Source: Mobula hypostoma (taxonomy: Eukaryota). Taken from it: a stretch of DNA of 64,000 nt. This document shows, piece after piece, positions 1-64,000 of the stretch. A program made the position numbers and the translations under genes. The notes under the pieces were generated by a model. That model was not told the origin of the DNA. It saw only the letters and a list, made by a program, of their open reading frames with translations, and did not search any database. The stretch covers positions 7,750,001-7,814,000 of the forward strand of contig NC_086108.1 of the NCBI RefSeq assembly GCF_963921235.1, read 5' to 3'. The stretch's first letter is position 1, and each line of letters begins with the position of its first letter.

Positions 1-362
1 TGCCTAGTCCAATAACCTGCACCTACACTGTATCCATCCATATCCCTGCCATCGTAATTTTGAATACTTCTATCAAACCTCCTCTCAATCTTCAATGTTT
101 CAAGGACTAGAGTCTATCTTTCCTTACAACTCAGGTCCTGCAGACCCAGCAACATCCTTGTAAATTTTCTGTATTCTTTCAACCTCATTTACATCTTTCC
201 TGTAGGTAGGTAACCAAAACTGCACACAATACTCCAAATTAGGCCTCACCAACAACTTATACAACTTCAACATAACATCTCACCTTCAGTATTCAACACT
301 TTTGATTTATGAAGGCCAACGTGACAAAGCTTTCTGTTTGCCATCTACCTGCAACACCACTT
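1..362 (-). repeat. CR1 3' ORF2 fragment, continuing at 6186-~6460
   Basis: Homologous to the CR1 C-terminal coding region at 27500-27880 and 51960-52200. Confidence 0.75.
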
Positions 363-931
363 CCTTTTTTTTAAATTTTATTTTTGTTTGGATAAGGAAT
401 TCACAAGTATCATGTACTTTTTTCACATGTATAACCTTTTCCATTTTTTTATATATATAAAACTATAATTATTTATACATTCTTAAGTACACATTGAGAT
501 GATATAAAGAGAAATTAGACACTTAAAGAGATAATTATGTACAGTGGAAATTCTAATCTATTAGGCTAAGTAATGGTATTAATTGTTAAGAAAAATAGTA
601 ATAATCGTGGATTAGTAGTAGTTTCCATATATCTCTTCTGGATCATTTCTTCTGGTCCAAAATGTTGTATGTAAGCCTATGTAACAACCATTGTAGGTGT
701 TTATATCCTAACTTGTTCATGCTTGCTCCTGCCCGCAGACATAATTATCCAATCCCTATGTAATTACTTACTTAATTTTATCATTTTTTATCCCTTACCC
801 AAATCTTTTCCTTTACTAATTCTCTATTTTCCAAAAAAAAACAAAAACAGTAAACATTTAGACAGGGGTGCTTACGTTAGCAATATTACTGTGTTGATGA
901 GAAGAGCAGTATAAATCATTAGGAGAGTCAT

Positions 932-3900
932 CTAAAAGTCTGCTCGCATTGGGGTTATATATTCAATCCATTTATTCCAGATTTGATAAAATTTTTCTTT
1001 TTGAATTCTCAGGGAGTAAGTCAACTTTCCCATTTTAAATATTTCCAAGATAATTTCGTGCCAATCTTCTAATGTAGGTGGTATTGGATTTAGCCACTTT
1101 CTAGTGATTGATTTCTTACTTGCCGCTAAAAGGGCCTGCAGCAACTTTATATCTTCCTTCTGTTCAAGAAACAATACATGCCCCAAATAGAGCGTCTCAA
1201 AGTTCAGAGGTATCTGGGTCCTAAGTACCTTAACTAATGTTCTATGAATACCTTCCCAATATAGACTTAATTTAGGACAATTCCAGAAAATATGGAAATG
1301 ATTTGCCTCCTTGCAGCCGCACCTTCTCCAACACGCCACGTTTGTATCTTTATATTTTTCCTGATATGGGGTCTTGAAGTATCTTATAATATTTTTCCAA
1401 CAATGTTCTCTCCAAGTCAATGAATTAGTCAAAGACCACTGAAAGCTGCATATTTTCCCCCAAGCCTCCTCTGAAAGTACCAACCCCACTTCTTTCTCCC
1501 ACTTCTCTTTAACATACAATGTGTTTTTCATTTTTAGCATGGGAGAGTGCATTATATAATCGAGAAACTGATTTACTAGGTATTGAATCGCAAGACGAAT
1601 TAAGAATCTTGAAAAATTCTAATTCTACTGTTGATAGGTCTGTATATCTACAACTCTGGTTAACATAATTTCGTACTTGAAGGTACCTAAAAAAGTCATT
1701 GTGTTCTAGGCCATGTTTGTCCTGCAGGATTTGGAAACTTTGTAATATTCTTTTATGTATAAATGAGAGGTAGGTTCTAAGACCTTTCTTTATCCATAGT
1801 TCAAATCTTTTATCTCCTCTGTTGGGAAGGAATTCGGTATCATATGCACACCATCTGAAGAGTTTTAACATGTTATTAATTCCACATGAATTAACCACCT
1901 TCTGCCATATTTTTAATGTAAGATTTATCCAACTGTTTTTAAATTTTTCCAATTGGGCCATCAATCCTTTGTCAGCTATTGAGGCCTGTAGAGGAAAACT
2001 GTCAACCAATCCAAATTCTATTTCCTTCCATCTAGCCTTATATTCCCTATTACACCAATATAACAGAGGGGTTATCTGTGAGGCATAAAAATAATTTCTC
2101 AGGCAAGAAAGAACCATACCTCCTCCTTCCTTCCCTAACTGTAAGGTGTTATATCGAATTCTAGGTTTCTTTCCTTGCCAAATGAAGCGGGAAATCCATT
2201 TGTCCCATTCCCTGAATTGATTATCATCCACCTCCACAGGTAAAGTACAGAAAAGATACAGTAACCGAGGAAAAATATTCATTTTTATAGTCTTTATCCT
2301 TGAATTTAAACTTAAAAAGGGGATAAGATTCCATCCATGCATATCTGCTTTTAGCTCTGAGATTAATGGCCCATAATTTACCTGTGACAGTGTTGAAAGA
2401 TCCTTCGGCAGGGTTATCCCTAAATATTTTAATGATTTAGCTTCCCACTTAAGATCATATGTATCCTGCAAATTTTTTGGATGGTGTATAATTTAGGGAT
2501 ATAACCTGCGTTTTCTTTACATTTATTTTATAACCTGATATTTTCCCAAAGTCATCCAACAGTGTAAACAATCCTATAAATGATTTTTCTGGTTCACTCA
2601 GATAGACTAAAACATCATCTGTGAATAACGCCACTTTCTGTTCAAACCCTGCCACCTTGATACCTCTTACGATTTCGCTCTGTCTTATTAGTTGGGCAAG
2701 CGGTTCAATATATAGCGCGAAAAGGAGAGGAGAAATTGGGCATCCTTGTCTAGTGCCTCTCTCTAAAATAAAGGAGTCAGAGAGGTCCCCATTTATCTTA
2801 ATTCGAGCTGTAGGGCTGTCGTATAGAGTCTGAATTACTTTAATAAACTTTTCTTGAAAGTCGAATCTTCCTAACACTCTGTATAGGAATGCCCAACTAA
2901 CCGAATCAAAAGCTTTCTCAGCGTCTGATCCTACTACCATTGTCTCTGTCTCGTTCTTATTAACCTGTTCTAATATGTGTAGAGTTCTCCTTATGTTGTC
3001 CTGTGTTTGTCTTTGTTGAATAAATCCAGTCTGGTCCAAGTGGATTAGGCCAGGTAAGAGCTTTTCCAATCTGCGCGCTAATATAGATGTAAATAGTTTG
3101 TAATCTAAATTAAGAACACTAATTGGTCAATAATTGTCATATTCTAGTTTATCTTTACCCTCTTTAGGAATAACTGAAATAATCCCTTCTCTCCAGGAAG
3201 GTGCAGTTTCTCTTCTCTGCAAGATCCAATTAAAGGTGTTAAGTAGTAATGGGGCTAAATGTACCACTCTGAGGTAAACCCATCTGAACCCGGGGACTTT
3301 CCAGCCTTTAACCCAGAGATGCCCACATTCAGTTCTTTGGCAGTTACTGGTTCTAATAGACTTTCATTTTGTAAATCTGTAAGTTTAGGTAGATCTAAAG
3401 AATTCAATAAACAGTCTATATAGGGCTCATTGGAGGCCCGGGGTTGGGAGTACAGCTCTCGATAACATGTTTCAAAAATCTCTTGAATTTTCCCTATTGT
3501 ACTCTCCACAAGCTTTGTCTTTGGATTCTTTATTTTATGAATTGTATTGTCTGCTTGTTGTTTTCATAACTTATATGCTAATAAAATAGCTGATTTACCT
3601 CCTACTTCATAATTCTTTTGTCTCAGGTAAAGAAAATTTCTTTGAGTTTCCAACGTATAAATATCTTCAATTTCTCTTTGCAACTTCCTAATTTCCTGTC
3701 TTAAATTTGAATTACTTTTGTTGCTATCTACAACTTGAAGTTGTTTTAATTTTCCTTGAAGGTCTGCTAATTTTTGTGCATTGATTTTTTTCATGTGAGT
3801 GGTAATGGAAATAATTTTCCCTCTCAGTACAGCTTTCAATGTATCCCATAAGTTCATTGGTGACGTTTCTCCCGTGTCATTAAGGTGTAGGTATTCTTTG

Positions 3901-4705
3901 ATTTCTCCCCTTAATCTCTCCATTACTTTCGGGTTATTGAGTATATGTGAGTTTAGCCTCCATAGTGTTTTCCTCATTTTCCTTTCCAGGATTAGAGACA
4001 TAGAGACTGGGTTATGATCTGACAGATCAATTGTTGCAATATTACAGTTTTTTATCCTGAGTCTATCTGTATTAAAAGTAAAGAAATAGTCTATCCTTGA
4101 ATAGGCTGAATGAGGGAAAGAATAATGTGTATAATCTTTACTAGTGGGGTGCAACTCCCTCCACACATCTATAATTCCCAACTCCTCCATCAATGAATTC
4201 ACTTTCCGAGACAGAGGTTTATTCTGAGTAACTATTCTTGAAGAATCTAATATAGGATTTAATCTAATATTAAAATCCCCTCCACAAATTACTACCCCTT
4301 CAGAACTGACCATTAGGTCAAAAATATGTCTATAAAATGACCATTCACAACCTGGAGAAGCATAAACATTCAGCAATGTTATTTCTGTACCTTCTATTCT
4401 TCCTGTAATTTTTACAAATCTTCCATCTTTGTCTTTAGTCTCTGAAATATGTTCATAACTAAGAGTACTTGAGATTAAAGTAGCTACCCCTCTTTTGTGG
4501 CTCAATTTATATGATGAATAAAATACATGCTTAAAGCCCATTCTTTTTAATTTTCCATGTTCAGATTGGCTCATATGTGTTTCCTGGAGGAAAGCTATTT
4601 GTGCCCTCTCTTTTTTCAATTTAGACATAAATCTTATTTCTTTTAATTGGATTCAAAACCCCATTAACATTATAGGAAATTATTTTTACCAATTCAATTT
4701 GCATT
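932..4705 (-). pseudogene. L1-a ORF2 (APE-RT-CCHC), frameshifted
   Basis: Consecutive fragments with FLQETH, GGDFN, SDH, GKSPGSDG, DAEKAFD, GTRQGCPISP, FTDD and CWRRCG..HIFWNC; several frame breaks. Confidence 0.92.
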
Positions 4706-5062
4706 TTTCTCTAGTAAAAAAAACTCTCCTTTTCTAACCAAACAGTAAGCAATCCCTTCTCAACAGTAAACCAAAACATATAACCACACCCTAGACATTT
4801 TTGAACGTATAACATTTGAAAATTTTTCCCGACTTCCCACAGTGAGGCCTGAGCACTAACCCGCCTCAGTTCAGAGGGATAACCTCTATCTTCACTCTGT
4901 GTTAGAGGGCCCTCCGCAGTGCGAATAATCATAGAGAATTTTCTCCTATTTATGTCTCGACCATATTGCTACCATTCAAGTTATTCCCTCTAGTTTATTT
5001 TCAGATACCAGCTTTCATTTTACCTTTAAGTCCGATTTACTCTTTTCAGTCATTTCTCTTAA

Positions 5063-6049
5063 TTAGTCTGTATTCTCTGTACATTCGCGTCTGAATATTT
5101 GCAGCTTTTCCTTGTAGGTTGACACTCTGGTTCGAGTGGAGCGTCCTCGCCCCACTAACTGCCACGACTTCTGCCAAATCCTCTCCAGTAGCGACTCCGG
5201 TTGGGTGATAACTTTAATAGGTAGTCCCCGGTCCGCCAGGTCCAACGTTACCTCCTCCACCGTAGCGTAAGTTTTTGTCCCTTCGTCGTAAAAGACTTTC
5301 AGCCGAGCTGGATACAGGGTCTGGAATCTGATACTGTTTTCCTTCAGGACCCTCCGTGTTTCCGCATATTCCTTCCGTCTGGCAAGGATCCCTGGTGCGT
5401 AATCGTGGTCTAAACTGATTTTACAGTTGCTCCACATGAAACCTTTCTTTTGCCATGCCCATTTAAGCACCCCTTCCTTCGTTCTGTAACTGAAAAATCT
5501 GACCAGAATTGATCTGGGCTGGGCGCCTGCTGGAGGCTGTGGTGCCAACGCGCGGTGAGCCCTTTCTATCTGTAGGTCTTTTGCAGCCGGTATATCAAGG
5601 TTCTCTCTAAGCAGCTTCTCTATGAAGGGAATCATCAATCCGGGTTTACCTTCGGTTCCTTCAGGAACTCCGTAGATCCTCACATTTTCCCTTCTTGAGC
5701 GGCCTTCTTGGTCTATGAGCTTCCACTGGAGCTGCTCTTGCAGCTTTAGCATTTCTGCTATCACTTGCTCTGCGTTTTGTAGCTTCTCTTCAATTCCAAC
5801 AGTCCTCGCTTCGGTTTCATCTATCCTCGAGTTAGTTTTTACTATTTCTCCTTTAATATCCTCCAGCTGTTTGTTGTTATCTTGTCGGAACTTGCGAATC
5901 TCTCCGAGAATCAAAGACAGAGTCACCGATTCCCCCTCATTATCTCCGTTCTGGCTTGCCGTGGGGGAGCTAGGCCCATCGCCTTGCTGCGACTCTTTGT
6001 GTTTATCAGCCTTCGGAGCGGACTTTTTAATCTTGTTCTTAGACATCAT
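5063..6049 (-). CDS. L1-a ORF1p (coiled coil, RRM, CTD), open 328 aa
   Basis: Heptad-like region, EGRSRRENVRIYGVPEG, IERAHR, RRKEY and LYPARL motifs typical of L1 ORF1. Confidence 0.9.
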   Translation of the reverse strand: MMSKNKIKKSAPKADKHKESQQGDGPSSPTASQNGDNEGESVTLSLILGEIRKFRQDNNKQLEDIKGEIVKTNSRIDETEARTVGIEEKLQNAEQVIAEMLKLQEQLQWKLIDQEGRSRRENVRIYGVPEGTEGKPGLMIPFIEKLLRENLDIPAAKDLQIERAHRALAPQPPAGAQPRSILVRFFSYRTKEGVLKWAWQKKGFMWSNCKISLDHDYAPGILARRKEYAETRRVLKENSIRFQTLYPARLKVFYDEGTKTYATVEEVTLDLADRGLPIKVITQPESLLERIWQKSWQLVGRGRSTRTRVSTYKEKLQIFRRECTENTD

Positions 6050-6564
6050 CCTTGCCCCTTTTATTAATATAGTTATACAATATTAAGTATTCCTCTAAAT
6101 TCGATTTTGGGGCAGTTTACCTTCTTTTTGGCCGAGAGACCTTTTCCTTACGCCGCCATTCCCTTGCTGACCCGGAAGTCCCCCACAACACCACTTTCAA
6201 TGAGTTATGGACCTGTATTCTCAGATCCCTTTGTTCTACCACACTCCTCCGTGCCTAAGGTTCACTGGGTAAAACCTACCCTGGTTGGTCCTAGCGAAAT
6301 GCAACACATCACACTTGTCTGCATTAAATTCCCTCCGGTACTTTTCCAGCTGGTCCATATCCCATTGCAAGCTCTAATAGTCTTCCTCACCGTCCATTAC
6401 ATCCCCTGTCCTGGTTTTATCCGCAAACTTGCTGATCGAGTTAACCATGTTATAATCACATCAGTAATGGAAATAATCTTGAAAATAGTCAAGTTTGAAT
6501 GTTATACCCATGCAGACAGATAGTATACCAGCATCACTGAGGGGATTCACAGAAGAGTGAAGGT

Positions 6565-7053
6565 ACCTACCTACAAGAAAGACACAAGTAATATTGAAAG
6601 AGTACAAAGAAAATTTATAAGGATGTTGCCAGGTCTGGAGGACCTGAGTTAGAAGGAAAGACTAAATAGGTTAGGACTTTATTTCTAGGAATGTAGAAGA
6701 CTAAGAGAAGATTTGATAGAGGTATACAAAATTATGTGGGGTATAGATAGGGTAAATGCAAGCAGGCTTTTTCCACTGAGGTTGGGTAGGTTAAGGGTGA
6801 AAGGTGAAAAGTTTAAGGAGAAACTTCTTCACTCAGAGGGTTGTGAGAGTGTAGAATGAACTGCCAGTGCAAGTGGTACATGCAAGTTCGATTTGAACTT
6901 ATAAGAATAGTTTGGATAGGTACATGAATGGTAGGGGTATGGAGGGCTATGGTCCCAGTGCAAACCGATAGGAGTAGGCAGTCTAGATGGTTTCGGCATG
7001 GACTAGATGGACCGAAGAATATTTCTGTACTGTACTTTTCTATGACTCTATGA
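6565..7053 (+). repeat. CR1 3' end
   Basis: ERVQRKF..LGLYF..RRLREDLIEVYKI homology; tail tctatgactctatga. Confidence 0.85.
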
Positions 7054-7299
7054 CAAGAAGGGCAGGATGCAGAGAACAGAATCCTTTCTCAACAAAATCA
7101 TAACAAGCTCAGGAAAGAATTGTCGGAAGAAAAAAAGGGGAGTACTATCTGAAGGAACACATTGTCAAGATGAAAACCCACCGAATTTGTCCTTTGACTT
7201 CTGACTATACACCTTAATAATAAAGCAAGAATTAAATTGGAACAAGACAGCTTGGGATAAAATGGCTCTCTATCACCCAGAAAATATTAGGATACTCAC

Positions 7300-7473
7300 T
7301 GCATCATACTGGGCTAGGAACTCCAGAGGCTTGTCTTTGATGTTATCTGTGTCAACTTTGACCTCCACCATTGGGTTTAGGTTCTGTGCACGTTCCAGAG
7401 ATGCTTCAGCCCGATTTCTTCCCAAAGTGCCGGCCGGAATGAGGAACTGAGATTGTGCATCCTCTGGGGTGGT
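7300..7473 (-). CDS. SAE1: SAE1 coding exon 3
   Basis: TTGCAG| acceptor and GCA|GTGAGT donor; 174 nt, phase 0; TTPEDAQSQFLIPAGTLGRNRAEASLERAQNLNPMVEVKVDTDNIKDKPLEFLAQYDA. Later exons are not seen and presumably lie left of the window. Confidence 0.96.
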
Positions 7474-7500
7474 CTGCAATCAAGATGAATTTCAGTAACT

Positions 7501-10500
7501 TCATAATTATATCATAGATAATTGCTATTAATCCCTTCTGAAAAGGATTTAAACCTAAAATTTTATCAATAATATCAATAGGATTTGAAGTCGGAAAGGT
7601 AGGCAAAATAGTATTTAAAAAATTTCTTATTTGTAAATATCTAAAAAAATGGGATCTAGGCAAATCAAATTTCTTAGATAACTGCTCAAAAGACATAAAA
7701 CAGTTATCCAGAAATAAGTCACGAAAACATATTACACCTTTCGTTTTCCATATCAAAAAGGCTTGGTCCATAACCGAGGGTTGAAAAAAGAAATTAGATA
7801 TAAAAGGACTTAATAACATGAATTCATTCAGGCCAAAAAATTTACGAAATTGAAACCACATTCACAATGTATGTTTAACTATAGTGTTAAACATTTGTTT
7901 ATTCCATTTAGATAGTACAAAAGGAAGTGACGTTCCTAAAATGGAAGCTAAAGAAAACCCTTGTACAGAGTGGCCTTCAAGGTTTACCCAATATGGGCTT
8001 AGAGTTATAGTCCAATCTTGCGTCCAAAATATTAAATATAGAATATTAATTGCCCAATAATAAAATCTTAGGTTAGGCAATGCCAAAGCACCATCTTTCT
8101 TGGATTTCTATAAGAATTTTTTACTTAATCTGAGATTTTTGTTTTGCCATATACAAGAAGAAAATTTAGAATCAATAATATCAAAAAAGGATTTAGGAAT
8201 AAAAATTGGTATCGTTTGAAATAAATACAATTTAGGTAAAATAATCATTTTAATAGCATTAATTCGGCCAATCAATGATAGAGACAATGGGGACCACTTC
8301 GTAATCAGTTGTTTAACCTGATTAATTAACGGTAAAAGGTTGAAATTGAATAAATCCTTATGTCTTCTAGTAATTTTAACTCCTAGATAAGTAAAAGTCA
8401 GTAGTCACTCTGAATGGAGAATTTCTATAAATGGGAACCTGCATATTTAATGGTAAAGGTTCACTCTTACCTAGGTTCAGTTTATAACCAGAAAAACTAC
8501 TAAACTGAGCAAGCAAAGTTAATACGGCCAGAATAGATTTCCCTGGGTTAGAAATATATAATAGTAGATCATCTGCATATAGTGATAATTTATGAGTCTC
8601 ATTTCCACGGGTAATGCCAAATATATTAGGGGAGTCACGAATAGCAATAGCTAGTGGTTCCAAAGCAATATCAAATAGTAGTGGACTAAGAGGACAACCC
8701 TGCCTAGTACCATGGAATAAATGAAAAAGAAGGGATCTTTGATTGTTAGTAAATACCGAAGCCAAAGGGGTGAGATATATCAGTTTAATCCAAGATATAA
8801 ATATCGAACTAAAATTAAATTTCTCAAGGGTGTTAAATAAATATGTCCATTCAACTCTGTCAAAAGCTTTCTCAGTGTCCAATGAAATAACACATTCTGG
8901 AATTCTGGGTGAAGGCGTATAAACAATATTCATTAATCTCCTAATATTAAGAGAAGAGTAATAATTTTTAATAAATCCAGTCTGATCAGAAATAATTTGA
9001 GGTAATACATTCTCCAATCTCATTGCCAATATTTTAGAAAAAATCTTAGAATCCACATTCAGCAAAGATATAGGCCTATAAGATGCACATTCAGTAGGAT
9101 CCTTATCTTTTTTGAGAATTAGGGAAATAGAAGCTTGATTAAAAAGATCGTGGTAATTTACGTATATATACTGCATCTCTAAAAACTCTACATAGCCAAG
9201 GAGTCAGTGTAGTAAAGAAAAATTTTTAAAATTCTACTGTATATCCGTCTGGGCCAGGTGCTTTACCTGAATTCATCGAAAAAATAGTGTTCTTTATTTC
9301 CTCTACTGTAATAGGTACATCTAGTTTTGAGCGTTCATTAGATGATAATTTTGGAATATTCAATTTCTTTAAAAATTCATGCATTATAGTGGAGTCATCA
9401 GGAAATTCTGATTGATATAAAGAGGTATAAAACTCTTGTAAAGGATTTATTAATCTCGTCATGGTCAACTGTCAAAGTGCCATCTTGTTTACGAATCTTA
9501 AGAATCTGTCGTTTAACCGAGGCCGATTTCAATTGATTAGCCAATAGTTTCCCAGTTTTATCACCATGTGTATAGAACTGACTCTTAGTTTTGATTAATT
9601 GACTTTCAATCGAAGATGATAATAAGAGATTATGTTCCATTTGAAGTTCAACTCTCTGTTTATAAAGTTCCTGATTAGGGGCTATAGAATATTTCTTGTC
9701 AATTTCTTTAATTCTGTCAACCAGTTTAAGTATTTCATTATTAGTTCGCTTTTTTAATCCAGCAGTATATGAAATAATTTGTCCACAAATATATGCTTTA
9801 AGAGTATCCCATAATGTTCCACTGGAAATATCCTCTGTAGAATTCATTGTAAAGAAAAAATTAATCTGTTCCTCAATAAACCTGACAAAATCCGAGTCTT
9901 GAAGCAAAGTTGTATTAAATTGCCACTGTCTAGAATTAGTAAATGTATCCCTTAAGTTAATAAATAATTTCAACGGTGCATGGTCAGAAACAGCAATAGA
10001 ATCATATTCACAACCAGTAACAAGAGGAAATAGTCGAAAGTCAATAAAAAAAAAGTCAATTCTTGAATAGTGCTGATATACATATGAAAAAAATGAGAAC
10101 TCTTTCTCATTTGGATGCAAAAATCTCCAAATTTCTGAGATTCCAGAGTTGGTCATAAAAGAGTTAATAAGGGTAGCCCAATTGTTCAGAAGTACTTGAT
10201 TGGACTTGGATCTATCCATCAATGGGTTTAAACGACAATTGAAATCTCCACCTATAATCAACATATAGTCATTTAAGTTAGGAAGAGATGTGGAGAGATT
10301 CTTAAAAAAATCAGGACAGTCAACATTTGGGGCATAAACATTAAGCATAACAACTTTTTTGTTAAATAACAAACCAGTATTTAACAAAAATCTGCCATTC
10401 GGATCTGAAATCATCTCATAGTGCAGAAATGAAATTGACAGATCTATAAAAATAGAAACACCTTTCACATTAGCCTGCGAATTCGAGTGGTATTGTTGGC

Positions 10501-13354
10501 GCTTCCAGAACCTAAAAAAAAACGCTGATTATCCTCTTTCTGGACATGAGTTTCTTGTACAAAAATAATATGAGCATTCATCCTATGGAATACTTTAAAA
10601 ATTTTCTTCCGTTTAATCGGGTGGTTTAAACCATTTGTATTCCAAGAAACCAAATTAATAATCTTATCCATCGTAATGAGTTCAAGCATAAGGTATGTAA
10701 AGAGTTAACCAGAGTTCAGACTCATGACCCCAGAAGAGGAAAAATGGTCCAAAGAGGAACCGGAAGTTACGACAATTTGGTAGTTTCAGGTCAGCCCATT
10801 TAAAAAGCAAAAATGAATTAAAAATAAGAACAAGAATACCACCCACCTCCCACAAAAACCCCGAAAAAAGCCAGAAAGTGGTCAATGCTAAATCTAAAGC
10901 TAATCCTAACCCCATCTTTCCAGAAGGCAACCCAAAAGGAATATGTTTATCAAAAGAAATACCACCCATATTCAAAAAAAGTAAAAAAAAGTAGCTATAA
11001 TGGTAAGAAAAAGCTTACAACGATTACAAGCATCGAATAGTTCCTTCTTACTCATATTTCAAAGAACATCAAATGTTAGATCATATTACTATATTAATTT
11101 TTCATATATAAATAATCGGAAGTAACGTTAGAAACAGAAAGGATTCTGGGAAGAAGAAGAAAACAATCCACCATCTTAAAATATAATACTGCAGTAACAT
11201 TTCAAAAAGAAAACAAGCATTAAAATTGTAACTACATAACTTTCAAAAAAGAGTAAGGTATACAAGATCACTAACAGAAAAGCATAATGTCATTTAACAG
11301 TATAAAGCATACCTACACTGCAAGATCAAGGGAAAAACCCTCGAACTATCAAATCAAAGACGAGAGAGAAAAAAAAGATACATTCATTAATCCTCCGCAG
11401 AGGGAGGCAGATTGTCGAGAAAATTTTGGGCTTCCATCAGATTTTTAAACAGGCTATGTGAGTTGTCCAGCATAACCATTCTCTAACAGGCTGGAAACAG
11501 TAACGTTATTTTATAGCCCCAACGATAAAGTTCTGCCATCTGTGGTTTAAAAGCCATCCGTTTTTTCAGTACGTCTTGGCTGTAGTCTTCGACAATCCTG
11601 AACTTGAAATCTTCAAATTGGATCATACCTTTCTTCCGAGCAGCTCAAATAATTCATTCCTTGTCATGGACATAATGAAACCGAATGATGATTGGTCTCG
11701 GTCTGGCCAATTTCTCTGGATTAAAACGGAAAGTACAGTGCCCACAATCTAATAGTGGGGGCTCCTCCAATATATCAGGACCGAACATATCCATTAGCAA
11801 TTTAGAGAAATATTTGGTAGGATCTCCCTTCTCAACATCTTCAGGAAAACCAATTATTCGTAAATTTTGTCGTCGAGAGCGATTTTCAAGATCACTAGTC
11901 TTAGCTTGATAACGTTCCAGCTGCTGAGTTACTGAAGTTAAACTTTTTTTCAAGAGCTTCAATTTTTCGATCCGTTTTCCGGCCATCTTCATCTAGTTCC
12001 GAGATTCTAACTTGCTGTTGGTCAATTTCACGTCTGAATGATCTTGAATCTTCTTGCATCGACTTCAACACTCCTTCAATTGCGGTGAGTCTTTGATTAA
12101 CTGTTTCATCTAGAAGTTTCTTCATTAGTTCCATAGTTATCAGAGCTTCCTTCGATGTTCCAGGATCACCATTTTTTTTCCCGTTCCCGCCGGCACCTTT
12201 CCCTTCTTTAACTTCTTGTGCTCTAGTATTCATTTTCAGTAAGTAATAAAAGTCGTAGTTCAATTATATAATTGCAATATAAATTGTTTAGTGTAGGTAT
12301 AGGTGAAGTAAATAAGAGTGGTTACATGTAAAAAAGTAAAGGGTATGGAGCGACGCCAAAGTACAGCTCACTCCATGGGTCCCCTGCCGGAAAGATGATA
12401 TAATTATGAAATAACAGCCAGGTATATCTGAAAATTAAAAATGAATGGGAAAGGGAACTTCAACTTTGTCTACCTATAGAGAAATGGGATAAAATTAAAA
12501 TTTTTCAATTAGTTAGTACTTCTTCTATATCTGCTAAAAATACATTAATACAATTTAAAGTAGTGCATAGAGCCCATATGTCCAAAGATAAATTAGCCCG
12601 ATTTTACTCCCATATAAACCCTATTTGTGATAGATGTCACTCTGAGGTGGCTTCTTTAACTCATATGTTTTGGTCCTGTCCTCTCTTGGAAAAATATTGG
12701 AAAGATATTTTTGATATTATTTCAACAGTTCTATGTTTTGATTTACAACCCCATCCCATTACGACAGTTTTTGGATTGCCAATGGTAGAACATAGATCTT
12801 TGTCTTCTTCAGCCTGTCAGATGATAGCATTTGTTACTTTAGTGGCTAGAAGATCTATTTTATTGAACTGGAAGGAAACCAATCCTCCTACTACATTCCA
12901 ATGGTTTTCCCAAACTATATTAAGTTTAAGTTTAGAAGTGATATTTTCGATCCTTCGGTCAAATTTGAAGAAACTTTGAAACCTTTTATGCAACATTTTC
13001 ATATGATGTAATTTGACCTTTCTGAATTTTGTATTAACTTAAATTATATGAATAGAGGAGTGGAGCTGACGACATTACTGAACGTGTCTGATTCAAGATA
13101 TTGGTCTAGCCCTGTTTTGTTCTGTTTTTTTTGGGTTTATTTTCTTTTTTCTTTTGGGGATTTTTCTTTGTTTATATATATTTCTTTTTATTTCTTTTTT
13201 TAATGACTAATTTCATTATGAGTTTGGAAGTCTATTATACCTATGTCACTTAAAATCCTTTTTGTATATGCTTATTAAGATTATTCCAATCTCTGTATCA
13301 ACATTGTTACTATGTCTATAATTTTGAAAATTGATAAAAAGATTTAAAAAGAAA
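7501..13354. mobile_element. Apparently full-length L1-clade LINE (L1-b) with 5' inversion: 7501-12394 minus, 12395-13354 plus
   Basis: Perfect 14-bp TSD gaatttcagtaact at 7487-7500 and 13355-13368; minus segment holds 5'UTR, ORF1 and most of ORF2; plus segment holds the ORF2 CCHC C-terminus, 3'UTR and A-rich tail. Confidence 0.95.
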
Positions 13355-13579
13355 GAATTTCAGTAACTGAGAACAACAATTTAAAAGTGATCAATCAAAA
13401 ATTAAGGAACCTATTAAGCTCATGTAAACCATATTGGTTGATTACAGATTTCTTCTCGACATCACGTTCAGTCAGCAGAACTTCTAATTATCTTTCAAGG
13501 ATAATCAAATTTCAAAGTAAATTTTTTCTTTCTTTCTATATTTCTATCTATTTTAAGTTTTTTTGTATCTTTTAAAAAT

Positions 13580-13840
13580 CTATTTATTGAGATAGCGCAG
13601 AATAGGCCCTTCTGGCCCTCTGAGCCACGACACCCAGCAACTCCCAATTATAACCAAGCCTAATCAGAGGACAATTTACAATGGCCAATTAATCTACCAA
13701 CTGGTTTGTCTTTGAACTATCGGAGGAAACCAGAGCACCCAGAAGAAATCCAGGCTGCACGGGGAGAACATAAAAACTCCTTACAGGCAGCAGCAGAAAT
13801 TGAACCCTGGTTACTGGCACTGTAAACTGTTCTACCAAAT
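13580..13840 (-). mobile_element. V-SINE-like tRNA SINE with CR1-like 3' tail
   Basis: B-box-like GGTTCAATTTC, core gggtgctctggtttcctcc, 3' gggccagaagggcct; related fragment at ~53758-53890. Confidence 0.7.
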
Positions 13841-13939
13841 TTACTAGTAAAGAAACTACCTTGAGATTCATTTTTTAGCAGGCATTTTCCGGGAAATAAA
13901 GGAATACAAAGGAACGTTACAAAAAACTATACATATTCC

Positions 13940-14540
13940 CTTGGTCAGACCCCACTTAGAGTACTGTATTCATTTCTGGTCACTTCAGAAATGTATTAAT
14001 TTCTGTTCACCTGCAGGTCACCTCACTACAAGAAGCATATAGATACTATAGAGTGAGTGCAGAGGAGATTTACAAGGATGTTGCCTGGATTGGAGGACGT
14101 AACTTAAGAGTATAGGTTGAGTATACTTGGCTTTTTCTCCTTGGAGCAAAGGAGGATGACAGGTGACCTGATAAAGGTGTATAAGATGATGAGAAGCATT
14201 AATCGTGCGGATAGCCAAAGGCTTTTTCCCAGGGCCGAAAGGCTAACACGAGGGGGCATAGTTTTTAAGGTGCTTGGAAATAGGTACTGAGGGGATGTCA
14301 GGGGTAAGTTTTTTTTAATTACACAGAGAGTGGTGGGTGCGTGGATGGACTGCCAGCAGCAGTGGTAGAAGCAGATACAACTTGGCTTTTTAAGAGCCTC
14401 TCAGGTAGGTACATGGAGCTTAGGAAAAATAGAGGGCTACGTGCTAGGGAAATTCTAGGTAGTCTCTAGAGTAGGTTACATGGTCAGTTCAACATTGTGG
14501 GCCAAAGGGCCTGTAATGTGCTGTAAATTTCTATGTTCTA
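13940..14540 (+). repeat. CR1 3' end
   Basis: Homologous to the CR1-a 3' region; tail ttctatgttcta. Confidence 0.85.
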
Positions 14541-14836
14541 AACCCTAATGCAAGGAATCGTCAGTTTACAATGAAACAGCAGTTGGCCATTCAGCCCATC
14601 AGCCCTGTTTCATCATGAAGTTCATGCCCAATCCTTGACAATTACATATGACAATGACAATCCCAGATTTGACACTAGGAAGACCCTCAAGGGGAGCATA
14701 CCTTTACTCTATCAGAAAGCAATAGGAATAAGCTGGTGATCTTCAGGTCAGAAGGGTGGAGATTTGTCTCTACTAAAGGAGATGAAAGGTGCTCCTTCCC
14801 TCCGTTCGCCTGCAGGTCACTCTTGAGCAAGGTGTA

Positions 14837-16859
14837 AACCACTAACCAATAAAAATCTACCATTCGGATCAGAGATAATATCCTGTTGTATAAAAGTAAC
14901 TGAGGAATCTATAAAAATAGAGACGCCTCGAATCTTAGCATTGGAGTTCGAATGAAATTGTTGTCCCTTCCAGAATTTGAAAAAACGTAGTCTGTCCCCC
15001 CTCCGTACATGGGTCTCTTGTAAAAATAAAATTTGTGCTTTAAGTCTCCGGAACACTTTAAAAACTTTTTTTCTTTTAATAGGATGATTAAGACCATTAG
15101 TATTCCAGGAGACAAAATTAATAATAGACTCCATAAATCCTAAAGTCAACCCACAACAAGGAGGATTGACAATAGGCGCGACCCACAAACCCGGAGAGGA
15201 AACAGAACATACAAAAGATACCGGGGAAAAGGACGCAACCAGTACTTCAATAATGTATATAGCCCAAAGAAAAACAAACTAAAACGTGAAGCCCCTCCCG
15301 CCACCCCCCAGCCCAAGACCCCAAGGCAAAATCTAAAGCAGACCCGCCAGAAAGAAGCAAGCGCTAAAACTACCCCCATGACTTCCGGTATACGCTCCCT
15401 AAAAAAAAGGTATAAATATGAAAAGGATCAGCTAATTGTAAAACAGTAAAAAAATAAGTAAAAAAAAGTTAGCTCAATTAGAATACACACAGAACAGAAC
15501 AAAAGCCGGAAAATATATATTAAAAAAAAACCACAATAAACCTCAAACTCATGAATAGACACAGCAACAAAAAAAATAGGATTATTAACATAAAGTGATT
15601 ATAAAAAGCAAAACAGAATAAAATTTAAACAAAAACTACAAAATTTAAGGCCGCACAGGAAATACGTAAGATGACAAAAGGGAAGTAACCACCCAGAATC
15701 CCCTGGGAAAAGAAAGAAATGACGCAGTTAAAAAGAAAGTTTAGTAGCCATATTAAGAAATCAAAAGTAAACTTTTCTGCCCAAATAGGGCACAGAAAAG
15801 TTAAAACCAACCAATTCACAGCCTCCGATCGACGGAAAAAATTTAAAAGAAAGCAATTAAGATGTTGGAGATGAAAGTTGATCCAGATAACTCTGGGCAT
15901 CCGATGGAGAATCAAAAAAACGAAGGGCTCCATCTGACATGCGAATCCTTAGACGTGCAGGGTACAGCAGCGCTGGTCTTAAATCCCTCTTATAGAATTC
16001 CGACATCACGGATCTGTAACGGACCCGTTGGTCCCAGATTGGTTTACTGAAATCTTCCACGAATCGGAACTTAAGATCCGAAAAATCAATGAAACCTTTA
16101 GATCGAGCGAATCGAAACAGTCTCTCCTTGTCTTGAAAGTAATGAAAACGTAAGATAACATGCCTAGGTCTATCTGACCTAGACGAGTATGATGGGATTC
16201 TGTGAACACGATCCAGTAGCGGTGGTTGGTCAGGAAATACAGTAGGGAATGCATCTTTTAAAAGTTGGGAGAAATATTTCATGGGGTTGTTACCTTCAAC
16301 GGCTTCCCTCACGCCAATCATTCGTAAATTCTGCCGTCGCATTCTAGATTCCAAGTCAGAGTTTTTAAAAGTCAAAAAGTCAAGTTTCTTCTTCATTACA
16401 TTAATTGTTTCTTCGATTTTCCCCATCTTAAGCTCACTTTGTTGCGCGAATTTTTGAAGATCAGATATAGCCGACTGATGTTCCGCAATACATGTTTGCA
16501 TCTTATCAATTAAATCGGCAATTTTCTGGAAATTAGTTGAGATTTTAATAGAGCATCAATTTCTTTAATACTAAAGAAGGATAAAGACCCTGCTCAATGT
16601 GCATCTTATAGACCAATATCTTTATTAAATGTTGATTCTAAAGTTTTTTCTAAGTTATTAGCAAATAGACTAGAAAAAGTACTTCCTTCTATTATTTCGG
16701 AAGACCAAACGGGTTTTATTAAAGGTCGTTACTCTTTTTATAATATTCGTACATTGTTAAATATCGTTTATACTCCCTCACAAAATGTTCCTGAGTGTGT
16801 TATTTCTTTAGATGCCGAGAAAGCTTTTGATAGAGTAGAATGGCCTTATTTATTTAAGG
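14837..16859. mobile_element. Inverted, internally deleted, tail-less L1 fragment (L1-c)
   Basis: 13-bp TSD tgagcaaggtgta at 14824-14836 and 16860-16872; minus part has ORF1 C-terminal two-thirds and ORF2 start; plus part (~16543-16859) encodes an RT segment ASISLILKKDKD...DAEKAFDRVEW. Confidence 0.92.
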
Positions 16860-17059
16860 TGAGCAAGGTGTAGCACCTGCTTAGCCCCACCAGTAGGGAC
16901 CTAGCTGTTTATAAACAATACTGTTCATTTTGCTGTGAGGATAACATGTAATATATTTGAGTACGTTAACTAACAAATCAAAGCAAAGTGGTAGTGTGGT
17001 CTGTGAAATAGATGCAAAGAGGATTTTTTTTTTAATTAAATGTTAGAAATACTCCTAAA

Positions 17060-17330
17060 CCTAAGAGATACTGTAGATACTGGAAATCCAGAGCAATGCA
17101 CACACAAAATGCCAGTGGAACTCAACAGGTCTGGCAGCATCCATGGAGAGGAATAAATAGTTGAAGTTTCAGACCGAGACCCTTCATCAGGACTGGAAAG
17201 GAAGGGGGCAGAAGCCAGAAGTAGAAGATTTTGGGGGGGGGGGGAGAGAGCTAAAGAGGGAGAAGTACAAGCTGACAGATGACAGGTGAGGGGAAAGGTG
17301 GGTGCCTGATGGGGGAGGGAGTGGAGTAAG
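17060..17330 (-). mobile_element. Penelope-like terminal region fragment
   Basis: Same gatgctgccagacctg..gagttcc..gcattttgtgtg module and hammerhead motif as the other copies. Confidence 0.75.
17158..17195 (-). ncRNA. Hammerhead motif, degenerate copy
   Basis: Minus strand reads cagtc-CTGATGA-agggtctcggtct-GAAA-cttc-aacta. Confidence 0.65.
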
Positions 17331-17489
17331 AAACAGGAAGGAAAACAAGTAGAAATATTCAGCATGTCAAACAGCAGCTTTTGCATGATATTCGCTTTTC
17401 TCTCAATTGTCTACTCTCAACCCAAAGCTATTTTTTTTCCAGAGCAACACACATATTACAGTTAAGATACGAGCAAGAATAAAGCTGTG

Positions 17490-17940
17490 GCTGATTGCCA
17501 GAAAGCAAAGAGTGGGAAAGAGCCTTTTCAGGTTGGCTGCAGACCAGTGATGTTCCAAAAGGGTCTGCACTGGGACAGATTCTTTTCACATTATACGTCA
17601 ATTATTTAGATGATGGAATTGGTGGCTTTGTAGAAATGTTTGCCGACGATATGGAGGAAGGTGGAGGGACAGGTAGTTTTGAGGAAGTAGAGAGGCTACG
17701 GAAGGACTTAAACAGATTAGGACAATGGGCAAAGAAATTGTAAATGGAACACAGTGTAGGGAAGTGTACGGTTATGCACTTTGGTTGAAGAAATAAAATG
17801 GTTGACTATTTTCTAAATAGAGAGAAAATTCAAAAACCCGAGGCACAAAGGGACTTGGGCGCCCTTGTGCAGGATTCCCTAAAGGTTAATTTTCAGGTTG
17901 AGTCGGTGATGAGGAAGGTAAATACAATGTTAGCATTCAT
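17490..17940 (+). repeat. CR1 RT fragment
   Basis: SDVPKGSALG, FADD and QRDLG motifs. Confidence 0.8.
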
Positions 17941-20900
17941 TTTATTATTAAACATTTTTATTGAAGGAATGACACAATACAGAATACATAATGGATTACA
18001 TTTTCCTTCACTTTGCTTTTATATCTTACCCCTAAACTAACCTCCCCAAACATACCATGGCAGCTAATGTATTTACAATACAATTCACAAATATAAGTAC
18101 GGACATTTCACAGCCATACCCCCACACTACTTCAAGACGAAGGCCCAGACACATGGACAACATGTCAGATGATTCAAAATACACTCATTACAATTCATCA
18201 ACCACCCTGTGAGGTAAATTATAAGCGTGTTAAAAGGGAGGCAACTTCACAAGTACAATCAAATGCCCTCAACTAGTAGGTAATTAAGACTCCCAAAATA
18301 TGACAAGAAAGGTCCCCATTTCAAATAGAACTTTTTCACATACCCCCTCAAAGTGTATTTAATCTTTTCTAATTTCAGAAAAAACATTAGGTCCTCTAAC
18401 CAAGCAGCAGCAGATGGGGGACTGGCAGATTTCCAGACCAGCAAGATTCTCCTACGGGCCAATAGTGATGTAAATGCAATGATATCTGACTGGCTTGCAT
18501 TTAAAGCCAAAACATTATCTACCACACCAAATACAGCTATAAGCGGGCAAGGTCTCAGTGTCACCCCCAAAATCTCACTGATAATTTTAAAAACCAGTGC
18601 CCAATAGTCATCAAGCTGAGGGCATGACCAAAATGCAGGCACCAAACCAACCGAGGAGAAGGAACACCTGTCACAGCCAGCGTCTGTTCCAGGGTATATG
18701 TCAGCAAGCCTGGCTTTACTTAAATGTACCCTGTGTAAAACTTTAAATTGTATGAGCCCCAGTCTAGCACATGATGACGAGGAATGAACCCTATTCAATC
18801 CTTTTGCCCAATATTCCTCAGCCAGATCCATACCAAGGTCATCCTCCCACCTAGTCTTAGTTTTGTTTAGATCTTGAACTCCCAAAGACATCAGCTGAGA
18901 GCATAGTACAGATATCAGCCCTTTATTATTAAAGCTAAGAGTGAGCTTTTCCCCCACAACAAAGCAGGTGGTAGATCAGGAAAAGAGGGAAATTTTTCCT
19001 TGACAAAGCGGCGTATCTGCAGGTATTTTAAAAAATGATTATGCGGAAGGCCATATTTACTGCACAAGTTATCAAAACTATCAAATATGTTATCAGTGTA
19101 CAAATCCTTAATGCGCATAAGACCGTTCAAACACCATTGTCTAAAAACTGAATCAAGTGTGGAGGGAAGAAAGAGATGGTCTCTACGAATGGGACACAAA
19201 ATTAAACTGATGTGAACTTATAATGGCAGCGAAATTGATTAAAAATTTTGAGGGTGGACAGCGTGGCCGGGTTAGATGTGAATTGAGAGGATTTCAATGG
19301 TAAGGAAGAATACACTAAAGCTGGGAGAGACGAGGAGTGGCAAGACCGTGTCTCAAGCAGGCACCAGTTTATATCTGGCCGGTGAAGCCAAAATAATACC
19401 TTTTGAACGTTCGATGCCCAGTAATAATGAATAAAGCAGGGAAGACCCATTCCACCTACGTCACGACTTCTTTGGAGAATGCGCTTATTAACCCTTGGGA
19501 CCTTATTTTCCCAAATAAAGGAGGTTATAGCTTGGTCAACTGATTTGAAAAATAACTTAGATAAGAAAGCTGGCAAGCACTGGAACAAATAAAGAAATCT
19601 GGGAAGTATAGTCATTTTCACTGATTGAATTCTCCCAGCTATAGTAAGGGGTAAACTGCGCCATCTCTCAAAATCAGCCTTCATTTGGCTAATCTGAGGC
19701 CTGTAGTTAGCTTCAAACAGAGATGTAAAAGAGCGAGTAATGTGAATTCCTAGGTATACAAAACCATCTTGAGATAAAGGAAAAGGCAAAGATTCCTATT
19801 GGATCTGTAGGGCTAAGTTATTAATGGAAAAGCATTTGCTTTTTTGAAAGTTCAGTTTATAGCCAGAGAAGGCTCCAATTTGACCTAATAATGACACAAT
19901 AGCAGGACTGCTACCTGCAGGGTCGCTAACATAAAGTAAGAGGTCATCAGCATATAGGGATACACAGTGTTCCATGTCCCCTCTCCTAACACCTTGAAAT
20001 AATGTAGTTGACTTAAGTGCAATAGAAAGAAGCTCAATTGCAATTGCGAAAAGAAGAGGGGACAATGGGCAGCCTTGGTGCGTGCCACGTGTTAATGGGA
20101 AATAGTCAGATCGAAAATAATTTGTCTGCATACACACTAAAGGCGAGTGATATAATAGCTTAACCCAGGCTACAAATATTCTGCCAAATCCAAATTTCTC
20201 CAAAACACTAAACGAGTATACCCACTCCACTCTATCAAACGCCTTCTCCGCGTCCAAGGAGATAGCAACTTCCGGACTCGGAGAATCACTGGGTGAATAA
20301 ACCACATCTGCCAGTCGACGGATATTAAAAAAAGAATGGCAATTTTCAGTAAAACCTGTTTGATCATCTGAGATTATCTTGGGAAGGGGGTGTTCTAAAC
20401 AGCATGCAAGCACTTTAGCCAAAATTTTCACGTCCACACTCAAAAGTGAGATGGGTCGATATGATCTCCATTAAGTCGGGTCCTTGTCCTTTTTTAAGAA
20501 GTGAAATAGATGCCTGTGAAAGAGTAGGGGTAAGGAACCATTCTCCAAAGGTTACTGAAACACTTCCAGAAGGACCAGTATGAGCTTATCCTTAAATTTC
20601 TTATAAAATTCTATCGGATAACCATCAGGACCTGGGGTCTTACCACTCTGCACAGCCATAATGGCATTATTAATCTCTTCCTGTCCAAGAGCCCGATCTA
20701 AATTCTCCACCTCCTCTGGTTCAAGAGTTGGTATTTCCAAAGTCTCGATAGCCCCATCAATAGCAGATGGTAGAAGGAAGAAAAACTCTCTCTGCCATGA
20801 ACCTCCAGCACCCCAAACTTGCTGATACAGCACCCGACCACAGCCGACTCAGAGTCCGTCTGAAAACTTCAAGCCTCCGACCAGCCCTCCAACACTGAGC

Positions 20901-22723
20901 ACCATCTCTGCTGAGCGCTTCGACCCCAGCCGCCAAGCAACAGGCAAAGCCAAGGATTTGGGGCCTTCCCCTCCGGAGATTCTCGATCGCACAGTACCAG
21001 TGGCAGCGAAACAGGCATTTCAGAAGTTTTTCCAGATGTTCCTCTGTGCTTCTCACGTCCGTCTCCATCAAATCAGGATTGTGCACAGCATCCTACTTAA
21101 CAAATAACAGATATTCATTCCAGAATGGCTGCTGCGCACTGCAATGTGTCTCTTGAATGTGTCAATGTTAGCTGATATATCAACTACAAAATTTCTCATT
21201 GGAAAGCAAAAGTGGGTTAAGCCACCACAGAGGTCGTTCTTTAATGTTTAAAGGAAAACATAGGTCCAGTTTCATGGGCGAGTGATCAGATGTAACTATA
21301 GCAGTGTACTCAATTTGTCTAATCATTGGTATCAAGGAGCTATCTATAAAGAAATAGTCTAGCCTGGAATAGGAGTGGTGAACATGAGAAAAGGAAGAGA
21401 ATTGCCTAACTGATGGATTCAAAAATCTCCAAGGATCCATATAACCATTTTGTTATCTCGACATCAAGGAGGCCTTTGCCATACCAAAAAATGTTCCCTG
21501 AGAGCTAGACCTATCAAGCAGTGGGTCAATAGCACAGTTCAAATCTCCAGAAAAGATTAGCTGGTGCATATTCAGGTTAGGTATTAATGACAAAAGCTTA
21601 TTTACAAAGTGGATGTTGTCCCAATTAAGGGCTTAAACATTTACCAAAATGACAGGTATCTGAAAGAGAGATCCAGAGACTATAATAAAGCGACCATTAG
21701 GGTCACCGATTACATCAGATGGTGTGAACTGCATTCTTTTGGTGATTAATATTGCCACCCCCCTGGACCTACTATTAAATCTGGAATGAAAAACCTGACT
21801 AATCCATGCTTTACGAAGTCTGTAATTGTCTACCACTCTTAAATGTGTCTCTTGTAGACATAGTAGATCTGCTTTTAATTGTTTCAGGTGAGAGAAAACC
21901 TTAGCTCTTTTAACAGGACCATTGAGCCCCTTTACATTCCAAGAAATAAACCTCACAGGGTGGCCTCCATCAGCATTACCCATGTTAACCATATCAAAAG
22001 ACACGCAGGGCCTACAATCCAAAACAGTGTGAGGGCACAAGTTGCACACAACAACGCACAATGAGAAGAAAGTCTGGCCAATCGTAACACACAAAAGAAT
22101 AAACTGCCATGGTAATCCCCCAAAACACTCCCCCGATGCCTTTACACAAACAACAAAAAAACCCAATTAACCCCCGAAACCTGTATCTACCTCCCCAACT
22201 GAGGATGATCGCAGGCAGTACCAAACAAAGAACTTCCAAAGCATTCCCCACACAACTAAACTTTCAATCTATCCAGGGTGGCTCCCCTCCTTAAAATTTA
22301 CACCATCACTTATTCTACCTTTAATATATATAGGCTAAAGATAACACAGGTCAAGCAAAGCATTAAAAACAAAAAAAAACTAGGAAACTAAACGCCCAAG
22401 ACACAAATTCCAAATATTTACATTCCAGAAAATAAACTGGAAAAAATGAACAAAGAAGTGGATTGCGAAAATTAAGTTTGCCTTGGCAGGAGGCCCCTTC
22501 AATGCTGCATGAATAACCTAAAAATAGTCATTGTTCTTCTCGTTTTCTTCTCCCCAGCGCGAATGGTGAAACTCTTTGGCCGCCTCTGGTGTATGGAAAT
22601 AATGCTTTTTACCGTCATGCACGACCCAGAGCTGGGCAGGATACAAGGGGCCGAACCTGACCCCTTTCCCGTAAAGCAGGGATTTCACCTCCTCAAAACC
22701 TGCTCGTTTTTTACCAATCTTTG
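17941..22723 (-). mobile_element. 5'-truncated L1-clade LINE (L1-d), decayed, with non-L1 segment at ~20770-21165
   Basis: ORF1 C-terminus (RFGPLYPAQL) at ~22550-22720, ORF2 fragments SWNVKGLN, SDH, YADD, CDRC; AATAAA plus A-rich tail at ~17941-17962; no TSD found. Confidence 0.9.
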
Positions 22724-23174
22724 ATGGGACTTAATTGAATGACAATTATACAAAGGCCAAGTATTCGGAGGACACACCACAATTAACAGCCCTCAGACGA
22801 TGTCTCCTCGCAAAGTGATGAAACGTTTGCAAGTCATTTGCCAAGATCAGAGAACGACTCAATCCAGCCATCAACCACCCAAGCTACGCACCTTCCCAGT
22901 TATTTCCAAAACAGCCTTAGCATATTAAACATACTCAAGCTTCTTCAATGTAATTAAGCTAATGTAAGCAATTTTAAGCATAAATAAGCAGTCAGCACAA
23001 AAGATATCAACCCTAGCCCATTCCTTTACCTCAACTGCGCAACACAGAATACAACATAGATTTATGGCTCCTACAAAACTCTTGGGCATATGGATGATAG
23101 AAAAATGGAGGACTATGTGGGAGGAAAGGATTAGATTGATCTTAGAATAAAGGTTGGCATAGCATCGTGGGCTG

Positions 23175-23734
23175 TGTTAGATTGAGTTTTTGAGTAGATG
23201 ATCCATTTACACTTAAATGGCTTGGCCACCAGTCTCCTGTTTGACAAAGTACTGTGGATTGAGTTCATTTGTAACATTGCATTTCCTAAAAGCTGTGAAT
23301 ACCAGATGCTGCTGACACCTCTGGGATGAAGTTTACAGGTAGCTTCGAAGACAGCATTATCTATACTTCATAGATATGAATTGTCTTCTATGTTAGCAAG
23401 TAATATGCCAAATAAATGTATTGTGGATTTAACTTGCATTCCTAAAGGCTGTGGATACCAACCCAGACATGTTGGTGTCGGAAGGAAAGGATGAAGTCAG
23501 AAGGTGTGATGTTTTGTATGTAGCTTCAAAAGGAAGCATTGTCTATAACTATTTAAATAGCGATTGCCCTTTGTGTTTAGCATATAAATAGAGCCCACAT
23601 TGGGTTGCAGACCTTTCTACCGAAAGCGTCTCCGTCCGTATAATGCCTGCCGTACCTTGTTGTGTTGAATAAAGAAGCTGCTTTGTATCTACCAGTGACT
23701 CCGTCTCTCCAGTGATTTCATCCACGCTACAACA
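23175..23734 (+). mobile_element. Solo LTR, 560 bp
   Basis: TGTT...AACA termini; 5-bp TSD ggctg/ggccg (23170-23174, 23735-23739); TATAAATA at ~23583 and AATAAA at ~23668; splits a CR1 3'UTR. Confidence 0.88.
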
Positions 23735-23865
23735 GGCCGAAAGGCCTCTACTGTGCTTAGTGTTCTACGCCTATAGGTTGTATTGATATAAGTTGTTCCT
23801 ATTGATAGAATACCAAAGCTCAAAGTACTACCAAACATTGAGGTGATAGAACTTTGCTGGAATAC

Positions 23866-23977
23866 CTGCTGATGATCGAGTAGAGTCAGTGCTTTGACGC
23901 CTGCCAGAATAAGATTTTTGGCCACTTCAGCTCCAAGGCCCTTCATCCCCACCAGCAGCACACGGGAGCCACGTAAC
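23866..23977 (-). CDS. SAE1: SAE1 coding exon 2
   Basis: TTTTCTAG| acceptor and CAG|GTATTC donor; 112 nt; encodes (R)LRGSRVLLVGMKGLGAEVAKNLILAGVKALTLLDHQQ (ThiF/E1 nucleotide-binding region); phase matches exon 1 (92+112=204). Confidence 0.97.
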
Positions 23978-24607
23978 CTAGAAAACAAGTTCAAAGTATT
24001 GTCATTCAACCATACATGTATACACAGCTAAGCGAAACAATATTACTCTGGGACCAAGGTGTAAGACACAATAACTGTATCATAAACAGCACATACAGTA
24101 ATATCGACAAAATAAACAGATTAAAAATGTATTCTGTAGAAGAACAATACTGTGCAGATGTCTCCACATAATTACATCTTTACTTAAGGCAGTCAGAGAC
24201 TTTGTGATAGTGTAAAGCTATTAGCATGACAATAAATTTGCAGGATTTTGTATTATAAACATGAGAAAATGACACATGGCATCCCCTGATTCAAGGTCAA
24301 AGGCAATCTCTTCGACCACTATTCTGTTCAATTAACTTACTATGGACTGGGTAAAGTTAAAATGTCAAATATAATTTTCTTTGAAAGAGTACAGAGAAAA
24401 TTTACAAGGATGTTGCCGGGTCTGGAGGACCTGGGTTATAAGGAAAGATTGAATAGATTAGGACTTTATTCCTTGCAACGTAGAAAATTGAGGGGAGAAT
24501 TGATAAAGGTATACAAAATTATGAAATAAGCTGTAGAGTTGTGAACTCAGCCAGCTCTATCATGAGCACTAGTCTCAGTAGTGTCCAGGACATCTTCAAA
24601 AAGGTGG

Positions 24608-25192
24608 CATAGTCATAGTCATACTTTATTGATCCCGGAGGAAATTGGTTTTCGTTACAGTTGCATCATAAATAATTAAATAGTAATAAAACCATAAATA
24701 ATTAAATAGTAATATGTAAATTATGCCAGGAAATAAGTCCAGGACCAGCCTATTGACTCAGGGTGTCTGACCCTCCAAGGGAGGAGTTGTAAAGTTTGAT
24801 GGCCACAGGCAGGAATGACTTCCTATGACACTCTGTGTTGCATCTCGGTGGAATGAGTCTCTGGCTGAATGTACTCCTGTGTCCAACCAGTACATTATGT
24901 AGTGGATGGGAGACATTGTCCAAGATGGCATGCAACTTGGACAGCATCCTCTTTTCAGACACCACCGTCAGAGAGTCCAGTTCCATCCCCACAACATCAC
25001 TGGCCTTACGAATGAGTTTGTTGATTCTGTTGGTGTCTGCTACCCTCAGCCTGCTGCCCCAGCACACAACAGCAAACATGATAGCACTGGCCACCACAAA
25101 CTCATAGAACATCCTCGGCATCGTCTGGCAGATGTTAAAGGACCTCAGTCTCCTCAGGAAATAGAGACGGCTCTGACCCTTCTTGTAGACAG
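24608..25192 (-). mobile_element. Rex1/Babar-like LINE 3' end with (TGACTA)n tail, nested in an older related fragment (~24525-25440)
   Basis: KKGQSRLYFLRRLRSF...DNVSHPLH...RKSFLPVAIKLYN; the flanking repeat continues across the insert. Confidence 0.8.
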
Positions 25193-25439
25193 CCATCATT
25201 AAGGACCTCCATCACCCAGGAAATGCCCTTTTCTCATTGTTACCATTAGGAAGGAGGTATAGAAGCCTGAAGACACACACTCAATAATTCATGAACAGCT
25301 TCTTCCCCTCTGCCATCAGATTTCTGAATGGACATTGAACCCATGAACACTACCTCACTACTTTTTTCCCTTTTTTGCACCACTTATTTAACTTAATTTC
25401 ATATCAGAACTGTTTTATTATTACGTATTGCAATATTTG

Positions 25440-25795
25440 GGTGGCAAGGTCTGAGGTGCTCCTTCCCTCCGCTAGCCTGCAGGTCACCCTTGGACCAGAT
25501 ATAGCACCTGCTTAGGGACCCCCCCAATCAGGGTCACGTGAAGCCATAGGAGCAAGTGGTGGATGGTCGTACGAGCAGCTGGTTCATATCACAAGTCCTG
25601 GTTACGTGACCACTGACACCAGGCAGACAATCTCTGAAGAGTGTTGATAATGGCTGGGGTCACCCATCTTGTTTGAGACACTGCCAAGAAGGCAATGGCA
25701 AACCACTTCTGCAGAAAAATTTGCCAAGAACAATCATGGTAAGGAAATACTATGATCGCCCACATCACACGACACAGCACATGATGATGATGATT
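25440..25795 (+). mobile_element. Non-autonomous retroelement with (ATG)n tail, probably RTE-related
   Basis: gaaggcaatggcaaaccact motif resembles RTE/BovB 5' sequence; partial copies at ~14755-14836/16860-16890 and ~35337-35420. Confidence 0.6.
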
Positions 25796-26029
25796 GCATT
25801 GTACCGCTGCTGCATAACAAATTTCACAACATATGCCAGTGATGTTAAACCAGGTTCTGATTCTGCTCTGCCTCCATGAAGCCATATTGCTTCTGGTGCG
25901 AATCTGTAATCATGGCATGATACATTTATATAGGAGTGCAGAACAAAGGGGAAAAAATAGCTCAATCAAATCTTTCTTCCAATAATCCTGTTATGTACAA
26001 GATGCATTGACAACAAACAGGCTGAAGTC

Positions 26030-26680
26030 TCCAATATCAAGCTCCTGGGTGTCAGTATCTCTGAGGATCTGTCCTGGGCCCAACATATCAATGCAATTAC
26101 AAAGAGGGCACAACAGTGGCTATATTTCATAAGGAGTTTGAGAAAATTCAGTATGTCACCAAAGACATTCACAAATTTCTACAGATGTACCACGGACAGC
26201 ATTCTAACAGGCTGCAGCACCGTCTGGTATGGGGGGAGGGGGGGAAGAAAGGGGCAACTGCACAGGATTGAAATAAGCTGCAAAAAGTTGTAAAATTAGG
26301 CAGCTCCATCATGGGCATTAGCCTCCGTAGTATCTAGGACATCTTCAAGGAACAATGCCTCAAAAAGTTGCTGTTCATCATTAAGGACCCCCAGCACCCA
26401 GGACATACCCTCTTCTCATTGCTACCATCAGGGAGGAGGTACAGGAGCCTGACTCAGGAACAGCTTCTTTCCATTATTCTGAATGGACATTGAACCCATG
26501 AACACTAGCTCACTACTTTTTTATTTCCATTTTTGGATTACTTATTTAAATTTAGCTATTATATTTACCTACTGTAATTCACATTATTTTTTCTATTATG
26601 TACTGCAACGTACAGCTACTGCAAAGACAATGAATTTCATGACCTATGCCAGTAATACTGAATGTGATTCTGATAAATGA
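26030..26680 (+). repeat. Rex1/L2-like LINE 3' fragment; family recurs at ~29505-30003, 35530-35985 and 57035-57230
   Basis: Recurrent ccatcagggaggaggtacaggagcctga..caggaacagcttctt (LPSGRRYRSL) module. Confidence 0.75.
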
Positions 26681-27254
26681 ATTCACATCCACAAGCCGCT
26701 GAAGCAAGTAAAGCCTGTCCAGGGGCTGACAGCCGCAGCTACAGCCACAGAGTCAGTCAGTTCAGAGCTGTGTTGATGGCGTCAGACTACAGCCGCAGAT
26801 CCAGTTCCATGCTGAAGCACCTCCATCCAATTGCGCAAGTAGTAAAGCACATTTAGCCCTCAGGACGTTCTACATTAAACTGCAACCAAAAGCGAGTCCA
26901 CAGCCACGAGCCTCTGAGGTGATCACACCTTGCAGCGAGAGGCCCAAGAGTCCTGCACCTTCCACCGGCAGCAGCGAGAGAGACCGGTCAAACATGGGCA
27001 GACGGTGCCGAACACTCGTTCATTTCCCGCTCTCGTCCTTGTTGATTTTAACCTTGCTCGACACTTTAATTGGCAGGGAACAACGGTGCCAACCACAGGC
27101 TCATATTCTGCCATTAGGAATCAACCTCCAGCAACGAGTGTAGCTGCACTCCTCACCAAATCCTCCAAGAGATCGCAGAAGCGCCAGATCGTTCAGTTGG
27201 TCAAAAAGACGTTCTTTAAGGAGGAAATTACAGGCTGCAATTGATCCCAATTCA

Positions 27255-27885
27255 AAAGAAGTCATAGTCACAGAAAAGTACAGTCCAGTAACAGGCCCTT
27301 CAGCCCATCTAGTCCATGCAAAACCATTTATACTGCCTACTCCCATCAACCTGTATCAGAACTATCACCTGCCGTCCACGTCCCATCATTCTTATAAACA
27401 TTGAAATCAAACTTGCATGCATCATTTGCGCTGGCAACTCAGTCCACACTCTCACCACCCCCATGTTCACCTTTCACCCTTAACCTATGACCTCCAGCTG
27501 AAGTCCCAACCAACCTCAGTGGAAAAAGCCTGCTTGCATTTACCCTGTCATAATTTTGTATACCTCTATCAAATCTCTCCTCAATTGTCTACGTTCCAAG
27601 GAATAAAGTCCTAAATCTATTCAATCTTTCAACATAACTCAACACCATCCTTGTAAATTTTCTCTGTACTCTTTCAATCTTACTTACATCTTTCCTGTAG
27701 GTCAGTGAACGATACTGCACAGAACACTCCAAATAAGGGCTCACCATCTTATACAACTTCAACATAACATCCCATCTCCTGTACTCAATACTTAGGTTTA
27801 TGAAGGCCAATGTGCTAAAAGCTTTCTTTATGAACCTCTCTGCCTGTGACACCTTTCAATGAATTATGGACCTACATTACCAGAC
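27255..27885 (-). repeat. CR1 3' end
   Basis: ORF 27589-27852 matches the CR1 ORF2 C-terminus; 3'UTR similar to 46625-46890. Confidence 0.8.
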
Positions 27886-28319
27886 CTGGCATATTTAGAA
27901 GAGTATCCAGTTCTGGGAGCTGTCCGCCAGAAATGTGAATGGAAGAATTGGCTTATTTCACGATATATGCCAGTGATATTAAACCAGATTCTGAACTATA
28001 CTCACTTGCCACATCAATTGAGATGTTTCCCACAATGATCTCACTTTAAGTACTCTTTATCTCATGTTCTCATTATTTACTGCTATTTATTTCTATTTGT
28101 ATTTGCAGAGTTTGTTGTTTTCTGCACTCTGGTTGCTTTTTCATTGATCCTGTTATAGTTACTATTCTATAGATTTACTGAGTATGCCCACAGGAAAATG
28201 TATCTCAGGGTTGTATATGGTGACATATATGTACTCTAATAATAAAACTTACTTTGAACTGAAGCAGTAAAAGGGAAAACAGAATGCAGAATGGCAAAGG
28301 TGGGATGCACTTTCAAAAA

Positions 28320-28780
28320 ACACAAGGTTCTGCAAATGCTGGAAATCTTGAGCAAAATACACAAAGTTGTGGAGGAAATCAGTAGGTCAGGCAGCTTCTA
28401 TGGAGGGGAATAGACAATCAACTTTTGTCACTAAGACAAGGGTTCTCAACAGTCTTTATGCCTTAGACCCTTACCATTAACCAAGGGGTCCATGGACCCC
28501 CGCTGTAGGGGAATCGAAGGCCCTTCCATCAGAGATTGGAAAGGAAGGGGGCAGAAGCCAGACTAAGATGAGGAGAGAGAGGAGTGCAAATGAGATGAGG
28601 TGAGGGTGAAGGTAGGTGGGTGGGGGAAATGAAGTAAAAAGCTGGGAGGTGATAGGTGGAAGGGATGAAGGGCTGAAGACAAAGGAACCAAATAGGAGAG
28701 GAGAGTGGACCATGGGAGAAAGGGAAGGAAGATGGGAGCTAGAGGAAGAGGTTACAGGCAGGTGAGGAGAAGAGGCGAGG
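28320..28780 (-). mobile_element. Penelope-like terminal fragment with a small hAT-like MITE at ~28437-28515
   Basis: Shared 3' module; insert starting caagggttctcaac resembles caggggttcccaac at 36004. Confidence 0.6.
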
Positions 28781-29100
28781 TGTGAGAACCACGTTTTGTG
28801 AGCACCATGACATACCACCAAGTGAATTATCCAGTGTAGGAACGTAGAGTAAGATCCCACAATGTGAAAGGGGGGCAGGCAGATGTGCACCTTAGGACTT
28901 ATATTAAACGCTGAGCAACTCTGTACGGTAACTGATCAAATTGCAATGCAATACTACGATCTCTTTAGCCGGGCGAACGTGTCGGCCAGCTAATAAACGG
29001 TGCCAGCCACTTTAATAAGACGCCCCTGCTCCCTTTCAGTGGGACCACCGGTGCTGTTCGCCGCCAAAAAAAATTAACCGAGCGCTTTCGCTGTATTCAC

Positions 29101-29192
29101 CGTTTCTGAGCCTCCAGCCCCCACAGGCGGATCTGCCGGTCATACTGCGCCGCCTCCTCCTCACTGATCACCGGTTCTTCCTTCTCCACCAT
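29101..29192 (-). CDS. SAE1: SAE1 coding exon 1
   Basis: Hand translation MVEKEEPVISEEEAAQYDRQIRLWGLEAQK(R), the SAE1/Aos1 N-terminus with the E1 YDRQIRLWG motif; ATG at 29192-29190; donor CG|GTGAAT; 92 nt, phase 2. Not in the ORF track. Confidence 0.97.
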
Positions 29193-29380
29193 GTCGCCGT
29201 CCGCCCGCCCTTTTCCAATCCCGCGTACCGGCCCCGTGACGTCCGCACTCCGTGCGTACACGGCGTCATCGCGTCAGACGTCCCCTCACCTCCCCTCCCT
29301 CCCGTGCGACGTCACGGGGAGGAGGAGCGCCGACGGACGAGCCAACCTTTGGAGTTACGTGAGGACGTTACGTCTTTCAT
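29193..29380 (-). promoter_or_regulatory. SAE1 CpG-rich promoter/5'UTR with GC box and several CRE/ATF-like motifs
   Basis: Densest CpG segment of the window, immediately upstream of the ATG; CCGCCCGCCC at 29201; TGACGTC, GACGTCA and TTACGT motifs at ~29237, 29308, 29355, 29367. Confidence 0.8.
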
Positions 29381-30154
29381 TCATTCAATAATCGATTGCT
29401 CCCAAAGGAAATTCGTGTCACAGTAGTATTACAAGTGCAGAGATATAAATATCAGAAGAGAAGTAGACAGAATAAAAAATAATTTAGTATAAACAGTCTA
29501 ACAGGAGTGTGTCAAACTGCATCTCAGGGTGGTATGGCAATTGTCCCGTATCGGACCGCAAAGCACTCCAGCCTGTGGTGAAAACTGCCCAGCGGATTAT
29601 CGGCACCCAATTGCCCAGCATTGAGAACATCTACCATAAACGCTGCCTGGGCAGGGCGAAAAGCATTATCAGGGATGCATCTCACCCTAACCATGGACTT
29701 TACTCTCCGCACATCCGGTAGGCGCTACAGGAGCCTCCGCTCCCACACCAGCAGGCACAGGAAGAGCTTCTTCCCTGAGGCTGTGACCCTGAACCTCACA
29801 TCACAGCGCTAAGCAATATTGCACCCATATTGTATGTCTCAGCACTTTTATATTTGTGTACTGTAGCACTTACTTTTTATTCGCAGTTATTTTGTAAACA
29901 ACTCTATTCTTTGCATTTCTCTTCAGATGCTAACTGCATTTCATTGGTCTTGTATCTGTACTCGGCACAATGACAATAAAATTGAATCTAATCTAATCTA
30001 ATCATTTACCCAAGGTGGCATGCAGAGGCTGAGAATTGCTAGGATTTTCCATGTTCCTTTGCTCTAAAAAAAGCCTCCAGGGTGTCCAGTTTAACGGAGC
30101 CAGCCTTTCTAATCAGTTTATTGAGCCTGTTGGCATCACTATGTTAGAAACGTA

Positions 30155-30366
30155 TATGTGTGTTTGTGTGGTGGAGTCGTCGGGGCGCAGTCATGACAAG
30201 CTAATTTTTTGGTATGCTCATCGTACGGCATGTCTTGTGCATCTGAAACCTGGCAGACACTCAACCCAGGCACAGATGGAGAGCGAGCAAGGGAGCCGGC
30301 TGGATTCAAACTCGGGAACTCTTGCCCCGAAGTCCAGCACTGATGCCACTATGCCACCAGCCAGCG
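30155..30366 (-). mobile_element. tRNA-derived SINE with CA-rich tail, inserted in the CR1-a tail
   Basis: A box TGGCATAGTGG and B box GTTTGAATCC; TSD tgttagaaacRta at 30142-30154 and 30367-30379. Confidence 0.85.
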
Positions 30367-33300
30367 TGTTAGAAACATAGAAAACCTACAGCACAATACA
30401 GGCCCTTTCGGCCCACAAAGCTGTGCCAAACATGTCCCTACCTTAGAACTACCGAGGCTTTACCCATAGCCCTCTATTTTTCTAAGCTCCATGTATCCAT
30501 CCAGGAGTCTCTTAAAAGACACTATAATTTCCACCTCCACCACCGCCGCCAGCAGCCCATTCCATGCACTCACCACTCTCTGCATAAAAATTTATCCCTG
30601 ACATCTCCTCTGTACCTATTTCCAAGCACCTTAAAACTATGCCCTCTCGTGCTAGTCATTTCAGCCCTGGGAAAAAGTCTCTGACAATCCACACGGTCAA
30701 TGCCTCTCATTATCTTGTACACCTCTATCAGGTCACCTCTCATCCTCATTCGCTCCAAGGAGAAAAGGCCGAGTTCACTCAACCTATTCTCATAAGACAT
30801 GCTCTCCAATGCAGGCAACAGCCTTGTAAACTTCCTCTGCACCCTTTCTATGGTTTCCATGTCCTTCCCGTAGTGAGGCGACCAGAATTGAGCACAGTAC
30901 TCCAAGTGGGGTCTGACCAGGGTCCTATATAGCTGCAACATTACCTCTCGGCTCTTAAACTCAATCCCACGATTGATGAAGGCCAATGCACCGTATGCCT
31001 TCTTAACCACAGAGTCAACCTGTGTAACAGCTTTGAGTGTCCTATGGACTCGGACCCCAAGATCCCTCTGATCCTCCACACTGCCAGCTTACCATTAATG
31101 CTATATTCTGCCATCATATTTGACCTACCAAAATGAACCACCTCACACTTATCTGGGTTGAACTCCATCTGCCACTTCTCAACCCAGTTTTGCATCCTAT
31201 CAATGTCCCATTGTAATCTCTGACAGCCCTCCACTTCCTTATCCAGGTCATTAATAAAAATCACAAAGAGTAGGGGTCCCAGAACAGATCCCTGAGGCAC
31301 ACCACTGGTCACCGACCTCCGTGCAGAATATGGCCGGTCTACAACCACTCTTTGCCTTCTGTGAGCAAGCCAGTTCTGGATCCACAAAGCAATGTCCCCT
31401 TGGATCCCATGCCTCCTTACTTTCTCAATAAGCCTTGCATGAGGTAACTTATCAAATGCCTTGCTAAAATCCATATACACAACATCTACTGCTCTACCTT
31501 CATCAATGCGTTTAGTCCTCAAAAAATTCCTCTCCAAATGTGCATAAATCCCACCTCTCAGGATCTTCTCCATCAACTTACCAACCACTGAAGAAGACTC
31601 ACTGGCCTATAATTTCCTGGGCTATCCCTACTCCCTTTCTTGAATAAGAGAACAACGTCCACAACCCTCCAATCCTCCGGAACCTCTCCCATCCTCATTG
31701 ATGATGCAAAGATCATTACCAGAGGCTCAGCAATCTCCTCACTTGCTTCCCACAGTAGCCTGGGGTACATCCCACCCGGTCCCGGTGACTTATCTAACGA
31801 TGCTTTCCAAAAGCTCCAGCACATCCTCTTCCTTAATATCTACATGCTCAAGCTTTTCAGTCCGCTGTAAGTCACCCCTACAATCACCAAGATCCTTTTC
31901 CGTAGTGAATACTGAAGCAAAGTATTCATTAAGTACCTCCACTATTTCCTCCAGTTCCATACACACTTTTCCATTGTCACACTTGATTGGTCCTATTCTC
32001 TCACATTTTATCCTCTTGCTCTTCACATACTTGTAGAATGCCTTGGGGTTTTCCTTAATCCTGCTCGCCAAGGCCTTCTCATGGCCCCTTCTGGCTTTCC
32101 TAATTTCATTCTGAAGCTCCTTCCTGCAAGCCTTATAATTTTCTAGATTCCTATCATTACCTAGTTTTTTGAACCTTTCGTACGCTTTTCTTTTCTACTT
32201 GACTAGATTTAGAACAGCCTTTGTACAGCATGGTTTTTGTACCCTACCCTACCATCCTTCCCTTGTCTCATTGAAATGTATCTACGCAGAACTCCACGCA
32301 AATATCCCCTGAACATTTGCCACATTTCTTCCATACGTTTCCCTGAGAACATCTGTTTCCAATTGATGCTTCCAAGTTCCTGCCTGATAGGCTCATATTT
32401 CCCCTTACTCCAATTAAATGTTTCCCTAACTTGTCTGTTCCTATCCCTCTCCAATGCTATGGTAAAGGAGATAGAATTGTGATCACTAACTCCAAAATGC
32501 TCTCCCACTGAGAGACCTGACACCTGACCAGGTTCATTTCCCAATACCAGATCAAGTACAGCCTCTCCTCTTGTAGGCTTATCTACATATTGTGTCAAGA
32601 AACCTTCCTGAACACACCTAACAAACTCCACCCCATCTAAATCCCTCACTCTAGGAAGATGTCAATCAATATTTGGGAAATTAAAATCTCCCACCACAAC
32701 AGCCCTGTTATTATTACTCCTTTTCAGAATCTGTCTCCCTATCTGCTCCTCGCTGTCCCTGTTACTATTGGGTGGTCTATAAAAAACACCCAGTAGAGTT
32801 ATTGACCCCTTTCTGTTTCGAACTTCCACCCGCAGAGACTCAGTAGACAACCCCTCCATGACTTCCTCCTTTTCTGCAACCGTGACACTATTTCTGATCA
32901 ACAGTGCCACACCCCCACCTCTTTTGCCTCCCTCCCTGTCCTTTCTGAAACACCTAGAGCCTGGCACTTGAAGTAGCCATTCCTGTCCCTGCACCATCCA
33001 AGTCTCTGTAATAGCCACAACATCATAGCTCCAAGTACTGATCCACGCTCTAAGCTCATCCGCTTTATTCATAATATTCCTCGCATTAAAATAGACACAT
33101 CTCAAACCATCAGTCTGAGCGCGTCCCTTCTCTATCACCTGCCTATCCTCCCTCTCGGACTGTCTCCAAGCTTTCTCTATTTGTGAGCCAACCTCCTTGT
33201 CCTCCGACACTTCGGTTTGGTTCCCACCCCCCAGCAATTCTAGCTTACACTCTCCACAATAGCCTTAGCAAACCTTCCCGCCAGGATATTGGTCCCCTGG

Positions 33301-34397
33301 GATTCAAGTGCAACCCATCTTTTTTGTACAGGTCGCACCTGCCCCAGAAGAGGTCCCAATGATCCAGAAATCTGAATTCCCTGACCCCTGCTCCAATCCC
33401 TCAGCCACACCTTTATCCTCCACCTCACTCTATTCCTATACTCACTGTCACATGGCACAGGCAGTAATCCCGAGATGACTACCTTTGTGGTCCTGCTTCT
33501 CAACTTCTTTCCCTGTAGTTTGTTTCCAGGACCTCCTCCCTTTTCCTACCTATGTCGTTGGTACCAATATGTACCACGACCTCTGGTTGTTCTCCTTCCC
33601 ACTTCAAGATATCGTGGATGCGATCAGAAACATCCTGGACCCTGGCACCTGGGAGGCAAACTACCATCCGAGCATCTTTCCTGCATCCACAGAATCGCCT
33701 ATCGGACCCCTTATCTATGGGGTCCCCTGTCACTGCTGCCATCCTCTTCCTTTTCCTACCCTTCTGAGCCACAGGGCCAGACTCTGTGCCAGAGGCATGG
33801 CCACTGTTGCTTCCCCCAGGTAGGCCGCTCCCCCGCCCCATCAGTACTCAAGCAGGAGTACTTATTGTTAAGGGGGACATCCACTGGGGTACTCTCTAGT
33901 ACCTGCTTCTTGCCCTTCCCTCTCCTGACTGTTACACACTTCTCTATCTCCTGTGGCCCCAGGGTGACTACCTGCCTACAGGTCCTCTCTATCACCTCCT
34001 CACTCTCCCTGACCAGACAAAGGTCATCAAGCTGCAGCTCCAGTTCCCTAACGTGGTCCCTATGGAGCTGCAGCTCAACACACCTGGTGCAGATGTGGGC
34101 GTCCGGGAGGCCGGGAGTCTCCAGGACCTCCCACATCTGACACCAAGCACAGAAAACCTGCCTCACACACATACTTTCTGTCTTTATTTTAAACAGATAA
34201 CCTGCCTGGCCTCGACCCCTTATCGCCTGAGCCCAGTTGAGCCAAAGCCTTCCTACTCTGTCTTCCACTAATCTGTGGCCCGCTCCTCCAACGTCCGCTC
34301 TGTTATCTGTCTTCCTTTTAAACTCTTCCTGCTGCTCTCACTGGCTGAGCTCTACGCGCTTGCACAGTGGTGCCCCGTTCAAACCGCTGAATAAATA
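30367..34397 (-). mobile_element. Near full-length CR1 LINE (CR1-a), decayed
   Basis: ORF1 zinc finger/leucine zipper (CAWC..CTRC) and SGNH esterase (VVHIGTND); ORF2 YFNAR, GDFNFP, SDH, DFSKAFD, GVPQGSVLGP, RPHLEYC; TTCTATGT-like tail. Confidence 0.94.
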
Positions 34398-34729
34398 ACT
34401 ATTGATACCATTGCCCCAGTACACCACCACATAGATGACTGCTGTTTGTAGAAGTCCCCATTGACTGGAAATGCATTGGCCCATACAGACACATGGAGGC
34501 AAGAGCAAGCAGCCCCTCCTGACCTGACAACTGCCTACAGTCGGAGTGGGACCTTCAGTGCAGAGAATGTTGCCCGGATTCTCAGTTACAAATCTAAAAT
34601 GAATTTATTATCAAGGTACATATAGGTCACTATGTACAACCCTGAGATTCATCTTCTTGCGATATTCACAGTAATTACAAAGAAACAATTGAATCAGTGA
34701 AAAGCTGCACACAACAAGACAGACAAGCA

Positions 34730-35280
34730 ACACACACAAGATGCTGGAAGAACTGAATAAACAGTCGACAGTTGAAGACTGACAGATCTTTCTTCAAGGA
34801 GGAAAGGAAGGGGTAAGATACCAGAATAAAAAAGTAGTGGGTAGGGGAAGGAGGATTGCTAGAAGGTGATAGGTGAAACCAAGTGGGTGGGAAAGGTAAA
34901 GGCTGGAGAAGAAGGAATCTGGTAAGAGAGGAGAGCGGACAATAGAAGAAAGGGAAGGAGGGGACACAGGGGTAGGTGATAGCCAGGTGAGAAGAGGTAG
35001 GAGGTATGAGTGGGGAATAGAAGAAGAGGGAAGGGGAAGGGGTGGATTTCTTTTACCAGAAGGAAAAATTGATATTCATGGCATCAGGAGGAAGGCTACC
35101 CAGATGGAATGGAATATAAGGTGTTTTTCCTCCACCCTGAGGGGAGGCCTCACTTTGGCACAAGAGGAGGCCATGGACCGACATGTTGGAATGGGAATGG
35201 GAATCAAAATTAAAATGTTTGGCCACCAAGTAGTTCCGCTTTTGGTGGATGTGGTGGATGTAGCAGAGGTGCTGCAAATA
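34730..35280 (-). mobile_element. Penelope-like GIY-YIG 3' fragment
   Basis: VAKHFNFDSHSHSNMSVHGLL..LGSLPPDAMN in ORF 35053-35277, plus the shared 3' region. Confidence 0.8.
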
Positions 35281-36824
35281 CTAACATTTTTTTAAAACAA
35301 TAAAAATAATAAATAAATAAGCAATAAATATCAAGAGCCCTGCCCAAGGGTGACCTGCAGTCTAGCAGAGGGAAGGAGTGCCTTACACCTCCTTTGGTAG
35401 AGACATATCCCTACCCAGTCACCCAATATTAACAGCATTTGATAGCTACCTGGACATGTACATGGATTGGAATATTTCCATCGGAGCTGCTCACACAAGT
35501 CACCTTCCTAATGGTGCCACGGTAGATACACTACCATGGAGAGCATTCTAACTGGCTACTTTACCATCTGGTATGGGGAGTGGGGGACGCACAACACAGG
35601 ATCAAAGTAAGCTGCAGAAAGTTGTGAACTCAGCCAGCTCCACCGCGGGCACTGGCCTCCCCAACATCCAGAACATCTTCAAAGATCGATGCCTCAAAAT
35701 GGGGACATCCATCAAGGACTCCCATCTCCCAGGACATGCCCCCTTCTCAATGCTAACATCAGGAAGGAGGTACAGGAGTCTGAAAGCACACACTCAATGA
35801 TTCAGGAACAGCTTTTTCCCCTCTGCCATCTGATTACAGAAAGGACATTGAACCCATGAATGTTACCTCACTATACTTCTTACTGTAATTTACAGTTTGT
35901 ATTATTATGGATTGCAATGCACTGCTGCTGCTTAACAATAAATTTCACGACGTATACTGAGGATATTAAACCTGATTCTGATTTTGATTGGAAAGGTTTA
36001 GAACAGGGGTTCCCAACTTTTTTTTATGCCATGCCCTGAGGGGTACGTGGACATCCCTCTGAGGGATATGGGCCAATCACAGGCAAATGGAAATCAATTC
36101 AATTCAAGTTTTATTGTCATTCAACCATATATGAATACCCATGAACACAGCCAAATGTAACAGTGTTACTCCTGAGTCTAGGAGCAAAACATAGTCACAC
36201 ACAGCACAAAGCTCACTAGCACATACAAGATACAACACTTCACTTGTGAGTCTGTTGGGGTCATCTATTGCATCTGATGCTCCCGGCGCGGCCTCCTCTA
36301 TATCGGTGAAACCCAATGCAGATTGGGGGACCGCTTCGTCGAGCACCTCCGCTCCGTCCACCACAACAGACAGGATCTCCCGGTAGCCACCCACTTCAAC
36401 TCTGCTTCCTATTCCCATTCAGATATGTCCATACATGGCCTCCTCTACTGCCATGATGAGGCTAAACTCAGGTTGGAGGAGCAACACCTCAAATACTGTC
36501 TAGGTAGTCTCCAGCCCCTTGGTATGAACATAGAATTCTCCAACTTCCAGTAATTCCCTCCCCCTCCCTTCCCCTATCCCTATGTCACTCTGCCCCCTCC
36601 CCCAGGTGCCTATCACCTCCCTCATGGTTCTGCCTCCTTCTACTACCCATTGTGTTTTCCCCTATTTCTTCTTCACTTTTCCTGCCTGTCACCTCCCTGC
36701 TTCCCCTCCCCCACCCCTTTATCTTTCCCCTTACTGGTTTTTCACCTGGAACCTACCAGCCTTCTCCTTCCCACCCTCCCCCCACCTTCTTTATAGGGCC
36801 CCTGCTCCCTCCCTCTACAGTCCT

Positions 36825-37464
36825 TTCTTTCTTTTTAAATCTTTTTATTGAATATGTATACAAAAAGGTAAGCCATATAGGCACTAATACACTGTTAAAA
36901 TATAATAAAATTACAGGAGATATTAATACAGATTAAAAAATGATACAAACAATGTAATTTAAACATAATATAATAAGGTAACATAATAGTATACTAATTT
37001 ATATATATATATATCAATAGAGAAAAGGGAAAAAAAACCCAAAAAAAACCCCAAAAAAAGACCCACCGTGCAACTAAACTAAAAGCAAAGCAAAGCAATG
37101 GGCTAGCTTGGAACCAAGTAGAGTTAAAGAACTTAAAATCATGTCCCCAAACCCGACCTCCATGAAAAACAGTAAAAAAAACAAGAAGGGAATATAAATA
37201 TGGAGCAAAAAAGAGAAGAAAAAAAAATTACATTAAATGAAAATATTGAATAAAAGATCTCCAGGTCTGTTCAAATTTAAGTGAGGAATCATAGAGATTG
37301 CTTCTAATTTTCTCCAAATTCAAGCATAATATCGTCTGAGAAAACCAAAAAAAGGTAGTTGGAGCATTAAGCTCTTTCCAATGTTGTAAGATACATCTTT
37401 TCGCCATTAAAGAAATGCAATCATTCTACGGGCTGAAGGAGAAAGATTACTGGAAATTTTAGGT
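36825..37464 (-). mobile_element. Short 5'-truncated L1 3' end (L1-e) inserted into a Penelope-like element
   Basis: TSD ccctYtacagtcct at 36811-36824 and 37465-37478; tail AATAAAAAGATTTAAAAAGAAAGAA closely matches the L1-b end; ORF2 C-terminal remnant. Confidence 0.88.
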
Positions 37465-37471
37465 CCCTTTA

Positions 37472-37509
37472 CAGTCCTGACGAAGGGTTCCGGCCCGAAA
37501 CGTTGACTG
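37472..37509 (+). ncRNA. Minimal type I hammerhead ribozyme motif
   Basis: cagtc-CTGACGA-aGGGttccggCCC-GAAA-CGTT-gactg: stem I cagtc/gactg, conserved core, stem II, loop-less palindromic stem III. Confidence 0.8.
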
Positions 37510-38439
37510 ATCGTTTCCACGGATGCTGCCCGACCTGCTGAGTTCCTCCAGTGTGTTGTGAGTGTTGCTTTGACCCCAGCATCTGCAGAGTACTTTGTGT
37601 TTACATACAAGATAGAAAGCACATAAGATACAGCAATGCAAAAGAGATGGTCCAGCCATGAATGCTGTGGAAATGTGTAGTTAATCACAATGCAGCTTAT
37701 CTTCTGCTGAGCAAACACTGGAATGGCAACACCAGTTCTAGACTGTATGGTCTACCACCCCACCCCCGGGAGCTGACTCTAACGCTGCTCTCCTGGTGGC
37801 TGTCAACAGGTGACAATGCAGCTTGAGGCCCAGTCCTTGCTATGACCAAGGCCACGCAGCACCCTGCCGTCCACTCCTGCTCTCTGCCAATATACCAGTG
37901 AATAGCACTTGTGGTATTCCACGCTAATAATATGCAAATGGGTCTTGCAATAACAAGAGAAGTGACTAAGACAATCACTCGCTATTGGACTCTACGCCTC
38001 CCTCGACACAGGAGGCAGCACGGCTCACAGCTCCTTCAGTTTCACCACCAACAAGCAACCTGCTGATGGTGTAGACCTGCAGTACTTTAATTTCTTAATG
38101 TAGGGCAGGATCTTGTGATCATAAAAAAAAGTACATTTAAAAAGGACAATTACACCTTTTGTTGACCCCATAGAAGCCACTGCGATCGAGCGCACCGCCA
38201 TCTTATTGGAAACCAACTGGAATCATAGTCAGCATCGATCACTTGTGTCAAAGTGTCTGTTTTTCATGTTGTATGTCTCCACCTGGGTAAGTGCAGCTCC
38301 ACGAACACTGAAGGGGTTACGGTAGCTAGAATCCAGAATATCCATACAACAAACAGGGACTCAGTGTTATGTCGTGTAACTTCAAAACAATAAACTAATT
38401 CAAAGGGGTCTGAATGTGCAGGCCTAACTTTGTATTTAT

Positions 38440-39062
38440 AAAACCATAAGATATAGGAGCAGAATCAGGCCATTTGGCCCGTCGAGTCTGCTCCGCCATT
38501 TCATCATGGCTGATTCATTTTCCCTCTCGGCCTCAATCTCCTGCCTTCTCCCCGTATCCCTTCATGAAGAAAATATGAACGTCTGCCTTAAATATTCATA
38601 AAGATTTGGCCTATGGCAATGAATTCCACCGATTCACCGTTCTTTGGCTAACTAAACTCCCCCTCATCTTTGTTCTGAAAGGATGCCCCTCTATTCTGAG
38701 GCTGTGTCCTCTGGTCTTAGACACCCTCACCATAGGAAACATCCTCTCCACATCCACTCTATCAAGTATTCAATAGGTTTAAATTAGGTCACCCCTCATT
38801 CTTCTGAATTCCAGTGAGTACAGGCTAGAGACATCAAATGTTCTTCATATTAAACCCATTAAATTATGAAATCATTTTCATTTATCTCCCCTGAACCCAC
38901 CCCAATGTCAGCACATCCTTTCTTAGATAAGGAGCCCAAAACTGCTCGCAATATTCCAAGAGAGGACTTACCGGTGCGTTATAAAGCTTCAACATTACAT
39001 CCTTGCTTTTATAATTCTAGTCCTCTTGAAATGAATGCTAACATCGCATTTACCTTCCTTAC
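38440..39062 (-). repeat. CR1 3' end
   Basis: Similar to CR1-b 47753-48400. Confidence 0.8.
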
Positions 39063-39669
39063 TGAAGTAAAAACTTCAGTTTTTTACTTTAAGTGAGGCA
39101 CGCACGTATCGCGTGGGGCTGAGAAGGATAATGAATGTATGCAATTTATGTAATTATACATATAACTCATAATTAATTACTTAAACAAGAATGGTTAATC
39201 AACAATATATTTACAAGATTATTCAAATGTTACCTATATATTGCAGTGTCTATAAGAAGTATTCATCCTCTCCCTCCGGCCCCCCTTGAAAGTTTTCGTG
39301 TTTTATTGTTTTACCACATTGAATCACAGTGGATGTAATTTGGCTTTTTTTGACACTGATCAACAGAAAAAAATCTCTTTCATGTCGAAGTGAAAACAAA
39401 TCTCTACAAAGTGATCTAAATTAATTACAAATATAAAACACAAAATAATTGATTGCATAAGTATTCGCCCTCCTCCCCCCCCTTAATATGACAGACCAAA
39501 TCATCATTAGTGTTGCCATTTGGTTTCAGAAGTCATATAATTAGTTGAATGGAGATCACTGTGTTCATTCAAGGTGTTTCAATTGATTGTAGTAAAAATA
39601 CTGCTGGGTGAGTCAGTATCCTGGCAGAAGCTACACTATAAAGACAAAAGAACACTCAAAACAACCCTG

Positions 39670-42600
39670 TTGTGTACATACATCTACTGATGCTTCTGGA
39701 CACATCTTCAGTGATGTTCCTGGAATCATCGGGTGTTTCGGGTCTTTCAACATCATACAACCTCCTCCAGGTGACCCAGCCGGGGCTGATCAGACCCCAG
39801 CTTGTGTCCAGATGGCTAGCTACTTATGACTCCATGGCTCCCCTCTTTTGAGCCACAGCCATCTTTGAGGCCCTCTCTGCCAGATTGGCGGCACTGCGGA
39901 TGGCTCTCCTCCTCCTCTCTCCCTCGATGCCCAAAATGCTGAAGGCTCTAACTAAAGAACGGGCTGTGAATCCCCTACAGCCAACCTCCACTGGGAGACA
40001 CCTCACTCTCCATCCAGCCTGCTGACAGTTGCTGACCAGTCCTGCGTACTTGGAGAGCTTCCTTTCAAAGGCCTCTTCCAAGCTATCTTCCCTTGGGACT
40101 GTCAGCTCCAGCAGCACCACTTGCTTAGTAGACTCAGACACTAGGACAATGTCTGGTCGCAGGGTGGTGGTTGCGATATGGTTGGGGAACTTCAGCTGCC
40201 CTTCGAGGTCCACCAACAGCTGCCAGTCCCTTGCAGAGGTCAGAATGCCTGCAGATGTTCTTTTGGCGGGTATTGGCTTTTCCCCAGCTCTGACAAAGGC
40301 AATGGTCTGCTTGGAGGGTCGGGACCACCTCGCCCACTCAACTCCTGCGCTGACGGCTTCAGTGATGGTCTTCAGGACCTGATCATGCCTCCACCTGTAC
40401 CATCCCTCACCAAGTGCCCTTGCACAGCCACTGAAGATGTGCTCCAGAGTTCCTCGCTTGGAGCACAGTGGGCACGCAGATGACTCTGCCTTGCCCCATG
40501 TGTGCAGGTTTGATGGGCTTGGAAGCACATCGTACACTGCCTGGATGAGAAATTGGATGCGGTGTGGTTCGGCTTTCCAAAGATCAGCCCAGGTCACTTT
40601 CCTCTCAACTGCATTCTCCCATCTTGTCCAAGCTCCCTGTTGCTTCATTCCCACCGCCTTGCAGGCTCTCGTCTTCTCTACTACTGCTCTCACCTCCTCC
40701 TGAACTAGACGACGCCTTTCCTTCCCTCTGGTGTCCATTTGGGGAGTTGGAAAGGATCCTAGCCCAGCTCGGCCTCGTGTGACCACTCCCACCAGCCTCC
40801 TGTGATGCAGCCTCGCCTCTGCCTCCTGAACAGCTTCCTCTGCCCTCCACTTCCTGCCAGTACTTACTTGGATCCCTGCTCTAGCCACCTTCGGGTCACT
40901 TGAGTCCCTATACTGTGGCACTTCTCTGGCTCTTGTTACCTTGAATTCTTCCTCCAAGGATTTGAAAGGCAGTTGCAGTTTGTTGTGGTGTCCATAGAGT
41001 GCGATGCTGCTCAGGCTCTTTGGCAGCCCCAGCCATCTCCTGAGGAGGTTGCTAACCCTCCTCTCTAAGGTTTCGACTGTCGAGATCGGAACTGCATAGA
41101 CGAGGAGGGGCCACAGGATTCTGGGAAGAATGGCGTGCTGATACACTCAGGCTTTAAACTTCCCAGGTAGGCCAGACTTGTCCACAGATTTCAACCAGCC
41201 ATCCAACTCAGTGTAGGTTGCCTGAATGGATGTTGTGTCCCTTAAAGAGCTGTCAAAAACTTTGCCTAAGCTCTTGACTGGCTTTTCTGTGATGGTTGGG
41301 ATGGCTGTGCCTGCGATGCTGAACCGGAACTTGTTCTCCACGTTCCCTTTCCTCAGCACCATCGATCTTGATTTGGCAGGTTTGAAACGCATCCGGGCCC
41401 ACTCCACCAGCTTTTCGAGCCCTTGCAGAATCCTCCGGCAGCCTGGGACTGATTCTGTGGTGACTGTGAGGTCATCCATGAATGCCCTGATAGGTGGTTG
41501 CCGTTGAGTGGAATTCATTCTGGGCCCTCTGCACTCTGGTTCAGCAGACTTAGTGAGCATGTTCATGGCTAGGGAGAACAGTGTCACTGAGATAGTGCAC
41601 CCTGTGATGATGCCCATCTCCACCTTGTGCCAGGTTGATGTAATTGCTCCTGAAGAGACCCGCATCCTGAAGTTGCTGTAATAATCAGCGATAAGGTCTC
41701 TGATTCTGCTGGGGACGTGATATTTGGGCAGTGTGAGCTGCACCAGCTTGTGCGGAATGGAGCCATATGCATTTGCCAGGTCGAGCCACAACACTGACAG
41801 TTTGCCCTTGTTCTCTCTGGCCTCCCTGATGAGCTGTGTCACCACACCGATGTGCTCCAGACTGCCTGGCATCCCTGAAATGCCACCCTTCTGGACTGAT
41901 GTATCAATATAGGTGTTCTTTGCTAGGTAGGTGCACAACCGGTTGGAAACTGCACTGAAGAAGATCTTTGCCTTGACACACAGCAGGGAGATGATGCGAA
42001 ACTGATCTATCTGGGTGGGATTTTCCTCCTTCGGGATCCACACCCCTTCTGCCACTCTCCACTGTGCTGGGATCTTCCCCCTTCTCCAGAAGATTCTCAG
42101 GATCTTCCACAGACACAGCAGGAGTTTGGGGCAGTTCTTGTACACTTTGTACGAGGTGTTGCTTGGTCCTGGAGCCGAGCTTGCCCTTGCTTTGCGGACG
42201 ACCTCTCTAACTTCCTTTAGTTGCAGCTCTGACATGCCGAACTGCACATCCGGTTCAGGTGGGTCTATTAGGATGTCGCACTCTCCCAACTCCTGCTCTC
42301 TTTCAGGATCATTATATATCTTCTTCAGATGTTGGTCTATGTCTTCCTGCGAACAGGCCAGTTTCCCACTTTGCTTCTCCCCCAGCAACTCCTTGGTGAA
42401 CTTGAAGGGGTTGGTGATAAAGGCAGCACGTTTTCGAGCCCTTTCACGACGCCGCCTCCGATGCCACTCTGCCCGGCGGAGGACCCTGATCTTCTTTCGT
42501 AGTATGCACATCAGCTGGGCCAAGCCAATGCGCTCCTCTTCTCCTGCCTCCTTGTATTGGGACTTCAGCGCTTTCATCTCCTGCCTGATGTTGTGGATCC

Positions 42601-43292
42601 TCAATGCTCTTTGGTTCTTCGAGTAAGACGTTTTGGAGCCTTCTTTCTCCTCTTCTCCAAACCGTTCCGCTGCGATACTGACAATAATTGTTGTCATGGC
42701 TTGCAGCTTCCTATCAGCCCCTCCCTTCGCTGTTGCCTCCAGAATTTGGTTAACATCTTCATCAAACTGCTTCCACAGTGAAGTCATGTTAGCTGCAGGC
42801 CATTTGATCCGCCTCCTGTTAGACTTGATGTTCGAGGGATTAGTTTGCAACACTTGGAGGTTCCGGGCACTATGGGGTGACTCCGGGCTTGGCCCCTCCC
42901 TCGTCTCGCCAGGTTGGACACCTGCGCGTTGTGCTGCTCCTGCTCCCGCCAAACACTTCACCCTCGCTTGGTGGATCTTCAAGCCACGATCGTTCTTGCA
43001 GATTTTGCCACATGCACACTGCTTCCTCATCGTCGTTTGTTCATTGCCTGGGTCTGATGTCATTGTGTCCATCCGACTGGGGTGCTTATCCTCCCCCCCT
43101 CTCGGGCACCCCTGGGGGTATCTTTCCCTTAGATTCTTTGTGGCTTTTTGTGGGGGTCCTCCTCTCAGAGGACGCAGATTGGGTTGCCAGCCCGTTCTGC
43201 CCTGCTTGCCGTCTCTCTGGGCTGTCACTGACTCTCCAGTCGTCACCACTCCTTTCCTGGTTGTCACCCAGTCTTTCCTGGTTGTCACTGAT
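39670..43292 (-). mobile_element. Hero-like non-LTR retrotransposon (RT + restriction-like endonuclease), near full length
   Basis: N-terminal C2H2-like finger CACGKICK..GLKIHQAR, RT (WLDLANAYGS, GCTIS, AFMDD), CCHC CPLC..LEHIFSGC, RHD, RPDIV..ELTVP..ERKLSKY. Confidence 0.92.
39824..43288 (-). pseudogene. Hero-like single ORF, broken by one in-frame TGA (41149-41147) and a terminal 1-nt indel
   Basis: The 713-aa and 440-aa ORFs are in the same frame, separated by one stop (GKFKA*VYQH, probably TGG>TGA); extra T near 39864-39866 relative to the second copy. Confidence 0.9.
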
Positions 43293-44141
43293 TAACTCAG
43301 GGTGTAAGCTGTGTACATACATCTATTGATGCTTCCGGACACATCTTTCAGTGATGTTCCTGGAATCATCGGGTGTTTCGGGTCTTTCAACATCATACAA
43401 CCTCCTCCAGGTGACCCAGCCGGGGCTGATCAGACCCCAGCTTGTGTCCAGATGGCTAGCTACTTATGACTCCATGGCTCCCCCCTTTTGAGCCACAGCC
43501 ATCTTGAGGCCCTCTCTGCCACATCGGCGGTACTGCGGATGGCTCTCCTCTTCCTCTCTCCCTCGATGCCCAAAATGCTGAAGGCCCTAACTCAAGAACG
43601 GGCTACGAATCCCCTACAACCAACCTCCACTGGGAGACACCTCGCGCTCCATCCAGCCTGCTGACAGTTGCTGACCAGTCCTGCGTACTTGGAGAGGTTC
43701 CTTTCAAAGGCCTCCTCCAAGCTATCTTCCCTTGGGACTGTCAGCTCCAGCAGCACCACTTGCTTAGTAGACTCAGACACTAGGACAATGTCTGGTCGCA
43801 GGGTGGTGGCTGCGATATGGTTGGGGAACTTCAGCTGCCCTTCGAGGTCCACCAACAGCTGCCAGTCCTTTGCAGAGGTCAGAATGCCTGCATATGTTCT
43901 TTTGGCGGGTATTGGCTGCTCCCCAGCTCTGACAAAGGCAATGGTCTGCTTGGAGGGTCGGGACTGCTTCGCCCACTCAACTCCTGCGCTGACGGCTTCA
44001 GCGATGGTCTTCAGGACCTGATCATGCCTCCATCTGCACCGTCCCTCACCAAGCACCCTTGCACAGCCACTGAGGATGTGCTCCAGAGTTCCTTGCTTGG
44101 AGCACGGTGGGCACGCAGATGACTCTGCCTTGCCCCATGTG
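43293..44141 (-). mobile_element. Second, 5'-truncated Hero-like copy (RLE domain and 3'UTR), head-to-tail with the first
   Basis: 43310-44141 closely repeats 39670-40501. Confidence 0.95.
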
Positions 44142-45090
44142 AAAAGGTTATTGAAATGCACAAGACGGGAGATGGATACTAGAACATTTCCAAGTCACTG
44201 AATATCCCCTGGAGTACAGTTCAATCATCAGGAAATGGAAAGAATATGGCACAGCTGTAAATCTGCCTAGAGCAGGCCGTCCTCAAAAACTGAGTGACCG
44301 TGCAAGAAGGGGGCTAGTGAGGGAGGCCACCAAGAGACCCATGACAACTCTGGAGGAGTTACAAGCTTCAGTGGCTGAGATGGGAGAGACTGCACATACA
44401 ACAACTGTTGTCCGGGTGCTTCACCAGTCACAGCTTTATGGGAGAGTGGCAAAGAGAAAGCCACTGTTGAGAAAAACTCGCATGAAATCTCGGCTAGAGT
44501 TTGTCAGAAGGCACGTGGGAGACTGAAGTCAGCTGGGAAGAATCGAGCTTTTGGGCCATCAGACTAAGTGCTATGTTAGGCATAATCCAAACACTGCACA
44601 TCATCAAAAACATGCCATCCCTACCATGAAGCATGGTGATGGCTGTATTGTGCTGTGGGGATGCTTCACTGCAGCAGGCCCTGGAAGGCTTGTGAAGGTA
44701 GAGGGTAAAATGAATGTAGTACAGTGAAATTTTGGAGGAAAACCTGATTCAGTCTGCAAGAGAACTGCATTGTGGGAGAAGATTTGTTTTCCAGCAAGAC
44801 AATGACCCCAATCATAAAGCCAAAGCTACACAGGAATGGCTTAAAAACAACAAAGTAAAAATCCTGGAGTGGCCTAGTGAGAGTCCAGACCTCAATCCAG
44901 TTGAAAATTTGTGTCTGGACTTGGAAAAAGCTGTTCACTCATGATCCCCATGCAGTTTGACAGAGTTTGAGCAGTTTTGTAAAGAAGAATGGGGAACAAT
45001 TGCAGTGTCCAGATGTGCAAAGCTGGTAGGGACCTAACCACACAGACTCAAGGCAGTAATTGCTCCAAAGGTACATCTACTAAATACTGA
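44138..45090 (+). pseudogene. Tc1 DDE transposase remnant (first ~10 codons at 39638-39669)
   Basis: KTKEHSKQ..EKVIEMHK N-terminus, [38 protein letters not shown], terminal STKY*; contains stops and frameshifts. Confidence 0.92.
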
Positions 45091-46914
45091 CCTGAAAGGG
45101 GTGAATACTTATGCAATCAATTATTTTGTGATTTATATTTGTAATTAATTTACATCACCGTGTAGAGATGTTTTCACTTTGTCATGAAAGAGTTTTTTTT
45201 CTGTTGATCCGTGTCAAAAAAGCCAAATTAAATCCATTCAATGTTGTAAAACAATAAAACATGAAAACCTCCAAGGGGGAGGGGTGAATACTTTTTATAG
45301 GCACTGTAGATACATAATACCCAGCGTGACAGGCAGATTCTGCTGAGGAAATGGACAGTTGACTTTTTGCTCCTCCTTACCTGGATCCACTAATGGCCTC
45401 CCAGCTCTTACTCCACCCCATCCCCTCAGCCATGCAGCTGGCTCCTCTCTTCAGCTCACACCTCCCCCCCGTCTTTCAGATCAGGTGAAAGGTCTTGACC
45501 CAAAACATTTATGGTCCATTTGCCACCACAGCCCCAGTGATTTCTTTCAGCAATTTGTTCGTTGGTCCAAATTCCAGCACATTTTTGGCCCTGAACTTAC
45601 AATGAAGGAAAATGTACCTTTTGCCACCGTAACCACCTCTAAGTTCAAAGTAAGTTTATTATCTAAGTACAAGCCCGGCGGAGCCGTTTCTGCTGACAGG
45701 AGAAGGAGCAAGCCGGATTGCCAGCACCCTTCAAACCAGTCGCTTCGGGCAGACGGAGCTTGGCAGCTCACCTAGCAGAGGAAAAGCTGTGATCTCAAAC
45801 CTCTGCTGCTTTGTGGCTGCACCCGCTCATGGGGAAGGGTTTGGGGTGCATGGAGAGGGGGAGCCTGCTACATGGGCAAGAGCTTGCTCTACATATTGTA
45901 CTGCCCAGGCTTCTGCATCTAGAGAGATAGGATGCAACATTCATGGTCAACTCTGACTGACGAAGGCCTCACATATATGTCACCATATACAATCCTGAGA
46001 TTCATTTTCTTGTGGGCATACTCAACAAATCCATAGAATCGTAACCGTAACAGAATCAAAGGAAGACCACCCAGCTAGGGTGTTCAACCCAAATGCAGAA
46101 TACAACAAACTCCGCAAATTACGAATAAATAAATAGACAGACGGAAAGATAGATAAATAAACAAATAAATAAAACTGAGAACAGGAGGTGAAGAGTCCTT
46201 GAAAGTAAGTTCATTGGTTGTGGGAACATTTCAATGATGGGGTAAGTGAAGTACGGTCGAGAGCCTGATGGTTGAGGGGTGGTAACTGTTCCTGAACCTG
46301 TGCTGTGAGTCTCGAGGGTCCTGCGCTTTCCTCCTGATGGTGGCAGTGAGAAGAGAGATGCGGGGTGGGTGTTCCTGTTATGGATGCTGCTTTCAAACTG
46401 ACATGGACACCAAGATCTGTACACAAACATTTCCAAATCTATCACCATTTAAGGGGTATCCTGCCTCTCTGTATTCCTACCAGATAACTTCACATTTATT
46501 TACATTATATTCCTCTGTCAGATATTTATCAAATTCTCTAAAGTATCTTGACGCTCCTTTGAGGACAAGAATTTAGTGATGGCACAAGTGTAGAGAGAGA
46601 GACACGGACGCAGAATGAACAGGGTCATATAGCCACAGAAAAGTACAGCACAGAAATAGGCCTTTTGGCCCATCTAGTCCATGCCAAACCATTTAAACCA
46701 CCTACTCCCATCGACCTGCACCGGGACTGTAGCCCTCCATATCTCTACCGTCCATGTGCCTGCCCAAGATTCGCGTAAAAGTAAAATCGAGCTCACATGC
46801 ACCACTTGCACTGGGAGCAAATTCCACACTCTCACCACCCTCTGAGTGAAGACGTTTACCCTCATGTTCCCCTTAAACTTTTCACTTTTCATTGCTGAAT
46901 TCAAGTTACTACCT

Positions 46915-47743
46915 TGTTAGGTACCCCGTAACTGGGTTGCCAAACCAGCAGAAATGGATCACTAGTTGGAGTCTGGATTACTGGAAACCAATAACGTTTT
47001 ATTAAAGAAATAAGTAACACAGTACTCTAATCATAAGGATATAAATGTAACAGGTTAGCAATGATAAAACACACATGTACACAGAACCAGGGTAATAGGA
47101 ATCAACCAAGCTCTATCGCAGTCTAGGGGTGAAATGATCAGTCTCAAGTGACGCAGAGTTCAGTTCAGCTTTGTACAGTTTGCAGTAATCGCTGTTGTGC
47201 CATTGGAGAGAGAGAGATGCAAATTTGATTCAGACAGACCTTTGATGTTCACAGGTGGTTTTGGGCGGACCCTTTTATGTCTTCTATCCCACTGCGGTCA
47301 CTGACTGTGACCCCTCCGTTCCGGATACGACCATTCTTCCGCGGTGAACCCGGTACCCAGGCAAGGGCACACACACACACCAGGTTCCCGCCGATCATAC
47401 CTTTTCACCCTGTCAGTCTATGGTCGGTTCCCTCGACCCAGACCTTCAAACTCTCACCAACTTGTGGGGGCACACCGCTCTTCCAGGGTCTTGTTATCTC
47501 GTGATCTCGTGATGTGTGTTGCCTTAGCGAACCTGTTCTTTTTATTCCCCTGCTGGGGTATCGCCTGTCCATCAAACTTCAAACAGTTCAGGTTCAAAGC
47601 AACCGGTCTGTCAATATTCTGAATTGTGTCTCTTTTCGTTATTTCTCTCTCCTCTGTCATTAACATTTTGAACGTTTCTCCATTGTCTCCCTTATCTCTC
47701 TCTCATTAGCATCAATCTTCTGATAACTTGGTTTTTCGTCACA
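46915..47743 (-). mobile_element. Solo LTR, 829 bp
   Basis: TGT...ACA termini; exact 4-bp TSD acct (46911-46914, 47744-47747); minus-strand AATAAA near 47000. Confidence 0.88.
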
Positions 47744-47752
47744 ACCTCCTCT

Positions 47753-50700
47753 GAACATAAGATAAGAAATAGGAGCAGGAGTCGGCCATCTGGCCTGTCA
47801 AGCCTGCCCCGCCATTCAATAAGATCATGGCTGATCTGACCATGGACCTGCCTTTTCCCTATAACCCTTAATTCCCCTACTATGCAAAAATCTATCCAGC
47901 CTTGTCTTAAATATATTTACTGAGGAATCCTCCACTGCTTCATTGGGCAGAGAATTTCACAGATTCACCACTCTCTGGGAAAAGCAGTTTCTCTTCATCT
48001 CTGTCCTAAATCTACTCCCCCGAATCTTGAGGCAATGTCCTCTAGTTCTAGTCTCACCTACCAGTGGAATCAATTTTCCTGCCTCTATCTTATCTATCCC
48101 TTTCATAATTTTATATGTTCCTATAAGATCTCCTCTCATTCTTCTGTCCAGTGAGTACAGTCCCAGACGACTCAATCTCTCCTCATATTCTAACCCCCTC
48201 ATCTCTGGAATTAACTCGGTGAATCTCCTCTGCACCGCCTCCAAAGCCAGTATATTATTTTTCAAGAAAGGAAACCAGAACTGTATACAGTACTTTAGGT
48301 GTGGACTCACCAGTACCCTGTACAGTTGCAGCATAACCTCCCTGCTCTTAAATTCAATCCCTCTAGCAATGAAGGCCAACATTCCATTTGCCTTCTTGAT
48401 AGACCGCTACACCTGCAAACCAACATTTTGTGATTCATGCACAAACACTCCCAAGTCCCTCTGCACAGCAGCATGCTGCAATGTTTTACCATTTAAATAA
48501 TAATGTGCTCTTTCATTTTTCCTTCCAAAGTGGATGACCTCGCATTTACTAACATTCTACTCCATCTGCCAGACCCTTGCCCACTCATTTAACCTATCTA
48601 TATCTTTCTGTACACTCTCCATATCTTCTGCACAATTAGCTTTTCCACTCAATTTAGTATCATCCGCAAACCTCTTCCAGATTGTTAATGTGTATCATGA
48701 ACAGATGCGGGCCCAGCACTGACCCCTGTGGCTCACTGCTCACCAGTGACTGCAGTCCAGAGTAACACCCATGTTTTACTCTCTGCTTTCTATTTGTTAA
48801 CTAATCCTCTATCCATGCTACTATGTCACCCCCAACTCTAGGAATCCTTATCTTATTGATAAGTCTTTTATGCGGCACCTTATCGAACACCTTCTGGAAA
48901 TCCCAAGTAAATAATGTCCATCTGTTCCCCTCTATCCACTGCACTCATTATATCCTCAAAGAACTCCAGTAAGTTTGTCAAACAGGACCTGCCCTTGCTG
49001 AATCCATGCTGCATCTGCCTGATGGGTCCATTTCTTTCTAGTTGCCCCGCTATTTCTCCTTTAATGATAGCTCCAAGCATTTTCCCAACTACAGAGGTTA
49101 AACTAACTGGCCTATAGTTACCTGCCTTCTGCCTACATTCTTCTTTGAACAGTGGCATGACATTTGCTGTCTTCCAATCCACCGGGACCTGCCCAGAGTC
49201 CAGAGAATTTCGTTAAATCATCACCAAAGCCTTCGCTATAACTTCTGCCATTTCTTTCAGTACCCTGGGATGCATTCCATCAGGACCAGGGGACTTATCT
49301 ATCTTAAGGCCCACAAGTGTTCTCAGCCCCCCCTCTTTAGTGATAGCTATCGTATCGAGGTCCTCACCTCCCATTGCACCCTTAACATCTTTCTTTGGCA
49401 AGGTAGATGTGTCCTGCACCGTGAAGACGGACACAAAATGGTCATTTGAAGCCTCAGCCATTTCCTCATTACCCAATATCAGTTCCCCCTTCTTGTTCTC
49501 CAAAGGACCTACATTCTCTTTAGCCACCCTTTTCTGCTTTTTATAATTATAAAAACTTTTACTATCTATTTTTATATTTTGTGCTAGTTTATTTTCATAA
49601 TCTAGCCTCTGTTCCTTTATTGCTTGCTTAGTTGTTATTTGTTGCTTTTTAAAGTTTTCCCAATCTTCCAGTTTCCCACTACTCTTGGCAACTATGTGTG
49701 CACAAGCTTTTAGTTTGATGCCTTCTTTATTTCCTTAGTTATCCAAGGCTGGCTCTCCCCTCCCTTACTGTCCTTGCTTTTAATTGGAATATAATTTTGT
49801 TGAGCAGTGTGAAAAATCTCTTTGAAAGTCTTCCACTGTTCTTCAACTGTCCCACCAAATACCCTGTGTTCCCAGTCTACAGTAGCCAAATCCTCCCTCA
49901 TCCCATTGTAGTCTCCATTAGGCATAATACACTGATTTTAGATTTGTGTGAGAAATTCACTCAGACTGTGATCACTCTTTCCAAGAGGATCCCTAACTAC
50001 AAGATCACTGATTTTATCTGTCTCATTGCACAGGACCAGATCTAAGATAACACATTCCTTTGTAGGTTCAATAACATGCTGTTGAAGGAAGTAATCATGG
50101 ATGCATTCTACGAAGTCCTCCTCAAGACCATCTCAACCAACTTGATTCACCCAATCTATGTGCGAGTTACAGTCCCCCATGATAACTGTTGTTCCATTCT
50201 TACATGCCTCGGATAGTTCTCTCCACCCTGCAGCCACTAAATCGTACCCCTTTGTAATGATTTGAGCCACAAGTTCACTGACCTTGTTTCGAATACTACG
50301 GGCATTCAAATAAAGTGCCCTTACACTCATTGTGCTTTTAAAAATCTTGTAATCTTTTACTCTTTTGCACTAGACTTTTCTTCACTCCACTCTTACTTTT
50401 CTCTTTTTCTTATCTTTCGCTCTTTTTTTATCTTTATCCACACTTTTCTTTTTTAACTTTATCCATACTTCTCCAATCTGTTGAATCCACCCTGCCTACG
50501 ATTTAGTTTAAAGTCCTAAACACAGGCTTAGTTATGCGATTCTCTGCGATCCGGGTAAGGTGGTTCATGTGAAGCCTATCCCATTGGTTCAGCTCCCTCC
50601 TTCCCCAATACTGGTACCAATTTCCCATGAATTCAAACCCACTTCTCCCACACCGATCCTTGAGCCTCGTATTTAACTCTCTAATCTTCTTGACCCTATG

Positions 50701-51880
50701 CCAATTTGCACGTGGCTCAGTTAGTAATCCAGAGACTGCCACCATTTAGGTTTTGCTTTTTAATTTAGTCCCTAGCTGCTCAAATTTCCTCAGCAGAACC
50801 TCTTTCCTCATTCTACCTATGTCGTTGGTACCCACATGGACCACGACAACTGGATCTTTCCCCTCCCAATGCAAATTCCTCGGCAGGTCGGATAAGATGT
50901 CCCGAACAAGGGGACCAGGCAGGCAACGCAGCTTTTTGGATTCTTTATCCTCGTGACAGAGAACTCTGTCTATTCCCCTGACTATACTATCCCCAATTAC
51001 CACTGCATTTCTCTTCTCTCCCCTCTCTTGAATGGCTCCCTGAACCGCAGTGCCACAATTATGTTGCTCATCCTTCCTACAGCCCCCACTCTCATCCACA
51101 CAGGGAGCAAGAATCTCAGACCTGCTGGACAAGCCCAAGGGCTGAGGCTCCTCCAGCACTGTCTCTTGGATCCCACTACCCACCTCACTCGCAGTCACAC
51201 CCTCTTGTCCCTGACCACAGACCGAATTTGAGGCAGCTAATCTAATGGGTGTGACTCCCTCCCGAAACAGAGAATCCAGGTAGATCTCCCCCCCCCCCCC
51301 CCACCCCGCCACCCCGATGTGCCTCAGTGTTTGAAGCTCAGATTCCAGGTCATCAACTTTGAGCATAAGTTCTTCGAGCAGACAACACTTGCTGCAGATG
51401 TGGTCACCAGGAACCACGTCATGCAGCTACAGCACATCACCTGATCCTCCATCATCCCTACTTTATTTAATTAGCTGTAACTTAGTGACTTTTTATTCAA
51501 CCACGACAAAAGCCTTACTTGCCACTTACCTGTGCCTCCCCGCTGAAGCCTCAGGTTCCCACTCCTACACTGGTCCCTCGCACAATGGCTGCTCCGCTTT
51601 GACCCTGTTTTACTTTTATTTGCTCCTGCTAATTAACTGCGAATTGATTGGTCCGCCGCTAATGTGCCGATCCCCATGAAACGCTCCTTATTTAAACTCT
51701 TCTCCCCGACCTATGCGAAGCTCTCTCTCTCTTCGAATCTGTTGGTCGACACTCATGAGCCGAGCCCCGTGAAACACTCCTTTTTTAAACCGACCTGTAG
51801 AAAGCTCTCTCTCTCTCCTTGAATCGATTGGTCCGCTACTAATGCCAAGTCTGCAATGCCACGTCTTAACCTTTGTCAAA
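47753..51880 (-). mobile_element. Near full-length CR1 LINE (CR1-b) with internal deletions
   Basis: ORF1 CSKC plus esterase VIGDSIVRG and VHVGTND; ORF2 YLNARS, KSPGPDG, YRPVSLTS and C-terminal pieces; short tandem tail at ~47753-47770. Confidence 0.92.
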
Positions 51881-54587
51881 GGCCTCGTTTAGACTTTGGT
51901 TAATTGGGGCAGAATGTACTGGTCCCGTTGTATCCCAATTAACCAGAATTCACTGTCCTCCAAATTAGGCCTCACCAACATCTTATACCATTTCAATATA
52001 ACATCCCAAAGTACTCAGTACTTTGACTTATGAAGGCTAATGTGCCAAAAGCTCAGTTTATGCCCTGTCTACTTGTGACACCACTGTCTAGGAATTATGG
52101 ATCTGTATTCCCAGATCACTCTCTTCTGCACTCCTCAATGCCCTTCCGCTGACCACGTGAAGTCCTGTTTTAACCTCCTAAAGTGTAACACTCACACTTG
52201 TCTGTATGAGTTTATGAGAGACCATTTTCAAGACGATGAATATTCATTTCTTTCAGGGAAAAGGAGGCGACATCAGTCCCCGATCTGGAAGTTATAGAAG
52301 TAAGTCATAGGTTTATTACCGTCACGTGTATCGAAAGAAAAGTTTTGTGACGCAAAGATAGCAAATTTAATGACATATGCCCCTTTGATACTAAACCTGA
52401 TTCTGATTCTGAATACCGAGATGCCTTTATTCACACGCACAGGGTTGGTGTGTGGCAGAGGTGGAGTTCACTTGTCCACGACCAATGCAAACTCAGGCCA
52501 ACGTTCCTGCAACAATGACTTCAGGCTAGCGAACCCAGGCGCAGAGTAACAGGTGACTCGAGTATAAAACACTTACAGAAGAATCACAGGACACTCGGAG
52601 CGGATAGTTCAAGACCGAGAGGCAAGTGCTCAATGCATGTAAATCAGCGAGTTGCTTTGTTTTTGTTGGCCTCCCCTCTTGCTGTGTGACACCTCTCTGC
52701 CTCTTTATTAGGGAGAGAGCCTGTGGCATGTCAAATTGGTCGGGCGAACAGTTAGTTTTTCTGCACAGCAGATCATGGTCTCTTTTGGGGGCTTTGTTAT
52801 TGCTTGCTTGGTGAGTGGAGGGTGCTGATGCTTTTTGCTGAAATAAATGGGGGAGGGGGAGGGGGAGGGTCGATGCCTTGCTGCTGCTTGTGCGTGGGAG
52901 GGGAGAAGGGGGCTTTGGGGTTTTAACATTTTTACTGTCATTCATTCTTTGGGCTACCCTTCTGTTTTTGTAGATGTCTGCAAAGAGCGAGAATTTCAGG
53001 TTGTATAATGTATACATTTTCCAATATTAAATGGAACTATTGAACTATGAAAGTTCACATGGTCCCACGAGAAACCCATGGTTACCAATAAAAAGCACAA
53101 AAAAAGCTCCTGGAAGTAATTAACAGGCAACGCAAGCCACAATTAGGTAAATTGACGAGACTCAAGTGAAGTAGAGCAATGAGGTCTGGGCCCTCGGGCA
53201 CCTTCCGTTGATCCAAAGGGTTCATGGCAGTTCCTCTCCCAACTCTCATGGACTGGTTCCAAACCTGTTGCACCAACAGCCAGAGTCCAACTGGAGTACT
53301 GTGAATAGTCTTGGGTCCTTTATCGAAGAAAGGATGTGCTGGCATTGGAGAGGATCCGGAGGAGGTTCACGAGAAAGATCCCTGCAATGAAAGGGTTAAC
53401 ACAGGAGGCTCATTTGATGGCTCCTGGCCTGTACTTGCCGGAGTTTGGAAGAATGGAGGGGGTGGGGGAATGGGAGTGGATTTAATTGAAAACTACCAAA
53501 GATTGAAAGAGGTGATCTCACCCCAAAACGTTGACCATTTATTCCCTTCCGTAGATGCTGCCTGACCTGCTGAGTTCCTTCAGCATTTTGTGTGTGTTGC
53601 TCTGGATTTCCAGCATCTGCAGCAGACTTCCTTGTGTTTAGAATATTGAAAGGGCTAGACAGGGTTGATGTGGAGGGGATGTTTCCAGTGTCTAGGACCA
53701 GAAAGCACAGCCTCAGAATAGAAGGACATCTCTTTAGAACAGATATGGTCTCCAATAAGGTGTTCCGGTTTCCTCCCTCATTCCTGAGTCTTCCGGGCTA
53801 GTAGGTTAATTGGCCAATGGGTGTAATTGCGCTGTGTGAGCTCATTGCACCCGAAGGACCTGTCACCATGTTGTATCTATAAATTTAAATAAACTCTTTA
53901 AATCTCTCCTTCAGCCCCCACCCAGCAGATGTAGCTGTTCTTGACACATCCCACAAGCATATCAGTCTCTCTTCTAGCATGTCATAATTCTTCCTGATTT
54001 GCTGTCACTTTTGTTTGTCCTTGTAATACTTTCATCTTATTGGAGATGTGCCTAGAAATTTTTTCACTCTCTAGCCAAAGGCAGTTAAACATGATCTTGT
54101 CCTTGGAAATTGTGGGGGCTACATGCTACATTGTGTAGGAGGTGGGAACAAATTGAGAACATTCAGATTAATTGTAATAAGCTTTAGTGTATGTTATTGG
54201 CTTTGGCCAAATCTCAAAAAAGGTGTTAACTAAAAACGTTATTTCCTAATTACACTCAGTCTGTGGCCCTGAGATATAACCGAGGAAGCACCTTAGCTGC
54301 CAACTTTTTGAAAGAGTCTTTTTGATTTGTCCCAAAACCCTGTGCTTACCTGGGTATTCAACAGTTCAAGCACCATCTGAGGGGAAAATCATCAACTGAA
54401 GAGATTTTGCAGAGGCTGGAAATCTTAGACCATAAGACTTAATTATGAAAGGTCCTGAAAAAGGGTGTTGGTCCGAAACATTGACTGTTTACTCTTTTTC
54501 ACAGATGCTGCTTAACCTGCTGAGTTCCTCCAGCATTTTGTGTGTGTTGCTCGGATTTCCAGCAGCTCTAGATTATCTCGTGTTTAG

Positions 54588-54900
54588 ACTTGCTGCCCGT
54601 TATGCCGCTGGTGTTTAGGGCAGCAATGAAGGTCTTCCATCTCTGTCTGTATGAACAGATTCTTCGTTGCTTTTTCTGTAACAGTTTTGATTGACCAGTC
54701 AGGGTTGTTAGCCCTGAGCTGAACCCCGAACCAGGAGGACCGGTGGGCCACTCTTAGTCTGGCCTCTACCCTTTGACCTCTTTGGCATGGGTGACCCTAC
54801 CAAGAGCCAAAGCACAAGGCCCTGACTCCGGCCAACATAGATCGCAGGTCATTAAGGCATGCAGGCCTCCAAACCCTACAACAAAGTCATGGTCCTCTTG
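54588..54900 (-). mobile_element. RTE-like non-autonomous element; related RTE 3' end at ~55480-55715
   Basis: Shared gggcagcaNtgNaggtcYtccatctctgtctgt 3' end; the 55480 copy has a (TAAG)n-like tail. Confidence 0.55.
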
Positions 54901-55752
54901 AACCGTAAGACACAGAAGCAGAATTAGGCCATTCAGCCCATCCAGTCTGTTCTACCATTTCTTCATGGATGATTTATTATGCTTTTCAGTCCCATTCTTC
55001 TTCTGCCTTTTCCCAGTAACGTTTGAAGCCCTGACTAATCAAGCACCTATCACCCTCCACTTTAAATATACCTAATAGTGTTGTTGTACTTAGGGTTGTG
55101 CCTGTTGGTTCAGAAACGGAATGGTTGAAGAGATGCAGCTGTTCCTGATCCTGGTGGCGTGGGGCTTCGGGCTTCTGTTCCTCCTGCTCCTGCCCGATGG
55201 TAGCCCTGAGAAGATGGCATGGCCCAGATGGTGGGGATTTTGATGGACATTACAGACTCCTGAACTGATGGTGGGGAGTGAAGTGCCAGTGATATATCGA
55301 GCTGAGTCCACTACTGTGCAGCTATGCACAGAATGATGGCGGAACTCAGCAGGCCAGGAAGGGAATCATTGGAAGGGAATAAACAGTCCCTTCAGTTTTG
55401 AGACATCTCAAAATGTTTACTATCAATCTGACTTCACAGATGTTGCAGACCCACCGAGTTTCTCTACCACTTTGTGTGTTTACTTACTTCCCATTACATC
55501 ACTGGCATTTCGGGCAGCATTGGAGGTCCTCCATCTCTGTCTGTCCTTGGCCATCTTCTCTATTGTACCCCAGGTGTGGTTCAGGGTCCTCATTTCTGCC
55601 TCTATGGTACGGTGCTAAATTGCCTTTATTCTCCCGTGTTTCCTTCGCCCGTCGGGTGTCCAGCGAAGTGCTGTCATGATGATGGAGTTGGCCTCTCTTC
55701 TCATCGCGTGCCCATTCCGTTTCTAACAATTAAGCAGCTTGGTGCCCCAACT

Positions 55753-55972
55753 TGGCCGGCTGGTGGCGTGGTGGCATCAGCACCGGACTTCGGAGCGAAG
55801 GCTCCCAAGTACGGGTCCAGCCGGCTCCCTTGCATGCCTTCCATCCATGCTGGGTTGAGCGTCAAGCTAGCAACTCAGCCCTGTAAAAATAAGAAAGCCT
55901 GCTAAAAAAAAGTGCCGCCGTGATGGCATCCTGATGACTCCACTCGGAGTTAAGGGCTTTCTTCTTCTTCTT
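55753..55972 (+). mobile_element. tRNA-derived SINE with (CTT)n tail
   Basis: Head homologous to the 30155 SINE; exact 15-bp TSD cttggtgccccaact at 55738-55752 and 55973-55987. Confidence 0.9.
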
Positions 55973-56334
55973 CTTGGTGCCCCAACTAAATGGAGGAAAT
56001 CCTCACTAATTTCTTGATTAGCTTCTGTTCTTTAAGACATCCCAAATAGGAGGCTGCCCCAATTAACTGATGTCCCAATTAACCAGAATGAGATGTAGAA
56101 ATAATAAATAAATACTGAGAACATGAGTTGCAGATGATTTATTTATCTGTGTATTTATTTAATAATATCGTTTGTCACTGTTTAGAGCAGATTATGATAG
56201 GTCCATTTGCTCACAGCAATCTACATTGGGATTAAGGCCAAATATCCTGTTGGCTGAGGTTAAAGCATTGGCCCGGGACACAGAGATAATTTTCTGGCTT
56301 TCTATCAATTTATCAGTAGTGGATCTTTGCTTTA

Positions 56335-56995
56335 CCTCCGAGTCTGATGGGATCATTGACTGTATCCAGGCTCCCAGGTGGTGGCCTCCTGTATATTAGT
56401 TAGACATAACATAGATGGGAGCCCACTTTGCCGAGCACCTTCACTCTGTCCGCCACAGAAAGCGGGATGTCCCAGTGACCACCCATTTCAATTCTACTTC
56501 CCACTTCCATTCCCACGTGTCAGTCCATGGCCTCCTCTCCGGCTGCAATGAGGTCACACTCAGGTTGGACGAGCAACACCTTACATTCCATCTGGTAGCC
56601 TCCAACCTGATGGCACAAATATCAATTTCTCAAAATTCCCCCTGCCCGTCTCCTTCACTCCCCATTCCTGTCTCCCTCTCTCACCTTCTCTCCTTCCTTA
56701 CCCATCACCTCCCTCTGATGCTCCTTCCCTTTCTTCATCCTCTCCTGACAGATCCCCCCTTCTCCAGCCCTTTAACTTTTCACCAATCAACTTCCCAGCT
56801 CTTTACTTCACCAGCTCCCCGTCTCCTGCCTTATCACCTACTGCCTTGTACTTCTTCCTCCACTCCCCTAACCTTCCTACTCTGAATTCTCTTCCTTTCC
56901 AGACCTGATGAAGGGTCTCAGCCTGAAACATCAACTGTTCACTCTTCCAAAGATGCTGAGTTCCTCCAGCATTTTGTGTCTGTTGCTTGGATCTT
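56335..56995 (+). mobile_element. Penelope-like GIY-YIG 3' fragment
   Basis: FAEHLHSV..PVTTHFNS..SVHGLL homologous to the 36235 copy; hammerhead motif at 56900. Confidence 0.85.
56900..56937 (+). ncRNA. Hammerhead motif, degenerate copy
   Basis: cagac-CTGATGA-agggtctcagcct-GAAA-catc-aactg. Confidence 0.65.
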
Positions 56996-57262
56996 TACAG
57001 ATTCAGACTTACTTAACACATCCATTGAAAAATACAGTGATGGACCCCCAATGTACGGGTCCTGCCTTCTTCACGTTACTACCATCAGGGAGGAGGTACA
57101 GGAGCCTGAAGACACACACTCAGTGATTCAGGAACAGCTCCTTCCTCTCTGCCATCAGATTTCTGAACGGACAATGAACCCATGAACACTACCTCACAAC
57201 TTCCTTATTTATATTTTGCATACTTATTATATATAGATACACACACACACACACACAACACA

Positions 57263-57391
57263 CGGGGTGATTGATAAATTCGTGGCCTAAGGTAGAAGGA
57301 GATGAGTTATTAACTTCAAACTTCCTGTATAATCACTCAAACAGTTCAACTGCATGTGCATGTAACGAGAGCTGTATAACTGACACCTTCC
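57263..57391. mobile_element. Mariner-type MITE with truncated right TIR
   Basis: ggggtgattgataaattcgtggcct terminus; aaggagatgagttat (57296-57310) is imperfectly inverted at 57376-57390. Confidence 0.55.
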
Positions 57392-57479
57392 TCACCCACC
57401 GACACATCCACACACACAGACAGTTCTCCAAACCGCAGACGTCTGAACTACCGGAGATAGGTGGATGTGTGTGCCTGGT

Positions 57480-60400
57480 CCCTCTCTCTCTCTCTCTCTC
57501 TCTCCCTCCCTCCCTCTCTCCCTCTCTCTCCCCTCTCCCTCTCTCTGTCTCTCCCCTTCTCTCTCCCTCTCTCCCTCTTTCTCGCTCCCCCCTCTCTCTC
57601 CCTCTCTCACTCTCTCTCTCCCACTCACTCTCTCTCTCCCTCTCTCACTCTCTCTCTCCCCCTCACTCCCTCTCTCTCTCACTCTCACTCTCTCTCCCTC
57701 TCTCTCCATCTCACTCTCTCTCGCCCTCTCTCTCCCCCCTCTCTCTCCCTCTCTCTCTCACTCTCTCTCCCACTCCCTCTCTCTCACCCTTCTCTCTCTC
57801 TCCCTCTCTCTCTCCCTCTCTCTCCTTCCCTCTCCCTCTCTCTCCCTCCCTCTCTCTCTCCCTCCCTCTCTCTCCCCCTCTCTCTCACCCTCCAACCCTC
57901 CCTCCCTCTCTCTCTCTCACTCTCTCTCTCTCTCCCTCTCTCTCCATCTCACTCTCTCTCGCCCTCTCTCTCCCCCCTCTCTCTCCCTCTCTCTCTCACT
58001 CTCTCTCCCACTCCCTCTCTCTCCCCTCTATCCCTCTCTCCCTCTCTCTCTCCCTCTCTCTCTCCGTCTCTCTCTCCCTCTCTCCCTCTCACTCTCTCTC
58101 TCTTTCTCTCCCTCTCCATCTCTCTCTCTCCCTCTCCCTCCCTCCCTCTCTCAATCTCTCTCCCCCTTTCCCTCTCTCTGTCTCTCCCTTTCGCTCTCCC
58201 TCCCCCATCTCTCTCCCCCTCTCCCCCACCTCTCTCTCCTTCTCTCTCTCACTCCCTTTCTCTCCCCCTACCCGCTCTCCCCCTCTCTCTCCCTCTCTCC
58301 CCCTCTCTCTCTCCCTCTCTCGCTCCCCCTTTCTCTCACCCTCTCTCTCTCCCCCTCTCTCACCCTCTCTCTCCTCCCCCCCTCTCCCCCTCTCTCTCCC
58401 TCTCTCTCCCTCCCTCTCTCTCTCCCTCTCCCCCTCTCTCTCCCCCTCTCTCTCCTTCCCTCTGTCTCCCTCTCTCCCTCTCCCACTCTCTCGCCCCCCC
58501 TCTCTCTCCCCTCTCTCTCCCTCTCTCTCTCCTTCTCTCCCTCTCTCTCTCCCTCTCTCTCTTCTTCTCTCTCCCTCCCTCTCCCTCTCTCTCCCTCTCT
58601 CTCTCCCTCCCTCTCTCTCTCCCTCCCTCTCACTCTCCCTCCCTCTCTCTCTCCCTCCCTCTCTCTCCCCCTCTCTCTATCTCTCTCTACCTCTCTCTCA
58701 CCCTCCAACCCTCCCTCCCTCCCTCTCACTCTCTCTCCTTCTCTCTCTCACTCTCCCTCTCCCTCTCTCTCCCTCTCTCTCTCTCCTTCTCTCTCCCCCT
58801 CTCTCTCCATCTCTCTCTCTCTCGCCCTCTCTCTCCCCCTCTCTTTCTCCCTCTCTCTCTCACTCCCTCTCCCACTCCCTCTCTCTTCCCCTCTCTCCCT
58901 CTCTCCCTCACTCTCTCTCCTTCTCTCCCTCTCTCTCCCTCTCTCTCTCTCTTGCCCTCTCTCTCCCCCTCTCTCCCCCTCTCTCTCCCTCTCTCCCTCT
59001 CCGTCTCTCTCTCCCTCTCTACCTCTCACTCTCTCTCTTTCTCTCTCTCTCCATCTCTCTCTCCCCCCTCTCCCCTCTCTCCCTCCCACCTCTCTCTCCC
59101 CCTCTCCCCCACCTCTCTCTCCTTCTCTCTCTCACTCCCTTTCTCTCCCCCTCCCGGCTCTCTCACCCCTCTCTCTCCCTCCCACTCTCTCTCTCCCTCT
59201 CTCTCCCTCTCTCTCTCTCTCTCCCTCTCTCTCTCCCCTCCCCCCTCTCTCCCTCTCTCTCTCCCCCTCTCCCCCCTCCCTCCCTCTCTTAATCTCTCTC
59301 TCCCTCTCTCACTCTCTCTCTCCCCCTCACTCCCTCTCTCTCCCTCCTTCTCCCTCTCTCTCCCTCTCTCTCCCTCCTTCTCCCTCTCTCTCCCTCTCTC
59401 TCCCTCCTTCTCCCTCTCTCTCCCTCTCTCTCCCTCCCTCTCTCTCTCCCTCCCGCTCTCTCCCCCTCTCCCTCACCCTCCAACCCTCCCTCCCTCTCTC
59501 TCTCAGTCTCACTCTCTCTCTCCCTCTCTCTCCCTCCTTCTCCCTCTCTCTCCCTCTCTCTCCCTCTCTCTCCCTCTCTCTCCCTCTCTCTCCCTCCCTC
59601 TCTCTCTCCCTCCCGCTCTCTCCCCCTCTCCCTCACCCTCCAACCCTCCCTCCCTCTCTCTCTCACTCTCACTCTCTCTCTCCCTCTCTCTCCCTCCTTC
59701 TCCCTCTCTCTCCCTCTCTCTCCCTCCTTCTCCCTCTCTCTCCCTCTCTCTCCCTCCCTCTCTCTCTCCCTCCCGCTCTCTCCCCCTCTCCCTCACCCTC
59801 CAACCCTCCCTCCCTCTCTCTCTCAGTCTCTCTCTCCCTCTACCTCTCTCTGTCTTTCTCTCTCCCCCCTCTCTCTCCCTCTCTCTCTCTCTCCCCCTCT
59901 ACCCCTCTCTCCCCCCCTCTCTCTCCGTCTCTCTCTCTCTCTCTCCCTCTCCCTCCCTCCCTCTCTCAATCTCTCTCCCCCTCTCCCTCTCTCTGTCTCT
60001 CCCTTTCGCTCTCCTTCCCCCATCTCTCTCCCCTCTCTCTCCCCCACCTCTCTCTCCTTCTCTCTCTCACTCCCTTTCTCTCCCCCTCCCCGCTCTCCCC
60101 CCTCTCTCTCCCTCTCTCTCCCTCCCTCTCTCCCCCTCTCTCTCCCTCTCTCTCCCTCCCTCTCTCTCTCCCTCTCCCTCTCCCTCTCTCTCTCCTTCTC
60201 TCTCCCTCCCTCTCTCTCTCCCTCTCCCTCTCTCTCTCCCCTCTCTCTCTCCTTCCCTCTGTCTCCCTCTCTCCCTCTCCCACTCTCTCGCCCCCCCTCT
60301 CTCTCCTCTCTCTCTCCCTCTCTCTCTCCCTCCCTCTCTCTCTCTCTCCCTCTCGCTCCCCCCACCCCTTCTCTCTCTCGCTCTCTCTCTCTACCTCCCT

Positions 60401-63400
60401 CTCTCTCTCTCCCTCTCGGTCTGAACCTCTCTCTCTCCTACTCTCTCTCTCTCCCTCTCTCTCTCCCATCTCTCTCTCCCTCTCTCTCTCCCTCCCTCTC
60501 TCTCCCCCTCTCCTCCTCTCTCTCTCCCTCCCTCTCTCTCTCCCTCTCCCTCTCTCTCTCCCCTCTCTCTCTCCTTCCCTCTGTCTCCCTCTCTCCCTCT
60601 CCCACTCTCTCGCCCCCCCTCTCTCTCCTCTCTCTCTCCCTCTCTCTCTCCCTCCCTCTCTCTCTCCCTCCCTCTCTCTCCCTCTCTCTCTCCCTCCCTC
60701 TCTCTCTCCCTCCCTCTTGCTCTCCCTCCCTCTCTCCCTCCCTCCCTCTCTCTCCCCTCTCTCTATCTCTCTCTAACTCTCTCTCACCCTCCAACCCTCC
60801 CTCCCTCCCTCCCTCTCACTCTCTCTCCTTCTCTCTCTCACTCTCCCTCTCCCTCTCTCTCCATCTCTCTCTCTCGCCCTCTCTCTCCCCCCTCTCTTTC
60901 TCCCTCTCTCTCTCACTCCCTCTCCTACTCCCTCTCTCTCCCCCTCTCTCCCTCTCTCCCTCTCTCTCTCCCTCTCTACCTCTCACTCTCTCTCTTTCTC
61001 TCTCTCTCTTTCTCTCTCTCTCCATCTCTCTCTCTCCCCCTCTCCCCTCTCTCCCTCCCTCCCTCTCTCAATATCTCTCCCCCTCTCCCTCTCTCTGTCT
61101 CTCCCTTTCGCTCTCCCTCTCCCGCTCTCCCTCCCCCTCTCTCTCCCCCTCTCCCCCACCTCTCTCTCCTTCTCTCTCTCACCCCTCTCTCTCCCCTCCC
61201 CGCTCTCTCTGCCCTCTCTCTCCCTCCCCCTCTCTCTCCCCCTCTCCCCCACCTCTCTCTCCTTCTCTCTCTCACCCCTCTCTCTCCCCTCCCCGCTCTC
61301 TCTGCCCTCTCTCTCCCTCCCTCTCTCTCTCTCTCTCTGAGTCTCTCCCTCTCTCTCTCCCTCTCTCTCCCCCTCTCTCTCCCTCTCTCTCCCTCCCTCT
61401 CTCCCTCCCTCTCAGTCTCAACCTCTCTCTCTCCTTCTCTCTCTCTCCCTCTCCCTCTCTCCCTCTCTCTCTCCTTCTCTCTCTCCCTCTCTCCCTCCCT
61501 CTCTCTCCCTCTCTCTCTCCCTCTCTCCCTCTCTGTCTCTCTCTCCCTCTCTCCCTCACTCTCTCTCTTTCTCTCCCTCTCCATCTCTCTCTCTCCCCCT
61601 CTCCCCTCTCTCCCTCCCTCCCTCTCTTAATCTCTCTCCCCCTCTCCCTCTCTCTGTCTCTCCCTTTCACTCTCCCTCTCCCGCTCTCCCTCCCCCCTCT
61701 CTCTCCCCCTCTCCCCCACCTCTCTCTCCTTCTCTCTCTCACTCCCTTTCTGTCCCCTCCCTGCTCTCTCCCCCTCTCTCTCCCTCCCTCTCTATCTCTC
61801 ATTCTCAGTCTCTCTCCCTCTCTCCCTCTCTCTCTCCCCCCCTCCTCCCCTCTGTCTCCCTCTCTCCCTCTCCCACTCTCTCGCCCCCTCTCTCTCCTCT
61901 CTCTCTCCCTCTCTCTCTCCCCCTCTTCCCCACCTCTCTCTCCCTCTCTCTCTCTCCTTCCCTCTCTCTCCTTCTCTCTCTCTCTCTCTCCCCCACTCTC
62001 TCCCTCTCTGTCTCCCCCTCTCTCTCTCTCTCTCTCTCTCCCTCTCTCTCTCCCTCTCTCCCTCACCGTCTCTCCCTCCCTCTCTCCCTCTTACTCTCTC
62101 TCTCTTTCTCTCCCTCTCCATCTCTCTCTCTCCCCTCTCCCCCCTCCCTCCCTCCCTCTCTCAATCTCTCTCCCCCCTCCCTCTCTCTGTCTCTCCCTTT
62201 CGCTCTCCCTCTCCCGCTCTCCCTCCCCCTCTCTCTCCCGCTCTCCCCCACCTCTCTCTCCTTCTCTCTCTCACCCCTCTCTCTCCCTCCCTCCCTCTCT
62301 CTCTCACCCCTCTCTCTCCCTCCCCCCCCTCTCTCTCTCTGAGTCTCTCCCTCTCTCTCTCCCTCTCTCTCCCCCTCTCTCTCCCTCTCTCTCCCTCCCT
62401 CTCTCCCTCCCTCTCAGTCTCAACCTCTCTCTCTCCTTCTCTCTCTCTCCCTCTCCCTCTCTCCCTCTCTCTCTCCTTCTCTCTCTCCCTCTCTCCCTCC
62501 CTCTCTCTCCCTCTCTCTCTCCCTCTCTCCCTCTCTGTCTCTCTCTCCCTCTCTCCCTCACTCTCTCTCTTTCTCTCCCTCTCCATCTCTCTCTCTCCCC
62601 CTCTCCCCTCTCTCCCTCCCTCCCTCTCTTAATCTCTCTCCCCCTCTCCCTCTCTCTGTCTCTCCCTTTCACTCTCCCTCTCCCGCTCTCCCTCCCACCT
62701 CTCTCTCCCACTCTCCCCCACCTCTCTCTCCCTCCCTCTCTCTCTCCCCCTCTCAGTCTCTCTCCCTCTCTCTCCCTCTCTCTCTCTCCCTCTCGCTCTC
62801 CCTCTCTCCCCCTCTCTCTCCCTCTCTCGCTCCCCCTTTCTCTCACCCTCTCTCTCCCTCTCTCTCTCCCCTCTCTCTCTCCTCCCCTCTGTCTCCCTCT
62901 CTCCCTCTCCCACTCTCTCGCCCCCTCTCTCTCTCCTCTCTCTCTCCTCTCTCTCTCCATCCCTCTCTCTCCCCTCCCTCTCTCTCCATCTCTCTCTACC
63001 TCTCACCCTCCAACCCTCCCTCCCTCCCTCTCACTCTCTCTCTCCTTCTCTCTCCCTCTCTCCCTCTCTCTCTCCCCCTCTCTCCCTCTCTCTCTCCCCC
63101 TCTCTCCCTCCCTCTCTCTCCCTCTCTCTCTCCCTCTCTCTCTCCCCCTCTCCCTCTCTCTCTCTCTCTCCCCCTCTCCCTCTCTCTCCCCCTCTCTCTC
63201 TCCCTCTCTCTCTCCCCCCCTCTCTCTCTCTCTCTCCCTCTCCCTCTCCCACTCTCTCTCTCCCTCCCTCTCCCACTCTCTCTCTCCCTCTCTCTCTCCC
63301 ACTCTCTCCCTCTCTCTCTCCCCCTCCCTCTCTCTCCCTCTCTCTCTCCCCCTCTCTCTCCCTCTCTCTCTCCCACTCCCTCTCCCTCTCTCTCCCTCTC

Positions 63401-64000
63401 TCTCCCTCTCTCTCTCCCACTCCCTCTCCCTCTCTCTCTCTCTCTCTCCCTCTCTCCCTCTCTCCCCCTCTCTCCCTCTCTCTCCCTCTCTCCCTCTCTC
63501 TCTCCCTCTCTCTCCCTCTCTCTCTCCCTCTCTCTCTCCCCCCCTCTCTCTCTCTCTCTCCCTCTCCCTCTCCCACTCTCTCTCTCCCTCCCTCTCCCAC
63601 TCTCTCTCTCCCTCTCTCTCTCCCACTCTCTCCCTCTCTCTCTCCCCCTCCCTCTCTCTCTCTCTCTCTCTCCCCCTCTCTCTCCCTCTCTCTCCCTCTC
63701 TCTCCCTCTCTCTCTCCCACTCCCTCTCCCTCTCTCTCCCTCTCTCTCCCCCTCTCTCTCCCTCTCTCTCCCTCTCTCTCCCCCTCTCTCTCCCTCTCTC
63801 CCTCTCTCCCCCTCTCTCCCTCTCTCTCCCTCTCTCCCTCTCTCTCTCCCCCTCTCCCCCTCTCTCTCCCTCTCTCCCTCTCTCTCCCTCTCTCCCTCTC
63901 TCCCCCTCTCTCCCTCTCTCTCTCTCTCTCTCCCTCTCTCCCTCTCTCTCCCCCTCTCTCTCTCTCTCCCTCTCTCCCTCTCTCCCTCTCTCCCTCTCTC
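57480..64000. repeat. At least 6.5 kb CT-rich polypyrimidine/polypurine tract with higher-order repeats
   Basis: Almost only C and T on the plus strand; tccctctctc decamers and recurring marker motifs; runs off the window end. Confidence 0.98.

Follow-up and report, generated by a model that had tools for sequence, protein, structure and literature searches.

A partial tandem of a Hero-type retrotransposon in a Tc1 transposase gene, and the recurrence of its tail-to-head joint

In the window (the whole 64-kb stretch of DNA that was analysed), one full unit of a Hero-type retrotransposon and the tail of a second copy lie end to end inside a single Tc1 transposase gene, which raises the question of how such a pair is made. 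An earlier note on this DNA read the visible joint as the scar of a chance template jump onto a different RNA; that reading is not supported, as the same joint is present at many loci and in distant families. The account that we consider probable is one insertion from a more-than-unit template of a single source, with the partial tandem as a regular product of this clade.

Anatomy of the insertion

The Tc1 N-terminus (IKTKEHSKQPC) runs up to 39670 and resumes as EKVIEMHK from 44141, with no codon lost or gained by comparison with relative P0097, which reads MKTKEHSEQLREKVIEKYK over the insertion point. The features of the locus are as follows.

39244..39470, plus strand: left terminal inverted repeat of Tc1, whose outer TA reads TG here
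39638..39670, plus strand: Tc1 transposase codons 1-11, ending at the insertion point (by comparison with P0097)
39671..43309, minus strand: Hero-type copy 1, a complete 3639-nt unit with a single ORF
40050..40474, minus strand: CCHC knuckle and motifs RHD, RPD, ELTVP and K, placed by inspection and presumably those of a restriction-like endonuclease (RLE)
41264..42037, minus strand: reverse transcriptase (RT) domain (Pfam search, RVT_1, E 2e-19)
42953..43018, minus strand: N-terminal Cys/His motif, positioned by inspection, of zinc-finger-like type
43293..43309, minus strand: templated spacer of 17 nt on the 5′ side of the tail-to-head joint (from contig depth and relatives)
43310..44141, minus strand: Hero-type copy 2, the 3′-terminal 832 nt, 5′-truncated inside the coding region upstream of the CCHC knuckle
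44138..44141, no strand assigned: tgtg microhomology of 4 nt at the 5′ junction with Tc1
44141..45070, plus strand: remaining Tc1 transposase, decayed by a stop and frameshifts
45099..45306, plus strand: right terminal inverted repeat of Tc1, followed by TA

Much of what the earlier note described is borne out by this arrangement: a full-length copy stands head-to-tail with a truncated one, copy 2 adjoining the 5′ end of copy 1 on the same strand with zero Tc1 DNA between them, the Tc1 frame resumes seamlessly, and the tgtg at 44138-44141 fits Hero and Tc1 alike. The sequence of this junction fits equally a target duplication of 3 nt accompanied by microhomology and a blunt joint made at the microhomology. 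The 17 nt at 43293-43309, about which the same note had been undecided, are element sequence on the 5′ side of the joint and not untemplated filler, contig depth at 43293 being about equal to that at 43252. The Tc1 terminal inverted repeats differ in 16 of 208 columns (7.7%) and the two Hero copies by 4.0%, so Tc1 is the older insertion. No Hero copy beyond this pair was found in the 64-kb window.

The ORF of copy 1 starts at an ATG near 43069 and carries one in-frame stop (41147-41149) and a 1-nt insertion near 39864-39866. In the Pfam search, zf-RVT scored 26.3 bits over the C-terminal region, under its 27.5 cut-off, and no RLE profile matched; the C-terminal half had no match among PDB sequences, and protein relatives sought among viral contigs were not found. 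Full-length relatives are 1121-1258 aa long, the named ones come from teleosts and Branchiostoma, and three 3′ flanks are all different, consistent with the mostly non-target-specific habit of HERO. As described in the available text of two papers, HERO elements are RLE non-LTR retrotransposons, mostly not target-specific, from fish, lancelet and sea urchin, and the element shares with them a single ORF, an RT, a putative C-terminal RLE, the lack of site specificity and relatives in fish and lancelet (PMC4640811; PMC9004415). The element is thus classed as Hero-type RT-RLE by ORF layout, putative motifs and relatives, within a tree that contained no named HERO references.

Recurrence of the joint and divergence of the copies

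The earlier note held that finding the same junction at many loci would speak against its jump; such recurrence was looked for in contigs, loci and translations, and was found in all of them. In a contig comparison (32 pieces listed of 53,629, all runs consisting of short contigs), three of the pieces listed extend from the 5′ side as far as 43309, and each of them runs on into the tail, by 8, 40 and 92 nt; two of those listed, ~10% diverged and from organisms B and D, count as bridging pieces, and none of those listed from organism A (X1, X11) does. The pieces that bridge the joint may be orthologous to this locus, not paralogous.

Of eight loci, two reach the 5′ end, L004 and L005, and both carry the joint, with 71% and 68% identity across the joint region and an unchanged 57-nt spacing between its flanking motifs; the L004 contig, an assembled consensus, is circular and has a unit of 3639 nt. 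The two fish-type relatives with the joint show ~65% amino-acid identity, and P0003 and P0006 translate across it. When the joint peptide of L004 was searched, 29 matches were obtained, four of them clearly with both sides in order, by a search that favours matches holding both sides; six of the 29 had been flagged, and P0196 and P0204 (marginal) and P0216 (a chance Cys-rich match) were left out of the count. Besides the two fish-type relatives, the joint occurs in at least five further database translations. In a quick tree the bearers are spread over four distinct branches within a clade of 14 rows that has 100% SH-aLRT, and the tail upstream of the joint spans 8 to 832 nt across cases, P0191 having only ~4 codons of it. 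The 3′ end of L002 extends 7-8 nt into joint-like sequence. Upstream of the distant second copy in L005, no match to the tail is seen, and a region search with the N-terminus of P0003 recovered P0003 itself alone. No untemplated bases occur at the joint. The same joint in the same register in diverged contigs, relatives and database translations indicates that it is inherited; on these comparisons it looks like a regular feature of this Hero-type clade, with a Penelope-like layout.

The divergence between the copies bears on whether they had one source. Over 832 nt (39671-40502 versus 43310-44141), 33 substitutions and 2 one-base indels were found, so the several-percent coding difference estimated in the earlier note holds at 4.0%; it is not confined to coding change shaped by selection, and has the neutral pattern of decay after insertion. 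Seven of 31 coding substitutions are synonymous (9.7 +/- 2.6 expected if neutral), compared with 46 of 76 between L001 and both copies (Fisher p = 5e-4). This apparently neutral pattern suggests that the differences arose after insertion. Private changes number 13 in copy 1 and 20 in copy 2, with 2 unpolarised (p = 0.30 for equal age).

In addition, both copies carry five common non-family alleles, with P(>=5) = 0.012 under CpG weighting and P(>=3) = 0.006 under a uniform model for chance; three of the five account for <0.4% of summed depth in runs X1, X5 and X10, and one alters a W that is W in 30 of 30 closest proteins. This W-to-R allele was also considered as proof of a dead source and rejected, W being present in just 32 of 85 over all relatives. 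The ‘non-family’ alleles may mark a local subfamily, as the best run share is 0.59 and the window's species is perhaps absent from the runs. At synonymous site 43715, where the copies differ, both alleles are common in organisms A and B (31-36%), which is the pattern that two templates would give and, as far as the sequence goes, counts against a single source. Neutral divergence and the five common alleles argue against an origin of the copies from distinguishable templates, and site 43715 points otherwise; both halves probably come from one source lineage, identical or nearly so at insertion, and decayed neutrally later.

A hammerhead-like fold in the 3′ UTR

A conserved fold with hammerhead-like blocks is predicted in the repeated end of the element.

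39696..39811, minus strand: 3′ UTR fold of copy 1, with the blocks ordered S-G-C and cleavage predicted at 39756/39755
43335..43451, minus strand: 3′ UTR fold of copy 2, whose CUGAnGA block has a private insertion of 1 nt; cleavage predicted at 43396/43395, which lies 86 nt upstream of the joint

The pattern of NUH, GAAA and CUGAnGA in S-G-C order with stems I and III matches in L001, L002 and L004 (0 of 2000 shuffles each), and both window copies fail it through a stem III mismatch in each and, in copy 2, also the core insertion. Core variation is limited to H17 (A/C) and N7 (A/U/G). A stem II strand contiguous with CUGAnGA was not found: after a bulged U, 4 of 5 pairs form (3 of 5 in L004), the best stem II partner, GGGUC, lies upstream without adjoining CUGAnGA, and the strand 3′ of CUGAnGA covaries in the closing helix, not in stem II. 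Across five sequences, stems I and II are invariant, stem III has one compensatory pair, and helix 4, which joins the far sides of stems I and II, has two, with 93% of cells paired.

No Rfam family reached gathering level in L001, L002, L004, L005 or 42900-43700, so no known ribozyme family was matched. HDV, pistol and twister topologies were rejected by eye, their helix orders being different. A motif scan of viral contigs gave one chance match, in a phage-like gene (L128), and none with a longer pattern, and the 119 prokaryote matches in genome contigs were taken as chance. Type-SGC hammerheads, described from metatranscriptomic and metagenomic RNAs, share with the Hero fold the block order site, GAAA, CUGAnGA, a short stem I-II linker and an additional helix that connects stems I and II at their far sides, and differ from it in that the Hero stem II partner GGGUC is upstream and the 3′ neighbour of CUGAnGA belongs to the closing helix (Eckert et al. 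2023, PMC10085705); in the available text of that paper, ‘retrotranspos’ occurs in the reference list only. If it self-cleaves, the covarying 3′ UTR fold with its rare S-G-C blocks could yield a circular template, but its stem II is non-canonical.

Origin of the pair and its bearing on related retroelements

As the earlier note proposed, we infer that an RT-RLE element entered Tc1 in a single TPRT event that ended with microhomology. The Hero endonuclease would nick the old Tc1 gene after codon 11; RT would prime at the fixed 3′ end of the element (39671), copy one full unit, cross the inherited joint (43309/43310) into the second tail and stop 832 nt further; and the cDNA would join the target via tgtg. 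A tandem or more-than-unit template, which the earlier note listed as an alternative, fits better by virtue of the recurrent joint and the shared rare alleles. How the template came to exceed one unit has three candidate answers, each with less than even odds: a read-through transcript of a tandem source is slightly ahead, and a circular RNA made by the hammerhead-like 3′ UTR and a jump guided by RNA terminal redundancy, after which 43309/43310 would show no scar, follow closely at equal weight. In the circular case, a non-circularly permuted S-G-C hammerhead, its closing helix inserted between A9 and G10.1, would cleave tandem transcripts at a site 85-86 nt upstream of the joint; ligation of the unit would follow, and RT would prime internally and roll past one turn. 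That Hero is an autonomous RLE-type LINE replicating through circular RNA, with partial tandems as the only competent sources, is unlikely.

An improbable rival is self-targeting: the 5′ end of a full-length copy, whether already resident or only just synthesised, would be the precise target of a second RNP, so that target choice fixes the joint and gives the same register in every family. Site 43715 suits it, as does the tgtg on both sides of copy 2, although in copy 1 and L001 the element itself has tgtg as its 3′ end; Penelope pseudo-LTRs have been explained by tandem insertion (PMC2377424), and Utopia-1_NVit is described as occasionally tandem (PMC4640811). However, copy 2 is not the younger (20 versus 13 private changes) and shares rare alleles with copy 1, where a 3′ end stands alone, as in the window, L001 and L002, it adjoins unrelated DNA, and upstream pieces of 8-50 nt are easier to see as truncation points on a continuous template.

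The identical joint and spacing in distant families, the absence of untemplated bases and the lack of signs that the copies stem from different selected lineages make it very improbable that RT, on reaching the 5′ end of its RNA, passed by chance to the 3′ end of another, different one and then aborted, even though dimer geometry and site 43715 fit. Template jumping by R2 was reportedly described by Bibillo and Eickbush. R2 proteins jump in vitro, and cells carrying endonuclease-dead R2 yield head-to-tail products (PMC11371274). Were such jumps routine and precise, this reading would merge with the more-than-unit template that we favour. A change in the DNA after a monomer had inserted (unequal crossing-over between short terminal repeats, or gene conversion, followed by deletion) would make the shared rare alleles mutations gained before duplication, but it is not a simple adjacent duplication, the deletion would have to stop precisely at the insertion point and spare every Tc1 codon, and it leaves the recurrence in other families unexplained, so that we regard it, too, as very improbable. 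A false duplication in the assembly is extremely improbable given the private changes in each copy, the unduplicated flanks and the conservation of the joint in relatives.

The favoured account places Hero beside other systems, compared here from the available text of the sources. Penelope-like elements (PLEs) share the partial tandem, a full-length copy with a 5′-truncated copy upstream (PMC2377424; PMC11167929). They have a telomerase-like RT and GIY-YIG, and a promoter in the upstream 3′ UTR is a further trait of the group; the Hero protein has instead an RT and a putative C-terminal restriction-like endonuclease, and in it GIY-YIG had no Pfam match at E 0.1 and RLE-type motifs were seen instead; by sequence, the element is PLE-like in layout and not a PLE. 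Circular intermediates driven by hammerheads have been put forward for PLEs and, in metazoan retrozymes, demonstrated as circRNAs (PMC4209133; PMC7229834); these systems share with Hero tandem copies, a hammerhead-like motif in the repeated end and more-than-unit reverse transcription as a proposed route, whereas Hero is autonomous, 3.6 kb long and RLE-bearing, with a motif, known here from sequence, that differs from the minimal type I hammerhead. Template jumping by R2 and the tandem products of PRINT demonstrate that an RLE-type RT can yield head-to-tail products (PMC11371274; PMC11331408), which are incidental in R2, in contrast to a Hero joint conserved across families. No description of a partial tandem or 3′ hammerhead-like fold in Hero was found in the literature searched, outside which lie Repbase Reports, most subscription journals and bioRxiv supplements, which may describe Hero termini.

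Regeneration of pseudo-LTR partial tandems is stated to be unexplained for Penelope (PMC2377424), and a second, unrelated retroelement clade with this layout makes the question testable by comparison; it also touches on the source of a promoter and a defined 5′ end in RLE elements outside rDNA. The boundaries of Hero consensus sequences may have been set wrongly, and what look like in vivo template jumps in this clade are not to be taken as accidents. The 3′ UTR fold predicts a cut site precisely enough for an inexpensive test in vitro. If true, an S-G-C hammerhead occurring naturally in an autonomous LINE of a eukaryote would be a novelty for work on ribozymes and on retrotransposons alike, and would matter for gene insertion tools based on RLE elements.

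The Hero-type pair in Tc1 and the age of its halves

A decayed Tc1 element (TIRs at 39244-39470 and 45099-45306) is split after codon 11 by a 4471-nt insert on the minus strand, which consists of two copies of a restriction-like endonuclease (RLE) element.

39671-43309, minus strand: copy 1, a full unit of 3639 nt with one RT-RLE-type ORF
43310-44141, minus strand: copy 2, a repeat of the last 832 nt, at the 5' end of the copy 1 unit

These coordinates bear out an earlier note's description of a near full-length copy plus a 5'-truncated second copy within Tc1, and the seamless Tc1 ORF that it reported across the insert is confirmed by the two Tc1 halves, which, translated apart, both match a related protein (P0097) with zero codons lost. 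There is one clean insertion site. The copy 1 ORF carries one stop and one 1-nt insertion and retains an RVT_1 match (E 2e-19), and the Hero label appears to fit both its domain layout and the host range of its relatives. With its copies 4.0% apart, the Hero pair is younger than the Tc1, whose TIRs are 7.7% apart. The left target dinucleotide of Tc1 (39242-39243) is TG, not TA.

Between the two copies there are 33 substitutions and 2 indels. Of the 31 coding changes 7 are synonymous, where random placement would give 9.7 +/- 2.6, while 46 of the 76 differences between the outgroup locus L001 and both copies are synonymous (Fisher p = 5e-4). Because the synonymous share between the copies fits random placement, unlike the L001 contrast, their differences are neutral decay and not divergence of two active subfamilies. 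When changes were polarised with family-majority bases (best 40 of 191 rows) and L001, 13 were private to copy 1, 20 to copy 2 and 2 remained unpolarised (equal-age p = 0.30). In addition, the copies share 5 bases that depart from the family majority (P = 0.012 by chance, with CpG weighting); 2 are family polymorphisms and 3 hold <0.4% of summed depth in three public sequencing runs (X1, X5 and X10), an argument weakened by the possible absence of the window's species from the runs (best share 0.59). The contrary case is site 43715, which differs between the copies and has both alleles common in organisms A and B. By these comparisons the two halves are equal-aged and from one source lineage, although site 43715 points the other way.

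The protein of 39671-43309 shares 87-88% identity with L001 and with P0031, whose label names the teleost Muraenolepis orangiensis, and the three form a clade with 100% support; the element is a candidate for horizontal transfer. Distant relatives (P0025, P0028, P0030, P0036-P0061, P0064, P0071, P0076, P0079, P0080, P0082) carry extra domains PF08719, PF02902 or PF00443, which we take to be NADAR, Ulp1 protease and ubiquitin hydrolase. Elsewhere in the window are an ORF (36278-36553) with a GIY-YIG-like C-terminus typical of Penelope-like elements (PLEs); several degraded LINEs of the APE type that look L1/Tx1-like and CR1-like (932-6082, 8376-10528, 15857-20470, 30941-34337, 47865-51426); and >5 kb of CT/GA low-complexity sequence (~57270-63000), a source of long spurious ORFs.

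Recurrence of the tail-to-head joint

Other copies of the element were sampled via public contigs, using region 42700-44600 and 4 of 24 listed runs, each of them made up of contigs. Three of the 32 pieces listed, out of 53,629, extend to 43309 from the 5' side; each of them runs on into the tail (the 3' end part of the element), by 8 nt (X10), 40 nt (X5) and 92 nt (X10). The 40-nt and 92-nt pieces bridge the joint and are ~10% diverged, so they are probably paralogues of the window locus; among the matches listed for X1 and X11, no piece reaches across the joint. At 43293 the summed depth nearly equals that at 43252, and thus the 17 nt at 43293-43309, for which the earlier note asked whether they belong to the 5' or the 3' end, travel with the element's 5' end.

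Two of 8 metagenome loci, L004 and L005, extend to the 5' end. In L004, a circular contig whose unit measures 3639 nt, the joint is kept in register, at 71% identity over 584 columns; L005 begins ~48 nt inside the tail, preceded by an AT-rich flank. The motifs that flank the joint stand 57 nt apart in L004, in L005 and in the window. At a third locus, L002, 7-8 nt of joint-like sequence lie beyond the 3' end (one case). L005 also holds two Hero-type elements of different families (1-2690 and 3073-6338) head to head, ~380 nt apart, the inverted one at 37% identity, and no tail lies upstream of the distant second copy.

The N-terminal run is long enough in 5 of 85 related proteins, of which P0003 reads in translation from the 3' UTR through to the 5' region (E 5e-11, against 2e-4 for the best shuffled control) and P0006 crosses the joint (E 2.5e-5). 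The L004 joint peptide, a query biased towards two-sided matches, gave 29 matches among 1.84 billion representatives, with 6 flagged as both-sided in order and 4 of these clear (P0189, P0193, P0195, P0203); the tail portion of P0191 is only ~4 codons, and most remaining matches stop at the tail, as expected of truncated copies. In a quick tree, joint bearers are spread over four branches of a 14-row clade. Found in bridging contigs, L004, L005 and proteins, the joint is not the unique scar of one locus; these sequences show it conserved across the clade, with upstream extensions of 8-832 nt.

Just 5' of the ATG (43075-43125, minus strand), a C-run/G-run segment that by eye could form an H-type pseudoknot is kept in L001, L004 and L005, and the 5' region also contains a short motif in four repeats.

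A candidate permuted hammerhead in the 3' UTR

A six-helix, doubly pseudoknotted fold suits five tails (both window copies, L001, L002 and L004), with 38 pairs, 97.9% of cells paired, 7 compensatory pairs and 0 of 500 shuffles, figures that come from few, related sequences and a structure derived from those same sequences. Within it lies a hammerhead core of three blocks, GUH (stems III and I), then GAAA, then CUGAnGA, whose variation is limited to positions H17 and N7. The core motif is matched by L001, L002 and L004 and by 0 of 2000 shuffles; both window copies fail it, and Rfam gave no match at gathering level for L001, L002, L004, L005 or window 42900-43700.

The block order, plus a helix tying stems I and II, is that of the S-G-C permutation of Eckert et al. 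(2023; PMC10085705), where CUGAnGA and the stem II strand are held to be uninterruptible. Unlike the type described there, the strand 3' of CUGAnGA covaries here in a closing helix, and it forms only 3-4 of 5 pairs with the GAAA-side strand. This conflict lowers the odds of a ribozyme. The closing helix may be inserted at A9/G10.1, which would make the fold non-canonical, or the strand may act in a switch; we regard the 3' UTR fold as a candidate permuted hammerhead.

Possible sources of a longer template

A one-off template jump, as the earlier note proposed, is unsupported, since the joint recurs in the clade and the copies are equal-aged and from one source lineage. Instead, target-primed reverse transcription (TPRT) would start from the fixed 3' end of the element on a template exceeding one unit in length, and would end through microhomology. 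The extra template could be supplied by read-through transcription from a tandem source, by a ribozyme-made circle, or by a jump guided by terminal redundancy, three routes that the data do not tell apart. The strongest rival to such an over-length template is self-targeting directly after the first insertion.

The window element is not a PLE. It is laid out like the partial tandems of Penelope, which make up as many as 30% of D. virilis copies and have no obvious regeneration mechanism (PMC2377424). Circular templates have been proposed for them (PMC4209133), internal priming on continuing RNA is demonstrated for one PLE (PMC11167929), and R2 proteins jump in vitro and yield head-to-tail products in cells (PMC11371274). 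In the literature searched, with Repbase Reports and most subscription journals outside its scope, we found no description of head-to-tail or tandem copies, a hammerhead, a terminal repeat or circular intermediates for Hero, so we could not find either the clade-wide habit or the candidate permuted hammerhead described. The partial tandem in the window is a real feature, and it opens onto what appears, across the related sequences, to be a partial-tandem habit of the whole clade.
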